Shown piece by piece: positions 1-64,000 of a stretch of 64,000 nt of DNA. The position numbers and the translations under genes are program-made. Numbering within the stretch: the stretch's first letter is position 1; the number at the start of each line of letters is the position of its first letter. This stretch comes from Candidatus Omnitrophota bacterium (GTDB lineage Bacteria > Omnitrophota > Omnitrophia > Omnitrophales > Aquincolibacteriaceae), in the NCBI GenBank assembly GCA_903856085.1, contig CAIOAT010000016.1, forward strand, positions 8,581-72,580, given 5' to 3'. The notes below the pieces were generated by a model that worked only from the letters and a program-made list of their open reading frames with translations, was not told the DNA's origin and searched no databases.

Positions 1-23
1 TCAGCAAGAGAGCTTCGGACATA

Positions 24-965
24 TTACATCCTCAATTTCTGGCGCATTTTATTCAGGACAATCTCGGAAACAAGGTTCAGGACAAACGTAAAAGTAAAAA
101 GCACGGCTCCGACTAGAAAAAGCGCGTAGTAGTGTTCGCTGCCCTGGGCTACGGAACCGAGCTCCGCAGCAATATTGGCGGTCATAGTCCGGACACTTGA
201 AAAAATATTACCTGTTACAAGTGCGGCATTGCCGGTCGCCATAAGCACGATCATCGTTTCCCCGAGCGCTCGCCCGAATCCAAGAATGATCGCCGCCGAG
301 ATCCCCGAAACTGCGGCCGGTACGACCGTTCCCCACACTGTCTGCCACTTCGTGGCACCTAAGGCATACGAGGCGTCCCGCAAGTCTTTGGGTACTGCCC
401 GCATCGCGTCCTCCGCAATGGTAATCATGATCGGCAGAACAGCCAGGGCTACCCCGCAAGCACCGACAAAAGCATTCAAGCGGAACTTGGTATGGAAAGT
501 ATTCTGAATAAAGGTCGCGATAAAAGCCAGCATCACAAATCCGATCACAACCGAGGGGATACCAGCCAAAAGCTCCAGTGTTGGCTTCAGAATTTCACGA
601 ACTTTGGAGGGGGCAAGTTCTGAAAGATAGATTGCACAGCCGAGTCCGAGAACGCCGGCAATGACCGTAGCGGGAAAAGCCACAAGAAGGCTGCCGCAAA
701 TAAGCGGAATGAGGGAATACTTTGGGACTTCGGATATCGATTGCCACATCATCTTGAAAACATAGTGTCCTTCCCAATCGTCGTACACCCATTTCCCAAT
801 CAGGTCAAATGGATTGGCCGTAAAAAAGAACCGCACAGCTTCTTTGAAAAGAAAAACAAAAATCAAGGCCATAATAAGCATCGACGAGATCCCTGCCAAA
901 AGCAAAAGCTTCTGGATCAGCCACTCTGAGAAATTCCCGCTTTTTTTCGTCAGTCGATGTCTCAT
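24..965 (-). CDS. pstC: Phosphate ABC transporter permease PstC
   Basis: 313-aa polytopic permease with ABC-transporter permease signature (EAA-like loop '...AIAEDAMRAVPKDLRDASYALGATKWQ...'); immediately downstream of pstS in the same orientation; next gene (pstA) appears to begin at window edge. Confidence 0.85.
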   Translation of the reverse strand: MRHRLTKKSGNFSEWLIQKLLLLAGISSMLIMALIFVFLFKEAVRFFFTANPFDLIGKWVYDDWEGHYVFKMMWQSISEVPKYSLIPLICGSLLVAFPATVIAGVLGLGCAIYLSELAPSKVREILKPTLELLAGIPSVVIGFVMLAFIATFIQNTFHTKFRLNAFVGACGVALAVLPIMITIAEDAMRAVPKDLRDASYALGATKWQTVWGTVVPAAVSGISAAIILGFGRALGETMIVLMATGNAALVTGNIFSSVRTMTANIAAELGSVAQGSEHYYALFLVGAVLFTFTFVLNLVSEIVLNKMRQKLRM

Positions 966-1048
966 TTTCCCCAGCTCATCTTAAAGGAAACAAGCGCCCC
1001 CAATGCGAGGGCGCCTGTTTCCCTTAATAATTTGGTTTCTTTACGATT

Positions 1049-1924
1049 CTACTTCTTCAGTTTCAATGGAACATACCCGATTTCTTCGACGATCTTCTGA
1101 CCTTCCGGACTCATGATCCAGTCCAGATAAGCTTTGATCTCGCCCTTGGGCTTAAAACCGGTGTACATATACAAATAGCGCCAAATAGGATACGTCCCGC
1201 TCCAGGCTGCTTCATAGTCAAGCGTTCCATCAGCCTTAACCGGGTTGATGGCCGGGGACTTATCATCCCTCTTCACGGAAAGGATCTTCACTCCCGGCTG
1301 CTTAATGTAATAAGCTGCGCCCCCGTAACCAATACCATTGGGATCCTTGGAAACCGCATTGGCAATCGCCGAGGTTCCGGGCATGGTCTGACAATCCGCC
1401 GCATAATCTTTGTTCTTGAGAACTTCTTCTTTGAGGAATGTATAGGTCCCGCTTGACGACTCACGGCAATACCGGAGGATGGGTTGATTGGGCCCGCCAA
1501 TTTCATTCCAGTTATTGATATTACCCATATAGATCCCCTGAATCTGTTTCAAGGAAAGTTCCTTGATAGGATTTGAAGCATTTACCACGATGGCCAAACT
1601 ATCCATCGCGACCTTGAATTCTTCAGGATAGTAACCGGCGGCTTTCGCTTTATCCATCTCGCTGGCCTTGATCTTGCGGCTGGCGTTCGCGATATCGGTA
1701 GTCCCATTGATCAGGGCTGCAATTCCGACACCTGAACCACCTCCGGTCACCTGGATCGCGGCTTCAGGGTGCTTCTGCATGTAGACTTCGGCCCACTTCT
1801 GCCCCATGACCACGATCGTGTCGGAACCCTTGACAGTGATGTTCTTCGCGGCGAAGGCTGACGGAATTATGGCCGCCAAAGCCATCACCAAAACACCCCT
1901 TATAACCCAACGCGTTGTTTTCAT
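1049..1924 (-). CDS. pstS: Phosphate-binding periplasmic protein PstS
   Basis: PBP-type protein with signal peptide (MKTTRWVIRGVLVMALAAIIPSAFA), 'GSDT' and 'GGGSGVG' motifs typical of PstS; start moved to ATG at 1924 preceded by GGAGAAG SD. Confidence 0.85.
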   Translation of the reverse strand: MKTTRWVIRGVLVMALAAIIPSAFAAKNITVKGSDTIVVMGQKWAEVYMQKHPEAAIQVTGGGSGVGIAALINGTTDIANASRKIKASEMDKAKAAGYYPEEFKVAMDSLAIVVNASNPIKELSLKQIQGIYMGNINNWNEIGGPNQPILRYCRESSSGTYTFLKEEVLKNKDYAADCQTMPGTSAIANAVSKDPNGIGYGGAAYYIKQPGVKILSVKRDDKSPAINPVKADGTLDYEAAWSGTYPIWRYLYMYTGFKPKGEIKAYLDWIMSPEGQKIVEEIGYVPLKLKK

Positions 1925-1996
1925 TTTAGCTTCTCCTTTTGACGCCTTCAGTTTAAATGAAAGCATCCTGGTTAGATGTAAAATTCCTGTAAACTC

Positions 1997-3583
1997 TTAG
2001 AACTTATACGTCATATCGAGCTGAAACCGGCGAACCGATTGATCCGTTTGCATACCCGTCGTATAAATGGAGTTTCTCTGAGTGATCGGTCGAACGAGGT
2101 AACACGCGCCATTCACGGTCAGATAATCGGTGAGGTTGTATCCCAACTTGATGACACTGCCATCTTTGTCAGCACCACCATAGTTATACCCGCCAAAGTC
2201 GCTATCATTAAAAGCGCCAGGTACAGAGTTTGCACCGATATACTTGTATTGGTAGCTCGTCTGCCAATCCCCCTTTTTCACGAGCTTCCCGAGCGTGAGA
2301 CCTAGCGACCAGGCATACTCGCCACCCTGCATCGTGTAATTTTGGGCCGCTCCAGTCTGAGCACCAATTCCAGATGTGTTGCTCATATTCCGCGCAAATT
2401 CAGCGAATGGTTTTACGGGAACACCGTAAGGATAGAGATTAACCTCCTGATACAAGCTCAGAACATTAAACTTTCCTGCCGCCAACCTAGATCCGTCAAT
2501 CGGATTTCCATTAGCGAAACTCGTAGCAGGAGTGCTTCCATTATAGGCATTCCAATTGGAGTTCTCGGCGTAATGCTGATAATTGTAAACAGAAAGTGCC
2601 GTAAGCGCATCCACAGGCCTTTCCATTCCGGGAACATAGAAAACGGGATTCAACCCAACTTGATAAGCGAACAGGTTGGCGTCTTTTCCCTGGGAAGGTT
2701 GATTTGCCACGCCATTAGCGGTGGCATAGGTAGCTGTATTCCCATTCTCCTGGAGGATGAATTGGCCCAAGGTAGCGTAGGCTTTAAGATCCAGGTTATC
2801 GGTCTTTAAGAGCCGCGCATCGATCTTTTCATAGGCACCTTCCGGTTTCAGGTCCCGGTCCCAGATCATATCGGTAGAACCTTTTTCGAAAGGATTGTTG
2901 AATTTACCGCCAGTAACCTCCAAACCCGAGACTGCCAAATCCCCGACGGGATTGATCTTGGCCCATTCCGGAGTGTAGGTTGCGTAAGCCTTTTCGATCC
3001 AGATGTTTTTGAAGGTGAAATCATTACCAAGGGTTTGATTCGTAGAGATGGGGTCGGTGTTACCGTTGGCCGAAGTCGAACCGCCGCTGGCCATCGAAAA
3101 ACCGACTTTCATTTCCGGATTGAATGTTTTTTCAAATCCATAGCGCAGGCGGATACGAAACCGGTTTCTGTCCGGCTGGTAAGTATTAACGCCCGCAGGA
3201 GCTGTCGTTCCATTCCAGCGATTACCGGTTAGGCCAAACGCCTCATATCTCAAACGAAGATCTCCGCTGAACTTGAGGTCCTTGAGCCACTTGTTGGCAC
3301 CGCCGGTCGAATCGCTCAAGCGCTGATTGAATTCGGCTTCACTCATCGGAGGAGTTGCTTCCACGCCGCTAGGAGCCACAGCGATCTTCCCGCCGTTACC
3401 TGCCTTGAGCGCCTGGATCTCTGATTTCTGCGCCATGACGGTCGACTGCAGATCGTTCATCTGTTTCTGCATGTTCTTGACCATATCCATGAGCTGCGCT
3501 TCATCCGCGAACGCCGCAGACGAAAAAGTCATAAGGCAAACGACTAAAATGCTCGCCAGTTTTGTGAAAGGGTGGTATTTCAT
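1997..3583 (-). CDS. Outer-membrane porin, probably phosphate-selective (OprO/OprP-like), with N-terminal coiled coil
   Basis: Signal peptide (MKYHPFTKLASILVVCLMTFSSAAFA), N-terminal coiled-coil segment, long alternating beta-strand region rich in G/Y/N, C-terminal '...YKF' aromatic terminus typical of beta-barrel OMPs; sits directly upstream of pstSC; start set to ATG 3583 with GGAGGAG SD (ORF track start is further upstream). Confidence 0.6.
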   Translation of the reverse strand: MKYHPFTKLASILVVCLMTFSSAAFADEAQLMDMVKNMQKQMNDLQSTVMAQKSEIQALKAGNGGKIAVAPSGVEATPPMSEAEFNQRLSDSTGGANKWLKDLKFSGDLRLRYEAFGLTGNRWNGTTAPAGVNTYQPDRNRFRIRLRYGFEKTFNPEMKVGFSMASGGSTSANGNTDPISTNQTLGNDFTFKNIWIEKAYATYTPEWAKINPVGDLAVSGLEVTGGKFNNPFEKGSTDMIWDRDLKPEGAYEKIDARLLKTDNLDLKAYATLGQFILQENGNTATYATANGVANQPSQGKDANLFAYQVGLNPVFYVPGMERPVDALTALSVYNYQHYAENSNWNAYNGSTPATSFANGNPIDGSRLAAGKFNVLSLYQEVNLYPYGVPVKPFAEFARNMSNTSGIGAQTGAAQNYTMQGGEYAWSLGLTLGKLVKKGDWQTSYQYKYIGANSVPGAFNDSDFGGYNYGGADKDGSVIKLGYNLTDYLTVNGACYLVRPITQRNSIYTTGMQTDQSVRRFQLDMTYKF

Positions 3584-3699
3584 AAGATTGGATCTCCTCC
3601 GGTTGAATGGGAATGGGGCAGAATTCTTTTCTGTCCGTTTGATTTTCATGCCGGAAGTATAGAAAACCCGTGTCAGGTCTCCATGATGGAAATGTAAAG

Positions 3700-3732
3700 A
3701 AATTGTAAGGAAAAAAGTGACGGCTTTCGGAT
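3700..3732 (-). promoter_or_regulatory. Candidate Pho-box-like direct repeats upstream of porin-pstSC operon
   Basis: TGTAAAG / TGTAAGG direct repeats with 11-bp periodicity (TTACA-type half-sites on the coding strand) ~120 bp upstream of porin start; pattern resembles PhoB/PhoP boxes; unverified. Confidence 0.2.
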
Positions 3733-3918
3733 GGAGCAAGGAACAACTTGCTAACAACCTGCTAGGAGCTAACATTGTGGACAAGATTCAGAAAAGCTCC
3801 CCCTCCCTGCAGGAAGAGGACTGGAATGGAGGCGTGGGATCACCTGAAGACTTCCCATTGGTAGCGCAGTTTCACCTCGACGCAATTACTTAGAGGGGAC
3901 CCCGTTTTTCAGGGCTTC

Positions 3919-4776
3919 TTAGTAAACCGCCTGCACAAATCTCTGTTTGTTGAGAGGCGGGCGTTTGTAACCTTTATCTTTCTGGCGCTTTGGAATGACG
4001 AGTTTCTTTTGGGTCACATCTCTATAGGGGATCTGAGCCAATAGATGTGTCATGCAATTCAGGCGGGAACGTTTTTTGTCGTTCGAGTCCACCACATGCC
4101 AGGGAGAATCCTTGGTGTCCGTATGTTCAAACATGACATCCTTGGCTTTTGAATATTCCACCCAGCGAGCGCGGGCTTCTAAATCCATCGGGCTGAGTTT
4201 CCAGCGCCGGGCGGGATCCTTGAGCCTTTCCTGAAAGCGCGCTTCCTGCACGGCATCGCTGACCGAAAACCAGTATTTAATGAGAATAGTTCCGGAACGG
4301 ATCAGTTCTTTCTCGAATTGCGGGCAAAAATCCAAAAAATCCCGGTACTCCGCATCCGTGCAAAAGCCCATCACGCGTTCGACGCCCGCACGGTTGTACC
4401 AACTGCGATCAAAAAGCACCACCTCCCCGGCGGCCGGCAAATACGCGGCATACCGCTGGAAATACCACTGTGTTTTTTCCCGCTCCGTAGGAGTTCCCAA
4501 CGCCGCGATCCGGACAATGCGCGGGTTCGTGAGTCCCGTTATCCGTTTGATCACGCCCCCCTTACCGGCCGCATCACGCCCCTCAAAAAGCACCACGACC
4601 TTGAGCCCCTTAAACTTGACCCACTCTTCCAATTTGACCATCTCGGTTTGCAGCCGCTCGATTTCCCGGTCGTAAATCTTGTTTTTAAGTTTCTTGGGCA
4701 GGCCGTCGAGCTTTCCGGATTTTTTCTTCAGGATCTTCCTTATTTCTTCTTTCACATGTTGATCCTTCTTGCCCAT
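3919..4776 (-). CDS. ppk2: Polyphosphate kinase 2 (PPK2 family polyP:NDP/AMP phosphotransferase)
   Basis: Walker A 'FEGRDAAGKGG', Walker B and PPK2 lid motifs; ~285 aa single-domain PPK2. Confidence 0.85.
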   Translation of the reverse strand: MGKKDQHVKEEIRKILKKKSGKLDGLPKKLKNKIYDREIERLQTEMVKLEEWVKFKGLKVVVLFEGRDAAGKGGVIKRITGLTNPRIVRIAALGTPTEREKTQWYFQRYAAYLPAAGEVVLFDRSWYNRAGVERVMGFCTDAEYRDFLDFCPQFEKELIRSGTILIKYWFSVSDAVQEARFQERLKDPARRWKLSPMDLEARARWVEYSKAKDVMFEHTDTKDSPWHVVDSNDKKRSRLNCMTHLLAQIPYRDVTQKKLVIPKRQKDKGYKRPPLNKQRFVQAVY

Positions 4777-4840
4777 AAGAATCCTCCGATCGTCTAAAGC
4801 CTTTTTACTTCTTTGAATGTTCCTGCCGCAAAACAGAGGT

Positions 4841-5398
4841 TCAGATCTTCACTTCGTTGGGGTAAGCGAGTTTCTTAAGCTCTTCTATCATTTGCTCGAC
4901 ATTTTTTGTTTCAGCGCTATCAGGGCCTATTTTTTTCAGACGAATATTCAGCGCCTTGTTGAGAATATCGATGGCGGCCGTGTATTTTTTTTGCATGGCA
5001 TAAGCAACACCAAGGTTAAAATAAATCGCCGCCATTTCCACGCCTTCTTTGTCCAACTTTTTAAGATCGATCAGGACAGCCAGCTTGTAGAGCTGCTCGG
5101 CTTCCGACGCACGCTTCAGGTACAAATAAAGATTTGCCAGATTATTCATGGTATCTGCGGCTTCCAGGCTGTCTTTCCCGTACTCCTCTTTCGCCACCTG
5201 AACGGCTTTTTCTGCGGCTTGAAGCGCTGCCGGCAAGTCCCTCGCTTCATTTGCGGCAACGAGCTGATCGTTCAAAGCTTGTATCTTTGCCGCACCTGCA
5301 CTGTGATCCTTCGCGAGCACAGGCTCCGCCTGCGCAGTAAGACAGATGAGAGCACTCAGAGTAAGCATTGAAATATAGCGGCATTTTTTCATCATCAT
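4841..5398 (-). CDS. TPR-repeat secreted/lipoprotein
   Basis: N-terminal signal peptide (MMMKKCRYISMLTLSALICLTAQA), three TPR-like helical repeats (…NNLANLYLYLKRASEAEQLYKLAV…, …YFNLGVAYAMQKKYTAAIDILNKAL…). Confidence 0.6.
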   Translation of the reverse strand: MMMKKCRYISMLTLSALICLTAQAEPVLAKDHSAGAAKIQALNDQLVAANEARDLPAALQAAEKAVQVAKEEYGKDSLEAADTMNNLANLYLYLKRASEAEQLYKLAVLIDLKKLDKEGVEMAAIYFNLGVAYAMQKKYTAAIDILNKALNIRLKKIGPDSAETKNVEQMIEELKKLAYPNEVKI

Positions 5399-5901
5399 TT
5401 TAAATCTCCGGATTCCTGAAACTATTTCTCTCCTTAAGACGCAGGATTGTAGTCCTTTGGAAAGCGGAAATCAAATCTTCCGAAGCTTTCTGATAGTTTT
5501 TACACATATTTATCATCACCGTCATGGGGTATTTACATAGAAATGCGAGACTTGGGTCAGAATAAAGAATAAAACAAGCTTGCGAAAGGGGATCAACCAT
5601 GATCAGCCAATTAGACTGCCTCGAAGACTTGATGGATTGGAATTCTTGCACCGAAATCAAATCGGCGCCTACCGCACGCGTGGGAAAGAGTTTTTTCCCT
5701 GTTTTTATGATCGAGTCCGCAACGACATCACCGGCCGGCAAAGAAATGGACTCGTGGCTTATCCGGTCCGGGCTTTCTCCCCAAGCAAGCCTTGCCTTCA
5801 GCCGGATCGGGATCTACACGGATTTTTCTTAGCCCTAATCCAAAAAGATCGCGAATCTTGCCTCTTATTTTGAACTTCACGGAACGTTCGGGGATCTGTG
5901 A

Positions 5902-6717
5902 TCAAGAGACGGGAACAAACTGGGCCTGAGCGGCTTCCCAGAGCTGACGGGCCAGATCTTTCCGCTGACCCGCTCTTATCGGCCTGTCGCCAAAAACAAA
6001 ACGCGCCTTGAAGGTCCTCATCCGAAGCAGGTCCTTCAAGTGCGGCATGAATTCCATATCGCCCCACCAGCAAACAGACCGGCTGGCCGGGGTTTCTTCC
6101 CGGGGCGTTCGATAGAAGATCGTAACAAAATGGACAGGATAGAGCCTGTCGGCGGCCGATCTAAAAAGCGCCGCATTAAAAGGAAGGATCCCGCTTCCTG
6201 CGCTGCTGGTTCCTTCCGGAAAAAACAAGACACCTTTCCGTCCCTCGAACGCCTCTTCGATCTCCCGGTTGACGCGGATCGCATCCCGGGCATTGTCCCG
6301 GTCCACAAAGATACAATCGAAAGCTTTGATCACGCTTCCAAGAAAAGGCCATTCCTCGACTTCCCTTTTTGCAATAAAAACAGCGTCAAGCTGGGTCGCT
6401 AGGGCGATGATATCGACATAGCTTAGATGATTGCTAATAATAACATAGGGGGACTCCGGCGGCGTCCCGCGAACAGTGATGCGCATTCCAAGCACGGCAG
6501 CTGAGGCACGGGCCCAGAATCTGAAAACGATCTTCCTCCAGCGCCAGCCGGCCGCAGGAAGAAGGAACCTTCTGAAAAAAATAAGAAGGTAGGTCAATAC
6601 AAGCACCGAAAAAATCAAAAAGATGCGGACCCGGGCTCGGATCGAACCCCGGAGGCTCTCTACGAAACCGGCTATTTCAGTTATGAAAGAAGTCAAAGGT
6701 CTTTTCATCGAGATCAT
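5902..6717 (-). CDS. olsA: Lysophospholipid/lyso-ornithine-lipid O-acyltransferase (PlsC/OlsA-like LPLAT)
   Basis: HX4D acyltransferase motif 'NHLSYVDI', 'FPEGT' motif, N-terminal TM anchor; overlaps the upstream GNAT gene (olsB-like) by tens of bp; exact start uncertain (ATG 6717/6708 or TTG 6795). Confidence 0.6.
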   Translation of the reverse strand: MISMKRPLTSFITEIAGFVESLRGSIRARVRIFLIFSVLVLTYLLIFFRRFLLPAAGWRWRKIVFRFWARASAAVLGMRITVRGTPPESPYVIISNHLSYVDIIALATQLDAVFIAKREVEEWPFLGSVIKAFDCIFVDRDNARDAIRVNREIEEAFEGRKGVLFFPEGTSSAGSGILPFNAALFRSAADRLYPVHFVTIFYRTPREETPASRSVCWWGDMEFMPHLKDLLRMRTFKARFVFGDRPIRAGQRKDLARQLWEAAQAQFVPVS

Positions 6718-7474
6718 CAATGTCGAGAAGTGTAAGAAAATCAATAGTGCCGAACGCGCGGTCCACGGCAGGTTCACTGCAGATCCGCGCCCCAAAATTC
6801 AGATAGGCCTTCAGCAAGCGAGGGATCGTCTTTTTTTTCAAGGGATACGGTGCCTCGAGAGGCTCCCCACATTCAAAATCAGGACAAACGCCAAGAAAAA
6901 TCTCCGGATGCAAATAGCCATGGGTGGATAAATAATCAAACGCATGCCAACCCTCACGGGGGTCCTGTTCCGTCAAAGAGGTGCAGCCGAAGAGGTACCG
7001 CTTCCCTTTCATCTCGAGATATTTCACAAGCCCCTTCCACAAGAGGAAAAGAACTTTGACGTTCCGATGCTCCTTTGCAATGCACGCGCGACCGATCTCG
7101 ATCCCGTTCTTCAAGTATGCGTTCGGGAACCTAGTAAAATCGAATTCCGCGGCAGAATAAAAACCAATATTCGCCTGCGCCATTTCGAAGGTTTGAAGAC
7201 GATAGGTCCCGACGGGCACCCCCGTCCTGTTCTCGCAGATAACAAGATGATCGCAATAGCGGTCAAAACCATCCTCGTCCTTACCGGACAAGTGCGACCG
7301 GAGAAGTCCCTCCTGCAGCTCCAGGTTAAAAACCCGATATCTTAAGCGGAGTACAGCATCCAGATCCGGTGAATCCCCTTTGAGAAAACGAATGTGGAAC
7401 CCTTTGTCCGGAGGAGCAGAGACAAGGTCCGAACGGACCTCCTGGCTTGCGCCTTTTTCCTGAACGGCGCTCAT
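6677..7474 (-). CDS. olsB: GNAT-family N-acyltransferase of the OlsB/hemolysin-like family (ornithine N-acyltransferase candidate)
   Basis: Sequence features of the PF13444-type GNAT ('...LRLRYRVFNLELQEG...', 'YLFGCTSL') and pairing with a PlsC-like gene downstream; start ATG at 7474 overlaps stop of PHP gene (ATGA). Confidence 0.55.
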   Translation of the reverse strand: MSAVQEKGASQEVRSDLVSAPPDKGFHIRFLKGDSPDLDAVLRLRYRVFNLELQEGLLRSHLSGKDEDGFDRYCDHLVICENRTGVPVGTYRLQTFEMAQANIGFYSAAEFDFTRFPNAYLKNGIEIGRACIAKEHRNVKVLFLLWKGLVKYLEMKGKRYLFGCTSLTEQDPREGWHAFDYLSTHGYLHPEIFLGVCPDFECGEPLEAPYPLKKKTIPRLLKAYLNFGARICSEPAVDRAFGTIDFLTLLDIDDLDEKTFDFFHN

Positions 7475-9231
7475 AAGCACCTCACCACAGATGGATTTTC
7501 AAAAAGTTCATTCCGCCGCTTAAAAAGAATCTTTTCTTGAGACTCATCCCCGCGATACTCCCCATCTGCGAGGTTGCAGAGATACTTCAGATATTTTTCA
7601 ACAGCCTCAAAAGTACCGTCTTCGGTATCGGGGAGATCGGCGCGGGAAACTTCCGGAGAAAACGTCACAAGACATTTGACATCCAGCATACGGGCCGCAA
7701 TAAACCCAAGCAATCCGATCGGCCCCGGCGTATCGATCACGATACGATCGGGATTCCATTTCTCGATCACCGAGAGCGCCCCGAGAACCGATGGAATCCT
7801 GAGCGAGAAACAACCGAAAAATCGTCTTCGAAGGAGCCCGATCATCGGCAGGTCGAGCGCCCCGGAACAACCCAGCGGCCTTCGCGGACGGGAACAGACA
7901 GCCACTCTGACAGACTGACCTCTGGCGAGGTTCCGCTTGGAGCGGAATTCTTCGAGATCCCTCAGCGACCTTACGGCATCCGAGAACCAGAGACTCCTTT
8001 CCGGGATTTTCGCCGACCTGGCCGGACATTCTTCATGGAACTCAAGGTCTTCCAACAGCCTCTTGTTATGGTTCAACAAACGGAGTGCAGCAAAGAACGG
8101 CGCACCGAGGAATGTGGTCGCAATAATGCCTTTTTTCAGCCAGCGGGCCTTTCCGGCACGCCCCTGCTTCGGCCCAAGAGCCTGGATCATGTTCCGGACG
8201 ATCTCATCGAGCAATATTGTCAGTTGTTTGTAAACAAGATCGATCCTCTGGACGGAGGAGAGGGAGCTATTCGAGGCATACCCTCGGAAAATACCAGAAA
8301 AGAATTTCCCGAGAACCTTATGAAAATTCCGTGGACTTCGTACAAGAAAAAATGAGAGGACGCGAAGTAATCCACCGTGGGATTTATTCCCCCGAAGCAT
8401 CCCGCCAATTTCGCGGGAGATGAACGCGGGGCTCTTTTTCCCAGCGAGATCACCATAAACGTGCCCCCCGATCAAGATAAAGCTCAAAGCCATGGACTTA
8501 TAATCGTGGTTACGGCCAAACCCGAATGTCTTTTTATCACGAAGAGATTGCAGAAAATCTTGCTTTGTCCTGCCAGAGGCCACCGTGAAGGTATCCCCGA
8601 TAAAAAGACCAGCATGATCATCCGACCCGCCTGTCAGTCCCTTAATCCAGCTGTCTTCCGAGAAAGGTTCGATCCGATGCTTGGCATGCAACCGTTCGAT
8701 ATCTTCGTGGGTCAAATGCTCGATGGCCTCGGTCCATTCCTGGTTATGACGGGTGGCATGAGCACCGTTCACACTTTCAAAAACATCGAAAAGCAAAATA
8801 AGCTTTTCAAGGCCGTCGCGATCAATCTTGCGATTCACGCTGAGCGTTGCGTGAGCAACCGAATAGGCGAGCCTTTCTGCACGGATATAATCCCTGAAAG
8901 CATAAATGTTCGAACGGAGCCCCAGGAGCTTCGCGAACTGTTTTTCTGTAAGATCGAAAACAAGGATGTGAACCTTGCAATGGTTCTCCGGGAAAACAAC
9001 CGAAAACTCACAACTAACAAAGGCTTCGGCGGGATACTTGTGGGCCAGACGGAGCGCTCCCTCAATAGAATTGTGGTCGGTCACCGTAACAAAATCCATT
9101 TTCTTGAATTTTGCAACGCGATAAATATGCTCGAGCTCCGTATAGGATTCACGGACCCCGAGCGCTTTCAACGTCCACTCATCTCCATCCAGAGAATACT
9201 TCGAATGCAAATGCAGATCGGCTCTAGCCAT
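7471..9231 (-). CDS. PHP-domain metal-dependent phosphoesterase with long C-terminal domain of unknown function
   Basis: N-terminus 'MARADLHLHSKYSLDG…VTDHN' is the PHP (polymerase/histidinol-phosphatase) metal-binding signature; start re-assigned to ATG 9231 with AGGAAAGGAA SD; stop overlaps olsB start. Confidence 0.6.
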   Translation of the reverse strand: MARADLHLHSKYSLDGDEWTLKALGVRESYTELEHIYRVAKFKKMDFVTVTDHNSIEGALRLAHKYPAEAFVSCEFSVVFPENHCKVHILVFDLTEKQFAKLLGLRSNIYAFRDYIRAERLAYSVAHATLSVNRKIDRDGLEKLILLFDVFESVNGAHATRHNQEWTEAIEHLTHEDIERLHAKHRIEPFSEDSWIKGLTGGSDDHAGLFIGDTFTVASGRTKQDFLQSLRDKKTFGFGRNHDYKSMALSFILIGGHVYGDLAGKKSPAFISREIGGMLRGNKSHGGLLRVLSFFLVRSPRNFHKVLGKFFSGIFRGYASNSSLSSVQRIDLVYKQLTILLDEIVRNMIQALGPKQGRAGKARWLKKGIIATTFLGAPFFAALRLLNHNKRLLEDLEFHEECPARSAKIPERSLWFSDAVRSLRDLEEFRSKRNLARGQSVRVAVCSRPRRPLGCSGALDLPMIGLLRRRFFGCFSLRIPSVLGALSVIEKWNPDRIVIDTPGPIGLLGFIAARMLDVKCLVTFSPEVSRADLPDTEDGTFEAVEKYLKYLCNLADGEYRGDESQEKILFKRRNELFENPSVVRCL

Positions 9232-9385
9232 AAATGATTCCTTTCCTGGACTCAAGATCTACCCAGAATCATTATCGACGATCAACATGATGGGAGTGTT
9301 TGGCGGAGGAAAATTCCGTGTAAAATCATTTTGAAACGACGTAATCAGCTCTGGGGAAACAGGTTAAAGAAACCCTGCCGAACGC

Positions 9386-11455
9386 TCACTGCAGATTTTT
9401 ATTGGCCTTGGGACGCTGAGGCTTGAGATCAAGGGGAAGCTGTTTGTCATGCAAAGCTTCGTTCTCAAGCGCTTTTTGGCAAAGGTACTCTTGAACACGG
9501 AATTTCTTTTCGCCCGCAGGATCCTTTTTTTGATAGGTCCCATCGGGAGAAAGCCCCCAAGCCTTCTGGTTATCCTTGAAATAATGATGGAGGAGCTGAA
9601 TGAGTTCTTTTTTGTTTTTTCTATCCTCCACAGGAAACATGAGCTCAAGACGCTTATCAAAATTCCTCGGCATCCAATCTGCGCTGGAAAGATAAACTTC
9701 GTCGTCCCCTGCGTTCGAAAAATAAAAAATCCGACTGTGTTCCAGGAACATATCGACAATACTCACCACCTCGATATTTTCACTCAGGCCTTTGACTCCT
9801 GGCCGGAGGCAACAGATCCCGCGAACATTCAGTTTTATCTGAACCCCTTTTTGCGAAGCGCGATAGAGAGCATCAATGATCTCCTTATCCACCAAAGAGT
9901 TCATCTTCGCAATTATGAGGCCGGAGCGTTCGGGGGAACTCTGCGCAGACTCCCGAAAGATCAACCGTAAAAGCTTCCGGCGTAACCCATAGGGTGCCAT
10001 TTCGAGCTTGGAAAAATGACCGGGGCTTGAGAACCCCGTCATGAGATTGAAGAAGGAACTGACATCCGCGGCAAACTCATCATGACTCGTAAAAAGATTA
10101 AGGTCCGAATAGATCTGAGCGGTTTTTTCATTGTAATTCCCGGTTCCAAGATGCAGATACCGCTTGATCCCTGCGGCTTCACGACGAACAACCAAGCAAA
10201 CTTTGGAATGTGTTTTCAGACCAACCACCCCATAAAGGATCGTAGCCCCCGCTCTCTCCAAACGTTTGGCCTCTTCGATATTCCGCTCTTCATCAAAGCG
10301 CGCCTTCAGCTCAACTAAGACGGTAACCTGTTTTCCCTTTTCCACTGCTTTTTCAAGAGCATTAATGACCGGCGAATGATTCCCAGTCCTGTAAAGCGTC
10401 TGTTTGATAGCTAAAACATCCGGATCTTCTGCGGCAGTCGAAACAAACCGAAGAAAAGCACTGAAAGAATCGTAGGGATAATGCACCAACAGATCTTTTT
10501 CCCTGAGCAATCCCCAAAGGTCACCGGCTTCCGTCATTTCCAGAACGGGTCGCGGTATCCATGCGAGCCGCTTGAACCTTTCGAACCCGGGCTGGAATGC
10601 TAGCTGAGAAATGCTTTTAAGATCAAGCCATCCCTCACTTTTAAAGATCTCATGTCCCTCAATGCCCATTTTCTGTTTCAAATGGTCGATCATGTCATCG
10701 GACGCATCGATCTCAAGACGCACGACCCGGCTTTCCTTTCTAGACCGCAGAGCCTCACTCATAAGTTTTGCTAGGTCTTCGTCCTTTTCTTCATCGATCG
10801 TAAATTCCGCGCAACGCGTCACCCTAAGGGACCCCTGACGCCCGATCATAAACCCGAGAAAAAGCTCCTGCGCAAAAAGACCGATCACGTCTTCGATCAG
10901 AATGAACGCATGGCTAGATTCCGAGGGAAGCATGATCATGCGCGGACAATTTTTAGGGATCTCAACCAAGGCGTAACGTGCGGCTGCGAGATTGGTGGAT
11001 TCTGTGAGTTCAAAAATACGGTAAAGACTCAGGTTTGCGAGGCTCGGGAAAGGCTGTTCTTCATGAACCGCGAGCGGTGTGAGGAGCGGCAAGAACTCCG
11101 TCAAAAAAAGGTTTTTAATGAACAGGAACTGTTTCTCGTTCAGGGCTTGCGGAAGGACTCGCACAATACCGTCCCCTTCCATTTCATGGACAAGAAGTTC
11201 CTTGAAATAAAGCTGCTGCTTATGGATCAAGGAAGACGCCTGCTGATAGATCTCCAGCAGAAGTGGGTCTGTTTCAGGGACGCTGGCAACGCGAACCATA
11301 AAAAATTCGTCGAAATTGGAGCTGACGATCCCGACAAACTTCAAGCGCTCCAGAACAGGATTCGAGATATCCATTGCCTCTGCCAGAACGCGGGCATTGA
11401 ACCGAATCCATGATAATTCCCGATCAAAATATTTTTCTTGAGGGATATTTTCCAT
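9386..11455 (-). CDS. ppk: Polyphosphate kinase 1
   Basis: N-terminal 'YFDRELSWIRFNARVLAEA' PPK1 signature, ~690 aa four-domain length, PLD-like C-terminal regions. Confidence 0.9.
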   Translation of the reverse strand: MENIPQEKYFDRELSWIRFNARVLAEAMDISNPVLERLKFVGIVSSNFDEFFMVRVASVPETDPLLLEIYQQASSLIHKQQLYFKELLVHEMEGDGIVRVLPQALNEKQFLFIKNLFLTEFLPLLTPLAVHEEQPFPSLANLSLYRIFELTESTNLAAARYALVEIPKNCPRMIMLPSESSHAFILIEDVIGLFAQELFLGFMIGRQGSLRVTRCAEFTIDEEKDEDLAKLMSEALRSRKESRVVRLEIDASDDMIDHLKQKMGIEGHEIFKSEGWLDLKSISQLAFQPGFERFKRLAWIPRPVLEMTEAGDLWGLLREKDLLVHYPYDSFSAFLRFVSTAAEDPDVLAIKQTLYRTGNHSPVINALEKAVEKGKQVTVLVELKARFDEERNIEEAKRLERAGATILYGVVGLKTHSKVCLVVRREAAGIKRYLHLGTGNYNEKTAQIYSDLNLFTSHDEFAADVSSFFNLMTGFSSPGHFSKLEMAPYGLRRKLLRLIFRESAQSSPERSGLIIAKMNSLVDKEIIDALYRASQKGVQIKLNVRGICCLRPGVKGLSENIEVVSIVDMFLEHSRIFYFSNAGDDEVYLSSADWMPRNFDKRLELMFPVEDRKNKKELIQLLHHYFKDNQKAWGLSPDGTYQKKDPAGEKKFRVQEYLCQKALENEALHDKQLPLDLKPQRPKANKNLQ

Positions 11456-11467
11456 AGTTTTGAAACT

Positions 11468-13030
11468 CTAAAGCGACGGGCCCGCGCCTTGCTTCAGATC
11501 GAGGGGTGCTCCAAAAACATCGGCGAACATGTCCCCTTTCCGTCGCAGGCTTTCCCGTTCAAGCGAAATATCCCCGATCTCTTTCGGCACCCAGATCGCA
11601 TAAGTGTCTTCCGAACGTTCCAGAGTAAACGACCGGATCTTCTGCTGGTGGCCGGTGTCCAAAGCGTCTGCAATGCGCAGGATGGAAGCAAGTTTTGAGA
11701 CGATTGCCCGGTCCGATTTCGCAAGAGACATGTAAGGTACGTGCGTTTCGCGCGGCGGCACACGGCGATGATACCGGACAACATTAGCGACAATATTCTT
11801 GTCGGTCCTCCTCAGCCCGAAGATCTCGGCGGCATCCACTAAATAATACGAATGCTTGTGGTGTCCCGAAGGAGAAACGTAGGTTCCAATATCATGTAAG
11901 ATACCGGAAACCTCGAGCAAAAGACGCTCGCGGGACCCCATGCCATGATCTCCCGCAAGCAGGTCATAAAGTTTCAATGAGAGTGAGGCCACGCAAACCG
12001 CATGCCCCTTGTCGTACATATATTTTGCCCCAAGGTGGTGGGCGGAATTAAGGACCTGCTTCGAGACGTCCGTTCTTCGGTAACCCGAAAAAAGCTGGGC
12101 CATTTCGAGCAAAAGACCGTCCCGAATACTTAATTTTGGGATAATGACCTCCTCCGCCTTGGTTTCATTTAAAAAATTCAAATAAAAAAGAAGCGCGGGG
12201 TAAAGGGACTCCGCATGCCCATAATCGAGAGAGTATTGCGCGGCAATCTCTTCGGGCGTCATTTTCCCCACCCGCCCCATAAAACTCACAAATTCTTTCT
12301 TTTCAAGAATGGTGAAACGGTCGAGAGTCTCCGGAAGAAGCTGCTGCGATACGAATCGCATATCTCCACCCAGAGCAACGAACGTATCGATCTGCTCCAT
12401 ACGAACTTCACGCGCCACGTTCTGTGCGATATCCCGGATACTCTTCTTCAGAACACGCTGTATGAGTCCCGCATCTTCTTTCCCGGCTACGGCCTGCTCG
12501 GGAAGCCTTACTGATCCTATCGGCAGGGTCCGCGTAACGCTCACCCGACCTTGATCCATGATGATCATTTCCGTACTGCCAGAGCCTACTTCGACGATCA
12601 GGCAATTCTTTTTTTCGAGATCGATCCTCCCCTCCAGCGCATGCTCGACCGCGATCAATTCGAGACGGTTTTCTTCCGGGCCCTCCAAGATCTCCACTTC
12701 GATGCCAGCGCGCACATAGATTTGATCGATGAAATTATCCCGATTCTGGGCCTCCCGGACAGCGCTCGTGGCGATCGCTTGGACTTTTTTGATTCCATAC
12801 GTATCGATCACAGACTTGAAGTCTCGGAGAATGTTCACACCCTGGCGCATGGAAGCACTGCTCAACCTGCCCGTTTTAAAAACATCTTTGCCGAAACGAA
12901 CCGGCTTTTGAAGCTGCTCCAAATAACGAATCTCGTTTTTGGCTCCAACCTCCGCAATCACCATGCGGATTGCAATGGTTCCGATGTCAATAACGGCGGC
13001 GATATGTTTTTGAATTTCTTGTTCAGGCAT
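11468..13030 (-). CDS. ppx: Exopolyphosphatase/guanosine pentaphosphate phosphohydrolase (Ppx/GppA) with C-terminal HD domain
   Basis: ASKHA-fold N-terminus 'AAVIDIGTIAIRMVIAEV', C-terminal HD motif 'ILHDIG'; immediately downstream of ppk1 as in canonical ppk-ppx operons. Confidence 0.85.
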   Translation of the reverse strand: MPEQEIQKHIAAVIDIGTIAIRMVIAEVGAKNEIRYLEQLQKPVRFGKDVFKTGRLSSASMRQGVNILRDFKSVIDTYGIKKVQAIATSAVREAQNRDNFIDQIYVRAGIEVEILEGPEENRLELIAVEHALEGRIDLEKKNCLIVEVGSGSTEMIIMDQGRVSVTRTLPIGSVRLPEQAVAGKEDAGLIQRVLKKSIRDIAQNVAREVRMEQIDTFVALGGDMRFVSQQLLPETLDRFTILEKKEFVSFMGRVGKMTPEEIAAQYSLDYGHAESLYPALLFYLNFLNETKAEEVIIPKLSIRDGLLLEMAQLFSGYRRTDVSKQVLNSAHHLGAKYMYDKGHAVCVASLSLKLYDLLAGDHGMGSRERLLLEVSGILHDIGTYVSPSGHHKHSYYLVDAAEIFGLRRTDKNIVANVVRYHRRVPPRETHVPYMSLAKSDRAIVSKLASILRIADALDTGHQQKIRSFTLERSEDTYAIWVPKEIGDISLERESLRRKGDMFADVFGAPLDLKQGAGPSL

Positions 13031-13038
13031 GCTGTTCC

Positions 13039-14031
13039 CTACTTTTTGGCCGCTTTAAAAACTTCATGGGCCATTTTGGCGGCTCCTAAAATAACCGCAT
13101 TATCCTTCAGTTTGGACGGGACGATTTTCACCACTTTGGCGAGGGGCTTAAGCGCGTAAGCTTCCATCTCACGTCTGACCTCAGGAAGAATGATCTTTCC
13201 CATCGCCTCCATCATTCCTCCTCCCAAGAGGATCAATTCCGGATTCAAAATGTTCACCACATTCGCTAGCGCAACCCCGAGCCACCGGGAACGGCTCCGG
13301 ATCAGCTCCTCTAACGCGATATCCCCCGCTTTGATAGCGCGGGACAAAGCACCGCTGCGGATTTTTTTTACGTTATAACCGATCTCTTCGAGAAGATGCG
13401 GGCACTTCTGCCGCAGCAAGAGGAACCCCGCCTCCGATGCAATAGCATTCCTGCCGACCAAAGCTCCGACTTTTTGGCGCGACGTTTCAAAATCAGAAAA
13501 AGAAGGAAGTGACAGAAATGTCTGGCCGATCTCACCAGCTCCTCCAGAAGCGCCACGGTAAAGATGTCCGTTGATGATGAGCGCCCCGCCGATACCCGTT
13601 CCTAGGAAAACCCCCACGACTTCCCGATAACCCCGCGCTGCGCCGAATTGCTGTTCTCCGAAAAGCCCCGCATTGGCATCGTTTTCAATAAAGACCGGTG
13701 TTTTCAGCTTCGCTTTCAGTTTTTCAGCAAGTGAATAATTCTTAAAAAAAGATACGTTGGAGGAGACTTTGACGATCCCTTTATAGATATCAATGATTCC
13801 AGGACAACCCACACCGATGGTTACAAGATCACTCAGGTCCGACCCGGTTTCTTCCAGAACTTCCTCGATCCCGTCAATGAGCTTGTTGAAAAAGAACCTC
13901 TCGCCGCGATTACCGTCCATCTCAAGTTTGACGGTCTTTTTTAAACTAAATTTCCTGTCAAAAAGACCTATCAGAATCTTGGTCCCGCCCAGATCGATGC
14001 CAAGGATGAACTTCTTTTTCTTGCCCGCCAT
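13039..14031 (-). CDS. ROK-family sugar kinase (glucokinase; possible polyphosphate-glucokinase)
   Basis: 'ILGIDLGGTKI' ASKHA phosphate-1 motif, ROK family Cys/His-containing middle region; start re-set to MAGKKKK (ATG ~14031, GGAGAG SD). PolyP specificity only inferred from ppk/ppx neighbourhood. Confidence 0.7.
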   Translation of the reverse strand: MAGKKKKFILGIDLGGTKILIGLFDRKFSLKKTVKLEMDGNRGERFFFNKLIDGIEEVLEETGSDLSDLVTIGVGCPGIIDIYKGIVKVSSNVSFFKNYSLAEKLKAKLKTPVFIENDANAGLFGEQQFGAARGYREVVGVFLGTGIGGALIINGHLYRGASGGAGEIGQTFLSLPSFSDFETSRQKVGALVGRNAIASEAGFLLLRQKCPHLLEEIGYNVKKIRSGALSRAIKAGDIALEELIRSRSRWLGVALANVVNILNPELILLGGGMMEAMGKIILPEVRREMEAYALKPLAKVVKIVPSKLKDNAVILGAAKMAHEVFKAAKK

Positions 14032-14279
14032 AGACTCTCCCCTTTCAAAATTGATTTCCATTATAATGGCTCAGGGAAGTTTTTATGTAAAGCATTTGTA
14101 AAGTCTTGGTGGCTCTATCCATTCAGACCACCTAAAAAGCCCTTCCAGAAATTCCGTAGAGAAATCCACAGGCCCCTATCTTCACACAAAACACAGGGTA
14201 TTCCTCGCGATCTTTTAACGCAAACAAGCCATCACATAAACCTCTGTGCGAATGAACACGTTTTTCACAGGAACTGTTT

Positions 14280-17200
14280 TTATGCCGCTACTTTAACAGC
14301 CTTTGCATTTCTCCAGGAAGCAGCAAGGAACTCTGTGACAAGCATCAAGGCATCTTTCATGCCCCAAAGATCCCGTTTTCTTCCTAGCTCAAAAAGTTGC
14401 CGACTTGTGACAAGATACCAGAGAAGAGAAAAAAGAACCTCCGGGTCAGAGCTCTTCAACTCCTTATCGTAATAAACAAGATTCCCAACGCAACTCTTCA
14501 CCTTTTGGACTTCGCGGCGATCGATTCCGACATAAGCATAATCCAAGCGTTGATATTGAGGTCCGGTGACTAAGGGACGCAGGAATTTCAAAATGGAAGC
14601 ACTAATGCTATCAGATATCTCTACTAGCTGAAAATGTCCGGTAGGAAGCTCCATTTTCTTTATCTTTTGTTCGATTGCCTCTTTCCCGGGAAATCGACTC
14701 CTCTCGAACAGGATAATGACACGGAACGGCAGCCGCGAAAGCAGCAAAAGATGCTCATCGCGAATTCCGATCCTCGCGTCCAGGAAAAGGGTGTTCAAGG
14801 CATTGGCCCGCTGCGGAAGAGCGCGGAACATTCCCATTCCTTTTTGGAAGGCTAAAAAATCGTCCCCTGATAGCGCTAAAAGCTCCTTCAGATCCGGTCC
14901 TGTGCTTTCTGAAAGAAAACTCGCGTCACCCAAAAGAGATTTTAAGCGCGGTAAAAGTTTTACATCCTCCGGTCCTAGGATCCATTCCGTGATCTTGATG
15001 GCAACCAGAAGACGGACTTTCTCCGAAACAACCGGCGTCACGTCTTCTTGCAAGGAAATCTCACGCGTAACCTCTTTGGGATTGAGTTCTAACGCTGGGG
15101 GTTTTTCGGAAGTTCTGTCTTCTCTCAATTCGGAACGCAGCACCCCACCAGGGCCCACAGCAGCCAACGCGGTTGCAATCGCCGAAAAGTGCGTCGTTAG
15201 AATCTTGTAAGTACGCGGCGTAAAGACACCTCGTTTTTCACGCAACATCGTAGAAACATCCTCGGGGGAGAGGGCCACGATCTCAACGGCATCATCTCCC
15301 GGTCTAAATTCTTTCCAATTGAACTCTCCATTGAGCGAAAAATGAAACAACTTTACATCCTCTTTTCTTGTGGTGGGAACTTGCCTTCGCCCCTCATGAT
15401 GAACTTCATAGGAAAGAGGAGGGAGCTCCCGAACTGGTAATGAGGTTAAGGCCGCGGGAAGAGGGCGGCCATCACGGAGTTCTTCAAGGAACCCCCTCTG
15501 GATTGCGGCTTCCGGACTTTCTCCGGGCTCCAGATGCTCAAAAACGGGAAGATCCAATAGACCCGGATTACTGGAAGTTAAATTACTGCGCCGCTGAAAA
15601 ACAACTTTTCCATCCTTGGTCACAAATGCGGCAACCTTTAAGGCCGCCAGACCTCTTGCATGCCCCTGTTTTCTTGGCAAGTGTACGATTTGATCGCCTC
15701 GCGTATCACGAAACATAAAAATCTGCCGATCCGCGAGCAATGAACCTTCCCCCTCCAATCGCTCGACGGCTGTACGGTTCGCCAGCTCCGGAAAAGATAC
15801 CTCGAGGCGCTTCATCCGCTCCAAAATCCCAGCCCGATTGCTCCCAGATATAAAAAAATGATCGGAAGGCGCCGGAACAAAAGCCTCCACTTCAGGAGGC
15901 TTCTGCGCAGTCGCACGAAAGGTCTCCCACAGTTTTTTCCCCATCGTGCTATAAATCTTCGCATATGGATTGGCGGCATCTTGTCCATCCGAAAACGTTT
16001 TTTGATTATGAGCGAGCCTCTGAAGATTAGGCGACACCGAAGTATTCCCTCGAAGCTGAAGATCGAACTCAGCAACCACTCTCGCAAAATCCTCTACGAG
16101 ATCCACCACAAAAGCTCCATATTTTGAGATCAAGCTTTCTGTTTTTTTACGAAATACGTCTATCAATCCTTCCATCTGTTGACGTTCCTCCTCCGTCCTT
16201 GAAACAAGAGCCATGGGCCCTTTGGGAACTGCAAATTGAGGCGTGATCGCATTATCCAATGTCAGACCGGTCCCGAACAAATGCCCATACTGACCTAAGG
16301 CACCTTTCAATTCTTCTGGGCGACGAACCACATGCTCCACATCATGCCTCGGAGAACCGTTACGCCCCAACAACACGGGATGCCGATCTGTTTCAACTTC
16401 TTCCAGAGAAGCAAGCCGTGCGTCAATAACGATCTGACTTCCCTGGTTGTTATAGCTGATCACATTCGAGCTCAGGTCGCCTCCAGGGAAAATGATCTCT
16501 CCATGCTTCACGCCTTGCTCCCTGAAGTCGCCTGCCATCCGCAAAGCTTCGGCAAGATTCATCTTAAAGACCGCCATAGCAACCGCCAAAGGAATACCTG
16601 GCTGCGGGAACCAATAGATCTGTAATTTTTTACCCAACGACTCCGCCAGATCGCGAGCGGCAAAAAATTGTCCGGCATTCCCCGGGAAAAGGCCGTCGGA
16701 TTCCGCTACTTTGAAACGGAAATGTTTCAGAACATGATCCTGCGCTACCATTGTTTCAAAAAAATTCCGATTCTCTCCGTTTTTAGGCGGGAGCAAAATG
16801 ATCACCTCGACGTCCTCCCTCAAATTTTCATCCAAAAGCGCCCGGCTCATCTTTGCCATCATAAGATTTTCTCCGGCGACATCGTCCATCTGGGAAAGGG
16901 CAACTTCCCTCCTGGGTTCTGAGGCCGGTCGTGACATTTCATATTGTTTGTTTCTCATACGTTTCGCGGACGCCCGTAAGGATTGGATCTCACGTTTGAA
17001 AGTCCCGTAACCATTTCCACTAAGATTCCTCAACATCGGCCCCACATGCCTCCAAACTGAGAAAAGGGTCCACAAAACACCAAAGATTGTCGGAACTGTA
17101 ATCAACAACTGGTGCAAACCAAATATAAGGTTCAGGATGGGTACAATAAAAAGAATCGCCACTCCGGCCACCGCCAATGCCCGGCCAAGCCATCGTCCAT

Positions 17201-20200
17201 AAAAATGGTCTAGCTTGTTTCCTTCCAGCTCATCAAGTTCGGCTGTGGGATGGAACGCTTTATGGAGTCCTGCTTTTGCCACGCGCATGGCCTCACGTTC
17301 ATTTTCAAATCCGGATATTCCCAGTTTTTGCATATTGGCCGTCACGCGTCTAAAGCTGTTCAGCGTCACCCACCGATTGATCGCCACCATCAGCGTCACC
17401 CCGAGGCAAAGACGCCATATGGAAAAGGTCCAGAGAACCTTCCGATTGTGCAGGATCTTCTGCCAATCCGAGAACTTCATTCCGTCTTGAAGCAATAACT
17501 TGGGAGGATAAAGATCGATTACCTGGGAAAGGGCAATGAGCCGATTCGACAGATTGAATCCTTCATTAAAATTCTCTGCAAAATCGGCTGATTTTTCAAG
17601 AAACCTCAAAACCTCCTGCTCTTCGATATCATTCCCAGTCCCCCGAGTCGCCTGAAATTGACGGGAAGCCGTCTGAGCGGTCAGGATCGATAAGCGGGCC
17701 AAAATCCCACGGATCTTGACCAGAGAATGCGTGTCGGGTTTCCACATTTCAGAAAGGTCCTCAAAATGTTCCCGGGAAAATCTAAGCAGCGGATGCTGCG
17801 CCAACTCGCTGGCCTTTGTGGTGATCATATCCCTTTCGCCCGAACCCAAGTGCTCATTTTCTAAAAGAAGTCGAGTCCAAGCCTGAAGCGGCTCAACGAT
17901 TTCCTGGAACACCCGCATATCCACGTCATCACCGCGGACCGCTCTTTGTTTATTAGCGTTTCTTTTTAAACGCATCCCGATTTTTCCCGCCTCGTCAAAG
18001 AGAATCTCTAGAGATTCCACGGAATCTCTCCGGAAAAACTTCTCATGCCCTCTTTTTTTCATCAATGCGAAAAAAAGTTTTGGAAGATTCCAGACAAGTA
18101 GAACCAAAGCAAGAACCGGGAAAAAACGCCAACTGATGTAACGAGCCCCAAAAGGGTTCATGAAATACCTCAAGAGAGCCGCTCGCTGCGTGGGATTTTG
18201 TTCTTCCCTTACTAGCTCCAAAAGTCCCAGAACCCCGATCTTTTGTCCGGGATGCATTTGAAATTGTTCCTGAACGGATGCGGGAATCGAATCTATTAAG
18301 CGAAGAGGTGGCGACTTTCTTTCGACAAGATCGCCTTTCTTCTTCGCCCAGGCTGAGGCTTTGGCGGACCCATCGAAAGCAATATCCGCAACACTACCCT
18401 CGCCAAGAATTCCCTCCGTATCGTCGCTGCGGATCACAACTCCCTCCCGTTCACCCAAAAGCCATTGGCTGCTGTTCGCGAGAGGGATCACTGCATACAC
18501 TGTCCCCATCAAAACGCCGCGGGATGTCACGACAGAGACTTTATCTCCTGTTTTAACGCTTCCCGTTTCGACAGGGAGCAGAAAAGGATCCTCATTGGAA
18601 AGACGGCCTGTCCATTCTGCAGAACGGGGGTCAACGCTCGTTCCCAAAAAAACCTCTTTGTTTACAATGCCGGCTTTCGTCACCTGCCCCGCCGCCAACG
18701 TTTGTCCATCTAAAGCAGTAACGCCCAGAACACGACCCCCCACGGGAGCTTTGAGCAGGATGGGCAATCCGCTCCGCTGGATCCCTGCAACGGCCCGCTG
18801 AGCTCTTTTTTCATAGTCCTGGAGAGAGCTTTCGGGAAGAGTCCTAAAGTCCTGGTTCGCCTTACGCATTGTCCGTGCAAGAGTCTCAAGCTGTCTGGCA
18901 ATCTTGAGCTGCCCACCTTGCCCCACAGGGATCCATTCCCCCAAGGAGTCCCCGGCCTTAACCGTTTGTCCATCCCGAACTGTAGCTCGAAAAATTCCGG
19001 CGTCGATCCCGGGAACGGGAGGAACACCGACCGGGATGAACTGTGAAGATGGAATAGTGGTGTGAAATCCGGCATTGTGATGCAATCCTAACGATTCGAC
19101 GCTCGGAGTATTATCTTTTATCAGCTTAATATCATATGCACAACTCGCCCCATGGGCCGGAAGAGATGTGGAAGATGGGAAGCTGAAATGAACTGTTAAA
19201 ATAAATTCGCCGTCCACTCCTTTCGCAAGGTCAAAATGACTTGCTTCCCAATCCAACACATTCACGGAATGCCCATTGACGGAAAGTTCGATATCATCGG
19301 CTCCGGAATATCCCGGAGGAAGAGCAATCTTTATGACCCCCTCATCCAGAGGAACGATCCCCACGGCATAACTACCAGCCGTTGCCGGCCCCTGATCCAG
19401 TGTTTGAACGATTGCCGGGCGGGGCGAAACCAGGATGTCGGCTTCTGCTTCCGCCTTCAGTTGAGCGAGCTCCAGTTGATGTTCGATCCTCTCAAATTGA
19501 TATTGAAATATTGTGTCCCGGTCGAGAGTCCCCGCATCTTTTTCTCCTCTGGCCACCAACCCGCCAAGTTCTCGGATCCTATCTTCCAGAAATTGAGTCC
19601 TGTTATCGCGTTCTGTATCCTCTCCTCTCGCAAGCAGGTCGCCTTTTTTGACAACATCTCCAGGTTTAACGGCATAAGTCATCTTATCTGCCGTCAATGG
19701 GGCTTTGAGCATGACCGCACCGGGAGGATTCACGATTGCTTGTCCTTTGCCTGTATACAAGACAGTTGCTGTGTTTGCGACAGAGTGTTGCTCTTCAAAC
19801 ACTGGTTTGACCTCTGTCCTATCAGAAACAAGGGAGGCTGATGCGACGGAAGACGGCTCTTTCACGGAAGCCTCCTCGTTCGTGACATTCAAAGCATTGG
19901 CAGTCCCGGCTGGGCTTTGAAATGGTATCCCGGAAAAATCTTTCTTCGTGAGTTTCTCCTTTGCGCCTGACGAAGTCATTACCTGTTCTCCTTGAGAAAC
20001 CGCATCGGCCAAGGTTTCGCGCCCATCCACGTTGCCTACACCAAGAATTTCGATGACGGAACTATCCGGAGAGACCGATTGGGGGTTGGATGTCGCATGA
20101 TCGGCTTCAGAAATTTTTGGGCTCTCCGCGGTGGTTGGAAGTGCGGAAGATGGCCCATCCGCAGAAACCCTGTCGGAGAGGACCGATGATGCCGCTGCAA

Positions 20201-23200
20201 CCGGAGAAATATACGCTCTCGATACTTTTGAAGAATGCCCGTTCTCTGGAACGGAAGACGCTCCCTCCAAAGAAACAATTCGGAAATAGCCTTGGTGTTG
20301 GGGCACCACCACGAATGTTGCTTCATAAGGATTCTTGGTTTCCTTGCGTAATGTCCAGATCCCCTTTCTTTCCGTTTTAAGAAATTTCGCACCCTGCAGG
20401 TCTTTTCCTAAAAAAGTCACTGTAGAGGAGGGAACGCCCCGCTGCATTAAAAGCTGCGCTCCTTTCATGTTTTCGGTGATCATTTGTTTGCCCACCAATT
20501 TCTGAATCGCCAATTCATTGGTTTGAGCCAAGGCTGACGAAGCCATGAGAAAAGCCCCCAGCAAAAATCCTCCCATTATTTTTAACAAGAAATGGATTCC
20601 CAGCTTTCGGCGAACTTCTGAACGCTGTGGTGCAATTCCTAGCCCGAAGAAATTTGCCCCGGTGATAACATTCAAAGGTTCTACCCACGTTTCGGATGCG
20701 CGCAGATCTGTAAAACCCTTCGTAGTCCATACTTTTTCGGATACAACTTGAGCATTCAACCAATCTCTTAGTTCGTCCGGGATAGTTTTTGATCCCACCA
20801 GTCTCCACGAGAAAACCTTCCGGGAAAAACCTAAGACGATTTGGATATCAGCAATGGGTGGGGCGTTTTGATTCGTCTTCACGTGAAATAGGGTGCCATT
20901 TATGCCAAGCTTGTGCCCTCGTCTTAAAAATCCCTGCAATTCTGGAGACATCTCCAAAACAATTTTGCCAAGATCAACCCTGTAAACCAACCCCGCAACC
21001 TTTGTCTCTGGCCCAAAAGCTTCAATGTGCTTCGCCGAAAGAGAGGCTGCGCTCCGCATTTCGAATCTTGTCACACCCTTCTTGAAAGACCGATAAGCCT
21101 GCATCAAAAGGCCTGCGGCGATTGCTGACGCTTCCTCTTTTTCTTCAGCCCTTAGCTTTGATTCCCGCGTGTTCAATTCGATATATTCACGAATTCGAAC
21201 GTTAAGTCCAGATAGCGCAGAGGAGGTAAAATTCATCTCGAAAGATTCGATCGCTTTAGCGGCTAGCGCGTAAGGAACCAAGGTATCCGGCAGATCCTTG
21301 GCCTGTCCAAGATCGTTTCTAACCGATTCCAAATCGGCAAAAGTAACCCCGCCATTCCGTTCTTTTCCATAAATGAGTCCCCACGCAAGCGCCCAAGCCG
21401 CCATCGCCTGCTCAGCAGGGATTCGAATGGCCCCCTTAGCCGACGTCATAAGCTCGAGTGACACGGCGAGCATAGACGTCGGGATCATTGCATCCGCATC
21501 ATCCAACAACCCGCCATCGATCAAGCTCACGATCGCATGATGGGCAAGAGCACGCACGGTTCCGCAATCACTGAGATTAAGTTGCAAAAGCACTTCTGCA
21601 CGCTTCAAAGCTTCCCCAAGGATTTCCTTATTCATAACGGGATCAAGATAATTTGAACGCGCCTCCGAACGAACGACGATTTGCGCTTTCACCGATCCCG
21701 GTTCAGAACGGCCAGACGCTGCCTTTTCGCGAGAAAACCGATGGCGAGAGAGTTTCGAATCAACATTGGAACGCCGAAAGGCCTCTGAAATCAAAACACC
21801 CAGATGAATTTTTTTAATCATTTTCAAAGCCACCCAGGAAAAGGCAATATCCCCCGTAAGGATGACGAGCTCTGAAAGGTAGGGGCTTACAAGCTTGTTG
21901 ATAATCATCGCCATCCCCTCAACAGGAAGGAACCATAACAACAATTGACGGCGACTCTCCTTAAAAGATCCGTGGCTTTTGAAGAGTCGTAGAGATTCGA
22001 AGTTATTTTCAGGATAGATGTTTGTATAATATTTCCAGAGCATAAGTGGATAAAAAATATAAAAATTGATCAAAGCATCCCCCATGGTTTTAAGGACGAT
22101 CTCAGACCACACATCAAGCCATGGGGAAAGATTTAATTTCCCGATTAAGGCATAATAAACGGTAAAAAATAAAGCGAACAAGCTAGCTGGAGCTGCGGCT
22201 TTCCTGGAGTCTTTCCAGAATGTTTTCATGAACACTCCTCGAAAGCCATGGCGAAGATAATCCTGCATCCAGACACAATATGCCGCAATCATGCCAGCCC
22301 AGGCGATACTCACGCCAAGTGAAAGAACTAAAGAATGCCATGACGCGTTCTGAAGATGCGGTTTAAGGATAAACGCCAGCCCCAGAGTGGCGGCTGAAAA
22401 TCCAGCTGTCCCCATCGCGGCAGGTGTGATTTGTTTGAGATGAGCGAGTTTGGATCTCTGGTTCCTTATTTCGGACCGGCCGAGCAAGACTTGGGGCAAT
22501 CCCTTTACGTCCCGAGTAAGCACTTGCAGCTCTTTGGCTGCCAATGTGGCCGCCTTGCGAGAGAATAGGATTTGGATCTGATTACTGGGGATCTTTAAAG
22601 CGTCCACAATAAGCCGGTCCTCGGTAACGCCAGCCCCACGAGCCTTTTTCAGATAGCCATCAATCCTTGCATTCTCGGCCTCCGCAATCCGTATCGTCTC
22701 ATTTTCAGCCACAATCGTTTGAAGAAGACCTGCAATCTTCTCTTCGATTTTGTCATGAACTGTCAAGAGCTCGGCTTCCGCTACACGAGTCTCCAGAAGA
22801 GCTATTTCCCGATTGGCTCGCTCAGCGCCCCCGAAAGTCACCTTCCCGCCGAGACCTACGGCCTGCTGATCCTCCGTGCGTTGTTTTGCCTCCGGAACAA
22901 CTCTTGTATTGAACACATCCGGAACTTTTGTCCCATAGGAATCGAAATAGTTGAATCCCTTAAGACCGATCGAGTAACCGTTCTCTCTTGCAGCCAATCT
23001 CGCGGCCGTTGCGGCAGTCAAACGGGCCTCATAAGCCAACGCAAGTTCACGGTTTGCCGGAAGTTTGACGCCTTCTTTGGAGGTTGCTTTAAGACCAAGC
23101 GCTATTCGTTGATCGGTTGTGATCGTCCACCCTTCCGGAAATCGCACATAATTCAAGGCATTGGAAAAAGTCGCACATCCTAAGATGTTTTGGCCATAGA

Positions 23201-25985
23201 GTGTCCTCAAAGGCAATGCCGCCTTCTCCAACTTGGAACGATGCTCATTAAGACGTAAAAGCCACTCCGCCTTAAGATCTCCGATCGCCTGGCGTTTTGC
23301 GGCTGTTGACTGCGAGTTCTTGCCGGCGACTTCGCTAGCATGATCGATCGCCTCAAGGGCTGCTTCAATAATTGGGCCTTGTGATTCAAGCGTTTTCATT
23401 TCGTAGGCGGCCCCCAAGAAATCGAGGTATCGTTCACCCGCCACCTGCTGAAGTTCCAGTCCGGCTGTTTCAACCATCTGCTGCGCCAGTTCTCGCGCCA
23501 GGATATCCTGACCTTTCCAGTATTTGCTAATCTCCGCTGCAAGGGATAACACCGCACTGGCCGCCGAATCCAAACCGATCCCCGTTAATTGTATCTGCCC
23601 AAGATTCGGCAAAGTTCCTTCGACGCCAAGCCCAAGCACCGGTTTCCCATCTGCGAGACCTAGGGTAGGCATGAGAGAAATGCTCCCGGACAAACTTCTT
23701 TTTTTGGATTCCCGGATACTCACCTCAAAACGGTGTCTCAGAATGACCGGATCGCGAGTAACCAATGCTTCAGCCAGGGAGCTTTCATTCACCAGAATCG
23801 GACCGGACAGAGAAATTTCTTTTTGCGGCAAAATGTACTGACGATCCGATTCGATCTGTTGTCTCGCATGGTCACGGCCCAAATTCGCACAACCGCTGAG
23901 AATGCCTGCCATTACAACCCAAAGAACCGCCTTCATGAACGAGGAGGGCTTCCATCGGATCTCGGCGCGCGAGAACAAATTGTTTTTTCCCTGGATCGCG
24001 TCGGGGAGCAATGCCAAAAGTCCCTTCTCCGCCCCGGGAGATAGCAAGGGAGTCGGATCTAAAATGAATCCGACATGGGTATTCATTCTCTGAAATAAGA
24101 AGCTCAAAACGTGTTGCTCTAATGCTTGACGAACTTCATGCATCCCTTTGTAAAATTTCTCCGGAATGGCTGCGAATATCCGTTGTCCCTCCCCATCCAT
24201 GAATGCCGACTTTCCCGTCTGGGATCTTTGGGCCAACACGCTGTGTTCTCCCTCGGAAACATCGACCACCGCCACTTGATGTTTTTTAAGTGATCTTTCG
24301 ATCTGTCCCATAGCCGCTTCAAAATGGTCAAATGCTGGCTCTCCGACCATCTGCCTCGCCTCGGAGTGTTCCATCACGGGGAGCTGCGCGGGAGCGATCG
24401 TAGACGTCCCGGGATACCGCCCCATCAAGAGATCACTATAGGGAAGCATCTTTTCTTCCGGGTTGAAATACGGCGTCACAAGATTGAACGGTATCCCAAG
24501 CGCTTCTGTTCGCCTGAGTAGTCCTTCCTTATGGTAGCCTCCGGCAACAATCACAATGTTTCTGGTTTTATTCCCCTGTCCATTCAAAAAAAGAGGATCT
24601 TGAATCCTTTTTTTGATGATATCAAAAAAAACATCTTCGCGAGCTTCTGCCTGAGCATAAAAATCCAAAACAAGGTCGACAAGGGGCGCTATCGTCTCTT
24701 CGTGAGGGAGTGATGGCTCCCGGAGAAAGCGCTTGTAAGCCTGCACCCAGTTCTTGCGAAAATGGTCGCGAAACCGGGCCACGCACTCCCTTTTAAGTTC
24801 AAGGGAAAGCGCCTGTTTCAGGAGGAAAAAATCCTGGTAAAAGGCAAGCCATCGTCCAGCTACCGGATCACTGCGACGGAGGGTCTCATACAACCTGTTC
24901 TCGAGCGTCTGGATTTCGTCAAAAAGTCTTTCGGCTATAAGTTCGCTTTCAAATACCTGCAAAGCAAGAAACTTCCGAATCATCGGATAACGTCCCCAAG
25001 AAAGCTCCCGTGCCAAAAATTTCTCCATGATGCGTTCCGCCATAACGCGAGAAGTCACGCTTCCAGTCTGAAGTGCGCGTGACCGGAAAGTTGCATTCGA
25101 AGCGGCGCTCTCGAGCCATTCGATTTCCGATCGAGAATCCGGACCAAGCACCCGTTTAAGCTGTCCGATTTCTTTCGTGACTGCGCTACAATCCGGTGCT
25201 GTTTCCGTATTCAAAACACGGAAAAACCGAACTAGCTGAGGCCAATCTTTTTGCGTCGAAAGATCCCGCCAATCGATTCCCAAATGCTTCGAAGAGCAAT
25301 CAAAAAGAAACTTCATGTACTCGCTTAAATCATTTTGGCTTTCCTGATGAGATCTCCACATTTTCAAGAAATGGAATACCTGCGGATCAATAACTTTTTT
25401 GATATCTTGAATTAATGATGCCTCCACCTGATCAAGAAACTCTCGAATCTCACCATGGTTGCGCATAACGGCCCGGTAAGTTTCGAGGTTCTTTCGGTAA
25501 AGCCCTGCCTCCTCAATCCCGTACACGCGTATGCCGGAGTGATTTGCAAAGAATTGAGTGGCGCCATTAACGAATCCCGCTTGGAAAAGGCTTCCCAAAA
25601 AGATCCTGTTCTTTTCATCATCCTGGAAAGGCTTCAGAGCCTCGGGAGACAGAGGGCCTGATGCACCTTCAATAAAAAGCATATCGAGTTTCTTTTGCTC
25701 TAGAAGGGACTCTAGTATCTTCGTAATATTCTTTTGAGCCTCTTCCGAAGCATGCGCATCTTGGATATGGTAGAAACTGAAAGGCACGGACCTTTCCGGG
25801 GGCGGGGACTTTTCAAGGCTTCCTACTTTGGGGGATAAAAAAACGGGGGCTTCGGCAACAGCGCCGGTATAAAAATATGCCGTCACAGCACGCACTTCTT
25901 GGGAAGGAAAAATGGTTTCAAAAACAAAAATGGCCACAACAGCAAATGCTACGATCCGGATCAATTTGCTTTTCTTGGCTTTCAT
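14280..25985 (-). CDS. Giant (~3,900 aa) multidomain envelope protein: N-terminal module of unknown function, lipobox + TolC-like OMF repeats, polytopic TM block, internal signal-peptide-like segment, S/P/A-rich linker, two HlyD-like membrane-fusion modules, further TM blocks, C-terminal cytoplasmic region with Nudix-like domain
   Basis: Single ORF with no in-frame stop over 11.7 kb (impossible by chance at ~50% GC). TolC-like coiled-coil/beta repeats (aa ~720-1230), MFP lipoyl/beta-barrel motifs ('AVKPGDVVKKGDLL…', '…TVKAGDSLGEW…LKAPVGGRVLGV'), hydrophobic helix clusters, Nudix-box-like 'GESPEAAIQRGFLEELRDG'. ATG at 25985 (GGAAAAGGG SD) or TTG at 26015. Confidence 0.8.
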   Translation of the reverse strand: MKAKKSKLIRIVAFAVVAIFVFETIFPSQEVRAVTAYFYTGAVAEAPVFLSPKVGSLEKSPPPERSVPFSFYHIQDAHASEEAQKNITKILESLLEQKKLDMLFIEGASGPLSPEALKPFQDDEKNRIFLGSLFQAGFVNGATQFFANHSGIRVYGIEEAGLYRKNLETYRAVMRNHGEIREFLDQVEASLIQDIKKVIDPQVFHFLKMWRSHQESQNDLSEYMKFLFDCSSKHLGIDWRDLSTQKDWPQLVRFFRVLNTETAPDCSAVTKEIGQLKRVLGPDSRSEIEWLESAASNATFRSRALQTGSVTSRVMAERIMEKFLARELSWGRYPMIRKFLALQVFESELIAERLFDEIQTLENRLYETLRRSDPVAGRWLAFYQDFFLLKQALSLELKRECVARFRDHFRKNWVQAYKRFLREPSLPHEETIAPLVDLVLDFYAQAEAREDVFFDIIKKRIQDPLFLNGQGNKTRNIVIVAGGYHKEGLLRRTEALGIPFNLVTPYFNPEEKMLPYSDLLMGRYPGTSTIAPAQLPVMEHSEARQMVGEPAFDHFEAAMGQIERSLKKHQVAVVDVSEGEHSVLAQRSQTGKSAFMDGEGQRIFAAIPEKFYKGMHEVRQALEQHVLSFLFQRMNTHVGFILDPTPLLSPGAEKGLLALLPDAIQGKNNLFSRAEIRWKPSSFMKAVLWVVMAGILSGCANLGRDHARQQIESDRQYILPQKEISLSGPILVNESSLAEALVTRDPVILRHRFEVSIRESKKRSLSGSISLMPTLGLADGKPVLGLGVEGTLPNLGQIQLTGIGLDSAASAVLSLAAEISKYWKGQDILARELAQQMVETAGLELQQVAGERYLDFLGAAYEMKTLESQGPIIEAALEAIDHASEVAGKNSQSTAAKRQAIGDLKAEWLLRLNEHRSKLEKAALPLRTLYGQNILGCATFSNALNYVRFPEGWTITTDQRIALGLKATSKEGVKLPANRELALAYEARLTAATAARLAARENGYSIGLKGFNYFDSYGTKVPDVFNTRVVPEAKQRTEDQQAVGLGGKVTFGGAERANREIALLETRVAEAELLTVHDKIEEKIAGLLQTIVAENETIRIAEAENARIDGYLKKARGAGVTEDRLIVDALKIPSNQIQILFSRKAATLAAKELQVLTRDVKGLPQVLLGRSEIRNQRSKLAHLKQITPAAMGTAGFSAATLGLAFILKPHLQNASWHSLVLSLGVSIAWAGMIAAYCVWMQDYLRHGFRGVFMKTFWKDSRKAAAPASLFALFFTVYYALIGKLNLSPWLDVWSEIVLKTMGDALINFYIFYPLMLWKYYTNIYPENNFESLRLFKSHGSFKESRRQLLLWFLPVEGMAMIINKLVSPYLSELVILTGDIAFSWVALKMIKKIHLGVLISEAFRRSNVDSKLSRHRFSREKAASGRSEPGSVKAQIVVRSEARSNYLDPVMNKEILGEALKRAEVLLQLNLSDCGTVRALAHHAIVSLIDGGLLDDADAMIPTSMLAVSLELMTSAKGAIRIPAEQAMAAWALAWGLIYGKERNGGVTFADLESVRNDLGQAKDLPDTLVPYALAAKAIESFEMNFTSSALSGLNVRIREYIELNTRESKLRAEEKEEASAIAAGLLMQAYRSFKKGVTRFEMRSAASLSAKHIEAFGPETKVAGLVYRVDLGKIVLEMSPELQGFLRRGHKLGINGTLFHVKTNQNAPPIADIQIVLGFSRKVFSWRLVGSKTIPDELRDWLNAQVVSEKVWTTKGFTDLRASETWVEPLNVITGANFFGLGIAPQRSEVRRKLGIHFLLKIMGGFLLGAFLMASSALAQTNELAIQKLVGKQMITENMKGAQLLMQRGVPSSTVTFLGKDLQGAKFLKTERKGIWTLRKETKNPYEATFVVVPQHQGYFRIVSLEGASSVPENGHSSKVSRAYISPVAAASSVLSDRVSADGPSSALPTTAESPKISEADHATSNPQSVSPDSSVIEILGVGNVDGRETLADAVSQGEQVMTSSGAKEKLTKKDFSGIPFQSPAGTANALNVTNEEASVKEPSSVASASLVSDRTEVKPVFEEQHSVANTATVLYTGKGQAIVNPPGAVMLKAPLTADKMTYAVKPGDVVKKGDLLARGEDTERDNRTQFLEDRIRELGGLVARGEKDAGTLDRDTIFQYQFERIEHQLELAQLKAEAEADILVSPRPAIVQTLDQGPATAGSYAVGIVPLDEGVIKIALPPGYSGADDIELSVNGHSVNVLDWEASHFDLAKGVDGEFILTVHFSFPSSTSLPAHGASCAYDIKLIKDNTPSVESLGLHHNAGFHTTIPSSQFIPVGVPPVPGIDAGIFRATVRDGQTVKAGDSLGEWIPVGQGGQLKIARQLETLARTMRKANQDFRTLPESSLQDYEKRAQRAVAGIQRSGLPILLKAPVGGRVLGVTALDGQTLAAGQVTKAGIVNKEVFLGTSVDPRSAEWTGRLSNEDPFLLPVETGSVKTGDKVSVVTSRGVLMGTVYAVIPLANSSQWLLGEREGVVIRSDDTEGILGEGSVADIAFDGSAKASAWAKKKGDLVERKSPPLRLIDSIPASVQEQFQMHPGQKIGVLGLLELVREEQNPTQRAALLRYFMNPFGARYISWRFFPVLALVLLVWNLPKLFFALMKKRGHEKFFRRDSVESLEILFDEAGKIGMRLKRNANKQRAVRGDDVDMRVFQEIVEPLQAWTRLLLENEHLGSGERDMITTKASELAQHPLLRFSREHFEDLSEMWKPDTHSLVKIRGILARLSILTAQTASRQFQATRGTGNDIEEQEVLRFLEKSADFAENFNEGFNLSNRLIALSQVIDLYPPKLLLQDGMKFSDWQKILHNRKVLWTFSIWRLCLGVTLMVAINRWVTLNSFRRVTANMQKLGISGFENEREAMRVAKAGLHKAFHPTAELDELEGNKLDHFYGRWLGRALAVAGVAILFIVPILNLIFGLHQLLITVPTIFGVLWTLFSVWRHVGPMLRNLSGNGYGTFKREIQSLRASAKRMRNKQYEMSRPASEPRREVALSQMDDVAGENLMMAKMSRALLDENLREDVEVIILLPPKNGENRNFFETMVAQDHVLKHFRFKVAESDGLFPGNAGQFFAARDLAESLGKKLQIYWFPQPGIPLAVAMAVFKMNLAEALRMAGDFREQGVKHGEIIFPGGDLSSNVISYNNQGSQIVIDARLASLEEVETDRHPVLLGRNGSPRHDVEHVVRRPEELKGALGQYGHLFGTGLTLDNAITPQFAVPKGPMALVSRTEEERQQMEGLIDVFRKKTESLISKYGAFVVDLVEDFARVVAEFDLQLRGNTSVSPNLQRLAHNQKTFSDGQDAANPYAKIYSTMGKKLWETFRATAQKPPEVEAFVPAPSDHFFISGSNRAGILERMKRLEVSFPELANRTAVERLEGEGSLLADRQIFMFRDTRGDQIVHLPRKQGHARGLAALKVAAFVTKDGKVVFQRRSNLTSSNPGLLDLPVFEHLEPGESPEAAIQRGFLEELRDGRPLPAALTSLPVRELPPLSYEVHHEGRRQVPTTRKEDVKLFHFSLNGEFNWKEFRPGDDAVEIVALSPEDVSTMLREKRGVFTPRTYKILTTHFSAIATALAAVGPGGVLRSELREDRTSEKPPALELNPKEVTREISLQEDVTPVVSEKVRLLVAIKITEWILGPEDVKLLPRLKSLLGDASFLSESTGPDLKELLALSGDDFLAFQKGMGMFRALPQRANALNTLFLDARIGIRDEHLLLLSRLPFRVIILFERSRFPGKEAIEQKIKKMELPTGHFQLVEISDSISASILKFLRPLVTGPQYQRLDYAYVGIDRREVQKVKSCVGNLVYYDKELKSSDPEVLFSLLWYLVTSRQLFELGRKRDLWGMKDALMLVTEFLAASWRNAKAVKVAA

Positions 25986-26119
25986 TTTTTGCCCTTTTCC
26001 AATGGTGGAAGACAACTCTTTAAGGTTTTATAAAAGTTTTTCCTTCTGATCTCACGGAAAGCTTAACTTCGTTGTGAAAACTCTGCATCACATCCCGGTA
26101 AAGATAATGTAAAAACAAT

Positions 26120-26177
26120 ATTTCCGGGGGGTTAGGACCTTTTATCGTTTGATAGCTTTTGCTATCCCCCGGGAAAT
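26120..26177. promoter_or_regulatory. Nested inverted repeat in divergent intergenic region (outer 12-nt arms ATTTCCGGGGGG/CCCCCGGGAAAT, inner GATAGC-tttt-GCTATC)
   Basis: Read directly from sequence; lies ~105-160 nt upstream of the giant gene start and ~260 nt upstream of the response-regulator start. Confidence 0.3.
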
Positions 26178-26391
26178 CCTTAACGACGAAATGCTCGAAC
26201 AGGAATCTGGGGCGCAAAGTCTGAATCTCTCTATTTGCTCTTCACTGTGCTTTTGAAATGCTCGCAGCAAGGCACATCTCTCCATTTCAAAAATTTCTTG
26301 GAAACCTTCCTTTCAGAAGTGTAAAGAGTTGGTAAAGCTTCTATCTGTTACGCTGAAACAGGTTATGTCCGATTTGAAACTCCTCCGATTT

Positions 26392-26419
26392 TTCAACCTG
26401 TAACGAACTGTGGTACAAT
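26392..26419 (+). promoter_or_regulatory. Sigma70-type promoter for the response regulator gene (TTCAAC-16 nt-TGgTACAAT, extended -10)
   Basis: -35 TTCAAC (26392-26397), 16-nt spacer, TG-extended -10 TACAAT (26414-26419); GGAG SD 6 nt upstream of ATG 26440. Confidence 0.45.
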
Positions 26420-26439
26420 GAACTAACTTTGGAGTTCAT

Positions 26440-27129
26440 ATGGCAAGCGAAACGATTCTCCTCATTGAAGACGAAAAGAACATCCTTGAGCTTGTGAAAT
26501 ACAACCTCGAGCAGGAGGGTTTTCGCGTCCTCACCGCGACCAAAGGCAACGCAGGTCTTGAGACAGCGCTTAAAGAAAAACCAGCCCTTGTGCTCCTCGA
26601 CCTCATGCTCCCGGAAATCAATGGCCTCGAGATTTGCAAAACCCTAAAACAGACCGAAAAAACACGCAGGATCCCTATCATCATGCTTACGGCCAAAGGC
26701 ACCGAGTCCGATAAAGTCGTCGGCCTCGAACTCGGCGCCGATGATTACATCACCAAACCTTTCAGCCCCCGGGAACTCGTAGCTCGCATCAAAGCCGTCC
26801 TTAGACGCTCTCAGGAAAAAGCCCCGGAAGAGATCTTGAGATCCGGAACGATCGAGCTTGACGTGACAAAGCATGAGCTGCGATTAAAAGGAAAGCCCGC
26901 CGAAATTACCGCCAAAGAATTCGAACTCTTGCGCGTACTCATGAGTTCCAAGGAACGGGTCCTGACGCGCGAGGTTCTCTTATCAAAAGTTTGGGGTTAT
27001 GAGAATTCTGTGAATATCGAAACGCGGACTGTCGACATGCACGTCGGACAGCTACGAAAAAAACTTGGCAAAGAAGCGGATCGGATCGTCACGGTTAAAA
27101 GCGTCGGCTACCGTTTCGACGGAGAATAA
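26440..27129 (+). CDS. phoB: OmpR/PhoB-family response regulator
   Basis: REC domain with D at 'LLDLMLP', winged-helix output '…VWGYENSVNIETRTVDMHVGQLRKKL…TVKSVGYRF'; adjacent to PhoR-like kinase and in a Pho-gene neighbourhood (symbol is inferred). Confidence 0.85.
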   Translation: MASETILLIEDEKNILELVKYNLEQEGFRVLTATKGNAGLETALKEKPALVLLDLMLPEINGLEICKTLKQTEKTRRIPIIMLTAKGTESDKVVGLELGADDYITKPFSPRELVARIKAVLRRSQEKAPEEILRSGTIELDVTKHELRLKGKPAEITAKEFELLRVLMSSKERVLTREVLLSKVWGYENSVNIETRTVDMHVGQLRKKLGKEADRIVTVKSVGYRFDGE

Positions 27130-27130
27130 G

Positions 27131-28903
27131 ATGGGCTTTCCAAAGATCGGTTTCGCCAAACGTCTCCTCGTGCTGTATGGCATTATTTTCATCCTCGTCC
27201 TGCTCGTAACCGATTGGACGCTTTCTCATTTCCTCCAAAAGCGTGACCTCCAACAGCTTCAGAGCTCTCTTTCGCGTCAGTCGACCCTGATCCGCGAGAT
27301 TGCGACTCCTCTATTAAAGGAGGCTCCCAAGCTCCAATCCAAAGTCAAAAAGCTAGCCGAGGGGACCGATCTTCGCATCACGATCATCGATCCCGAAGGC
27401 GCGATCCTTGCCGATTCCAGTGAAACCAGCGAGGCTCTCGCGAAAATGGACAATCACGCGACCCGGCCCGAGGTTGCGTCCGCACTGAGAAAAGAAACGG
27501 GCATGAGCATCCGTTACAGCATGACTGTTCAGACCAAAATGCTTTATATCGCTATCCCCATCCTGGAACACTCCCAGATCCTAGGGGTCGTTCGCACCGC
27601 GATGCCGATCACACGCGTCGATGAGATCCTGGCCTCGGTCCGCCGACCCGTGATGCTCGCAGCGGTCCTCGGCATTTTGATCGTCCTCGTTGCCGGCATT
27701 CTCTTCGGCGGTCGCCTCACCCAACGCATAGGACGCATCACCTCCGTAGCCGAACGTTATGCCCGCGAGGACTGGTCTGAAAAAATCCTGATGGACGGCC
27801 GCGACGAGCTCAAAATGCTCGCAGATACCATGAATCAAATGGCCACATCCCTGCGCTCAAGGATCGAAGACCTGGAAAGTGAGAAAGGTAAGATTTCCGT
27901 CATTTTGAGCAATATGAACGAAGGGGTGATCGCGATTAGCCGGCGCAAACAGTTTGTTATGGCAAATCCCGCAGCGGAAAAAATCTTTGGATTCACTGCC
28001 GCCCATACGCAGGAGAAAAGTCTGATCGAAATCACACGCCACCCTCAACTCGAAAGGATCGTGGACCACGCCTTCCAGGAGCAAAAAAACGCCTCCTCCG
28101 AAATCCAGATCTCCGGCAAGATAAAAAAGACACTTCTTGCAAATGTGATCGTTCTCGATGCCCACGCCCGCGATATCGGCGGCATCCTTGTTTTTCATGA
28201 CATGACGGAGCTCCGTCGACTCGAGAATATCCGGAAGGAATTCGTAGCCAATGTTTCCCACGAACTCCGCACGCCCCTCACCTCGATTAAGGGATTCATT
28301 GAAACGTTGCTGGGCGGCGCCTTAAAAGATCCCCCGACCAGCGAACGGTTCCTGAAAATTGTTTCGGAGGAGACGGATCGACTCGGAAGGCTGGTGGAAG
28401 ATATTCTGACGCTTGGCGAGATCGAACAGGGCGCGGCTCTGGTCAGGAAAGAAAAGATCGATCTTGCCTCTGAACTCCCGGCCATCCTGGAACGATTTAA
28501 GACCCAGCTCCAAGAAAAAAAGATCGCGGTCGAAAACCGCATCTCCGGGAAACCTCTCCCGCTATCTGGAGACAGGGACAAAGTCCATCAGGTCTTCGTC
28601 AATCTCATCGACAATGCGATCAAATTCAATAAGCCTGAAGGGATGATCGTCCTGTCTGCCGATCAAAGTCCGAAAGGCGTGGTGATTACCATCGAGGATA
28701 CGGGGATCGGTATTCCTGAAGAGTCCCTAGGACGGATTTTTGAGCGGTTCTTTCGTGTGGATAAAGCACGTTCAAAGGAGCTTGGAGGAACCGGATTGGG
28801 CCTAGCCATCGTTAAACACATCATGGAAGCGCATGGCGGCCACGCCACATGCCAAAGCACCCCCGGCCAGGGTTCCCGCTTTTCGGTTTTTTTTCCCGCC
28901 TGA
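27131..28903 (+). CDS. phoR: Sensor histidine kinase (PhoR-like; two TM helices flanking ~150-aa periplasmic domain, HAMP, PAS, HisKA, HATPase_c)
   Basis: H-box 'VSHELRTPLTSIKGF', N/G1/G2 boxes 'LIDNAIKFN…DTGIGIP…GGTGLGLAIVK'; start set to ATG 27131 (GGAGAA SD, 1 nt after RR stop). Confidence 0.85.
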   Translation: MGFPKIGFAKRLLVLYGIIFILVLLVTDWTLSHFLQKRDLQQLQSSLSRQSTLIREIATPLLKEAPKLQSKVKKLAEGTDLRITIIDPEGAILADSSETSEALAKMDNHATRPEVASALRKETGMSIRYSMTVQTKMLYIAIPILEHSQILGVVRTAMPITRVDEILASVRRPVMLAAVLGILIVLVAGILFGGRLTQRIGRITSVAERYAREDWSEKILMDGRDELKMLADTMNQMATSLRSRIEDLESEKGKISVILSNMNEGVIAISRRKQFVMANPAAEKIFGFTAAHTQEKSLIEITRHPQLERIVDHAFQEQKNASSEIQISGKIKKTLLANVIVLDAHARDIGGILVFHDMTELRRLENIRKEFVANVSHELRTPLTSIKGFIETLLGGALKDPPTSERFLKIVSEETDRLGRLVEDILTLGEIEQGAALVRKEKIDLASELPAILERFKTQLQEKKIAVENRISGKPLPLSGDRDKVHQVFVNLIDNAIKFNKPEGMIVLSADQSPKGVVITIEDTGIGIPEESLGRIFERFFRVDKARSKELGGTGLGLAIVKHIMEAHGGHATCQSTPGQGSRFSVFFPA

Positions 28904-28918
28904 TCCACCCTTACGTTT

Positions 28919-30373
28919 CTAGTTAAAATTGAGAACGATGGCCTTGCAACGCGTCATAGCCTCGATCGAATAGCGGATCCCCTGGGTCCCCATTCCTGAA
29001 CTTTTAACCCCGATGAACGGAAAATGATCCGGGCCGCGTTCTGTTTTTCCATTGACCTGAATCGTCCCTACCTCTAGACGCGCCGCAACTCTGAATGCCT
29101 CATCCATGCTCTTCGTGAAGACGGAAGCTTGCAGGCCATATTCGGAATCGTTTGTAATCTTGATCGCTTCGTCGATCGTTTTCACGCGCAAGATCGGGAG
29201 TACCGGCCCAAAAGGCTCTTCCCAAGCAATTCGCATATCCACCGTCACCCGGTCAAAGAGGGTCGGGAAAATAATATTCTTTTCGCGTTTATTTCCGGTC
29301 AAAAGTTTGGCGCCTTTTTGGACTGCATCATCGATAAGCTCCTGAACAAAATCCGCGGCTTCTTTTGAGATCAGCGGGGTAATATCCGCATCATCCTCCG
29401 GTAAACCCACGCTCAATTTTTGCACAAGCGGCAAAATCTTTTCGATCAGTTTGTCGGCCACGGACTCCAACACGAGGATCCGTTTCACCGCTGTACACCG
29501 CTGTCCGGAAAAAGAGAAGGCCCCGCCGACGATATGTTGGGCGGCTAACGAAAGATCGGCATCTTCCAAAACGATCGCCGCATCCTTGCCGCCGAGCTCC
29601 AAAAGTAGCGGCTTCATACCGACAAGAGAAGCGATATGTTTTCCGACCTTGCTGCTTCCCGTAAAGGCGACCATGTTGACGAGCGGATGGCTGACCAAAT
29701 AATCCCCGATCGCACGGCCTTGCCCCGTAATGACATTAAGAACGCCCGCCGGCAGCCCTGCTTCGCAGAAGACACGCGCCAAATAAAGGGCGCTGATGGC
29801 TCCCTGCGTCGGAGGTTTGAAGACCACCGAGTTTCCCGCCACAAGAGCCGGCGTGATCTTGGAAGCGGCTAGATTGATGGGATAATTGAATGGAGCGATC
29901 GCAAGCACGACCCCCAGCGGAACACGATTTACGATCGAAAGTTTCGTTTCATGAAAGCCGGGGAACGCTCCCGACGAAAGACTTTCGCCCGTGACGCGCT
30001 TCCCTTCTTCCGCCGTAAAATGGATCAGGTCCGCAGTCCGGGTCACCTCGGAAAGAGAGGATTTTTTATTCTTGGCGATCTCGCGCATCAGGACATCTGC
30101 GATCGCATCCTTCTCGCGAACAAGGATCTCGGCCGCCTTGTGGAGAACGGCGGCACGCTCGCTCACCGGGACCGCGGCCCAGGACTTTTGCGCCGCAGCC
30201 GAACATTTTAAAAATTCATCGGCCTCTTCTTGGCTCATCGCGGGCACTTCCCCGACAAGCGACCCGTCGGTGGGTGAGAAAATCTTATCCCGCTTCCCGG
30301 AGCGCGAAGTCACCCATTGACCATTAAGAAGATTCTTATATTTTTGCCCTTCACTAAAAATACAACGGAACAT
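28919..30373 (-). CDS. gapN: Non-phosphorylating NADP-dependent glyceraldehyde-3-phosphate dehydrogenase (GapN, ALDH family)
   Basis: Near full-length collinearity with characterised GapN ('LELGGKDAAIVLEDADL', 'GQRCTAVKRILV', 'EEPFGPVLPI', catalytic Cys/Glu). Confidence 0.85.
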   Translation of the reverse strand: MFRCIFSEGQKYKNLLNGQWVTSRSGKRDKIFSPTDGSLVGEVPAMSQEEADEFLKCSAAAQKSWAAVPVSERAAVLHKAAEILVREKDAIADVLMREIAKNKKSSLSEVTRTADLIHFTAEEGKRVTGESLSSGAFPGFHETKLSIVNRVPLGVVLAIAPFNYPINLAASKITPALVAGNSVVFKPPTQGAISALYLARVFCEAGLPAGVLNVITGQGRAIGDYLVSHPLVNMVAFTGSSKVGKHIASLVGMKPLLLELGGKDAAIVLEDADLSLAAQHIVGGAFSFSGQRCTAVKRILVLESVADKLIEKILPLVQKLSVGLPEDDADITPLISKEAADFVQELIDDAVQKGAKLLTGNKREKNIIFPTLFDRVTVDMRIAWEEPFGPVLPILRVKTIDEAIKITNDSEYGLQASVFTKSMDEAFRVAARLEVGTIQVNGKTERGPDHFPFIGVKSSGMGTQGIRYSIEAMTRCKAIVLNFN

Positions 30374-30397
30374 TTTGACCTGCCCTTTCGTGGAACT

Positions 30398-30850
30398 TTA
30401 TTTACTTCGCTTTTTTGTCGCGGCTTTTTGGGTGAGAGGAACACGCTCGTGGGCTTTTTTCCCAAGCGGACGGTAATAACAAACACTGGGCTCACCGAGC
30501 TGCCAGGAAAAATAAACCTCCTGGCCCTCATGTGTACCAAAGAATTCGACATGGCCTTTTTCGATATTACGGAGAAGACAGCCCCTCGCAAAGATCGCTT
30601 CAATATCTTTGGCCAGGTCCTCGATCGCATCTTCAAGCGCGTGAATGCCGTCTTCCAGATCATCTTTTTCTTCTAAAAGCCCGTGTGTCCGCTCGGCCGT
30701 GCAAACAAGCTCATGCATAAAAAGAAGATCGTGAGTGCGGCTGTAGGCTTCTTTCTTGGTCTGGAGAAGTTTAAGGCATTTTTCAAGTTCGGGAAGTAAA
30801 GCATCGGCTTCTTCTTTCGAAAAAATGCGTTTCTTCTTCAAAGGCTTCAC
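30398..30850 (-). CDS. Hypothetical protein (coiled-coil N-half, conserved C-half 'VYFSWQLGEPSVCYYR')
   Basis: 150-aa ORF tightly packed between gapN and the ATP-grasp-like gene; no confident family assignment. Confidence 0.4.
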   Translation of the reverse strand: MKPLKKKRIFSKEEADALLPELEKCLKLLQTKKEAYSRTHDLLFMHELVCTAERTHGLLEEKDDLEDGIHALEDAIEDLAKDIEAIFARGCLLRNIEKGHVEFFGTHEGQEVYFSWQLGEPSVCYYRPLGKKAHERVPLTQKAATKKRSK

Positions 30851-30902
30851 AGTCTCCTCCGGGTCACAAGTTTCATTAAGCTACACCTCGCTTGCTTCCA
30901 CT

Positions 30903-32267
30903 TCAAGCTCCAAAATGCTCCGGTGCGACATCCGACCAAAGGGCGGGCATCAGACCGCCGCCCGTCGCCACATTGATCACGCTCTCATCGCTCAAACGGA
31001 CAAACCCTCCGGCGTATTTTCCTCCAAACACCAGCATATTGAAATTGTATTTCTTGTAAATAAAGTCCAGCTTCTGGTTCACAACATCGGGAACGGTCAT
31101 CGCCGGGACCGAAACTTGTTCCTGAATCACCCAATCTTCTTCTTTAAGCGCTTTATCCACCACCGCATTCCAGTCGCCATCCGGCGTCTCGCGGCCAATA
31201 TGAACCCGCCGGGCACCGTGGCTTGAGCCCGAGGGTTTTAGAACGATGGTATCCTTCTCATCTTTCAAAAAATCGATCAGAAAGACCTTCCGGTGACCGT
31301 AGAAATCTTCGGCGTCCGAAAGGCATCGCGTCCACGGAAGGTGCTGACGCTTCATCGCGTTTTCGTTCTCCGTAAAGAAACGATCAAACTCCGGGGTGGT
31401 CAAAAGCGAGAAGATCGATTTGCTTGCGGCAAGCCTTGAACGCAACGGATTGACGACGCAGACGGCTTTGTCCTTATAGGCTCGCAGCAGGTCCTGAACC
31501 TCATCGAGCCGTTCCAGCAACTCATCAAAGATCACGCGCCGGTAAATCAGGTGTACGCGAAAACCTTTGTGATAAAGTTTGCCGCCTTTGTACTGAAGTT
31601 CACGCGGATCGGCGATCGTGGTTTTATAGCCCTTGGACTCGAAATGACTTTTCATGTGTTCGAATTCCGCGGCAGTCCTCGCATGCCGCCAATCTACGAT
31701 CGCGATCTGAGGCGTTTCATAGCCCCCGAACTCTTCATAGACCGAAAGGAGCGTTGAGAGAATGCTTTGAACGCGTTCGCTGGCGGCCAAATGGTGCTCC
31801 TCAGCAAACGGCCAGACAAGTTCTTCGGAAAGGAATGCGGCCTCCATCTGATCCGCGTAGGCGGCGCCGGCCGGAGCATCGCAATTAAACTCCAAAAGCT
31901 TCAGGCTCTCGCCTTCCAGAAGCGCGTCGAAGCGGCTGAAGACGACATGCTGGGAATAACCCGGATCGATCTGCACGAGCTCTTCGGCTTCGGGAGAAAG
32001 GCGGAAATGGGACCTCAGCTGCGTTTCTTCAAAATAAAGACGTGCGGTCTTGTTGAGAATCTGGGAAAAAGTCGCGGCAGCACGCTTGAGAAGATGCTGC
32101 TGCTTGGGGGTGACAAAATAAGCTTTGTAGAAAGCCGGGACTGTGAAGCGGCCGTACGCGAACGATGAGTTTTTGAGCTTTTCCTTGAACCGGCCAATGG
32201 CGGGAACAGCGCGGGCCTCATGGATCTTCAGGTATTGGTCGTACGCGTAATCAAGATTCGCGGCCAT
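30903..32267 (-). CDS. ATP-grasp-like protein (circularly permuted ATP-grasp / glutathionylspermidine-synthase-like family)
   Basis: 454 aa; C-terminal '…MLVFGGKYAGGFVRLS…INVATGGG' resembles nucleotide-binding loop of CP-ATP-grasp proteins; assignment from memory, moderate. Confidence 0.4.
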   Translation of the reverse strand: MAANLDYAYDQYLKIHEARAVPAIGRFKEKLKNSSFAYGRFTVPAFYKAYFVTPKQQHLLKRAAATFSQILNKTARLYFEETQLRSHFRLSPEAEELVQIDPGYSQHVVFSRFDALLEGESLKLLEFNCDAPAGAAYADQMEAAFLSEELVWPFAEEHHLAASERVQSILSTLLSVYEEFGGYETPQIAIVDWRHARTAAEFEHMKSHFESKGYKTTIADPRELQYKGGKLYHKGFRVHLIYRRVIFDELLERLDEVQDLLRAYKDKAVCVVNPLRSRLAASKSIFSLLTTPEFDRFFTENENAMKRQHLPWTRCLSDAEDFYGHRKVFLIDFLKDEKDTIVLKPSGSSHGARRVHIGRETPDGDWNAVVDKALKEEDWVIQEQVSVPAMTVPDVVNQKLDFIYKKYNFNMLVFGGKYAGGFVRLSDESVINVATGGGLMPALWSDVAPEHFGA

Positions 32268-32350
32268 GAACCGTCCAAACTTTTGACTTTATTTCTTCAA
32301 AGGTAGCCAGTGCTGCCAGGTTGCCGATGACAACAAAAAACGCTCTCGAA

Positions 32351-33505
32351 TTACTTACGCTCTTCGTGCGGAATGTAATACTGTTCCTGCGGACCGATGT
32401 ATTCAGCGAGCGGCCGTATAAGACGGTTGTCCAACTGCTGCTCGATGATGTGACCACTCCAGCCAGCGACGCGACTTGCCGCAAAAACAGTTGTGAAAAA
32501 ATCCGGAGGGAATCCGAGCACATAAAGCACGGGGGCTGAGAAAAAATCCACATTGCAGGGGATCTTTTTTCTTTCCATCATCACTTTCTCGACATGCGTC
32601 CCGATCTCCAACCAGTCCATTTTTCCCGCTTTGATGCATAGGTCATGCGCGATCTGGCGAAACGCTTCGGCGCGCGGGTCGCGGGTCTTATAAATCCGGT
32701 GCCCGAAACCCATAACCTTCTTTTTCTCGTCCAAGAGTTTATTCACATAAGCAACCGCGTTCGCAGGCGTTCCGATCTCCAGGATCATTTCCATCGCATA
32801 CTGGTTCGCCGCGCCGTGGAGTTCGCCGGCTAAGGTCCCGACCGCGGAAGTGACCGCCGAATAAAGGTTCGACAAAGTCCCCGTCGTGACACGCGCCGCA
32901 AAAGTCGAGGCATTGAGCCCGTGGTCCGCCAGGAGGATCAGGTACGCGTCTAGCGCCTTCTCCATTTCCGGCGTCGGTTTCTTGCCGCTCATCATATAAA
33001 GAAAATTCGCCGCGTGGGAAAGGCTCATGTCAGGCTGAAGGGGCTCTTTGCCTTCGCGAAGCCTGTGAAAAGCCGCAATAATGGTCGGAAAAACACCCGT
33101 CAGATGATAGGCCTTCCGCTGGGATTCCTCGGGATTGACGATGTGGGCCCTGGGATCCAGACTCCCCATGAGCGAACACATGGTTCGGAGAGCGCTCATA
33201 GGATGGGTGGTGGTCGGAATAAGCCTGAGAACCGCAAGCGCCAGCTCGGAGAGAGGTCTCTGCGCCTTCAAAGTTTCTTTGAAAGTCTTGAGTTCTTCCG
33301 TGTTGGGAAGTTTCGCGTACCAAAGATGATAGGTCACTTCTTCAAAATGGGATTTTTCAACAAGCTCGCTGATCGGAATGCCGCGATAAAAAAGCCGTCC
33401 GTTCTCACCATCCACATCACTTAGAGACGTCTGAGCGGCGACGACGCCTTCCAAGCCCTTGATCAGTTTTGATGCGCTTGAAGGTTCCTTTTTCCTGTTG
33501 GGCAT
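32351..33505 (-). CDS. gltA: Citrate synthase (short, archaeal/Gram-positive-type, or 2-methylcitrate synthase)
   Basis: 'GFGHRIYKTRDPRA' catalytic His motif, 'HGGAN' motif as 'LHGAANQ', ~384 aa; AAAGGAGATG SD. Confidence 0.9.
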   Translation of the reverse strand: MPNRKKEPSSASKLIKGLEGVVAAQTSLSDVDGENGRLFYRGIPISELVEKSHFEEVTYHLWYAKLPNTEELKTFKETLKAQRPLSELALAVLRLIPTTTHPMSALRTMCSLMGSLDPRAHIVNPEESQRKAYHLTGVFPTIIAAFHRLREGKEPLQPDMSLSHAANFLYMMSGKKPTPEMEKALDAYLILLADHGLNASTFAARVTTGTLSNLYSAVTSAVGTLAGELHGAANQYAMEMILEIGTPANAVAYVNKLLDEKKKVMGFGHRIYKTRDPRAEAFRQIAHDLCIKAGKMDWLEIGTHVEKVMMERKKIPCNVDFFSAPVLYVLGFPPDFFTTVFAASRVAGWSGHIIEQQLDNRLIRPLAEYIGPQEQYYIPHEERK

Positions 33506-33607
33506 TTTCTGTCATCTCCTTTAAAGAAATTCACAAAGCAGGGTTATTATACTCAAAGCCGTAAAAACAGGAACTGCTCTTTTGAGAAAATCCTACCAAA
33601 CATACGG

Positions 33608-33631
33608 TCTGAGGCAGAACTCAGATTTTTT
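33608..33631 (+). terminator. Plus-strand intrinsic-terminator-like hairpin (TCTGAG-gcagaa-CTCAGA + TTTTTT)
   Basis: Perfect 6-bp stem, 6-nt loop, 6-T run; oriented for plus-strand transcription although flanking genes are minus-strand. Confidence 0.3.
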
Positions 33632-33647
33632 CGCTCCTTCGACCCGC

Positions 33648-34346
33648 TTAGACGGGTTTTGTGATCTTCCAAAGCCGGATCAGAAATATCCGGCGAGGAT
33701 CAATCAGCCGGTCGACGAGAAGCTGCGCATCCCTTTCAAAGAATGCTCTGGCATCCGGGTCCGCGAAATCCTTCATTCTTAGTTTCAGGGAAGAAAATAA
33801 AAAATTGGTCTTATAAGACACGATCCCGAGCCTCCTCACCCGTTCCTCAAAATAGCGAACGTTGATGTCCTTTTCATCCGGCGAATCGGTCTTTTCAAAA
33901 GCAATGATGAAAAAGGCTTCGCGAAAAAACCCGGTGTTTTCCTTATAAATCGTTTCTCCAGGCTTGTCAAAATAAACGGAGGCGGGCATGCTCAAGTAGC
34001 GGGAACCGTCCTGTTCGTGCAAGATCTTATAAAGCGTCACGCGCATCCCCGGCAAAGGCGCCGACAGTTCGAGCCGAAGATCCTCCCCTTCGCGCGCTCC
34101 GAGGGCATAAACCTGGATGCGTTCATCACCATGCGCCCGGTTATTCCTTTCAACCAACAACCGCAACGGCCGGGTGCCAAAGCCCGATAAATCCTGAATC
34201 GTCAGAGCTATCGGTTTGCCGTTCAAATAAAACTTGGGCAATGGGGGGACGCCCTCTTCCGCCCTGAGCGGGCTCGAGAACAAGCCGGATTGAGAAAGAA
34301 GGAATGCTACCGCGAATACGATTAAAACGCGTCTCATTGGTTTCAT
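33648..34346 (-). CDS. Exported hypothetical protein
   Basis: Signal peptide MKPMRRVLIVFAVAFLLSQSGLFSSPLRA; start re-set to ATG 34346; no family recognised. Confidence 0.5.
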   Translation of the reverse strand: MKPMRRVLIVFAVAFLLSQSGLFSSPLRAEEGVPPLPKFYLNGKPIALTIQDLSGFGTRPLRLLVERNNRAHGDERIQVYALGAREGEDLRLELSAPLPGMRVTLYKILHEQDGSRYLSMPASVYFDKPGETIYKENTGFFREAFFIIAFEKTDSPDEKDINVRYFEERVRRLGIVSYKTNFLFSSLKLRMKDFADPDARAFFERDAQLLVDRLIDPRRIFLIRLWKITKPV

Positions 34347-34351
34347 TTTTG

Positions 34352-34642
34352 TCAGCATTTCTGCCAAAATTTTGGTATAAAAAACGGCGTCTTTTTTTTG
34401 TAATCGCAATAGGCATCCCCGAAGCGTTGCTTGAGCTCTTTTTCCTCGATAAGCTTGATCTCGAGAATGAGAAGGATCATCAGGATAACAGCTCCCTTTT
34501 CCCCGAGTCCTAAAATCCAGACTAGCACTGGCCATCCAGCGATAAAAAGTATCACGCCAAGCACCGTTGCCACCGTCCTGTAGCCCGCGGAGTATTCCTG
34601 GCCCACCCTCGCTACCAAATATCCGATTAATTGATCGAACAT
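34352..34642 (-). CDS. Small membrane protein resembling the C-terminal part of ICMT/PEMT-family methyltransferases
   Basis: Two TM helices then '…EEKELKQRFGDAYCDYKKKTPFFIP' (EE..L..FG..Y..Y…P motif of isoprenylcysteine/phospholipid methyltransferases) but only 96 aa. Confidence 0.4.
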   Translation of the reverse strand: MFDQLIGYLVARVGQEYSAGYRTVATVLGVILFIAGWPVLVWILGLGEKGAVILMILLILEIKLIEEKELKQRFGDAYCDYKKKTPFFIPKFWQKC

Positions 34643-34713
34643 AAATTCCTCCTCATTTCAAAAACCACCGGACCAGCGCCAATAATGACCGCTCTTTTTT
34701 TGCTCAGAGCGGC

Positions 34714-36279
34714 CTATCCCCCTCCGTCATCGACCTTGATATGCTGCTCCCGAACAAGCTGTCCCCGATTGTTAAAAGCCATGAGAACACCCCTCTTGGC
34801 CCCTGTCCGCTTTAGAAATTTCAGAGCGTCCAGCTTACTCTTCCAGAGAGCGATATTCCTATGGGCGTAAAAAACAATCTGAGGGAGGATCAACGCGCCC
34901 GGACGCTCCGGCTTGAGGAAGATCACCTCTCCTTTATCCGCCACCCGGGCGATCTCTTTGCCGACGGCCTCGAAGTTCCCCGCGACAATATCTTTATTGG
35001 CTTCTAAATAGCCGCCTACGGACAATACCGTCATGAAACAAAAGCAGAGAATCAATCCCCCCGTTCTTAAAACTTGAGAAAGGCCCGAACCCCATTTTTG
35101 AAAAAAATAACCATCGATCTTCGAATAGATCAGGCCTGTAAGAAGCGCTATCAAAAAGCCGGTTTTCAGAACCGAGAAATCATGGAGAGTCGTGAAATCC
35201 CATAAAACCAGGTGGTGCATAAGAACGGGCCAAAGACACAAGAAAAGCAGGATTCTTTCAAGCCTTCCGTTTCGGCTCTCCTCCACAAAACATTTTTTGA
35301 TGAAATAAATATATATTAGATTTATAAAGAACCCCCCATAACCCAGAATATAATAATTCGTGATGGCCTGCCATGCCGTCAGATCCCAGATGTTTTGTCC
35401 TGGATGAATTTTTTGAAAAACCCCAGATCTCTCAAGATATTTTTCAGACAATGTCCGCATCAAGCTCTGAACCCCGGCTATCTGGGAATAGTGCCAAAGG
35501 AGCAGCGCAAGCGCGACCAACGAAGAAACGCTCACGACTCCAAAAACAATCCTCATCGATCTTTTTCGGAAATTGAATAGGCAATAAATGAGCAGCGTTA
35601 AAGAAAAGAATGCCCCGAGCCACTCAGTAAAAATCATCAAAAAGACCGAAAGCCCAAGAAGTGCATAGTAAATGCCTTTGTGAGACGCGGTCATCAATCT
35701 CAAAAAGACATAGACCCCGGCGATAAAGAACACCTGGACAAACATTTCGCTGAAATAAACATTGGAGTGGTTCCATAATGCGACGGGTGAGAATAAATAG
35801 ACGGCAAGTCCCATCAAGGCCGGAATGTTCGAACGGCCCCGGCAATTTTTCCGGGTCAATGCGGAAACGATCAGGTAGACAAGCAGACAGCAGGAAAAAT
35901 GTACCGCCAATCCAAAGATCTGGAGGGCTGTGACATCGGGGTAAACGTGGAGGGCCTTAAAGATTAAATAGGGGACCATGTGGGCAAGCGGCCCGTAGCT
36001 CACATAATAATAATTCCCCTCCTGATCTTTGATCCGTCCTTGATTTTTAATGTTTTTATCATTTGGATTGTCATAGGTCATGATCGGTAAAAATTTATGG
36101 TTTAAAGCGCCGCCCTCATACCAGATCTGCTGAATGCGGAGAGTGTGTGCCGTCAAGTACTCATGCCCCTCTCCCAGGGGCCTGCTCATATAAGACAATC
36201 GGATGCCAGTACTTAAAGCGAACAATGCGACAATAATCAGCGCGCTCTTCAACTGATGGGATGCCAAGCTGCTACGCAA
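34714..36279 (-). CDS. Polytopic GT-C-type membrane glycosyltransferase (ArnT/PMT-like)
   Basis: >10 predicted TM helices, N-terminal periplasmic loop with conserved acidic/aromatic residues, soluble C-terminal domain; TTG start preceded by GGGAGG. Confidence 0.5.
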   Translation of the reverse strand: MRSSLASHQLKSALIIVALFALSTGIRLSYMSRPLGEGHEYLTAHTLRIQQIWYEGGALNHKFLPIMTYDNPNDKNIKNQGRIKDQEGNYYYVSYGPLAHMVPYLIFKALHVYPDVTALQIFGLAVHFSCCLLVYLIVSALTRKNCRGRSNIPALMGLAVYLFSPVALWNHSNVYFSEMFVQVFFIAGVYVFLRLMTASHKGIYYALLGLSVFLMIFTEWLGAFFSLTLLIYCLFNFRKRSMRIVFGVVSVSSLVALALLLWHYSQIAGVQSLMRTLSEKYLERSGVFQKIHPGQNIWDLTAWQAITNYYILGYGGFFINLIYIYFIKKCFVEESRNGRLERILLFLCLWPVLMHHLVLWDFTTLHDFSVLKTGFLIALLTGLIYSKIDGYFFQKWGSGLSQVLRTGGLILCFCFMTVLSVGGYLEANKDIVAGNFEAVGKEIARVADKGEVIFLKPERPGALILPQIVFYAHRNIALWKSKLDALKFLKRTGAKRGVLMAFNNRGQLVREQHIKVDDGGG

Positions 36280-36392
36280 CGCTCTTCCTCCCTTTTGTTA
36301 GACACCCAGGACTGCCTTGCAACCGATTTTGCGGGTTCGCAGTACTGCTGAAGTCTTTATTTTTATTCAGAGGATCGAGGAACATTTTTCTA

Positions 36393-36575
36393 TTATCTTT
36401 GTTTTCTCTTCCAATGTTTGCAGCCTTTTTCCACCAAGGTGGGAGGAATGCCCTTATTCGGACCTTTCCCGTGAGCCTCGAACCAAACGCAAACACCCAG
36501 AAAAGAATCCCCGAGGTCCCTGCGAAAGTCACAATCCCAGCAAGCGGTCATCACTGCCTTTTTTGAATCAGTCAT
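36393..36575 (-). CDS. Small Cys-containing protein (60 aa; CWDC…C…C)
   Basis: ORF preceded by strong SD (AAGGAG, 8 nt spacer) in an otherwise unassigned 380-bp gap; four cysteines arranged CxxC + 2 C. Confidence 0.3.
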   Translation of the reverse strand: MTDSKKAVMTACWDCDFRRDLGDSFLGVCVWFEAHGKGPNKGIPPTLVEKGCKHWKRKQR

Positions 36576-36663
36576 TTTGCAACTCCTTATTTTCTACTGT
36601 CCGGCCGTTGACCGCTCCTGCGTTCGATGAGAAGCGCAAAAGCCGCGCCCCTCTAACAACAAT

Positions 36664-37884
36664 TTACCCCTTCATTTCCAAAGCCTTATACTTATGCCAA
36701 ATAGCTTTTTCTTTGCGCTCGGAAAGAACGGTTTTCTCAAAACCCAAGTCAGGAAACCATTCCTTGCCGAAAGCTGAATAATACTCAAAGAGCCTCTGCT
36801 TCACCCACTCATCACTTCGATGTGTTATTCCCAGCTTAACTTCCAGATCACGATATAAAAAATAAGCTGCGAGCATATTGGCGTATTCATTCCAATGGCC
36901 TTCATGTTGGAATCTCAAACGGGACGGGGGAAAAAGGTGGGAACCGCTAAAGAGTTTGTAAAGATTAAGAGAGTCGATCCCCTCAGGGATTAAAGACTCG
37001 TCCTTCCCTTCGGTATGAAAAGGAAGAAGAACAACAGAAAATCGAGCGTTCTGAGCAGCCGCCCGCTTCGACCATGCCTGAAGTATCGTTTGATAGACTT
37101 TGATGGTCTGATCAACTTCAGGGGAAGGTTTTCCTGATAAATGATCGTTTTGAAAACGCTTGACCGCTGACGAATGGCGCTCTTTGTGAAAATGTTTTTT
37201 GGGCTGCAGATTAAGCCAAGAAACGAATTTTGTTTTGGCGTCTAAAAATAAGTAGGTTATGTAAAACCTAGAAACGACTCTGTTCCAAAAGGAAGAACCT
37301 TTCTTTTTTCGGGGAAAAATTAAGTGTCCCTCTCTATCCACGGAAATCAGCTTGTTTTCATAAATATTCATAAGATCATTGTCGCAATAAACATAAAACA
37401 CAAACTGCAGACCCCTGGCCACGGGCCGCTCAAGAAAGGACAAATAGGCATCATCCGTTCCATAACCATTCATCCCAAAATTAATTACTTCAAACTTGTC
37501 TTTGTTACTGTTAAGCAAATAATCGAGAACATTCACAAAGCCGTATTCGATGCTCAAGCCCGTATTTTCCACGAAAGAATCCCCGAAGAAACCGATGCGG
37601 AGCCGGCGAGCACTGGACGCCCGATCAACATCCCAACTCTGTCGCAAACCGAGATTATTATAAACCGCTAAATGCTGCTTCCCTGTATCCGGATGCTTTC
37701 GAAGAGAGCGGGTATTGGGAACCCGCTTAAGAAAATCCTCACGCGTTAATCTAGACTCAGCAGCTTCCTGGTATTTTGGAAGAAAGATTCTAAGACCTAT
37801 CTCTGCGATCATCAGCGAAATGAATACCGCGCCCAATACCAAAAGACCCTTTTGGATAAATTCTTTTGTATTTTGTTTCAGCAT
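36664..37884 (-). CDS. Membrane-anchored SGNH/GDSL-family hydrolase (AlgJ/DltD-like O-acyl transfer partner)
   Basis: N-terminal TM helix, 'IGFFGDSFVEN' block I GDS(L) motif, C-terminal Asp/His block. Confidence 0.6.
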   Translation of the reverse strand: MLKQNTKEFIQKGLLVLGAVFISLMIAEIGLRIFLPKYQEAAESRLTREDFLKRVPNTRSLRKHPDTGKQHLAVYNNLGLRQSWDVDRASSARRLRIGFFGDSFVENTGLSIEYGFVNVLDYLLNSNKDKFEVINFGMNGYGTDDAYLSFLERPVARGLQFVFYVYCDNDLMNIYENKLISVDREGHLIFPRKKKGSSFWNRVVSRFYITYLFLDAKTKFVSWLNLQPKKHFHKERHSSAVKRFQNDHLSGKPSPEVDQTIKVYQTILQAWSKRAAAQNARFSVVLLPFHTEGKDESLIPEGIDSLNLYKLFSGSHLFPPSRLRFQHEGHWNEYANMLAAYFLYRDLEVKLGITHRSDEWVKQRLFEYYSAFGKEWFPDLGFEKTVLSERKEKAIWHKYKALEMKG

Positions 37885-37992
37885 GATTTCAACACATCCT
37901 TAGGCGCTTGGAAAATCCTAGGTTCGCTAGAACAAACGAAAGAAAATGGACGCGATAACAACAACGGTCGGCCCCGACAACGGAAAGTGACA

Positions 37993-38181
37993 TTATTTAA
38001 TCAGCCCCGCATCATAAATCGCTTCTGCCAAAAGCGCTGAATGGATTTCCCTTCCCCGCCTATTGTTGTGCATCTTATCACTGTAGAGCAACCCGTCATT
38101 TAATTCTTCAAACTGATTCATGTCCAGAACCCTCACCCCTTTCAGCCGAACATAGTTTGTAAATTCATTATAGGTAGGCAT
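37993..38181 (-). pseudogene. C-terminal remnant (block V DxxH) of an SGNH hydrolase
   Basis: 62-aa ORF '…SDKMHNNRRGREIHSALLAEAI…' matches SGNH block V (DGxHP…G…A) but lacks the rest of the domain. Confidence 0.35.
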
Positions 38182-38630
38182 TCCTTTTCAGGCTCGATTT
38201 CGCCCCGATAGACATCCACCACACAACTTATCGCTTGAAAGGTATGAAAAGACATCCCGATAGGAAGAATAATGGATAGATGAAGGCTGTCGACACTGAC
38301 ATGCAACGGGCTGAGAAGCGCGTTTAAGCTGCCTAGGAAAAAACCAAAGTATTTGAAAAATCCAAGAATAACCAAGTTGACGCTTATGCTTAGAATAAGA
38401 AGTGCTTTTCTATATTTTGGATCCTTCGACCGAGTGATGGCCTTGGCCGAGAAAAAATCTATAGAGGTCGAAGAAAGGATGAGAAAAAGAAATCTCCAAT
38501 TCCAGCTACCATAAAAAAACAGGCTAGCCACCAGAAGGATGCGATTCTGTGTGTTTTTTGGAGAAATCCAATAGAGGGATGTTACGACGAACAAAAAAGC
38601 GATGTATTGCCAAGAGTTAAAAAGGATCAT
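38142..38630 (-). pseudogene. Truncated MBOAT (AlgI/DltB-like) O-acyltransferase – N-terminal 162 aa only
   Basis: 'FNSWQYIAFLFVVTSLYW…LLVASLFFYGSWNWRF…GMSFHTFQ' are MBOAT N-terminal signatures, but full-length MBOATs are ~450-500 aa; only ~85 codons of space remain before the next gene. Confidence 0.55.
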
Positions 38631-38640
38631 TTTTTGGATT

Positions 38641-41580
38641 TTATCTTACGCAAATGGATCGAAAAAGTTCCTTATATTTACCCCCGATAGCACTGATACC
38701 ATACTCGCCAAGGATTTTATCGCGATCGCAAAGACCGACCTGCTGGCGCACCTTGACATCTCTGAGCGCGAGGAGGGCCTCGACCCATTCATCAACGGTC
38801 CTGGCCAAATAGGCATTCCTCCGGTGATCGATCAGTTTTTCATACGAAGGGATAGGAGAACATACCATCGGAATCCCAAGCGACTTGAACAGGGTGAACC
38901 GATTGGTCGATTTCCCGAGATGCTGTGAAGAGTCCATATTAAACGGAACGACCGCTATATCGCTGGCAAGAATTTCTTTCCACACAGCCTTCAGGTCCCA
39001 TTTGACGGCCTTATCGTTTTTTGTGATCGCGGTCAGACGATAATTTTTCAACGCGGGAGTCCGCAGGGCTTTCTCAACAAGCGTAAGGTTCGTTAAACTA
39101 TCGGGGTTCCCAACACAAATAATGCGAATATCCGTCTTTTCGACGTTCACGTCATAATGCTTACACAGACTGGGAGGTGTTTCGATGGCATCATCAATCA
39201 CGCTAACACGTAAAGGATCTATGCCGCAGATAATCAGCTCTTCCGCCAAACGTTCAGAAACGACCACCAGGTGATCATAGGTTTCCGACATCCTTAATTC
39301 ATCCTTACTCCTCGGGAGATCGGCCAATAACAAGACCGTCTTGATGCCCTTTGCCCTGCACTTTTTAGAAAGACTGGGAGCGCCCCCCCAATAGACTTTC
39401 TGAAAAATTAGAATATCCAACCCGGAATGAAGGATAATCCAACGGAAGAACCTTGAGAGCAACAACCGGGGGGAATAGACCAAAGGCTTATAAAGAATGA
39501 CCGAATGCCACCCTTCGCCTTTCAAATAGGAATGGATGTTGATGCCCTGAATGCGACTGCTGGCATTGTTCTCATCGCCAAAAAGTACCCACCCAACGGA
39601 CGGTCGTTTAGCGGAAAAAAATCGCTTTAAAAAAAAAGCTCCTAGATTCCCTATTTTAAAAGTTCCTGATGGAAATCGAAATTTCTTTTTGGCCTCTTTT
39701 TTCATCAGGGTATTTCCAAGGGTTTTGGAACGAAAATAAGAGGGGCGATTCACGTCCCGATGGTTAACCCACTTGAAGTAAGGGTTGATCCTATAGTTTC
39801 CGGGAATCACTGCACATTTCACACGGTTCCTATAAAGAACGGGGGTTAAACTGACCTGGTCCCGCCAGCTATTTTCTTGAAACTCTCGCCACCAATCCTC
39901 CATGGCCTTGATAACAACGCTTTCGTGATGCTTCCGCAAAAGAATAGCGCCGGCAAACAAACCATTTCCGGCAGGATACCGCTCCGCTTGATACTTTTCG
40001 ATCTGTTTCTGAATGATCGCGACATCATCGAGCTCACTTTGAATGCATTTATCCGCTTCTTGGTAAATGCAATTCCTTTCCGGATGCTGAAAGCAAGCCA
40101 TGTCATCATTCGCCAGGTTTTCAGTTAAAAACCTGGATATGCTTCCAATGGGATGATAGGTGGCATCTACCCAAATGCTTTGCTCGTGGTGCGGGAAGAG
40201 CTTATGCGGGTTCATTTTGTAATAACGGGAGGTCAGAATCGGATTATCGTCGATCAGGCCGACTTTTCTGATCTGCCACGCCGGAGAAAAAGGAATGTCC
40301 TTATTTGTAAAACACACATAATCCACATCCGCCTCAAGCGCCAGCGCGGAGGGAGCTTTGAGTGTATCGGTCCCCCCGAAGATTGCCGTATAAACCACGA
40401 TCTTCCTTTGCCGCTTCGAGTTTCTCTGCCACGCATACCACAAGGAGGCCAGGAGATCACTGAGAGGATTCAGGCTAGCCTTCCTCGGGAGACGGCGCCA
40501 TAAACGCCCCTCCTTCCATCCGCTATTCCTCCAGTGCCTTATTGCGGCCTTCTCATCCTTGACCCCTTTTTCCAAAAGATCCGGATACTTGGCGAGATAG
40601 TATTCCCAATCAAAATCAGCTGGCGTTTTCTGTATCACCCAGCCCACTTTGTAGCTCCGACATTCTTTTTTCCCATAAATGACCCAATGACGCTTGGCCG
40701 CCGCTTCGGTCACGATGCCGGCACGCGAAAGATCCGGATGCTTGGCAAGATAATATTTCCAATCAAAATCCAAAGGGACATCCGAAAAAGACACCTGCCC
40801 CACCGACCTGCTCGGCACATTCCTCCGACAGGACTTCACGGCATCCTTCACTCGTGGAACATACTTCAGCATTTCCGTATCTTCTACCGCATTCGAGGGA
40901 AGATTCCTCATGGACCAAACCTCTTTCAGTTTTTTCAACCGGATGTCCGCCATTTTCCCCATCGAATCGCCCCGGTCTACACGCCCCATAAAAGTTTGAT
41001 AAGAGCGGGCAAAATAATGATTCACATGAGCTTTTTCAGAACTCACCCACTGCGTCTCTCCGGAAACACGGAATTGATGAGGAGACGGGATATCGATAAC
41101 TTTGGCAGGCCTGACAATCGCCTTCGTTTGGTTGAACCATTTTTCCGTGACCGCATCGTGATCAGCTCGCCTCGTAAGCTTTTCTAATATGAACTCGGGA
41201 TCTTGGATATGCCCATTATTCCCAAAAACGCGCCAATTCAGCATAATTTGCGAGTACGGCTCATAGTTTTTCAAGAAAGCCTTAACATCGTCATGCTCTT
41301 TTAAAACGATAAATTCATCGCCATCCACGAAGGCCATCCATTCGCACTGTCTGAATTCCTGGCAAAGGTGACGATACGCCTTAATTTGCAACGGCTGTCC
41401 CTTGCTATCAGGCCAATTGATGACGGTCACGTAATCCAAATGGCCGAAGATCTTGCGCAAAGGTAAAGCCGGATCGTTGTCGCACAAAAAGAAATGATCG
41501 AACCCGATCATCCTGTGATAAGCCAACCACTCCCTGACAAAGCGATCCTCTTCCTTCAACATCGCCGCTAAAGCAATCAT
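38641..41580 (-). CDS. Multidomain glycosyltransferase (N-terminal GT-A-like/GT92-like, duplicated 'DW.YYLAK.PDL' motif repeats, TOD1/MUCI70 (DUF616)-like domain 'VVYTAIFGGTD', C-terminal GT4-like domain)
   Basis: 979 aa; motif-level recognition of each module; start ATG overlaps sulfotransferase stop (ATGA). Confidence 0.65.
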   Translation of the reverse strand: MIALAAMLKEEDRFVREWLAYHRMIGFDHFFLCDNDPALPLRKIFGHLDYVTVINWPDSKGQPLQIKAYRHLCQEFRQCEWMAFVDGDEFIVLKEHDDVKAFLKNYEPYSQIMLNWRVFGNNGHIQDPEFILEKLTRRADHDAVTEKWFNQTKAIVRPAKVIDIPSPHQFRVSGETQWVSSEKAHVNHYFARSYQTFMGRVDRGDSMGKMADIRLKKLKEVWSMRNLPSNAVEDTEMLKYVPRVKDAVKSCRRNVPSRSVGQVSFSDVPLDFDWKYYLAKHPDLSRAGIVTEAAAKRHWVIYGKKECRSYKVGWVIQKTPADFDWEYYLAKYPDLLEKGVKDEKAAIRHWRNSGWKEGRLWRRLPRKASLNPLSDLLASLWYAWQRNSKRQRKIVVYTAIFGGTDTLKAPSALALEADVDYVCFTNKDIPFSPAWQIRKVGLIDDNPILTSRYYKMNPHKLFPHHEQSIWVDATYHPIGSISRFLTENLANDDMACFQHPERNCIYQEADKCIQSELDDVAIIQKQIEKYQAERYPAGNGLFAGAILLRKHHESVVIKAMEDWWREFQENSWRDQVSLTPVLYRNRVKCAVIPGNYRINPYFKWVNHRDVNRPSYFRSKTLGNTLMKKEAKKKFRFPSGTFKIGNLGAFFLKRFFSAKRPSVGWVLFGDENNASSRIQGINIHSYLKGEGWHSVILYKPLVYSPRLLLSRFFRWIILHSGLDILIFQKVYWGGAPSLSKKCRAKGIKTVLLLADLPRSKDELRMSETYDHLVVVSERLAEELIICGIDPLRVSVIDDAIETPPSLCKHYDVNVEKTDIRIICVGNPDSLTNLTLVEKALRTPALKNYRLTAITKNDKAVKWDLKAVWKEILASDIAVVPFNMDSSQHLGKSTNRFTLFKSLGIPMVCSPIPSYEKLIDHRRNAYLARTVDEWVEALLALRDVKVRQQVGLCDRDKILGEYGISAIGGKYKELFRSICVR

Positions 41581-42218
41581 GAGCCATATTCCTTCGTGGT
41601 TTTCCGAAGGATCGTATCCGGTTTTATATATTTTGTATAAAGCGGTATGCCCGACTTTGGGAGTCCTAAAAAAGATAGAATGCGAACCTGGATATCCTGA
41701 TCCAGGATGGAGATGCTTCTCCCCGGATGCACAAAATCCTCATAATGCAACTCCAGATGAGGGACCCCTTTCAACACTTCTTTGTATTTCACCTGCTCTT
41801 GTTCGATAGAGCGCGCCAGATCCTCTAGGCCCGACAGATCGGGAATTCCTCCTTGAGGCAAAGTTTCGCCTTCATAATAATGAGCCCGATACTGTTTTCT
41901 AAGAACCTTTTTGTCCGCTTGTACCTGCAATCGACTTTGGGCAACGGCCTTCGGGTCTCTCAATAAATGGATGATCTTCTGTTGCAAGAGAGTCCCCCCC
42001 AAGCTTTCCATGGTAAGAACTTGGTTGTACATCAGTATCCCCATATTTAATTTTCCGGGGATGTTCTCCGTGATTGTTCCCGTTCTTTCATACCGGAGGA
42101 ACGCCTCTCCTCGGACATGGATCTGGGGGTGCTGCTCGAAAAAGGATGCCAACAAATGCGTCCCGCTTCTTTGCGTGCTAAAGATCAAAACCTGCGGAAT
42201 AATATCCTTCATTTCCAT
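41577..42218 (-). CDS. Sulfotransferase-family protein
   Basis: PAPS 5'-phosphosulfate-binding loop-like 'STQRSGTHLL' near N-terminus, ~210 aa size typical of Stf0-like sulfotransferases. Confidence 0.55.
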   Translation of the reverse strand: MEMKDIIPQVLIFSTQRSGTHLLASFFEQHPQIHVRGEAFLRYERTGTITENIPGKLNMGILMYNQVLTMESLGGTLLQQKIIHLLRDPKAVAQSRLQVQADKKVLRKQYRAHYYEGETLPQGGIPDLSGLEDLARSIEQEQVKYKEVLKGVPHLELHYEDFVHPGRSISILDQDIQVRILSFLGLPKSGIPLYTKYIKPDTILRKTTKEYGS

Positions 42219-42317
42219 AACCCCTCACTCTCACTCCCTAAAAAACATTAACTCTCTTAGAACATTAAAAAATTTCCGCGATACGTTTTGAGATACGGGT
42301 TCTCTTAATATCCTTGC

Positions 42318-43067
42318 CTAGATTATGAACTGCTGCTCCGTATTTAAGAATGAATCGAAACAGCGCGGGATCGCCGAAGTAAATTTTACAAGCTCTTCCG
42401 TCCAAGGATGACGAAATTGTAATCGGGATGCATGCAAAAGAAGACGTTCGGCCTTCACGATGGGCCGCATCTCCTCCAGCCATCCCTCGTGGATGTAACG
42501 TTCGAAGATCCGCGGATCAATGTAGATCTTGTCGCCCACGATGGGATGTCCCAAAAAGGAGAGGTGTGCGCGAATCTGATGCGTGCGGCCTGTCCGCGGC
42601 ATCACCTTTAAAAGCGAATACTCTCCTGCGTTGCTTAAAACCTGATAATCCGTTTGGGCCTTCTCTCCGTGGGGATCTGATGTGCGGATATTGTGACCAC
42701 TTTGAATGTCGAGCCCAAGCGATTCCGAGATCGTCCCCTCTTGAGCCTTAGGCGCTCCAAAGACAATAGCGTGATATTCTTTCGTCACCTGTCTGTTTTC
42801 AAAAAGGATCCCGAGCTTCCCGGCCGCCAGGGCCGATTTCGCAACCAGCACGATCCCGCTTGTCTCCGAATCAAGCCGGTTCACGATCCGGAGTCCCTCG
42901 GAACCCGAACCTACGTCCCGGATCAAAAGACTCAGCAGGTTTTTTTCCTTGAAGCGCCCCACGGGATGGACCGGAAGCGGGGCCGGCTTATCCACCACGA
43001 GAAAAAACTCATCCTCGTAAAGGATCTTGTAGTCTGTCTCCACATAAAGATCTTCTTCGGCGCGCAT
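42318..43067 (-). CDS. RluA-family pseudouridine synthase
   Basis: 'VNRLDSETSGIVLVAK' catalytic Asp motif, 'GRTHQIRAHL' motif; ATG 43067 chosen. Confidence 0.85.
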   Translation of the reverse strand: MRAEEDLYVETDYKILYEDEFFLVVDKPAPLPVHPVGRFKEKNLLSLLIRDVGSGSEGLRIVNRLDSETSGIVLVAKSALAAGKLGILFENRQVTKEYHAIVFGAPKAQEGTISESLGLDIQSGHNIRTSDPHGEKAQTDYQVLSNAGEYSLLKVMPRTGRTHQIRAHLSFLGHPIVGDKIYIDPRIFERYIHEGWLEEMRPIVKAERLLLHASRLQFRHPWTEELVKFTSAIPRCFDSFLNTEQQFII

Positions 43068-43138
43068 GGAACAACCTTCCACTTTTTATAAAAAAAGTTT
43101 GCTTGATTGCCGCCCACTGGCTTTTTGCAGGATTCTCA

Positions 43139-45829
43139 TTATTTCAATAACTGTCGCAGGACGTAGTGCAGGATACCGCTATGGCGGTAGTATTCGATTT
43201 CGACGGGAGTGTCAATGCGGCAAACCGCTTCAAAGACCTTGGTTTTCCCCGCGCCCAAGGCCTTGACTGTGAGGATCTTGCCAGGCTTCAACCCCTTGGC
43301 GACCCCTTCGATCGCGTAGACCTCTTCACCGGTCAGTTTGAACGAAGCGGCGTTCTGACCTTGGAAGAATTGCAGCGGCAAAATACCCATCCCGATCAAA
43401 TTGCTGCGATGGATCCTTTCATAGCTTTCCGCGATCACGGCACGGACCCCTAGAAGCGCGGGACCTTTGGCTGCCCAGTCGCGCGAAGACCCGGAACCGT
43501 ATTCTTTCCCAGCAAGGATCACAAGCGGCCGGTTCTCTTCGCCATACTTCATAGCGGCGTCAAAGATCGGCATCGCCACGCTCTTTCCCTTTTCTGAAAA
43601 ATACTTCGTCATCCCACCTTCCACGCCCGGAACCAGCAAGTTTTTCAGGCGAATGTTCGCGAACGTGCCGCGCATCATCACTTCGTGATTACCGCGCCGC
43701 GCTCCGTAAGAATTAAAATCCTTGGGTTCGATCCCCTGTTCAATCAGATATTTCCCGGCAGGACTCGCCGGCGCGATGGAGCCCGCAGGAGAAATATGGT
43801 CGGTCGTGATCGAATCCCCGAGCACGGCCAACACGCGGGCGTTCTTGATATCCTTAAGGTCGGAGGGGAAAGCCGGCATTCTCTTGAAATAGGGCGGAGA
43901 TTTTACATAAAGAGACTTTTTATCCCAAACGAAGGTGTCGCCCCCTGGAGCGTTCAACGCGCGCCATGACTCGTTCCCCTCAAAAACATTTTTATAGCGA
44001 TTTCTGAACATCGACGGGTCCACACTCTTCAAAGCTTCCCGGATCTCCGCGGAGCTTGGCCAGATATCCCGCAGATAAACGGGTTTACCGTTTTTTCCGA
44101 GTCCAAGAGGATCCTTTTCAAGGTCGATCATGACGGTTCCCGCGATCGCGTAGGCAACGACCAGCGGCGGAGACGCGAGATAATTCGCGCGAACCTGCGA
44201 ATGTACCCGCCCTTCGAAATTCCGGTTCCCGGAAAGAACAGACGCCACGACCAGGTCTTTTTCCTTGATCGCTTTGGACACGGGTTCCGGCAATGGCCCC
44301 GAGTTCCCAATACATGTCATGCATCCATACCCCACAAGATTGAATTTCAACACTTCAAGGCAGGACAGAAGTCCGCTTGCCGCAAGATAATCCGTCACGA
44401 CCTGAGAGCCGGGCGCAAGACTCGTTTTTACCCAGGGCTTCACGGTCAGACCTTTTTGAAGCGCTTTTTTTGCGAGGATCCCGGCCGCCAGCATCACGGA
44501 AGGGCTGGAGGTGTTAGTGCAACTTGTGATAGACGCGATCACGACTGCCCCTTGCTGTAAGTCGCATTTTTCGCCCGCGATCTCGATTACGGCTTTTTTC
44601 GCAAGATCGGCCTTGTTTTTCACCGTCTCCGCGAGGGCCTTCTTGAAGGAAAGCTTTACTTCCTTGAGCGCGACTCGGTCTTGAGGCCGCTTCGGGCCGG
44701 CAAGGCTCGGAACTACGCTGGCAAGATCGAGCTCCAGAGTTTCGGAATAAACGATTTTTTCCTCCCCGCCTTCGCGGAAAAGGCCCTGCTCTTTCAGATA
44801 AGTTTCTGCGAGCTTGATCTGCTCCTCACTCCTTCCGGTCAGCCTGAGAAAATATAGCGTTTCCTGGTCGACCGGGAAAAATCCGGCCGTAGCGCCGTAC
44901 TCGGGAGCCATATTCGCGACCACCGCTCGGTCCGCGAGCGATAATTCGCTGACACCGTGTCCAAAAAATTCCACGAATTTTCCGACCACACCCTTTTTAC
45001 GAAGCATTTGTGTTGCAGTCAGCACCAAGTCTGTGGCCGTCACACCTTCGGATAATTTTCCGGAGAACTTAAAACCCACCACCTCAGGGATCAACATGGA
45101 GATCGGCTGACCAAGCATCGCGGCCTCCGCCTCAATCCCTCCAACCCCCCAGCCCAGCACCCCGAGACCGTTGATCATGGTGGTGTGTGAGTCCGTTCCG
45201 ACCAGCGTATCCGGATAAAGGAAGGTCTTCCCACCTTCTTTTCTGCTGAAGATCACGGGGGAAAGGTATTCAAGGTTCACTTGGTGGATGATCCCCGTAG
45301 CGGGAGGGACGACGCGGAAATTATGGAAAGCCTGCTGGCCCCATTTGAGGAATTGATAGCGTTCCTGATTGCGCTCGAATTCTTTCGCGATATTTTTCGC
45401 GAAGGCCTCGGAGGTCCCCGAAAAATCCGTTTGCACCGAGTGGTCGATGACGAGATCCACGGGCTGAAGCGGATTGATCTTCTTGGGATCGCCGCCCATC
45501 TTGACCATGGCTTCACGCATGGCCGCAAGATCCACAACCGCCGGAACGCCTGTAAAATCTTGCAACAAAACACGCGCCGGCGTGAAAGCGATCTCGTGCT
45601 CGCCTTTCCGCGTCGGGTCCCAGGTCGCAAGCCTCTCGATGTCTTTCCGCGTGACGTTCTTGCCGTCTTCATTGCGAAGCAGGTTCTCAAGAAGCACCCG
45701 TATGGAATAGGGAAGCTTCAGGACCTTGGCAATGCCGCATTCCTGAAGCGCGCGCAGCCGGTAGATCGTGTAGTCCTTGCCCGCAATCTTGAGCGTGACC
45801 TTACTTCCAAAGCTGTTCAAAAGACTCAT
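43139..45829 (-). CDS. acnA: Aconitate hydratase A
   Basis: 896 aa, AcnA/IRP collinearity, Fe-S ligand Cys motifs ('SCTNTS', '[10 protein letters not shown]'), SER/ARG substrate motifs. Confidence 0.9.
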
Positions 45830-46236
45830 CAGCGAATCCCTTTTTCATTCAGAAACGCGCTATATTCCTTGTCGACAGTTAAGATGTGATGACTGAGCCA
45901 GCTCATCAAGAAATGCACTATATCGATAGAAAGCGTTGTCTTGTCTTTTTCAAGATCTCGTTGAAAAATCGCGACCTTGGACCTGAAGACTTCGTGTTCT
46001 TTTTTGTGCTGTTCGTAGCCGGGGAAATAATACTCACTCAGAAGCAGTTCTTCCGCGTCAAAGTGCCCCGTGGCATAGCGAGCAAGCTCCCACACATCCA
46101 CACCGAGGGCCTCTCGATCGTCTTTTTTTCCCATTCTGTCAAAAATATTCCCAAAAATCTCGAAAAGCCTTTTATGCTGTTCGTCGATCATCTTGATATT
46201 CACGCTGTATTTTTCTTCCCAGATGATATGCGGCAC
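45829..46236 (-). CDS. Hemerythrin-like (bacteriohemerythrin) protein 1
   Basis: '[22 protein letters not shown]…HFDAEELLL…EHKKEHEVF…HILTVDKEY' His/Glu diiron ligand pattern; likely GTG start at ~46236 after GGGGGG; stop overlaps acnA ATG (TGATG). Confidence 0.6.
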
Positions 46237-46253
46237 GACACCCCCCCGTCTTA

Positions 46254-46661
46254 TTAGAAAACCCCGCGTGCGTTCAGGAAAGGGGCGTATTTTTTGTCCG
46301 CTTTCATCACATGCTCTGCGATCCAATGTGTCATGAACTGGACGACGTCACCGGTAAGCGTCTCCCTGCCTTCCTGAAAATTCTTCTGAAACCCCAGGAT
46401 CTTGTTACGAAAGACCTCGTGCTCCTTATGATGTTCTCCGAACTCTGGATAGTGATGCTTGATCATCAGCTGCTCTTCGGCATCGAAGTGATAGCCTGCA
46501 TACGCGACTAATTCCCGCAAGATCTCGGAAAGCGCGCTTTGCGGACGCCCCGCTTCGATGGCTTCAAAGAGCATGTCGAGCATAGCCGTGAACTTTTGAT
46601 GTTGCTGGTCAATCTCAGCAATATGAACGCTGTAGGTCTCGTCCCAAATAATGTCTAACAC
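46254..46661 (-). CDS. Hemerythrin-like (bacteriohemerythrin) protein 2
   Basis: 'MLDIIWDETYSVHIAEIDQQHQKF…HFDAEEQLM…EHHKEHEVF…HVMKADKKY'; 135 aa. Confidence 0.7.
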   Translation of the reverse strand: MLDIIWDETYSVHIAEIDQQHQKFTAMLDMLFEAIEAGRPQSALSEILRELVAYAGYHFDAEEQLMIKHHYPEFGEHHKEHEVFRNKILGFQKNFQEGRETLTGDVVQFMTHWIAEHVMKADKKYAPFLNARGVF

Positions 46662-46726
46662 AAAACCTCCGCGGAAAACGTTTCTCGGGGAACGAAAAAC
46701 AGAAAAGGTTTTTCGCTCATTTACCG

Positions 46727-47824
46727 TTAACGGCCGCCCGTAACCCGCAGCTTTCTAATGATCGCCTCGCCCATTTCCCGGGTCCCAACAGCCGTGGGAT
46801 CGTTGCGGTCTTCTTTTAGATCGTAAGTCACATCTTTGCCTTCACGGATCACATCAGCCACAGCTTTTTCTAAACGCTTCGCGGCCTCGTTCTCTCCGAG
46901 ATGCTGAAGCATCAGAACACCCGAGAGGATCATCGCGACGGGATTCACTTTATTGAGTCCTTTATACTTCGGGGCAGAACCATGGGTCGCTTCGAAAAGA
47001 GCGCCATTCATTCCGATGTTGGCACCGGGTGCCACGCCCAGCCCGCCGACAAGTCCCGCGCAAAGATCCGAGAGAATATCGCCATACAGGTTCGGAAGGA
47101 CCAGCACGTCATAAAGCTCGGGCTTTTGCACAAGCTGCATGCACATATTATCCACGATGCGGTCCTCGAATTGGATGTCGGGATACTTTTTCGCCACTTC
47201 GCGCGCAACCTCGAGGAAAAGCCCGTCTGAGAATTTCATGATATTGGCCTTATGGACGGCCGTAACTTTTTTCCGTTTGTACTTCCGCGCATAATCGAAC
47301 GCGAATTTTACAATGCGTTCGCTTCCGGTCACAGAGATCGGCTTGATGCTCACGCCGGAATCCGGGCGGATTTTTTTTTGGGAAAGTCTTTCGATGTGAG
47401 CGATCAATTCCGTCACCTCGGGCGTCCCTTTCTGGAACTCAATGCCGGCATAAAGGTCTTCGGTGTTCTCACGCACAATCACAAGATCGATATGCTTGTA
47501 GCGGGAACGGACGCCGTCGTAGGATTTGCAGGGCCGGAGACATGCGTAAAGATCGAGCTCCTTACGAAGCGCCACATTCACAGAACGAAATCCTGTGCCA
47601 ACGGGTGTCGTCAGAGGGGCTTTGATGGCGACCTTGTTCTTGCGAATGGACTCCAAGACACGCTCCGGGAGCGGCGTTCCTTCGCTTGCCATAACATCCA
47701 TTCCGGCGGTCTGGATGTCCCAGTCAAATGGAACGCCTGTAGCTTCAAGACACGCCTTGGTTGCTTCCGCCAGTTCAGGTCCGACTCCGTCGCCGGGAAT
47801 AAGTGTCACGCGATAGGATTTCAT
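46727..47824 (-). CDS. icd: Isocitrate dehydrogenase (NAD-type, beta-decarboxylating dehydrogenase family; alternatively isopropylmalate DH)
   Basis: '[10 protein letters not shown]' and 'GSAPKY' family motifs, ~365 aa; neighbourhood of aconitase/citrate synthase favours IDH. Confidence 0.7.
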
Positions 47825-48026
47825 GAAATTCCTCGTTTTTTAGGGTTTTCGCGTTCCCGTGAGAACGCTGCGGTCCAAAACGCCTCCGGCTATCCTTGTC
47901 TATGCTTTGATTTCTAAATAGTGACAAGGACAGCCCCAATTTCAACTTCGTTGAAATTGATAGGTATTGGGACTAGAATGCTTCGTTCCAAAAAGACCAG
48001 CCTCATCAAAAGAGTCCATATTTTAT

Positions 48027-48827
48027 ATGAAGAACACTAAAATTAAAAGAACGCTCTTGGATGCCCTTGCGACGGCCGGAAAGATCATCCGTTCGAATTT
48101 CGGCAAGGAACAGACGATCACAAAAAAAGGCCGGTTCAACCTTGTAACCGAGATCGATAAAGCCTCGGAAAAAGCCGTGGTCGGGCTTATTTTGAAACGT
48201 TTTCCGGATCATTCGATCCTGGCCGAGGAATCCCCTGCCATACTGGGCTCCGAATACCGCTGGATCATCGATCCAATCGACGGCACCACGAACTTCGCGC
48301 ACGGCTTCCCGATCGTTTCAGTCTCGATCGGGCTGGAGAGGGATGGCCGACTTGAAATGGGCGGCGTTTTCGATCCCTTTCGTAAGGAGCTTTTTTTCGC
48401 TGAGCGCAGCCAAGGTGCAACCCTGAACGGCAAGCGCATCCATGTCTCCAAAGCAAAAACCCTCGAGGACTCGCTCCTTGCGACCGGTTTCCCCTACGAT
48501 CGCAACATAAAGCCGGATGATTATCTCGGAATGCTCCGCGTCTTTCTGCCCCGGATCCAGGGCATACGCCGCGGCGGATCTGCAGCGATCGATCTTTGCT
48601 ACGTAGCCTGCGGCCGTTTTGACGGTTATTATGAAATGAAACTCGCGCCGTGGGACAAGGCGGCAGGCATGATGATCGTCGAGGAAGCAGGCGGAAGGCT
48701 TACGGATTTTTCAGGAGCTTCTTTAACTCTTGAGGGATTGCAGAATCTCGCCACCAATGGTTTGATTCATGCCGAAATGCTGGCGGCCCTTGAACCGTTC
48801 AAACATCTGGGGCGATCTTTTTCTTAG
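48027..48827 (+). CDS. suhB: Inositol-monophosphatase family protein (SuhB-like)
   Basis: 'WIIDPIDGTTNFAHGFP' and 'AAGMMIVEEAGG' IMPase motifs; start moved to ATG 48027. Confidence 0.8.
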   Translation: MKNTKIKRTLLDALATAGKIIRSNFGKEQTITKKGRFNLVTEIDKASEKAVVGLILKRFPDHSILAEESPAILGSEYRWIIDPIDGTTNFAHGFPIVSVSIGLERDGRLEMGGVFDPFRKELFFAERSQGATLNGKRIHVSKAKTLEDSLLATGFPYDRNIKPDDYLGMLRVFLPRIQGIRRGGSAAIDLCYVACGRFDGYYEMKLAPWDKAAGMMIVEEAGGRLTDFSGASLTLEGLQNLATNGLIHAEMLAALEPFKHLGRSFS

Positions 48828-49010
48828 GAAAAGTTTGAATGCCACAGAAAAAAATCTCGAAGACCCCCAGGCCTCGTCACGGCTGGACCATCCATCCCAA
48901 AACACGCCTTAAACCTTCGGAGAAAAGTTGCCCCCGGAAAACCGCGAAAAAGGCTGAAAAGCATTGGGTGGACGAACTTTTTGATTGAGCAGACAGGCGC
49001 TAAAAACAAA

Positions 49011-49040
49011 AAGCGCCGGGTTTTGAGGCCCGGCGCTTTT
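49011..49040. terminator. Intrinsic terminator hairpin between convergent genes (AGCGCCGGG-ttttgagg-CCCGGCGCT flanked by A/T runs)
   Basis: Perfect 9-bp GC-rich stem; T-run on minus-strand reading (ttttgttttt), short T-run on plus. Confidence 0.5.
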
Positions 49041-49058
49041 GAAAATCCGAAATTCTTT

Positions 49059-49400
49059 TTACTTCTTTGCTCCGCCGCTGAGATCCACACCATTTTGCGG
49101 GAGCGGAAGATCCGCAGGAATCGGGAAGGTAACGAGCTGGAGCGCGCCGCCGACCGTATCCACAGTTGCTTCAACTAAGCCCTGACCAATGCCGGACCAA
49201 ACATTCTTTCCTGCGCTGGCATATTGGTTAGGAACAGCGAAGAGCTGAATCCAGCCGAGCAGCGTGTTCTGGAGACCGAACACCAGCTTGCCGGTAACCC
49301 TGTCACCGTATGTTTTCTCTTCCGTCCACGGACTCGCCGCGAAAGCCAACGGTGCGAGAATCATGGAAAGTATCACTACGAGACTCATGATCTTCTTCAT
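49059..49400 (-). CDS. Small secreted protein, paralog family A (resembles exosortase-system-associated TIGR04073-type proteins)
   Basis: Signal peptide MKKIMSLVVILSMILAPLAFA, then '…GKLVFGLQNTLLGWIQLFAVP…G…G…VTFPIP'; GGGAGGAAA SD before ATG ~49400. Confidence 0.5.
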   Translation of the reverse strand: MKKIMSLVVILSMILAPLAFAASPWTEEKTYGDRVTGKLVFGLQNTLLGWIQLFAVPNQYASAGKNVWSGIGQGLVEATVDTVGGALQLVTFPIPADLPLPQNGVDLSGGAKK

Positions 49401-49590
49401 TGTATTTCCTCCCTTGGTTTTTAAAGCCTTGGTATGGCACCACCTTCGAATTTTATTCTGCCACAACTTGGCAACCTCTACAACCTTAATATTCCCAAAA
49501 GTTATCGTCCTCCCACGCATTTCCTTTATCTTTTTTATCACCTTTTATCCTCCCCTTGTCGACCCGCCCCTGACCCGATATGATACTCCC

Positions 49591-50706
49591 ATGCATAAAA
49601 TTCACTTTCCGCCAGAAAAACTCCGCCGAACGCTTCTTCGGTGGTATTCCCTGCATAAAAGGAACCTTCCTTGGCGCCATACTTGCGATCCTTACAAGAT
49701 CTGGGTTTCTGAGATCATGCTGCAGCAGACTCAGGTCGCGACGGTCATTCCATACTATGAACGCTGGTTCAAAAGCTTCCCTTCTCTCTCCGCGCTGGCG
49801 GAGGCTCCTTTGTCAAAGACTTTAGAGCTTTGGGCTGGCTTGGGTTATTACAGACGGGTCCGAATGCTCCATCAAGCCGCATGCTACATTCAAGAAAAGC
49901 TTCAGGGAAAGATTCCCGAGACTGCGGAAGAGTTGAGAAAACTACCCGGAATCGGCCGCTATACCGCCGGCGCGATCGCCAGCATCGCGTGGGGCGAAAA
50001 AACGCCGGTCCTGGACGGGAATGTGATCCGCATTTTCACAAGGATCTTCGCTGTCGCGCAAAGCGTAGATCGACCCGCGACCCTGGAAAGACTTTGGTCG
50101 ATCGCGGCTTCGTTCGTCGCGGGCAAAAACCCCGGCGACCTTAATCAAGCACTTATGGAATTGGGCGCAACAGTATGCTTCCCCTCAAATCCGCACTGCG
50201 CTCGCTGTCCGGTGAAAAAAAGTTGCGCGGCCCATCGAAAAGGAAGAGAACTCTTTTATCCCGTTCGTTCTCAAAAAGACCGCTATGAAAAACTAACGAC
50301 AGCAGCGCTAGTATTGAAAAACAAGAAAAATGAGGTCTGGCTAGAAAAACAACCTGAGCAGGGCCGTTGGGGCGGGCTTTGGATGTTCCCGTTTTGGACA
50401 CATAAAAAAGAGATGCTGGAAGAGCTCTCGCCTTCCTGCTCAAAACCCGTCCTTTTTTTAATCGTCCCACACGCTTTTACAAAATACAGGATCACCCTTG
50501 AGGTTTTTGGATCGTTGGCTAAAACGAGAGTGTCTTGGAAGCGGCCATGCGGAAGATGGTTTCCGATTGGGAAATTGGCCCGGATCGCTTTCCCATCTCC
50601 ACACAGGAAAATTGCTCAAGCGCTTATAGCTCGAAATGGGCTGTTAAATCCTCTTTTCCCCGGAAGAGGCCTTGCAGAAAGAAAACCCAGGGCCCGACGC
50701 ACCTAA
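49591..50706 (+). CDS. mutY: A/G-specific adenine DNA glycosylase MutY (HhH-GPD + [4Fe-4S] + C-terminal Nudix-like domain)
   Basis: 'SEIMLQQTQV', 'LPGIGRYTAGAIASIAWG', Cys cluster 'CFPSNPHCARCPVKKSC'; start moved to ATG 49591 (track ORF includes spurious 5' extension overlapping minus-strand gene). Confidence 0.85.
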   Translation: MHKIHFPPEKLRRTLLRWYSLHKRNLPWRHTCDPYKIWVSEIMLQQTQVATVIPYYERWFKSFPSLSALAEAPLSKTLELWAGLGYYRRVRMLHQAACYIQEKLQGKIPETAEELRKLPGIGRYTAGAIASIAWGEKTPVLDGNVIRIFTRIFAVAQSVDRPATLERLWSIAASFVAGKNPGDLNQALMELGATVCFPSNPHCARCPVKKSCAAHRKGRELFYPVRSQKDRYEKLTTAALVLKNKKNEVWLEKQPEQGRWGGLWMFPFWTHKKEMLEELSPSCSKPVLFLIVPHAFTKYRITLEVFGSLAKTRVSWKRPCGRWFPIGKLARIAFPSPHRKIAQALIARNGLLNPLFPGRGLAERKPRARRT

Positions 50707-50749
50707 AAATCGTTATCGTAATGATAGCCGTCGTAAGCCCGGGAATTCC

Positions 50750-50971
50750 TTATTGGGTCATGCGGTCGGTCAACCAAGCATCCAGGACGTCTTTTTTGAA
50801 ACGCCACTGCCCGCCGATCTTCGTCGCCGGAACTTCACCCTTCTTCAGCAAGCGATAGATCGTCACGAGATGGAATCCAAGATATTTCGCCGCTTCCTTT
50901 GGCGTCATAATCTGGGTTCGCTCTTTCCTGGGATATTGGAATTCTGGCCCCTGCTCTTTTGTTTGTTCCAT
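50750..50971 (-). CDS. Excisionase/Xis-family (MerR-like) helix-turn-helix DNA-binding protein
   Basis: 'MTPKEAAKYLGFHLVTIYRLLKKGEVPATKIGGQWRFKKDVLDAWL' matches the excisionase-type HTH; AAGGAGAA SD before ATG 50971. Confidence 0.6.
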   Translation of the reverse strand: MEQTKEQGPEFQYPRKERTQIMTPKEAAKYLGFHLVTIYRLLKKGEVPATKIGGQWRFKKDVLDAWLTDRMTQ

Positions 50972-50989
50972 TTTGGTTCTCCTTGTACA

Positions 50990-51095
50990 GCATTGCTACT
51001 TTTGATTTTACTATAGCTATATGCTACAACATAACCTATCCTACATACTATAAATTGTCAACAGTTGCTAGTTTTTACGCTTTTTGCTACTTCTT
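50990..51095. promoter_or_regulatory. AT-rich region with four TTGCTAC/TGCTAC direct-repeat copies
   Basis: Copies at ~50993, 51022, 51065, 51084 in a 340-bp non-coding gap between the HTH gene and a secreted-protein gene. Confidence 0.2.
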
Positions 51096-51204
51096 GTAAC
51101 CTATTGTCGTGACTCCTCTTACAAAAAATCAGCCTCAAAAATAAAAATATTATTGCTTGTTATTTTTATTCATTGTAGTATCTGTGCCTGTCCGCTTCTC
51201 AGGA

Positions 51205-51252
51205 AATGTTTCTAGTACCGTTTTCCATTTGATTCTAAGGGGTTAACGGTAC
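51205..51252. promoter_or_regulatory. Inverted repeat GTACCGTT-(loop)-AACGGTAC in 5' leader of secreted-protein gene
   Basis: Perfect 8-nt arms separated by a ~30-nt spacer, ~70 nt upstream of ATG 51321. Confidence 0.25.
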
Positions 51253-51320
51253 AGTACTGCAAACCAATAACAGCAGTGCTAGCCTGTCAGCCATTTTCAA
51301 AAAATCATTAAAAAGGGAGG

Positions 51321-51842
51321 TTGTTCATGAAGAAAGCAAAGGTATTGCTAGCTCTTGTGGTCTGCGCTTTTTTGCTGGTCCCGATGAGCTTCGCGAAAGA
51401 TGTTTGGGAAATGGCTAAATCGGATGTCTATAAGGAAAAGACCGGCGGAATGTTGGGTCGCGGTCTCGTAAACGCGGCGACAAGCCCCGTTGATATCTTT
51501 GTCCAAACCGTCAACAAAACGAAGACGGAAACTCCCTTGATCGGAACTCTGACTGGTATGGCGGGCGGTCTCGGTTGCACAGCGCTTCGCGCCGGCTCGG
51601 GCATTGTAGACGTTGCTCTCTTCTGGGTCCCAGGATTTAACGGCTTCCCCGTGTCACGTTCTTATGACAACTGCTTGGAAGAATCTTCCGAGGTCGCACA
51701 ACCCATCCAAGCGCCCGTTCAGCCGGTTGCTGTGGCAAGCGCGCCTCAAGAGCCCCTCGTAACGGTCACGGAAGCACAACCTGCTGCTGTCCACAAACAT
51801 GTGATCAAAAAACATAACGCTTACGATTACGTGAAGAAATAA
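51321..51842 (+). CDS. Small secreted protein, paralog family B (TIGR04073-like N-half plus ~70-aa C-terminal extension)
   Basis: Signal peptide MKKAKVLLALVVCAFLLVPMSFA; '…GRGLVNAATSPVDIFVQT…'; GGGAGG SD 8 nt upstream. Confidence 0.5.
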   Translation: MFMKKAKVLLALVVCAFLLVPMSFAKDVWEMAKSDVYKEKTGGMLGRGLVNAATSPVDIFVQTVNKTKTETPLIGTLTGMAGGLGCTALRAGSGIVDVALFWVPGFNGFPVSRSYDNCLEESSEVAQPIQAPVQPVAVASAPQEPLVTVTEAQPAAVHKHVIKKHNAYDYVKK

Positions 51843-51870
51843 AATAGACTTTCGGAACGGAAAATAAAAA

Positions 51871-51907
51871 AAGCGCAGGACGGGTTATCGTCTTGCGCTT
51901 TTTTTAT
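51871..51907. terminator. Bidirectional intrinsic terminator (AAGCGCAGGACG-ggttat-CGTCTTGCGCTT + T-run)
   Basis: 12-bp stem (1 mismatch), flanked by A-run upstream and TTTTTTTATT downstream; between convergent genes. Confidence 0.6.
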
Positions 51908-51918
51908 TGTTTGAAGGA

Positions 51919-52464
51919 TTACAGTCCCAAATCGCTCAGCGTGAAAATCGGTGCGTAGTGGTAACTGGCGAGCATTTCCGAAGCCCCTTCGTTGCGATCC
52001 ACGAGACAAATTGTTTTAACGATTTTTGCCCCGAGTGCTTCCACCTCCTTGATCGCCTTCAGAACTGAACCTCCGGTTGTGATCACATCTTCAAGCATGA
52101 CCACTTTGTCGCCCGGCGCCAGGGCAGGCCCTTCGATCATTTTCTGCATCCCGTGATCTTTAGCCTCTTTGCGAACGATAAACGCCTTGAGAGGCTTCCC
52201 GCTCTGAGAACTCAAAACTGACACGGCGGCTGCGAGAGGATCCGCACCAAGCGTTGGTCCGCCCACAGCATCGGCTCCTACCGCTTGAGCCATGTGAAGA
52301 ATCACCTTCGCCGCAAGAAAGAGTCCTTGCGCATCCAGTGTCACCTGCTTGCCATCGATGTAGTACTGCGAGATCTTCCCGGAGGCCAGCTTCCGCTCCC
52401 CGCGAACCACAGCCTTCTCTTGGATCTGCTTCAACAGTTCTTGTTTCAGCGCTTGTTCATCCAT
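51919..52464 (-). CDS. pyrE: Orotate phosphoribosyltransferase
   Basis: PRPP-binding 'VVMLEDVITTGGSV' motif, 181 aa. Confidence 0.9.
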   Translation of the reverse strand: MDEQALKQELLKQIQEKAVVRGERKLASGKISQYYIDGKQVTLDAQGLFLAAKVILHMAQAVGADAVGGPTLGADPLAAAVSVLSSQSGKPLKAFIVRKEAKDHGMQKMIEGPALAPGDKVVMLEDVITTGGSVLKAIKEVEALGAKIVKTICLVDRNEGASEMLASYHYAPIFTLSDLGL

Positions 52465-52595
52465 GATCTTATGACTCCTTTTGAGTTATTCTATGCTGTA
52501 TGGCTCCGGAAAACACCTCGCTAGCGGCCCAGCGCCCTTTTCGAGATTATACTCCACAGGGACCGCTGAAGAAACTTGCATAAAAAATCAAACCT

Positions 52596-53363
52596 TTAAC
52601 CGGGCGAGCCCATCTTTTCTCGAATCTTTCGTGAAAGACCTTTGATCATTTGTGCTTCAGGCTCCAAAAGCCCGCTTCGTTTGATGAGCCCCCGCAGAGT
52701 CCGAAGGATTCTCGGCAAAAGATCCGCCCCGCCTTTTTTGTATCCCAACGCCTTCAGAGCTTTCTCAAAATGTTCGATCGTGACCTCAATCTCTTTTTTA
52801 TCCAAAACTCTCGCATGCACGGCCGCTTCTTTTGCGCTTGGGTCTTCACACCGATCAAGCGGAGCGCGACAGGAACTTGAACCATCCCAGGAAAGAGCAA
52901 ACAGCGTGACCATCACGGCTTGCGCCAGATTAAGCGACGGATAGGAAGGCCCCGTGGGAATCGTCACCAAGTGATCGCATAAGGCACTGTCCTCATTTTC
53001 AAGGCCTTTGGATTCGCGGCCAAAAACAATCCCGATCTTCTGCTGGCGTGAACTCCCTCGAATCTTTGCAACCGTCTTATCGAAAGAAAGAAAAGTCCCC
53101 CGATGCCCGCCCAAGCGCCGCGTCGTCCCGATCACAACCCCCAAGTCCTGGATCGCGTCCTGAAGAGAAGCGTAAGCCTTCCCTTTTTTCAGGATGTCCG
53201 ATGCCGACATGGCCATCTTTTTGGCTTTCGCCCGCCAGGCTCTCGGCGGGCTCACAAGACGCAGATCCGCGAACCCCATGTTCTTGACAGCTCGGGCTAC
53301 CGCTCCGATATTGTCCGGGTTTTCAGGAGAAACAAGAATGATCGCTATCTTTTCTTTTTTCAT
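52596..53363 (-). CDS. SpoU/TrmH-family RNA 2'-O-methyltransferase (TrmJ-like)
   Basis: SPOUT motifs 'NIGAVARAVKNMGF', 'GRESKGL', 'SLNLAQAVMV'. Confidence 0.8.
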   Translation of the reverse strand: MKKEKIAIILVSPENPDNIGAVARAVKNMGFADLRLVSPPRAWRAKAKKMAMSASDILKKGKAYASLQDAIQDLGVVIGTTRRLGGHRGTFLSFDKTVAKIRGSSRQQKIGIVFGRESKGLENEDSALCDHLVTIPTGPSYPSLNLAQAVMVTLFALSWDGSSSCRAPLDRCEDPSAKEAAVHARVLDKKEIEVTIEHFEKALKALGYKKGGADLLPRILRTLRGLIKRSGLLEPEAQMIKGLSRKIREKMGSPG

Positions 53364-53397
53364 CGAAAGAGTTTTTCAGCTGCAGAATGCCGCGTGT

Positions 53398-53760
53398 CTA
53401 TTCTTTTTGCCAGACATAATCCGGCAGATCGAATTGCCGCGTCAGAGGCGCAGCGTCACTCCCCACCGCATACCAGGGGAGAACAAAAACATCATTCACG
53501 CTGGATCCCCACCGTACCGCGGTATCCGTAAAGACACGCGGGATATAGGTTAACGGCCAGGCTCTGGGATGGTCTTTTCTTTCTTCTTTAAATGCATACA
53601 CGACTTCCCCGGGCGAAGTGAGAAAGCTCACCCACCCGCGCTTCTCGATGGAAACGATCTGTTTCAAAGCGCTTTCTTTTTTTCCGGTTTCCATCGCGAA
53701 AAGAGAGCTTGTCCCAAGCAATAAAACCCCGGCAAGCATCCACGCTATCTTTTTTTCCAT
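53398..53760 (-). CDS. Small secreted protein, paralog family C (TIGR04073-like)
   Basis: Signal peptide MEKKIAWMLAGVLLLGTSSLFA; '…KRGWVSFLTSPGEVVYAF…'; start overlaps rsmB stop. Confidence 0.45.
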   Translation of the reverse strand: MEKKIAWMLAGVLLLGTSSLFAMETGKKESALKQIVSIEKRGWVSFLTSPGEVVYAFKEERKDHPRAWPLTYIPRVFTDTAVRWGSSVNDVFVLPWYAVGSDAAPLTRQFDLPDYVWQKE

Positions 53761-55076
53761 GTTTTTTTCCCTTCCGTTGGGCCTTCATTGATTTTTTTAA
53801 AAACTGCAAGAAAAAAACCATCCGTCCCACTCTCCGGCGGCCATAGCTTGAAGAATGTCGCCCCCGCTTCCCCGCAAGGGACAATCTCCAACTCGGGATG
53901 CGCCACGAGGAACGTCTTGACCACATTTTCGTTCTCCGCAGCCTCTACCGAACAAGTCGCGTAATAGAGCCTGCCGTTTTCCGCAAGATAAGGTAATGTT
54001 TTTTCCAGGATCGCGAGCTGCTCTTTCGGAAGCGCTTCGAACCAGGATGGCGCGAGCTTCCATTTCGCGTCGGGGTTCCGGCCAAGCGTCCCGGTCCCGG
54101 AACACGGCGCGTCCACCAAAATCCTGTCAAATCCTCTCTGCGCAAGCTTAAGGTCTGCCATGCGGTCCAACTCCGCCGGAAAAATATTAAAAACCCCGGC
54201 CCGCTTGGCTCTCTTTTTAAGTTCCTCCAGCTTATAGGATCGCAGGTCTGTTGCTACGATTCGCCCTTTATTCTCCATCATCGCCGCCAAAAGCAAACTT
54301 TTCCCGCCGCCGCCCGCGCAAACGTCCCAAATGCTTTCTCCGGGCTGGGGATCCATTTTTTGACAGACCATTTGACTGCCTTCATCCTGAACCTCGAACC
54401 ATCCGTCGCGAAAGGCTGGCGTATCGAATACATTGCGCCGCTCCTGAAGGATCAAGCCGAAATAAGACATCACGGTCTGGTTGGCCTCGACGCCGAAGCG
54501 CCGGAACATATCCACGAGCTTTTTGCGGCTGATCTTAAGCGTATTGGCGCGCAGCACAAGAAGCGGCCTCTGCTGGAAGAATGCCACCAAGCGTTCTGTT
54601 TCATGCACGCCAAACATCTCAGCCCATCGCTGGATAAGCCACAAGGGGAAGGAATAAAGGAGCGCCATCATTTCTTCTTTGGATTTCGGGCCTTCTCCTT
54701 CAGGGAGAAGATGTTCCTGCAGGGCGGCATAGACCCTTTCGCTTTGCTTGAAAAATTCGCGAAAATCTTCTTTGCTGACAAGTCCTTCCTTTGCGGCAGC
54801 ATAAAGGCAAAGGCATTCTGCCTTTTCGAGAGCGCTCATGATCGGTCGCGGTTTGGCCTTTTCGACCCAAGCCTCCAGGAAACTTTTGTGACGAAAGATC
54901 GCAAAGATCGTTTCGGAGAGGAACTTGCGATCGCGGGAACCGACTTTTTTCCGGTTTTGATAAAAGTAGCGCGCGAGCCAACGGTCCGACGGCATCGGGT
55001 CTTTCTCAACGCCTTGCCAAACCTCCGTGACCATGCGAAGCTGCGAAAAAATGAGCCTTCTTTGACTGTCTTTCAT
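53745..55076 (-). CDS. rsmB: 16S rRNA m5C methyltransferase (RsmB/Sun, NOL1/NOP2 family)
   Basis: SAM motif 'DVCAGGGGKS', catalytic 'ILVDAPCSGTGTL…' and 'TCS' Cys motifs, N-terminal NusB-like region. Confidence 0.8.
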   Translation of the reverse strand: MKDSQRRLIFSQLRMVTEVWQGVEKDPMPSDRWLARYFYQNRKKVGSRDRKFLSETIFAIFRHKSFLEAWVEKAKPRPIMSALEKAECLCLYAAAKEGLVSKEDFREFFKQSERVYAALQEHLLPEGEGPKSKEEMMALLYSFPLWLIQRWAEMFGVHETERLVAFFQQRPLLVLRANTLKISRKKLVDMFRRFGVEANQTVMSYFGLILQERRNVFDTPAFRDGWFEVQDEGSQMVCQKMDPQPGESIWDVCAGGGGKSLLLAAMMENKGRIVATDLRSYKLEELKKRAKRAGVFNIFPAELDRMADLKLAQRGFDRILVDAPCSGTGTLGRNPDAKWKLAPSWFEALPKEQLAILEKTLPYLAENGRLYYATCSVEAAENENVVKTFLVAHPELEIVPCGEAGATFFKLWPPESGTDGFFLAVFKKINEGPTEGKKTWKKR

Positions 55077-55243
55077 GAAATCCTTTGGGTTAGAAAAAAA
55101 AGGCCTGATCGCATGGACCAGGCCTGTCCGAACATCAAAAAATCAAAGAGCAACTTTGTTAATTCCGCCCAAGCCTTCCTTTTTATTTCTTTTATGCGAC
55201 TTGGACTGCCCTGATTCCCCTTTGATTTTCGAATGAATGAGAA

Positions 55244-55684
55244 TCAGGACTGTTCGCCTGCGTTCAGGATCCTCTGGCGAATATCGGATTCCCGGTCAAA
55301 ACGGTTCTGCCGGGACACGTCCAGGGTCCTTTGCGCCGAAGAAAGTTGCTGCTGGATATACGGATCGTTGTTGTTGCCGCTACGTGCCGTCTTGAAAGCG
55401 TCCGTGGCACTCCACGCATGGTTGGCAATAAGGGGCCCCAGACCGACCCAAAAAAGACCTCCGGTGGTCAATGTAGCAAGAAGGATTGTGGTAGTCACGG
55501 CGGCTACTTCAATACCTGCCATGATCTTGGTTTTGGTGGCCCCGATCTCGCCGTTCATGGCCTGACCCGTGGTCGGCAAAAGCAGCGAAGCTCCAAATTG
55601 CTTGCCGCCCATTGCAAAAGCCGAAGGAGACAAGGACGCGAAAATCATCAAAAAAACAATAAGATAAGAGAGTGTTTTTTTCAT
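55244..55684 (-). CDS. Hypothetical secreted/membrane protein with Gly/Thr-rich hydrophobic core
   Basis: Signal peptide MKKTLSYLIVFLMIFASLSPSAFA; AAGGAGAA SD before ATG 55684. Confidence 0.4.
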   Translation of the reverse strand: MKKTLSYLIVFLMIFASLSPSAFAMGGKQFGASLLLPTTGQAMNGEIGATKTKIMAGIEVAAVTTTILLATLTTGGLFWVGLGPLIANHAWSATDAFKTARSGNNNDPYIQQQLSSAQRTLDVSRQNRFDRESDIRQRILNAGEQS

Positions 55685-55757
55685 AGGCGTTCTCCTTAAA
55701 TTGGTAATTCTCTCACCCGTAATCAACGGCTTCCCGAGGAAAATCTTTACCTTTTCC

Positions 55758-57281
55758 CTACTTCTTGGAAACGTTCCCGGAGCTCCAGTTCGAAAGAACT
55801 TCGGTAAAAAGCCGCACGCCAAAACCGTTCGCGCCTTTCGGACAATCGAAACGATTCGCCGTACAGTTCGCAGTTCCCGCGATATCTAAATGTACCCAGG
55901 GTGTTTTTTCCGGCACGAATTCTTTAAGGAACATCGCTGCCGTGATCGTCCCGGCATAGCCATCGCCTACATTCTGAAGGTCCGAGTGATGTGACTTGAT
56001 GCACTCTCCGTATTCTTCCCAGAGCGGAAGCTGCCAGCATCGTTCGCCGACCGTTTCTCCAGCTTTTTGAACAGCTTCGATCAATTTTTGATCCGTCCCA
56101 AGGATCCCGCAGGTCTTGTCCCCAAAGGTGTGGTGACACATCCCCGTCAGCGTGGCTGCATCGATAATAGCCATCGGTTTAAACTCCGCACAATAAGACA
56201 AAGCATCCGCAAGGATAAGGCGTCCTTCGGCGTCAGTATTCATCACTTCCACCGTCTTTCCATTGTACATCCGGATGATATCCCCGGGACGTTGGGGGTC
56301 TGCAGCGACATTATTTTCTACGGAAGGCGCAAGACCGACAATATGAAGCGGCAGTTTCAGATCCGCCACAAGCCCCATTGTTGCGATCACTGCGATCGCG
56401 CCGGATTTGTCATATTTCATTTCTTCCATCCCTTTCGAAGGCTTGATGGAAATACCTCCCGTGTCGAAAGTCACGCCCTTACCGACAAGGCAAACGGTTC
56501 CTTGGTCTTTGTATTCTTTTCCGTATTCCAGGATGATCAGGGCCGGAGGCGTTACGCTCCCCTGGTTCACGGCCAGGATCCCGTTCATGCCCATTTTCTT
56601 GAGTTCGTTAAGCCCAAAAACCTTACACTCGAGTTTCTTTTCAGCCGCAAGTTTCTTGGCCTCGCTGGCAAGCCGCGGCGCGTTCATCACATTTCCAGGC
56701 TCATTGTTAAGATCCCGGGCAAAAAGAACAGCACGGGCGATCTTCTCGGAACGAACCAGGGCCGGCCGGAGAGAAGAAACCCACTCCTTTTTTTCCGTAA
56801 CAAGTTCTACGGATTCCGGAGCTTTCGGCGGATCGTCTTTTTTCTTCGTTTTATACTGCGTAAAACGGTAGGCTGCCAAAAAAGATATCTCTGTGAAGAT
56901 CTTCACCGCTTCTCCGGCGGGAACAGTTTCCGTCAGGAAAGAATCGAAAGCGATGCGAACCTTCATGGCTTTGCGCCCGTTCGCAAGTCCGATCAAAGCT
57001 CCGATGGATTTTCTTAAAGAAGCGGGTTTAAGATCTTTTTTTTCGCCCAGCCCTAAAAGTATCATTTCCGGCGCTTGGCGGTATCCGGCCTGGTAGGAGC
57101 TAAAAGTTTCGCCCGCTTTTCCCGCAAAGCGTTTTTTTGAAATGGCCGCTTCTGCTGTTTTCGCGAACGCAGGATCGATCCTCTTAAGCGCTTTCAGATC
57201 CTTTTCGCCTTTAAAAAAACCCGCCACAAAAAGATCCGCCTTGGCCCCAGATCTTTTTACTCCCGCTAATGAGACTTTCAT
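55758..57281 (-). CDS. pepA: Leucyl aminopeptidase (M17)
   Basis: 'NTDAEGRLILADAL' M17 signature, metal ligands; AAGGAGGA SD. Confidence 0.9.
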   Translation of the reverse strand: MKVSLAGVKRSGAKADLFVAGFFKGEKDLKALKRIDPAFAKTAEAAISKKRFAGKAGETFSSYQAGYRQAPEMILLGLGEKKDLKPASLRKSIGALIGLANGRKAMKVRIAFDSFLTETVPAGEAVKIFTEISFLAAYRFTQYKTKKKDDPPKAPESVELVTEKKEWVSSLRPALVRSEKIARAVLFARDLNNEPGNVMNAPRLASEAKKLAAEKKLECKVFGLNELKKMGMNGILAVNQGSVTPPALIILEYGKEYKDQGTVCLVGKGVTFDTGGISIKPSKGMEEMKYDKSGAIAVIATMGLVADLKLPLHIVGLAPSVENNVAADPQRPGDIIRMYNGKTVEVMNTDAEGRLILADALSYCAEFKPMAIIDAATLTGMCHHTFGDKTCGILGTDQKLIEAVQKAGETVGERCWQLPLWEEYGECIKSHHSDLQNVGDGYAGTITAAMFLKEFVPEKTPWVHLDIAGTANCTANRFDCPKGANGFGVRLFTEVLSNWSSGNVSKK

Positions 57282-57508
57282 GGATTCCTCCTTTGAGATA
57301 TTAAGATTGCTTGAAGAAAACGCGTTTGAGTGACATCTGGGTCCCGCGCCAAATACCCATCATGCTAAAAATTCAAGAAACTACCGCCGCTCTTGCTCAA
57401 TCCATAGCTTTTCTCTGGCGGAAAGAGTAAAGCATCCAGAGCACGGCAAAAGCAAACTGCCTTCTCTGCACGCGCCTCCGCATGTCTGGCGTCGTACGTA
57501 TCAGTGTT

Positions 57509-57922
57509 TCAGTGTCCCGCGTGATCGAGCGCCAGATTCACGAGCCGGTCAACATGCTTGATCTTCGGATGCTCACGCGGCACGTGAAAATAAGTGACGC
57601 GCTTGAATTTCTTCTCGAGATCTTTGACCTGGATAAAGAACGGCTTGAGATGCTCGGCCTTGAGCCTATAAATGCCGGAGAGTTGGCGCGCAACAAGCTC
57701 GCTGTCTAAAAAATAATCCGCTTCGGAGATGCCAAGCTCTGCGGCGAGCGTCAGCCCTCGGACCACGGCCGTATATTCCGCTACGTTGTTGGTGGTCTCG
57801 CCGATCGTTTCGCCATGATCGGCCAGTTTATTGTCCTTCTCGTCACAAACCAACACACCGATCGCCGCAGGCCCCGGGTTTCCGCGAGCTCCGCCGTCCG
57901 AATAGATTTTGGCTTTTTTCAT
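57509..57922 (-). CDS. rnhA: Ribonuclease HI
   Basis: 'KIYSDGGARGNPGPAAIGVLV' with DEDD residues, ~137 aa; start set to MKKAKIY. Confidence 0.75.
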   Translation of the reverse strand: MKKAKIYSDGGARGNPGPAAIGVLVCDEKDNKLADHGETIGETTNNVAEYTAVVRGLTLAAELGISEADYFLDSELVARQLSGIYRLKAEHLKPFFIQVKDLEKKFKRVTYFHVPREHPKIKHVDRLVNLALDHAGH

Positions 57923-57941
57923 AAAACCAGCTAGGCGAACG

Positions 57942-58616
57942 CTAGTCCTTTTTAAGGTTCTGACCCTTGTGATGAGCTTCGAGGGATTCGACTTCTTTTT
58001 GAAGTTCGCGAACGCGATTTTTGAGCTCTCGGACCGGATCCGGAAGATCCCCATGATCGAGATCGACCTCTTCGATTTTTTTTCCGTCAATGCGAACGAT
58101 CTCGGCCGGTACGCCAACCACGGTGCAATGATCCGGCACAGAGTGGATCACGACCGATCCGCCGCCGATCTTCACGTGATCCCCGATCTTGATATTTCCG
58201 AGCACCTTCGCCCCCACGCCGACCACCACATTATGTCCGAGTGTCGGATGCCGCTTCCCTCGTTCTTTCCCCGTTCCGCCGAGCGTCACACCCTGATAGA
58301 TCGTTACATTCTCCCCGATCTCAGTCGTTTCCCCGATTACCACGCCCATGCCGTGGTCAATGAAAAATCCGGGCGCGATCTGCGCGCCGGGATGGATCTC
58401 GACGCCCGTCAGAAATCGCGCGATCTGGGAAATAAGTCGCGGGACAAAAGGAATACGCCATGTGTAAAGAATGTGCGCGAAACGATAGAAAAGTACGGCG
58501 TGAAGTCCCGAGTAGAGAAAAATGACCTCGAGCGCGCCAAACGGCGTGCGCGCAGCCGGATCACGCTCAAAACAGGCCTTGAAGTCCCGATAAATGGAAT
58601 AGAAGGGGTTTCTCAT
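57942..58616 (-). CDS. cysE: Serine O-acetyltransferase with C-terminal coiled-coil tail
   Basis: N-terminal SATase helical domain, left-handed beta-helix hexapeptide repeats 'GAQIAPGFFIDHGMGVVIGETTEIGENVTIYQGVTLGG'. Confidence 0.85.
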   Translation of the reverse strand: MRNPFYSIYRDFKACFERDPAARTPFGALEVIFLYSGLHAVLFYRFAHILYTWRIPFVPRLISQIARFLTGVEIHPGAQIAPGFFIDHGMGVVIGETTEIGENVTIYQGVTLGGTGKERGKRHPTLGHNVVVGVGAKVLGNIKIGDHVKIGGGSVVIHSVPDHCTVVGVPAEIVRIDGKKIEEVDLDHGDLPDPVRELKNRVRELQKEVESLEAHHKGQNLKKD

Positions 58617-58729
58617 GGGAGCATTATATACGGGAAATGGAGAACGTGGAACGGGGAACGCAAAATTTTTTGCACAAACATCGGGCGTTCGTTTGCCGTT
58701 CCCTGAGAAATGTTCCCCGATTTTTCGCT

Positions 58730-59824
58730 TTAGACGCTGAACCTGAAAAGCATGACGTCGCCGTCCTGGGTCACGTATTCCTTGCCTTCAGAGCGAAGCA
58801 GGCCTTTTTCCCTGACGGCGAGTTGGGAACCATATTTCATAAGATCTTCGTAGCGCATGACTTCGGCACGAATGAACCCGCGTTCAAAATCCGAATGGAT
58901 CACGCCCGCGGCCTGCGGCGCCTTGGATCCTTTGCGAACGGTCCAGGCGCGGACTTCTTTTTCGCCCGCCGTGAAGTAGGTGATGAGCTGAAGGGCCTTA
59001 TAGCCGGTCCGGATCAGCGAATTGAGGCCCGGTTCTTCCAGGCCTAGGTCTTTAAGAAAAACCTGCTGATCCTCTTCCGAAAGATCGATAAGTTCGGATT
59101 CCACCTTGCCAGAGATCACCACGACTTCAGCGCCTTCTTTGGCTGCACGCTGACGCAAAAGATCAACAAAAGGCCCACCGCCCGGTAAATCCTTTTCCGC
59201 TACGTTCGCACAATAAAGCACGGTCTTAAGCGTAAGGAACGCCATATCCTTCACAAGCAGCCGCTCTTCTTCCGTGAGCCCGATATTGCGAAGAGGCGTG
59301 CCCTCTTCAAGCGCTTTTTTCACTTTTTCATAGACCGGCATTCTTTCCTTGGATTCTTTATCGCCGGTTTTTGAAAGTTTTTCGGTCTTACTGTAGCGCG
59401 TATTAATGGTGTCAAGATCCTTAAGGCAAAGCTCGGTGTCAATCACGTCAATATCTCGCGCAGGATCAATCGTTCCCGACACATGAACAATATTCGAATC
59501 CTCAAAGCAACGAACCACATGAAGAATGGCTTCGACTTCTTTGATGTGTCCGAGAAATTGGTTGCCGAGCCCTTCGCCTTTGGATGCTCCGGCGACAAGA
59601 CCGGCGATATCATAGAATTCGACCGTGGTCGGTGTTGTTTTCTGAGGATTATAAAGCTTACTCAGTTCCCAGAGCCGCGGATCGGGCACAGGGACCATGC
59701 CCACATTCGGCTCGATCGTGCAGAAGGGATAGTTTGACGCCGCGGCGTGCGCCTTGGCGATCGCGTTGAAAATGGTGGATTTGCCTACATTCGGCAGGCC
59801 AACGATACCGCATTTGAAACCCAT
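58730..59824 (-). CDS. ychF: Ribosome-binding ATPase YchF (Obg-family GTPase)
   Basis: G1 'GIVGLPNVGKST', TGS C-terminal domain, 364 aa. Confidence 0.9.
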   Translation of the reverse strand: MGFKCGIVGLPNVGKSTIFNAIAKAHAAASNYPFCTIEPNVGMVPVPDPRLWELSKLYNPQKTTPTTVEFYDIAGLVAGASKGEGLGNQFLGHIKEVEAILHVVRCFEDSNIVHVSGTIDPARDIDVIDTELCLKDLDTINTRYSKTEKLSKTGDKESKERMPVYEKVKKALEEGTPLRNIGLTEEERLLVKDMAFLTLKTVLYCANVAEKDLPGGGPFVDLLRQRAAKEGAEVVVISGKVESELIDLSEEDQQVFLKDLGLEEPGLNSLIRTGYKALQLITYFTAGEKEVRAWTVRKGSKAPQAAGVIHSDFERGFIRAEVMRYEDLMKYGSQLAVREKGLLRSEGKEYVTQDGDVMLFRFSV

Positions 59825-59888
59825 AGTTCTAATGCCTTTCCATTTTTACAGGCGGTCCCAGTACTTTTCAATTATCGCAAAGCGTTAA

Positions 59889-59903
59889 TTGGGACCGTCC
59901 CAA
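59889..59903. promoter_or_regulatory. Perfect palindrome TTGGGAC-c-GTCCCAA with additional TGGGAC half-sites nearby
   Basis: Half-site copies at ~59855 (reverse) and ~59931; located in divergent ychF / BNR-protein intergenic region. Confidence 0.25.
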
Positions 59904-60145
59904 CTACCCTGTCGTGAACAAAATTTTAAGTTGGGACAGTGTGCGGCACTATATCAAAAAAGCTCTCCCCGCACAATGTGAACCTCCGCCTCAGGCAACG
60001 AACACTAAGAAACAGTTGTTCCCAAAGGCTTAAGTAGCCATCCCCGGACTTTTAAAATGGTTATTTTTAGACCTTATTGGGCTACTAAGCGATCAGCTAA
60101 AGTTCTTTTCTTCCCTGCAGATTATTAAAAAACAGCAACTGGGTA

Positions 60146-60174
60146 TTGACTTATTTGAATAATATGAATATATT
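60146..60174 (+). promoter_or_regulatory. Sigma70-type promoter TTGACT-17 nt-TATATT for BNR-repeat protein gene
   Basis: Near-consensus -35 and -10 with 17-nt spacer ~30 nt upstream of AAGGAGG SD and ATG 60207. Confidence 0.45.
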
Positions 60175-60206
60175 ATATGATAATAGTTAATATTAAGGAG
60201 GTTCCC

Positions 60207-61898
60207 ATGTTAAAAACGAATAAGAAAGTAGCGGGAATATTTGCGGCGCTTTTACTTTGCTGCGTTCTAGGCTTCCAATTACCGGCTCCGGCTGAATGGC
60301 AACGGCCTATTCAGCCCTCGCTGGTAGGCGGAGCCCTCACCTGCCTTGCTTCCCATCCGCTCGACGGAACTAAGTTCCTGGTTGCTTCCGGACAACAGGT
60401 TTTCGAGGCCGGAAAAGAAAGCGCCTGGCAGCCACTCTGGTCCCAAGCCGACGCGAGCGCGCCGATCAAGCGGTTATTTTCCTTCGGTGTGTTGCCGGAC
60501 ATTATTTTCGCGATCACCAACCGAAGCGTTTTTATGGGAAACTTGAAAGACCGTTCCTGGCACGTGGTCTACAAAGACTCGGAAAAAACGCCTCTCTCTT
60601 TCGCGATCGACCCCAAAGATCCCAACCGCTGGTTCCTGGGAACCCAAAAAGGTCTTTTGGAAACAGAAGATGCCGGAAAAACATGGTCGCCCTCCAGGAT
60701 CTTTGGCGGCTCTGGTGCCGTGCCCCTTATTTTTTTTGTTGAGAACCGGCTATTTGTCGGAAGCGAAAATGCTCTTTTCCTTTCGCTTGCTGGAGGCGCC
60801 GCACAGCAGGTCTTTACCCTTCCCGGAACCGAAGGCGAACCCGCGGAAGCGACAAGTGACGATGCGCCCAGCGACGCGTCTTCTTATCTTTTCAAGCTCC
60901 ACGATTTGATCGCCTCGAAGCGCAACCCGCAAGAGCTGTTCCTCGGAACCACAAACGGCGTCTTCCAAAGCCATGACGGCGGGCACCGCTGGGAACCTTT
61001 ATCCAAAAGTGGTCTTCAAAGCACAACGGTGTTTCAGCTGGCTTATTCGTCAAAAGGAAACCGTCTTTATGCGGCAACACCCCGCGGTGTTTATGCGTAT
61101 GATCCTCACTCGCAGCGGTGGACCGGTCTTTTTGAAGGGTTGGCCCGTGATCGTGCGCAGAGCATCGCGGTACTTAATGAGGAAAAATTGCTCGCGATCA
61201 CGGAAGAAGGTTTCGTTCAATACCCGCTGGGACCTTTCACGCCGGAGGCTGGACCCGCGCTGACGATCTATCAGCCGCAGGAGGAAACACTTACTCTTTT
61301 AAAAGAATTGATTGCTCGGGAGCCTTCCGCCCGCGAAATTCATAAACGCGTCATTCAATACGCCGACGTCGCAAACGGCAAGATCAAGCGATGGCAAGCG
61401 TTGTCTCGGATCGCCGGAGCCCTTCCAACCTTTTCGTTTGGCAAAAACCTGGATCGAGGCACTTCTATCAGCACCTACAGCGGCAAGTACATTACGGGCC
61501 CTGAAGATGTAAGCAAAGGATGGGATGCAGATGTTAGTTGGGATTTTGGCGACATGCTCTACAGCTCCGACCAAACCTCGATCGATTCGAGAGAAAAAAT
61601 GATGGTGGAACTTCGAAACGATCTGCTGTCGGAGGCCACACGTATCTACTATGAGCGGCGGCGGCTCCAGATCGCACTCGTCTTCACGCCGCCCGTCTCG
61701 GAACAAGAACATCTTGAAAACCTCTTGCGCATGGACGAGCTCACCGCGCTTCTGGACGGAATGACAGACGGATTCTTTTCGAAGCGATTAGAACGGATTT
61801 ATGAGGATCGGCCGGAGTTTAATAAGTTGTGGGGTTTTAACCCGGAAAGTGTGCGGAGCGCGGCGTACGGCAACAGCCCACAAGAAAAGGGGGAATAA
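60207..61898 (+). CDS. Exported BNR/Asp-box-repeat protein (Ycf48/sortilin-like beta-propeller) with C-terminal coiled-coil region
   Basis: Signal peptide; repeated 'S.DGG.TW' Asp-box-like motifs ('TEDAGKTWSP', 'SHDGGHRWEP'); start set to ATG 60207. Confidence 0.55.
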   Translation: MLKTNKKVAGIFAALLLCCVLGFQLPAPAEWQRPIQPSLVGGALTCLASHPLDGTKFLVASGQQVFEAGKESAWQPLWSQADASAPIKRLFSFGVLPDIIFAITNRSVFMGNLKDRSWHVVYKDSEKTPLSFAIDPKDPNRWFLGTQKGLLETEDAGKTWSPSRIFGGSGAVPLIFFVENRLFVGSENALFLSLAGGAAQQVFTLPGTEGEPAEATSDDAPSDASSYLFKLHDLIASKRNPQELFLGTTNGVFQSHDGGHRWEPLSKSGLQSTTVFQLAYSSKGNRLYAATPRGVYAYDPHSQRWTGLFEGLARDRAQSIAVLNEEKLLAITEEGFVQYPLGPFTPEAGPALTIYQPQEETLTLLKELIAREPSAREIHKRVIQYADVANGKIKRWQALSRIAGALPTFSFGKNLDRGTSISTYSGKYITGPEDVSKGWDADVSWDFGDMLYSSDQTSIDSREKMMVELRNDLLSEATRIYYERRRLQIALVFTPPVSEQEHLENLLRMDELTALLDGMTDGFFSKRLERIYEDRPEFNKLWGFNPESVRSAAYGNSPQEKGE

Positions 61899-61952
61899 CA
61901 TGAACGCTCAAAAATGTTTCCGCCCCACAAGCCAGGGGCCACGCCCCACGAA

Positions 61953-63065
61953 TCAGTCTTGCCGCCTCATTCGGTCAAGCCTGAGCTGCCCGCACGCCGC
62001 ATCGATTTCCCGGCCCTCAGTCCGGCGGAGCGTGACCCGGAGACCGCGCCGTTCGAGCTGGTCACAAAAGCGTTCCGTTGCTTCAGGCGTGGGTGCTTTG
62101 TGCGGAAACTCTGCGATCGGGTTGTAAGGAATGACATTGATCTTGGCCCGGAGCGGTTTTGCGATCATGGAAACACCCTCGGCTTCCTCTTCCGAATCGT
62201 TCACGCCGGCGATCAACGTATATTCAAACGTGATCTCTCGCTTCAGGTCCTGATTGATCTTCCTCAGGGCGCTCACAAGCTCTTTAAGCGGGTAACGGCG
62301 GTTGATCGGAACAAGGCTGCTGCGAACCTCATCGATCGAGGAGTGGAGCGACACGGAAAGCCGGACGCGTCCGTCCACGGCTTTTACAAATTCCAGGATC
62401 TTCGGGGTGATCCCGGAAGTCGAGATCGTCACTCTTCGCGCCCCAAAGGCGAAACCCCAAGGTTCGATCAAAATACGGACCGCCTTCAGAGTGGCGTCAT
62501 AATTATCGAGCGGTTCTCCCATCCCCATAAAAACAACGTTCGTGATCTTTTTTCCCGTCATGCGGCTGATCCGCGCAACTTGCTCGACGATCTCGCCGGC
62601 CGTAAGATTGCGTGTGAATTTCCCCTGCCCGCTCGCGCAAAACGCACATTGGATCTTGCATCCCAACTGCGTCGAAACACATACTGTTTCTCGCCGTCCC
62701 CGGATGTTTACGTCCTCGCCCTCCTCGTCCTCAATGGAATCCTTTTGCGAAATGAGAACGCTTTCAAGAAAATGTCCGTCTGCGGTTTTGAAAAGGAACT
62801 TTGTCGGCCCCCCGGTCACAGCTTTTTTTTCCTCACCGGGTTCAAGTGCGGTAAGGCGGATCTCCCCGGAAAGTTTTTGGAGCATGTCTTGGGCCAGGTT
62901 CCTGATCTCTTCCCAAGCGAGAACATTCTTTTGATAGATCCAATCCAGGAGTTGGGCCGCACGATATTTGGGAAGGCCTTGGGCCGTGACAAAATTCTCT
63001 ATTTCTTCAGGAGTGGAGCCATAGAGGGTTTTCATGGGCTGTTTTTTGTCCGTCTCTGCGCTCAT
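61953..63065 (-). CDS. rlmN: 23S rRNA/tRNA (adenine-C2)-methyltransferase RlmN (radical SAM)
   Basis: Radical-SAM 'CKIQCAFCASG' CxxxCxxC, 'MGMGEP' motif, C-terminal catalytic Cys. Confidence 0.85.
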   Translation of the reverse strand: MSAETDKKQPMKTLYGSTPEEIENFVTAQGLPKYRAAQLLDWIYQKNVLAWEEIRNLAQDMLQKLSGEIRLTALEPGEEKKAVTGGPTKFLFKTADGHFLESVLISQKDSIEDEEGEDVNIRGRRETVCVSTQLGCKIQCAFCASGQGKFTRNLTAGEIVEQVARISRMTGKKITNVVFMGMGEPLDNYDATLKAVRILIEPWGFAFGARRVTISTSGITPKILEFVKAVDGRVRLSVSLHSSIDEVRSSLVPINRRYPLKELVSALRKINQDLKREITFEYTLIAGVNDSEEEAEGVSMIAKPLRAKINVIPYNPIAEFPHKAPTPEATERFCDQLERRGLRVTLRRTEGREIDAACGQLRLDRMRRQD

Positions 63066-63087
63066 AGCGCCGTACGCCTTGTAACCA

Positions 63088-64000
63088 TTAGATCCATTTC
63101 TTGAACTTCATCCAGACAAGCGTGGCCAAAGAGGAAAGCACGCAAAGGCCGATGGCGAACGGATAGCCCATCGCCCATTCCAATTCGGGAAAATGCTTGA
63201 AGTTCATTCCGTAAATGCTTGCGATGATGACAGGCGGCATGGTAACCGTGGCCAGGACTGTAAGATGTTTTAGAACTTCGTTCAGCTTGAAAGAGGAGTA
63301 GGAAAAATAGACCTGGAGAATGTTGTTCAGATTCTCATGATATGCTTCGGCCATACCATAGATCCTGAAAAGGTGATCATAGATATCACGAAAATACATC
63401 AGATGCTCTGCCTTGATAAAGACGCTGGAATCACGGGTCAGAGAATAAAGCGTGTCGCGTTGGGGGCCGACAATCCGCCGCAGATGAAAAACGTCTTGTT
63501 TGAGCTGCAACAGGGTTTTTAGAAAATCCTTCGAGGTGTGACGGAACATTTCTTTTTCAAGGGCGTCGATTTTCTCGTCATATTTATCCAACACAGGAAG
63601 ATACCGATCCACCAAATGATCCAGCAGAGAATGCGCGAGCATATCGGAACCGCTTGCCATTAGCGTCGAGGTCTTCCTTTGCACAAGCTCGCGAACCTGG
63701 GTTACGCTCCCCAGCGGTTCTTTATGAACCGTCACGACAAAATTCTCCCCCATGAAAAGATTAAGCTCTATGGTTCGAAGTTCTCTTTTCGAACCCTTTT
63801 CGCGCAGGGTCATCGCATGGACGACCATGAAAAGATACTCTCCGTAGTCGTCAAGCTTGGGTTGCGATTGGTCGGTCATACAGTCTTCGACTGCCAGAGG
63901 ATGAAAGTTAAAGATCTCTACCAACAAATCGCTCTCAGATTCGGTGGGCTCTTCGAGATCAACCCATAGAAGACCGTCTTTTTCGTCCAAAACGGAAAGA
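63088..64000 (-). CDS. corA: Magnesium/cobalt transporter CorA (5' end runs off window)
   Basis: 'YGMNF' GMN motif and two C-terminal TM helices; reading frame stays open to the window edge, so true start lies beyond 64000. Confidence 0.8.
   Translation of the reverse strand, partial: LSVLDEKDGLLWVDLEEPTESESDLLVEIFNFHPLAVEDCMTDQSQPKLDDYGEYLFMVVHAMTLREKGSKRELRTIELNLFMGENFVVTVHKEPLGSVTQVRELVQRKTSTLMASGSDMLAHSLLDHLVDRYLPVLDKYDEKIDALEKEMFRHTSKDFLKTLLQLKQDVFHLRRIVGPQRDTLYSLTRDSSVFIKAEHLMYFRDIYDHLFRIYGMAEAYHENLNNILQVYFSYSSFKLNEVLKHLTVLATVTMPPVIIASIYGMNFKHFPELEWAMGYPFAIGLCVLSSLATLVWMKFKKWI

Follow-up and report, generated by a model that had tools for sequence, protein, structure and literature searches.

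A Sec-type signal segment deep inside a giant Omnitrophota reading frame as the possible export signal of one module in a proposed operon-scale polyprotein

Why should a segment that resembles the export signal of an independent protein lie 1,802 residues into a bacterial open reading frame, i.e. at a place that is not N-terminal in the translated chain? The question is raised by a giant ORF in a 64,000-nucleotide stretch of DNA from a Candidatus Omnitrophota bacterium (the whole of this stretch is hereafter the window; Table 1), in which a first-pass annotation had described a Met-led hydrophobic stretch ending in A-x-A, had divided the protein into three units that each resemble an exported protein and had proposed gene fusion, re-initiation of translation or processing as explanations. 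We argue, with moderate confidence, that the segment is the Sec signal or anchor of an adaptor (MexA/MacA/HlyD-like) module that forms part of an operon-scale polyprotein cut at its junctions.

The true start of the ORF is likely the ATG at 25985, which yields a protein of 3,901 aa. This product is identical to a database protein (P0001), and the identical protein is present on 18 independent public contigs from several sources. Its closest named relatives are Omnitrophota metagenome-assembled genomes, and one continuous ORF is retained in the orthologues. The ORF sits in a cellular chromosome, among ordinary neighbouring genes. Instead of three units it comprises at least six motif-delimited modules and five strict junction motifs, the succession being a TIKI-like module, a TolC-like lipoprotein, a membrane module, an orphan module, an adaptor with a membrane/NUDIX region, and a C-terminal module. 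The signal of U2 carries a lipobox (L/V/I-S/T-G-C) that is conserved in orthologues, while U2 itself is matched by PF02321 in the window copy (E 5.4e-4) and in 4/8 orthologues (above the gathering score in P0003, 28.1 bits). U3 is present in only four of the nine clade members, and U4 was found solely in the window protein and its near-identical copies (no match in a PDB sequence search). The region that follows the adaptor has 3-4 hydrophobic segments, a NUDIX domain (E 1.2e-6) and no conserved junction motif within aa 2626-3626; U7 is clade-specific, is kept at the C-terminus of seven full-length close homologues and gave no match in a PDB sequence search. An NCBIfam scan of seven modules returned nothing useful.

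Table 1. Features of the giant ORF (window positions; residue numbers refer to the 3,911-codon ORF)
Feature	Residues (aa)	Positions	Strand	Basis
Giant ORF		14280..26015	-	3,911 codons counted from TTG
N-terminal Sec-type signal peptide, MKAKKSKLIRIVAFAVVAIFVFETIFPSQEVRA/V	11-43	25887..25985	-	sequence, hydrophobicity
U1, TIKI/ChaN/erythromycin-esterase-like domain	44-560	24336..25886	-	AF2, Foldseek, Pfam
Junction RAEIR	683-687	23955..23969	-	motif
Lipoprotein-type signal WKPSSFMKAVLWVVMAGILSG-C709 (lipobox)		23889..23954	-	sequence, hydrophobicity
U2, TolC/OEP-like outer-membrane-factor module	710-1179	22479..23888	-	Pfam PF02321
Junction RSEIR	1180-1184	22464..22478	-	motif
U3, multi-pass membrane module	1185-1448	21672..22463	-	hydrophobicity
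Junction RSEAR	1449-1453	21657..21671	-	motif
U4, no recognisable family	1454-1797	20625..21656	-	Pfam, comparison
Junction RSEVR	1798-1802	20610..20624	-	motif
Sec-type signal peptide or signal anchor	1803-1830	20526..20609	-	sequence, hydrophobicity, orthologues
Periplasmic adaptor (membrane-fusion-protein)-like module		18141..20525	-	AF2, Foldseek, weak Pfam
Membrane region and cytoplasmic-type region with NUDIX	2626-3626	15138..18140	-	hydrophobicity, Pfam
Junction RSELR	3627-3631	15123..15137	-	motif
U7, C-terminal 'bookend' module	3632-3911	14283..15122	-	homologue comparison

The hydrophobic stretch is present as first described: it is encoded on the minus strand, where window positions 20510-20576, read as reverse complement, give M1814-GGFLLGAFLMASSALAQT..., and the complete segment (aa 1803-1830) reads RKLGIHFLLKIMGGFLLGAFLMASSALA, followed by QT. 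Its sequence has the three parts expected of a Sec signal peptide, namely a basic n-region (RKLGIHFLLK) with a net charge of +3, a hydrophobic h-region (IMGGFLLGAFLMASS) with a Kyte-Doolittle peak of 1.87 (19-residue window, aa 1807-1825), and a c-region ALA/QT, in which A-L-A/Q at aa 1828-1831 places small residues at -3 and -1. Since it is one of about 12 hydrophobic peaks in the Kyte-Doolittle profile of the ORF, the segment taken alone is not beyond chance; it rises above chance because of its context, that is, the RSEVR pentapeptide that immediately precedes it and an order of parts that is kept in orthologues. In all 13 orthologous junctions (from ORFs about 30-64% identical in the shared modules) the motif is followed first by a basic region (10-30 aa, net charge +2 to +5) and then by a hydrophobic one (14-28 uncharged residues), and most of these 13 segments end in small residues (AFA, ALA, VFA, AQA, FAG). 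The segment looks like the conserved N-terminal-type export signal of one module, akin to that of an independent protein; as 1,802 residues precede it, it would take the proposed cut at RSEVR to place it at an N-terminus.

The pentapeptide that precedes the segment belongs to a recurrent motif, R-[SA]-E-x-R, which occurs 5 times in the giant ORF against 0.20 expected (5,000 shuffles; Poisson P~2.4e-6) and 0 times in the 16,002 residues of the window's other ORFs (>=250 codons). Across a homologue set of 77 giant proteins (1.4-6.5 kaa) from Omnitrophota, Elusimicrobiota and Auribacterota we counted 282 occurrences against 20.4 expected, and in an unbiased pentamer search the same motif came out first among recurrent words, in about 22 proteins; other pentapeptides (AASLG, GARLA) recur in some lineages, AASLG for instance in P0023, P0027 and P0031, and about half of the homologues are without any recognised recurrent junction motif. 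The arginines of the motif are encoded by a mixture of CGN and AGR codons, which argues for selection on the protein level. The conserved part is limited to a compact 5-mer, whose linker-like flanks are not conserved (P, S, A and G enriched upstream, E enriched downstream), and the pieces between motifs are protein-sized (about 100-700 aa). Furthermore, a hydrophobic segment follows the motif in 17% of cases (background 5%), some of these segments being conserved lipoboxes or twin-arginine (Tat-like) signals (e.g. RSESRFLKRRDFISL... in P0026 and MNRRRFLALAGMALAGLVSGC in P0007). Literature searches with the motif strings gave no meaningful matches. The junction pentapeptide suggests that the chain is cut into pieces, as in a viral polyprotein.

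The same junctions bear on the idea that translation initiates, or re-initiates, at Met1814, so that the downstream part would come from the same mRNA as a protein of its own. An in-frame ATG does open the hydrophobic core, and in 4/5 of the window's junctions a Met stands 7-17 residues past the motif. Nevertheless, the sequence that leads up to the ATG at 20576 (...CATTTCTTGTTAAAAATA) contains no Shine-Dalgarno sequence (as the first-pass annotation had seen, GGAGGA comes after the ATG), and a start at M1814 would delete the entire basic n-region. Moreover, Met is not conserved in the segment (4/13 orthologous segments have none at all), nor is it enriched behind junctions in general, being found within 20 aa after 31.7% of about 282 junction motifs as compared to 31.8% at random positions. 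As no promoter, terminator or Rfam family was found at the junction, and its RNA structure is not unusual (z = +0.5), re-initiation at this Met is a proposal to which we give hardly any credence.

The sequence behind the segment begins with a low-complexity linker (aa 1831-~2040), which is succeeded by two lipoyl-like/alpha-hairpin units (aa ~2080-2560). In the AF2 model (pLDDT 61.5, i.e. low confidence) the secondary structure runs beta, hairpin (H95-120 and H127-153), beta, with a second unit at H327-351 and H356-376, and the top 50 Foldseek matches in the PDB are all adaptors (MexA, MacA, AcrA, ZneB, CusB; E 3e-7 to 2e-5, probability 1.00). Two profile matches lie below their gathering thresholds: Biotin_lipoyl_2 (21-22 bits, cut-off 29.8) and HlyD_3 (E 1.4e-3, reached in 2/8 orthologues). 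A barrel-sandwich (lipoyl-like) domain with an alpha-helical hairpin is the periplasmic-adaptor fold, and it is this fold that the model predicts behind the segment, in agreement with the first-pass suggestion of an independent protein's export signal. Periplasmic adaptors need an N-terminal signal or anchor. The module shares its fold with MexA, AcrA, MacA and HlyD, and a TolC-like module, its possible partner, is part of the same ORF; the adaptor module differs from them in its two tandem lipoyl/hairpin units and in having a signal internal to a 3,911-codon ORF. Pfam and NCBIfam revealed no RND, ABC or MFS pump domain in the ORF, in which the OEP-like module is present.

The modular build of the family is further displayed by the positions of domains relative to motifs. 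No motif falls within any of the five enzyme domains found in P0012 and P0020. Four of these have an inter-motif piece to themselves, namely DUF218, Methyltransf_4, Maf (its match covering 1-185 of the 187 profile positions) and PNP_UDP_1, and one piece holds both Pyr_redox and CTP_transf_like. Gain and loss of modules falls exactly at junctions (U3 and U4 being patchy), and in P0003 the TolC-like module is followed by RSELR and then directly by the adaptor signal. Sigma factors, HPr and housekeeping enzymes of the cytoplasm also occur in the homologues. In line with the fusion proposed at first, proteins that once were, or in function still are, separate seem to have been strung together in this ORF. 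The synteny check suggested along with it, for separate genes in relatives, yielded none: no relative with the modules as separate genes was found, and an exhaustive HMMER search with aa 1803-2625 (1.84 billion representatives) recovered no stand-alone homologue and only 4 matches, with lengths of 1,780-2,663 aa. One apparent case of gene fission (L005, 1,951 aa) was rejected, the protein being short because of a scaffold gap (N-run).

The segment could also be the decaying relic of a recent gene fusion, or the ORF an artefact of assembly or annotation in which neighbouring genes are merged, and in neither case would the segment have a present function. The restriction of U4 to the window protein does imply that the local arrangement is evolutionarily young; the recovery of the identical 3,901-aa protein from independent contigs, and the continuous ORF and signal features of the divergent orthologues, argue against both variants, since a functionless signal would have lost its charge, hydrophobicity and A-x-A at such divergence. 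We consider a relic or an artefact very unlikely.

According to the polyprotein reading, an endopeptidase would cut at or beside each pentapeptide, on the cytoplasmic side and during or shortly after translation; the cut past RSEVR1802 would liberate an N-terminus composed of RKLGIHFLLK-IMGGFLLGAFLMASS-ALA, upon which the adaptor module would be exported by SecYEG and signal peptidase I may cleave after A1830. Cleavage at the junctions is what we infer from sequence, and an opposing view takes this as its point of departure: the product may be an uncut giant multi-pass membrane protein, in which the segment is an internal start-transfer TM helix and the pentapeptide a linker or interaction motif. 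In agreement with an uncut chain, about 12 hydrophobic segments are present in the ORF, U4 would be cytoplasmic if the helices of U3 were even in number (in which case the segment could insert N-in/C-out without any cut), and surveys portray the Omnitrophota giants as single chains with numerous TM helices, anchored in the inner membrane. Topology further upstream speaks against it: the lipobox signal has an N-flank of +3, and no hydrophobic segment lies between it and the N-in signal of the ORF, so that, for want of a helix between them, the two cannot both insert N-in/C-out in one uncut chain. Furthermore, a TolC-like module could not get to the outer membrane as long as it is tethered, and its need to come off the inner membrane favours cleavage. 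Lipoboxes such as the conserved LSGC, and Tat-like RR signals, are typical of signals at an N-terminus. A plain TM helix needs no c-region, yet most of the 13 orthologues have retained A-x-A or a similar ending. Lastly, the housekeeping enzymes, sigma factors and HPr of the homologues would hang on a membrane chain. On balance we regard an uncut chain as rather unlikely, and processing, which the first-pass annotation had listed among its options, emerges as the reading that indirect evidence supports best, by virtue of the junction motif, the conserved lipobox/Tat-like signals and the conflict of consecutive N-in signals.

Polyprotein processing calls for a protease. The Pfam scan of the window ORF revealed no C39, S8, dockerin or CPD domains, and Pfam and NCBIfam no other peptidase family in it besides the TIKI-like U1; a 3C-like or NS3-like protease was likewise not detected. 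U1 is the sole module common to all homologues (28 motif-rich polyproteins included), and a second universal module or a universal C-terminal module was not found among them. It never stands alone in the 77 proteins and 22 loci on which this statement is based (a further search with a distant U1 yielded one partial match), and its universality is partly an ascertainment effect, since the family was collected by U1 homology. The AF2 model of U1 (pLDDT 84.6) retrieved EreC (6xcs/6xcq), BcR135 (3b55) and HopBA1 (5t09) as the Foldseek matches of highest probability (0.5-0.6); these matches are weak (E 0.14-1.1, TM below 0.3), with E and TM kept poor by a ~300-aa helical insertion. Both 3B55 and 5T09 are TIKI members, and the superfamily includes sequence-specific endopeptidases (Tiki, RRSP; PMC6254334). 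PF04187 (ChaN, Tiki superfamily) matches 6/22 members (best E 3e-4) and not the window copy, and a PDB sequence search with the U1 profile gave no match. Invariant residues of U1 are H88, E116, H495, R459, Y173, Y453 and Y526 (the first three invariant in 22 sequences), and a second invariant Glu of the 2His/2Glu pattern was not identified in the module. Hence U1 maps weakly to the TIKI superfamily, and it is possibly the protease responsible, as the only conserved candidate in cis, though one that is predicted to be exported. In 53/77 homologues a basic N-flank and hydrophobic stretch (often followed by A-x-A) pass a strict cut-off; because of this canonical Sec signal in most homologues U1 should be periplasmic, and its role as the protease conflicts with the topology argument, which needs a cytoplasmic cut.

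As a tentative generalisation, which we hold to be possible though somewhat short of probable, Omnitrophota, Elusimicrobiota and Auribacterota may express the equivalents of operons as polyproteins that are cut at lineage-specific pentapeptides (possibly by the TIKI domain) and whose pieces are routed by their own Sec, lipoprotein or Tat signals. This would suggest that some bacteria use polyprotein processing in place of operon-style translation and, if true, would provide a cellular counterpart of viral polyprotein expression and the cleavage code that has been lacking for giant genes in these phyla. Giant multi-enzyme ORFs of Omnitrophota are a recognised puzzle, for which the motif and the internal N-terminal-type signals constitute a concrete and testable candidate cleavage code. 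The junction motif points toward an uncharacterised sequence-specific protease, offers a means of dividing giant ORFs into their real proteins when they are annotated or their structures predicted, and amounts to a cheap re-annotation rule for thousands of 'hypothetical giant proteins'. Among the contents of such polyproteins would be envelope machines, housekeeping enzymes, sigma factors and PTS components.

We found no description of bacterial polyproteins in the literature on these phyla. The nearest published relatives are the Omnitrophota giants, which, like the proteins described here, come from the same phyla and combine many unrelated enzyme domains, TM helices and signal peptides in one ORF; their domains include NUDIX, HATPase_c, LOG, radical SAM and sugar metabolism (bioRxiv 10.1101/2023.11.21.568195; 10.64898/2026.06.07.730766). 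These published giants are of at least 10,000 aa, with N-terminal C39 or S8 peptidases proposed and cleavage points given as unknown. West-Roberts et al. 2023 speculate on post-translational cleavage (bioRxiv 10.1101/2023.11.21.568195); in Nielsen & Lui 2026, class 1 comprises 'multi-enzyme metabolic clusters' (bioRxiv 10.64898/2026.06.07.730766), and the words cleavage, polyprotein and lipobox are absent from that survey. As compared to the published giants ('Archaeovorin'/class 1), the present family is of 1.4-6.5 kaa and is characterized by a TIKI-like start, the junction pentapeptide and internal Sec/lipoprotein/Tat-type signals, and the window ORF (3,901-3,911 aa) falls outside the class of at least 10,000 aa with C39/S8/dockerins.

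Among known systems, MARTX is a secreted toxin whose processing takes place in the host cytosol, through an InsP6-activated cysteine protease cutting after Leu. MARTX toxins are likewise encoded by one bacterial ORF of several thousand residues, and their effector modules are freed by linker cuts with the protease domain in the same chain; unlike in MARTX, the chain is here made up of envelope components and enzymes of the housekeeping type, and it carries export signals of the N-terminal type in its interior. RRSP, one of the MARTX effectors, is an endopeptidase of the TIKI family (PMC6254334). In the polyproteins of picorna-, flavi- and nidoviruses many mature proteins arise from one ORF, short junction motifs are read by a cognate protease and, in flaviviruses, internal signal sequences send downstream parts across the membrane; unlike these, the present ORF lies in a cellular chromosome, lacks a detectable 3C-like/NS3-like protease and has junctions at which cleavage is deduced. 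A further parallel is the mitochondrial tandem precursor Arg5,6, in which two enzymes in one chain are split internally by the processing peptidase that removes N-terminal presequences (PMC8734313); it differs in belonging to a eukaryotic organelle, in having two modules only and in its peptidase and motif.

The hydrophobic segment described in the first-pass annotation is indeed present in the giant ORF (aa 1803-1830), together with the ATG at position 20576, which is preceded by CATTTCTTGTTAAAAATA without an SD and followed by GGAGGA (MGGFLLGAFLMASSALAQT representing codons 1814-1832). Judged by hydropathy alone it is one among approximately 12 peaks in this ORF. The basic residues leading into it have the pentapeptide RSEVR five positions ahead of them, one of 5 R-[S/A]-E-x-R copies in the ORF (5,000 shuffles gave 0.20 expected and never more than 3; Poisson P ~2.4e-6); the window's remaining ORFs that reach 250 codons (16,002 residues) contain no copy. 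The earlier division of the protein into three units thus undercounts its parts. As the motif arginines are encoded by CGC, CGG, CGT, CGA, AGG and AGA, it is the peptide, rather than the nucleic acid, that is under constraint; at the RSEVR junction we found no promoter-like or terminator-like sites (neither class being enriched across the giant ORF), no Rfam family match and an ordinary RNA structure (z = +0.5). The true start of the ORF is likely the ATG at 25985, with a purine-rich GGAAAAGGG before it, yielding a 3,901-aa protein (P0001) of which an unchanged copy exists on 18 public contigs.

Features of the giant ORF and its junctions (window coordinates; residues counted in the giant ORF)
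Feature	Window	Residues (aa)	Strand	Remarks
Giant ORF	14280-26015		minus	3,911 codons, counting from TTG
HSEAR	24351-24365	550	minus	looser copy, end of TIKI-like domain
RAEIR		683	minus	R-[S/A]-E-x-R; directly before lipobox segment
Lipobox signal	23889-23969 (including RAEIR)	683-709	minus	RAEIR, then WKPSSFMKAVLWVVMAGILSG-C709, then TolC/OEP-like module
RSEIR		1180	minus	before first helix of multi-pass membrane module (U3)
RSEAR		1449	minus	R-[S/A]-E-x-R
U4	20610-21656	1454-1797	minus	344 aa, junction motif at each end
RSEVR		1798	minus	before the hydrophobic segment
Hydrophobic segment	20526-20609	1803-1830	minus	
Adaptor module	18141-20525		minus	MexA/MacA/AcrA-like
ASEPR		3031	minus	looser copy
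RSELR		3627	minus	R-[S/A]-E-x-R
C-terminal 'bookend' module	14283-15122	3632-3911	minus	kept at extreme C-terminus; 7 full-length close homologues

The looser copy HSEAR (aa 550-554), separated from RAEIR by a piece of ~130 aa, is followed by a conserved x-M-x-G (relatives read RPEARAMIGG and RSEARDMVGS) and lies in a helix predicted with moderate confidence, where it could belong to the domain itself or mark a junction.

A whole-protein search retrieved 77 related proteins (2,170-6,482 aa each; named sources Omnitrophota, Auribacterota and Elusimicrobia/Endomicrobiaceae), which all share the first ~550 residues only, the remainder being limited to 8 or 9 close relatives. Their precomputed Pfam domains are very diverse (glycolytic and sugar enzymes, PTS EI/HPr, sigma-70, kinases, Maf, TrmB, radical SAM). 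The synteny comparison proposed in the first-pass annotation recovered no relatives encoded as separate genes, either among these 77 proteins, in 22 loci from GTDB genomes (in which the homologous N-terminal domain again heads a long ORF; complete ORFs 1,353-3,609 aa) or in an exhaustive HMMER search of aa 1803-2625 against 1.84 billion representatives (4 proteins, all 1,780-2,663 aa), while the motifs, whose absence from relatives was to count against the idea, turned out to be conserved. One seemingly shorter relative ORF was traced to a scaffold gap.

Across the 77 proteins, R-[SAP]-E-x-R occurs in 282 copies versus 20.4 expected (up to 19 in one protein), and an unbiased search for over-represented pentamers returned it as the top word in ~22 of them. 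The motif is a compact 5-mer (x = L, V, A or M) with small residues and Pro enriched directly upstream and Glu downstream, its flanks being otherwise unconserved, and it delimits pieces of 100-700 aa. P0012 and P0020 contain 5 recognised enzyme domains, and no motif falls within any of them: DUF218, Methyltransf_4, PNP_UDP_1 and Maf (profile positions 1-185 of 187) have a piece to themselves, and Pyr_redox and CTP_transf_like share one. Module gain and loss falls exactly at motifs; within the 9-member clade U3 occurs in 4 proteins, U4 was found in the window protein only, and in P0003 the TolC-like module is followed by RSELR and directly by the adaptor signal. U4, for which no relatives were found among other family members, Pfam, NCBIfam or PDB sequences, is apparently an orphan cassette put in at a junction. 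Motif density reaches 0.88 per 1,000 aa in the giant ORFs versus 0.13 in flanking ORFs (fetched loci and window), the single clear exception among the latter being a second giant ORF, upstream in locus L002. In some proteins with few or no R-S-E-x-R copies, other pentamers recur (A-[AS]-S-L-G in P0023, P0031, P0027 and P0034; G-A-R-L-A, 11 times, in P0059; A-A-R-L-S in P0038), all sharing Leu followed by a small residue, which suggests lineage-specific junction codes; approximately half of the family has no recognisable recurrent motif. The motif type tracks clusters of the N-terminal module (U1) loosely and switches within one cluster.

The same order is kept ahead of the adaptor module at all 13 orthologous junctions: motif, basic stretch (10-30 residues, net charge +2 to +5) and uncharged stretch (14-28 residues, most ending in AFA, VFA, ALA, AQA or FAG). 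The module behind the segment yielded a weak or partial Biotin_lipoyl_2 match, and an AlphaFold model of aa 2040-2625 (8 sequences; low confidence, pLDDT 61.5) contains two beta/alpha-hairpin/beta units, for which the best 50 Foldseek PDB matches were all periplasmic adaptor (membrane fusion) proteins (MexA, MacA, AcrA, ZneB, CusB, Spr0693; E 3e-7 to 2e-5, probability 1.00). The segment therefore stands where such a protein needs an N-terminal signal or anchor, and we consider it very probably a conserved export signal at a module's N-terminus; the earlier view of an independently exported unit is supported. That the segment begins with a Met is incidental: the Met position is unconserved across the 13 segments, 4 have no Met at all, and a Met within 20 residues after the motif is as frequent as at random positions (31.7% vs 31.8%, over the 281 motif copies that have a Met further on), so internal initiation is unsupported. 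A hydrophobic segment comes after 17% of motif copies, against a background of 5%; these segments include conserved lipoboxes and twin-arginine signals (RSESR-FLKRRDFISLTALAG in P0026; MNRRRFLALAGMALAGLVSGC in P0007 and several loci). The lipobox signal shares the segment's build, and at its position P0007, L001, L005, L006 and L008 also bear the twin-arginine motif MNRRRFLALAGMALAGLVSGC. The module behind it matches OEP (TolC-like; aa 688-1184, E 5.4e-4, weak or partial), as do 4 of 8 orthologous modules, P0003 exceeding the gathering threshold (28.1 bits); a NUDIX match (aa 3036-3631, E 1.2e-6) is likewise weak or partial.

The first-pass interpretation is thus borne out in part. Among fusion, re-initiation and processing, all entertained in the first-pass annotation, the Met statistics speak against re-initiation, and processing appears the best reading. 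It is favoured because the internal signals are of N-terminal type (Sec/SPI-like, lipobox, Tat-like) and because the lipobox signal requires an N-in/C-out orientation: no hydrophobic segment separates the ORF's own N-terminal signal (N-flank +4) from the lipobox one (N-flank +3), so both could not be N-in/C-out in an uncut chain, and the same conflict arises between the TolC-like module and the helix that opens U3. Furthermore, a TolC-like protein must leave the inner membrane, and the cytoplasmic housekeeping proteins of homologues would otherwise be tethered to a chain in the membrane. Cytoplasmic-side cleavage at the pentapeptide or immediately beside it would free RKLGIHFLLK-IMGGFLLGAFLMASS-ALA/QT, a textbook signal peptide; on balance we lean towards the chain really being cut at the motif.

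The natural cis candidate for a junction protease is U1, since all 28 motif-rich polyproteins have it and no other module is shared by them all. Its model (aa 44-560; pLDDT 84.6, pTM 0.80) gave no significant Foldseek match in the PDB, the non-significant ones of top probability being erythromycin esterase EreC, BcR135 and HopBA1. The latter two (3B55 and 5T09) are counted in the TIKI superfamily by PMC6254334, which also covers TIKI-family endopeptidases with sequence specificity and a His/Glu mechanism (Tiki, RRSP). PF04187 ('Tiki superfamily, ChaN') is matched by 6 of 22 U1 members (best E 3e-4), and 22 sequences show no variation at H88, E116, H495, R459 and three Tyr positions. A Sec-type signal with a basic N-flank, in many cases also with an A-x-A site, precedes U1 at most complete N-termini (53 of 77 exceed a strict threshold for hydrophobicity); U1 is therefore expected to act in the periplasm, whereas the topology argument calls for a cytoplasmic cut. 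We thus regard its role as junction protease as doubtful, and a separate, cytoplasmic protease as at least as likely to make the cut.

Giant multi-enzyme ORFs have already been described in Omnitrophota, with speculation on C39 or S8 domains as cleavers and with cleavage points unknown (West-Roberts et al., bioRxiv 10.1101/2023.11.21.568195), and a 2026 survey of proteins of at least 10 kaa (Nielsen & Lui, bioRxiv 10.64898/2026.06.07.730766) reports 'multi-enzyme metabolic clusters' with numerous TM helices, leaving cleavage, polyproteins and lipoboxes unmentioned. Our literature search found no paper on internal export signals of this kind, on the pentapeptide or on a leader module of TIKI-like type, and we see the segment as one conspicuous instance of an apparently undescribed junction code that runs through this family of giant ORFs in these phyla. 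By function, the nearest analogues are MARTX toxins and viral polyproteins, to be read as analogy rather than as membership in either class.

Locus L002 holds two giant ORFs in tandem on one Omnitrophota contig (nt 3-6863 and 9740-15472); of these, the one lying upstream, which measures at least 2,287 aa and loses its N-terminus to the contig end, contains two RSEVR, one followed by a Tat-like RRGFLK, and ends in the same type of C-terminal module as the window ORF. This 'bookend' module, without a PDB or Pfam relative found, mostly terminates in ...AA or ...AV. One Elusimicrobia MAG contains at least 3 TIKI-like-headed ORFs (L012 and L014, both on JADKCG010000013.1, and L018) that are shorter (1,353-1,930 aa) and contain no R-S-E-x-R, with separate ORFs of the ordinary kind after them; they could be an intermediate or a form with a different organisation. 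The neighbours of the giant ORF in the window (24-14061 and 26440-28903) are genes of ordinary size: upstream and divergent, an OmpR-type response regulator with a HAMP/PAS histidine kinase; downstream, a ROK-family sugar kinase and exopolyphosphatase-, polyphosphate kinase 1- and 2- and phosphate-transporter-like genes (these polyphosphate and phosphate labels assigned by eye from translations), a theme that may or may not be related to the giant ORF.

Follow-up and report, generated by a model that had tools for sequence, protein, structure and literature searches.

Why should a lipoprotein signal lie hundreds of residues inside a giant open reading frame? The question is raised by a Candidatus Omnitrophota contig (CAIOAT010000016.1), of which a 64,000-nt stretch, hereafter the window, was analysed, and in which the initial annotation had noticed an in-frame lipoprotein-like segment with the lipobox L-S-G-C about 694 aa into an ORF. 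The segment is indeed present: MKAVLWVVMAGILSG/C occupies residues 684–699 of the giant ORF, within the surrounding sequence RAEIRWKPSSFMKAVLWVVMAGILSGCANL; its n-region contains K/R, and a hydrophobic core of 11 residues precedes the lipobox. Its Met (ATG codon, 23936..23934) is residue 684 of the protein read from the ATG and residue 694 of the ORF read from an alternative in-frame TTG at 26015 (14280..26015, minus strand; 3,911 aa, that is, 10 aa longer), and the codon of the lipobox Cys699 is 23891..23889. Our results suggest that the segment is probably the working lipoprotein signal peptide of an entire outer membrane factor (OMF) of the TolC/OprM type, which would be one part of a polyprotein (Table 1).

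Table 1. Features of the giant ORF in window coordinates (a slash marks the end of a signal peptide)
Feature	Residues (aa)	Position	Strand	Remarks
Giant ORF, read as polyprotein precursor	3,901 from ATG	14280..25985	minus	18 contigs
N-terminal Sec-like signal peptide or anchor	1-33	25887..25985	minus	MKAKKSKLIRIVAFAVVAIFVFETIFPSQEVRA/V; sequence reading
Conserved N-terminal domain, family hallmark	~60-525	24411..25808	minus	Tiki/ChaN/erythromycin-esterase-like
Junction motif 1, RAEIR	673-677	23955..23969	minus	predicted cut giving N-terminus WKPSSFMK...
SPase II-type lipoprotein signal peptide and lipobox Cys	678-698 and Cys699	23889..23954	minus	WKPSSFMKAVLWVVMAGILSG/C
Complete outer membrane factor	699-1169	22479..23891	minus	TolC/OprM/NodT fold
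Junction motif 2, RSEIR	1170-1174	22464..22478	minus	R, E, R invariant in 9/9 orthologues
Fragment 3, membrane protein	1175-1438	21672..22463	minus	hydrophobic helices from ~aa 1189
Junction motif 3, RSEAR	1439-1443	21657..21671	minus	
Fragment 4, soluble	1444-1787	20625..21656	minus	
Junction motif 4, RSEVR	1788-1792	20610..20624	minus	
Second internal signal peptide, Sec/SPase I type	1793-1820	20526..20609	minus	RKLGIHFLLKIMGGFLLGAFLMASSALA/QT; directly after junction 4
Fragment 5	1793-3616	15138..20609	minus	signal peptide, periplasmic part, TM helices, cytoplasmic part
Junction motif 5, RSELR	3617-3621	15123..15137	minus	
Fragment 6, C-terminal module	3622-3901	14283..15122	minus	in orthologues too; 46% identity to P0005

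The giant ORF is not an assembly artefact, since the identical 3,901-aa product was called on 18 independent contigs from several samples; furthermore, the reading frame runs more than 1,000 aa beyond the N-domain motif in 67 of the 71 loci from species-representative genomes. A PROSITE PS51257-like pattern matches the whole protein only once, at Cys699. At least one such match arose in 5.4% of 2,000 shuffles of the protein, so that the single occurrence is, by itself, only mildly unlikely, which is what would speak for a chance match. The lipobox is lifted above chance by its retention: the charged n-region, the hydrophobic core and the lipobox Cys are kept at the homologous position in all nine orthologues (21–55% identity), loss of the Cys or the core from orthologues having been proposed initially as grounds for dismissing the segment. 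Conservation in nine of nine orthologues, 18 identical contigs and 67 of 71 continuing frames effectively refute a chance lipobox as well as an assembly or frameshift error fusing separate genes.

The internal Met is not conserved across the nine orthologues: the signal of P0009 contains no Met, and in P0002, P0003 and P0004 the sole Met lies within the hydrophobic core. This argues against translation initiation at Met684. The same mRNA would then give a second, separate product, a pre-lipoprotein whose Cys at position 16 makes for a legal signal. Such initiation had been doubted from the outset because no Shine-Dalgarno sequence precedes the Met; this is true and a weak point, many real genes in the window also being without one, and it is the orthologues that bear the doubt out. 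Moreover, initiation at Met684 would neither end the N-terminal domain nor release the C-terminus of the OMF, and no consistently placed Met was found in the fragments other than the OMF, making this reading highly improbable.

An AlphaFold2 model of Cys699–Arg1174 matches TolC, OprM, CusC, MtrE and NodT over its full length (Foldseek; TM 0.57–0.67 for the top 44 PDB matches, best E 5.5e-12 for TolC 7ng9), in line with the earlier placement of the signal at the start of a TolC-like module, with a weak Pfam OEP match (E 0.0087; 16.3 bits versus a threshold of 22). From the Cys to the next junction motif, the module measures 470–484 aa in all nine orthologues; the Cys, together with the R, E and R of the terminal motif, accounts for 4 of its 17 invariant columns. 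With the NodT/OprM/CusC lipoproteins it shares the full-length fold (E 5.5e-12 to 1e-8, TM ~0.6), a mature size of ~470 aa, a mature chain predicted to start at the lipobox Cys after an SPase II-type signal, and a residue +2 other than Asp. Unlike them, it is not a separate gene, its signal lying 684 residues in and its C-terminus running into further modules; it is flanked on both sides by R-S/A-E-x-R, and its OEP match is below threshold. In two papers, giant proteins of Omnitrophota are regarded as single membrane proteins, in which case the giant ORF would encode one uncleaved multi-domain protein and the segment would be a TM or signal-anchor helix or an inert fusion relic. For the present ORF this is quite improbable: the hydrophobic core spans only 11–13 residues, neither a relic nor an ordinary TM helix would need an invariant Cys and lipobox at 21–55% identity, and, judging from OMF biogenesis, a TolC-fold protomer must reach the outer membrane and trimerise there, which is hardly possible for a chain tethered at both ends to the inner membrane. 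Accordingly, the signal-anchor option of the initial annotation fits poorly, whereas gene fusion is true as history and leaves the strict lipobox conservation without explanation.

Also left unexplained by an uncleaved protein is a short motif that recurs along the ORF and its association with export signals. The giant ORF has five copies of R[SA]E[LVIMA]R against one in the remainder of the window (six frames), and the codons differ among all five copies, indicative of selection at the protein level. In 76 relatives, the motif was found 187 times versus 5.1 expected. In relatives, the junctions sit between complete domains: the pieces delimited by motifs in P0011, P0012 and P0063 are sized like stand-alone proteins, and two of them begin with Met. 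In the giant ORF, the first copy ends six residues upstream of the internal Met. Where a canonical motif is near the lipoprotein signal, 19–35 aa separate its end from the Cys, about as many as a signal peptide has; in P0004, P0005, P0008 and P0009, the nearest motif is degenerate (RSEKA, RSERV, KRSAG) or the canonical copy lies 51–64 aa upstream. Among 209 relatives, lipobox patterns lay at most 40 aa after a motif in 10 of 27 cases versus 1.5 expected, and 10 canonical Tat signals (RRxFL) began at most 20 aa after one; several Sec AxA signals of relatives likewise come after motifs.

We infer that cytoplasmic cleavage, during translation or shortly thereafter, divides the 3,901-aa precursor at the five R-[S/A]-E-x-R junctions. 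A cut at RAEIR, presumably at the end of the motif, would expose WKPSSFMKAVLWVVMAGILSG/C at a new, free N-terminus, the Cys being residue 22; this pre-lipoprotein would then be exported by Sec, acylated on Cys699 by Lgt and trimmed by signal peptidase II. The OMF would be handed on to the outer membrane because residue +2 is Ala rather than Asp, a cut at RSEIR would release its C-terminus, and one at RSEVR would bare the Sec signal peptide of the next envelope component. The processing option of the initial annotation is thus supported and much extended, with cleavage and lipidation as its predicted steps; that interpretation as a whole stands in part, having missed the junction motif, the second internal signal peptide and the very large family.

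Internal signal sequences of viral polyproteins are cut by host signal peptidase, a well-established precedent for a scheme in which the internal signal works without any cut upstream. The h-region would enter the membrane as a loop, the N-domain would stay cytoplasmic, Lgt would modify Cys699 and SPase II alone would separate the N-domain from the OMF, the motifs being linkers or having another role. The positive n-region ahead of the core fits a cytoplasmic N-domain, and four orthologues have no canonical motif near the signal. However, the scheme is at odds with the signal peptide at the start of the N-domain itself and does not free the C-terminus of the OMF, which continues into a multi-TM fragment with an invariant R-x-E-x-R exactly there. 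Nor does it explain the Tat signals directly after motifs or the junction motifs that some relatives have between purely cytosolic enzymes. We regard it as unlikely.

For the modules that the predicted cuts would release downstream of the OMF, fragments 3, 4 and 6 had no Pfam match; fragment 4 contains RFEMR (aa 1640–1644), a possible degenerate junction site. In fragment 5, the periplasmic part has a weak HlyD/biotin-lipoyl-like match (aa 2106–2120), TM helices lie near aa 2624, 2851, 2937 and 2960, and the cytoplasmic part carries a NUDIX domain (aa 3451–3587, window 15225..15635). Its 1,824 aa contain no junction, so that not every module would be separated.

The main candidate for the protease is the family's own N-domain, which comprises ~500 residues, is present in at least 7,100 clusters and is the sole module common to all family members. 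Its resemblance to Tiki/ChaN hydrolases is weak but convergent. The best PDB matches of its model, Bcr135, EreC and HopBA1, all belong to the Tiki superfamily, at sub-threshold Foldseek E values of 0.12–1.7; the commonest Pfam match is PF04187 ChaN/Tiki (7 of 25 members; best E 0.0078, sub-threshold), and PDB profile searches with the domain found nothing. All the best structural and Pfam matches thus fall inside the Tiki/TraB/PrgY/ChaN/erythromycin-esterase superfamily, with every score below significance. The invariant residues (H78, E106, E158, R449, GG-x-H485 and Y516) follow the H...E(+28)...E...R...GG-x-H arrangement of that superfamily, the H78–E106 spacing of 28 being that of Bcr135 and RRSP; unlike in the superfamily, the core is interrupted by a ~300-residue helical insertion. 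We know of no superfamily member that processes polyproteins. Against this candidate, an apparently cleavable Sec signal, with an n/h/AxA layout similar to that at the N-termini of relatives, would make the N-domain periplasmic, whereas the junctions need a cytoplasmic cut.

As in viral polyproteins (e.g., of flaviviruses and pestiviruses), one ORF would yield several mature proteins, short lineage-specific junction motifs are combined with a candidate protease encoded in cis, and internal signal peptides would direct downstream products to the membrane. Unlike in viruses, the gene is chromosomal and the organism a cellular one, among the cargo are housekeeping-type enzymes as well as bacterial envelope machinery bearing Sec, Tat and lipoprotein signals, and the candidate protease has a Tiki/ChaN-like rather than a chymotrypsin-like or papain-like fold. 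The multifunctional autoprocessing MARTX toxins are likewise giant bacterial proteins cut between modules into independent proteins (PMC6254334), the cuts being predicted in our case. Their Tiki-family effector RRSP, which has a 2His/2Glu site and 28 as its His-to-Glu spacing, demonstrates that a Tiki fold can act as an endopeptidase with sequence specificity (PMC6254334). In contrast to the giant ORF, MARTX toxins are secreted, and a cysteine protease domain processes them inside the host cytosol; their junction motif and N-terminal domain are different as well. The modules of the giant ORF bear export signals of the bacterium itself, so that processing must be of use to the cell that makes them. 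The giant 'multi-enzyme' proteins of Omnitrophota and the Archaeovorins (bioRxiv 10.1101/2023.11.21.568195, 10.64898/2026.06.07.730766) come from the same phyla and share the mosaic of metabolic enzymes, NUDIX domains, kinases and TM segments, as well as a signal peptide at the N-terminus with an unannotated region after it. Their cleavage was already suggested in 2023 (10.1101/2023.11.21.568195); C39 or S8 peptidases were proposed, or internal signal peptides taken as artefacts (10.1101/2023.11.21.568195, 10.64898/2026.06.07.730766), one paper discarding such calls on that ground. Junction motifs, a Tiki-like N-domain and post-junction signals are absent from both accounts.

We found no published description of polyproteins predicted to be cut at such junctions. 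In Omnitrophota and Elusimicrobiota, polyprotein encoding with R-S-E-x-R junctions seems to be widespread yet undescribed. Where other lineages possess this N-domain, they have different repeated motifs (RSESR, RPEVR, [AG]xSLG, AARLS and GARLA), and across lineages the motif class follows N-domain similarity.

The segment that the initial annotation had read as lipoprotein-signal-like, about 694 residues into the giant ORF, was confirmed at residue 694 counted from the TTG codon, equivalent to residue 684 of the protein starting at the first ATG, whose numbering is used here. Its lipobox, L-S-G-C (aa 696-699), matches the pattern [LVI][ASTVI][GAS]-C and is preceded by an 11-residue uncharged core, AVLWVVMAGIL, with K679 and K685 as the lysines of the n-region; the residue at +2 after the Cys is Ala and is never Asp among orthologues. 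A PROSITE PS51257-like pattern matched the giant protein only once, at this lipobox, but at least one match was also obtained in 5.4% of 2,000 shuffles, so that the lone occurrence is not decisive. As encoded, the Cys is at position 699, versus 15-35 from the N-terminus under the PS51257 rule; counted from a predicted cut after the pentapeptide RAEIR it would be at position 22, and from a start at Met684 at position 16, both inside this range. A positively charged stretch, hydrophobic core and lipobox Cys were found at the homologous place in all nine members of the orthologue set (the query and P0002-P0009, eight relatives sharing the region beyond the N-terminal domain), with LSGC, LTGC, VSGC or LGSC as the lipobox. 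Orthologues without the Cys or the core, named in the initial annotation as evidence against the segment, were thus not encountered. Two further relatives, P0013 and P0055, carry a similar signal. Eighteen contigs, drawn from several sources, carry the identical 3,901-aa product, which is therefore not a misassembly. The internal lipoprotein signal is real and conserved. Internal initiation at Met684 is unlikely to account for it, because this Met is not conserved: the signal of P0009 contains none, and those of P0002, P0003 and P0004 have theirs only inside the core. It is true, as noted initially, that no Shine-Dalgarno sequence precedes this Met, but many real genes of the window also lack one, making the argument weak either way.

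The Cys opens an outer membrane factor (OMF; TolC/OprM/NodT type) module. In all nine orthologues, 470-484 aa separate the Cys from the next R-x-E-x-R string, and the 17 invariant columns of the module alignment include the Cys and the R, E and R of this terminal motif. The AlphaFold2 model of the module (pLDDT 71) predicts, over the full length, two repeats built of long alpha-helical hairpins and beta-strands. When this model was searched against the PDB, the top 44 matches were all OMFs aligned full-length (440-495 aligned columns), among them TolC, OprM, CusC, MtrE, CmeC, VceC, SilC and a NodT-family protein, with E-values down to 5.5e-12 and TM scores of 0.57-0.67. Pfam OEP (PF02321) matched one stretch of the module below the gathering score (16.3 bits versus a cut-off of 22, E = 0.0087), and a PDB sequence-profile search with the module found no OMF; the assignment is therefore based on fold and not on sequence. 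Since the full-length OMF fold extends from the Cys onward, the signal has exactly the place that it has in separately encoded lipoproteins of the OprM/NodT type, and the best reading of it is an OMF lipoprotein's signal peptide within a polyprotein. The notion that the giant protein stays uncleaved in the membrane, with the segment as a plain transmembrane helix, fits poorly with a core of just 11-13 residues, with the invariance of the Cys and with a TolC-fold part that must reach the outer membrane. A possible adaptor partner of the OMF is a weak HlyD/biotin-lipoyl-like match further along the same ORF, in the presumed periplasmic part of fragment 5 (fragments being the stretches between junctions), and orthologue P0007 is annotated with PF25917; the combination of OMF and HlyD-like match in one ORF hints at a tripartite envelope-spanning system. 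A NUDIX domain lies at the putative cytoplasmic end of fragment 5.

RAEIR, which lies six residues before Met684, is the first of five copies in the giant protein of a junction motif, R-[S/A]-E-[LVIMA]-R. Apart from these five copies and RFEMR in fragment 4, the protein has no R-x-E-x-R string, and a six-frame count over the 64-kb window placed five of the six copies of the junction motif within the giant ORF. The codons of the five copies differ at every position, so it is the protein that is constrained, and the idea that the junctions are a repeat in the DNA or a mobile element is rejected. The copy at 1170 stands before a multi-helix membrane fragment, and the peptide directly behind RSEVR is a textbook Sec signal peptide; orthologues carry equivalent AxA signals after their own motifs. 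A candidate substrate peptide of the shared N-terminal domain (N-domain) would be LFSRAEIRWKPS. The N-terminal signal peptide holds another motif-like string, SQEVR, in its c-region.

Features of the giant ORF and its surroundings in the window (amino acid numbers refer to the ATG protein)
Feature	Amino acids	Window position (nt)	Strand	Remarks
Giant ORF from TTG		14280..26015	minus	ORF call
Giant ORF from first ATG	1-3901	14280..25985	minus	ORF call; 3,901 aa
N-terminal Sec-like signal peptide		25887..25985	minus	canonical-looking n/h/AxA
Motif-like SQEVR	28-32	25890..25904	minus	
N-domain	~70-525		minus	
Junction RAEIR	673-677		minus	
Internal lipoprotein signal	684-699	ATG 23936..23934; Cys codon 23891..23889	minus	sequence; MKAVLWVVMAGILSGC
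Junction copy	starts at 1170		minus	
Junction copy	starts at 1439		minus	
Motif-like RFEMR	1640-1644	21054..21068	minus	
Junction RSEVR	1788-1792		minus	
Second internal signal peptide (Sec/SPase I)	1793-1820	20526..20609	minus	sequence; RKLGIHFLLKIMGGFLLGAFLMASSALA before QT
HlyD/biotin-lipoyl-like match	2106-2120		minus	weak
NUDIX domain	3451-3587	15225..15635	minus	
Junction copy	starts at 3617		minus	
ROK kinase, Ppx/GppA phosphatase, polyphosphate kinase 1		9386..14061	minus	downstream
OmpR-type response regulator, HAMP/PAS histidine kinase		26440..28903	plus	upstream, divergent

The 76 relatives retrieved from the database range from 2,170 to 6,482 aa; in them the junction motif occurred 187 times against 5.1 expected from shuffles, with up to 23 copies per relative, and small residues at -1 and -2 are the only conserved context. 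Other lineages have a different repeated pentamer: RSESR, RPEVR, KSExR, [AG]xSLG (up to 10 copies), AARLS (7) or GARLA (11). R-S-E-x-R is absent from P0022, P0026, P0030, P0036, P0058, P0096, P0107 and further relatives with the shared N-domain, where [AG]xSLG, AARLS or GARLA takes its place. Nearest neighbours by N-domain tended to share the motif class (G to G, 23/24; R to R, 51/65; R to G, never), a pattern that fits co-evolution and also plain shared ancestry. In P0011, P0012 and P0063, no motif falls inside a Pfam domain and fragment lengths match those of separately encoded proteins, with complete DUF218, TrmB-like methyltransferase, flavoprotein, PP2C (291 aa) and phosphorylase (706 aa) units; the Rossmann motif of the flavoprotein begins at fragment residue 12, and a Met directly follows the motif in two fragments. 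A single ORF can hold several complete proteins, namely a full OMF in the giant ORF and whole enzyme units in relatives.

Sec, Tat and lipoprotein signal peptides usually function in the cytoplasm and at an N-terminus that is free. Among 209 relatives surveyed, 27 lipobox patterns were counted past residue 300, and 10 of these lie 19-35 aa after a motif versus 1.5 expected. Ten canonical twin-arginine signals start within 20 aa after a motif, for example RSESR followed by FLKRRDFISLTALAGAVAF, and ...SRRDFLKLAGAGS, and several Sec signals with AxA sites are likewise located behind motifs. Because signals of all three classes stand behind motifs, the motif would mark a cut made before export; this is the strongest argument for such a cut. 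Export of the whole chain followed by processing in the periplasm is rejected, as Tat and lipoprotein signals after junctions make sense only with cytoplasmic release.

The features seen in the sequence and how they are conserved, like the folds and the statistics, are direct results; cleavage and lipidation, the compartment of the cut and the protease behind it are inferred. Under the proposed mechanism, cytoplasmic cleavage at all five junctions would yield six products: the N-domain (1-677), the pre-lipoprotein OMF (678-1174), a membrane protein (1175-1443), a soluble protein (1444-1792), a large envelope protein with a signal peptide and weak HlyD-like, transmembrane and NUDIX parts (1793-3621), and, at the C-terminus, a last protein (3622-3901). 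For the OMF precursor, the standard lipoprotein pathway (Sec, Lgt, LspA and Lol) would come next. Signal peptidase II alone could split the N-domain from the OMF, which is possible for this one junction; it would not, however, free the C-terminus of the OMF, and it leaves junctions between cytosolic enzymes unexplained.

The sole part common to all relatives is the N-domain (residues ~70-525), for which Pfam has no model. A profile search with it at E-value cut-offs of 1e-3 and 1e-30 retrieved 10,132 and 7,102 cluster representatives, respectively; the domain is always at residues ~40-600, in proteins of up to 7,376 aa. A scan of species-representative genomes with a four-sequence alignment yielded 71 loci, mostly from Candidatus Omnitrophota, with some from Elusimicrobia/Elusimicrobiota, Endomicrobiaceae and PVC-group genomes. 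The reading frame extends >1,000 aa beyond the HIQDAH motif at 67 of the 71 loci which, together with the nine orthologues and the 18 contigs, disposes of a chance match or assembly artefact. Short N-domain 'proteins' are mostly contig-end truncations, such as the 554-aa match P0180, or contain N-masked stretches; one true stand-alone N-domain (530 aa) was found, at 160..1752 of locus L021 from Omnitrophica CG11_big_fil_rev_8_21_14_0_20_45_26. The N-terminus of the latter is lipobox-like (FINLPAC), and the ~1.9 kb downstream are devoid of a long ORF.

Invariant residues of the N-domain are H78, E106, G107, G156, E158, F442, Y443, R449, G482, G483, H485 and Y516, and D76 is mostly conserved. 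Its AlphaFold2 model (pLDDT 85, pTM 0.81) has an alpha/beta core split by a ~300-residue helical insertion, and the four best PDB matches as well as those at ranks 8 and 17 were Bcr135, EreC and HopBA1 (E = 0.12-1.7), all from the Tiki/erythromycin-esterase/ChaN superfamily. PF04187 (ChaN, Tiki superfamily) was the Pfam family matched by most members (4/27 full domains, 7/25 cores), with a best E-value of 0.0078 that does not reach significance for the Tiki/ChaN clan; PDB sequence-profile searches with the domain and its core gave nothing relevant. H78, E106, E158 and H485 could form a 2His/2Glu set, in which the His-Glu spacing of 28 is the same as in Bcr135 (H85/E113) and RRSP (H3902/E3930), the latter being a Tiki-family endopeptidase with a 2His/2Glu active site (PMC6254334). 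Three convergent pointers, short of a demonstration, thus weakly suggest a Tiki-type hydrolase.

For the N-domain as a candidate junction protease, its location poses a paradox. A canonical-looking Sec signal peptide precedes it in the giant ORF and in relatives P0002-P0045, and would direct it into the periplasm. Many relatives, however, lack a stop-transfer helix and have only cytosolic enzymes as cargo, and the cytoplasm is where cargo must be set free. The cut would then be made either by the N-domain ahead of its own export or by a different protease; no conserved upstream neighbour that could supply a trans-acting protease was found.

Polyproteins with junction motifs and internal signals are known from viruses; their use for chromosomal bacterial genes at such a scale appears to be new. 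Full-text searches, with most subscription journals outside their coverage, found neither the motif nor bacterial polyproteins of this kind described. In two recent surveys of giant genes from Omnitrophota, it could not be decided whether the proteins act whole or cut (bioRxiv 10.1101/2023.11.21.568195; 10.64898/2026.06.07.730766): one knew of no cleavage points (bioRxiv 10.1101/2023.11.21.568195), and the other describes 'multi-enzyme metabolic cluster' giants with no mention of cleavage and suppresses internal signal-peptide calls as chunking artefacts (bioRxiv 10.64898/2026.06.07.730766). In annotation, internal signal peptides in such ORFs should stay unfiltered. The recurring motif with Sec, Tat and lipoprotein signals right behind it predicts cut sites and therefore testable product lists. 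Tentatively, and as a possibility we hold somewhat short of an even chance, Omnitrophota, Elusimicrobiota and relatives may routinely encode operon-like sets, comprising cytosolic enzymes and Sec, Tat and lipoprotein envelope parts, as single ORFs. The Tiki-like domain at the head of every precursor would split the products at pentapeptide junctions that differ between lineages (R-S/A-E-x-R, [AG]-x-S-L-G and others). If true, this would be a cellular polyprotein system of >7,000 sequence clusters that explains the puzzling 'giant genes' of the phylum. Should the predicted cut sites hold, polyprotein expression, a viral hallmark, would be a common strategy in a whole bacterial branch, the number of genes counted in these phyla and the reconstructions of their metabolism would have to be revised, and the junction/protease pair could become a tool for fixed-ratio protein expression.

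No tRNA or Rfam features were found in the window, where the giant ORF is flanked by the genes listed in the table. N-domain ORFs occur in multiple copies within several genomes, so this mode of encoding may account for a substantial part of the proteome. Ca. Taenariivivens baikalensis has five N-domain-headed ORFs (L031, L059, L065, L068 and L069), and AM-lipid-02-D9_bin-1187 has three (L014, L032 and L055).
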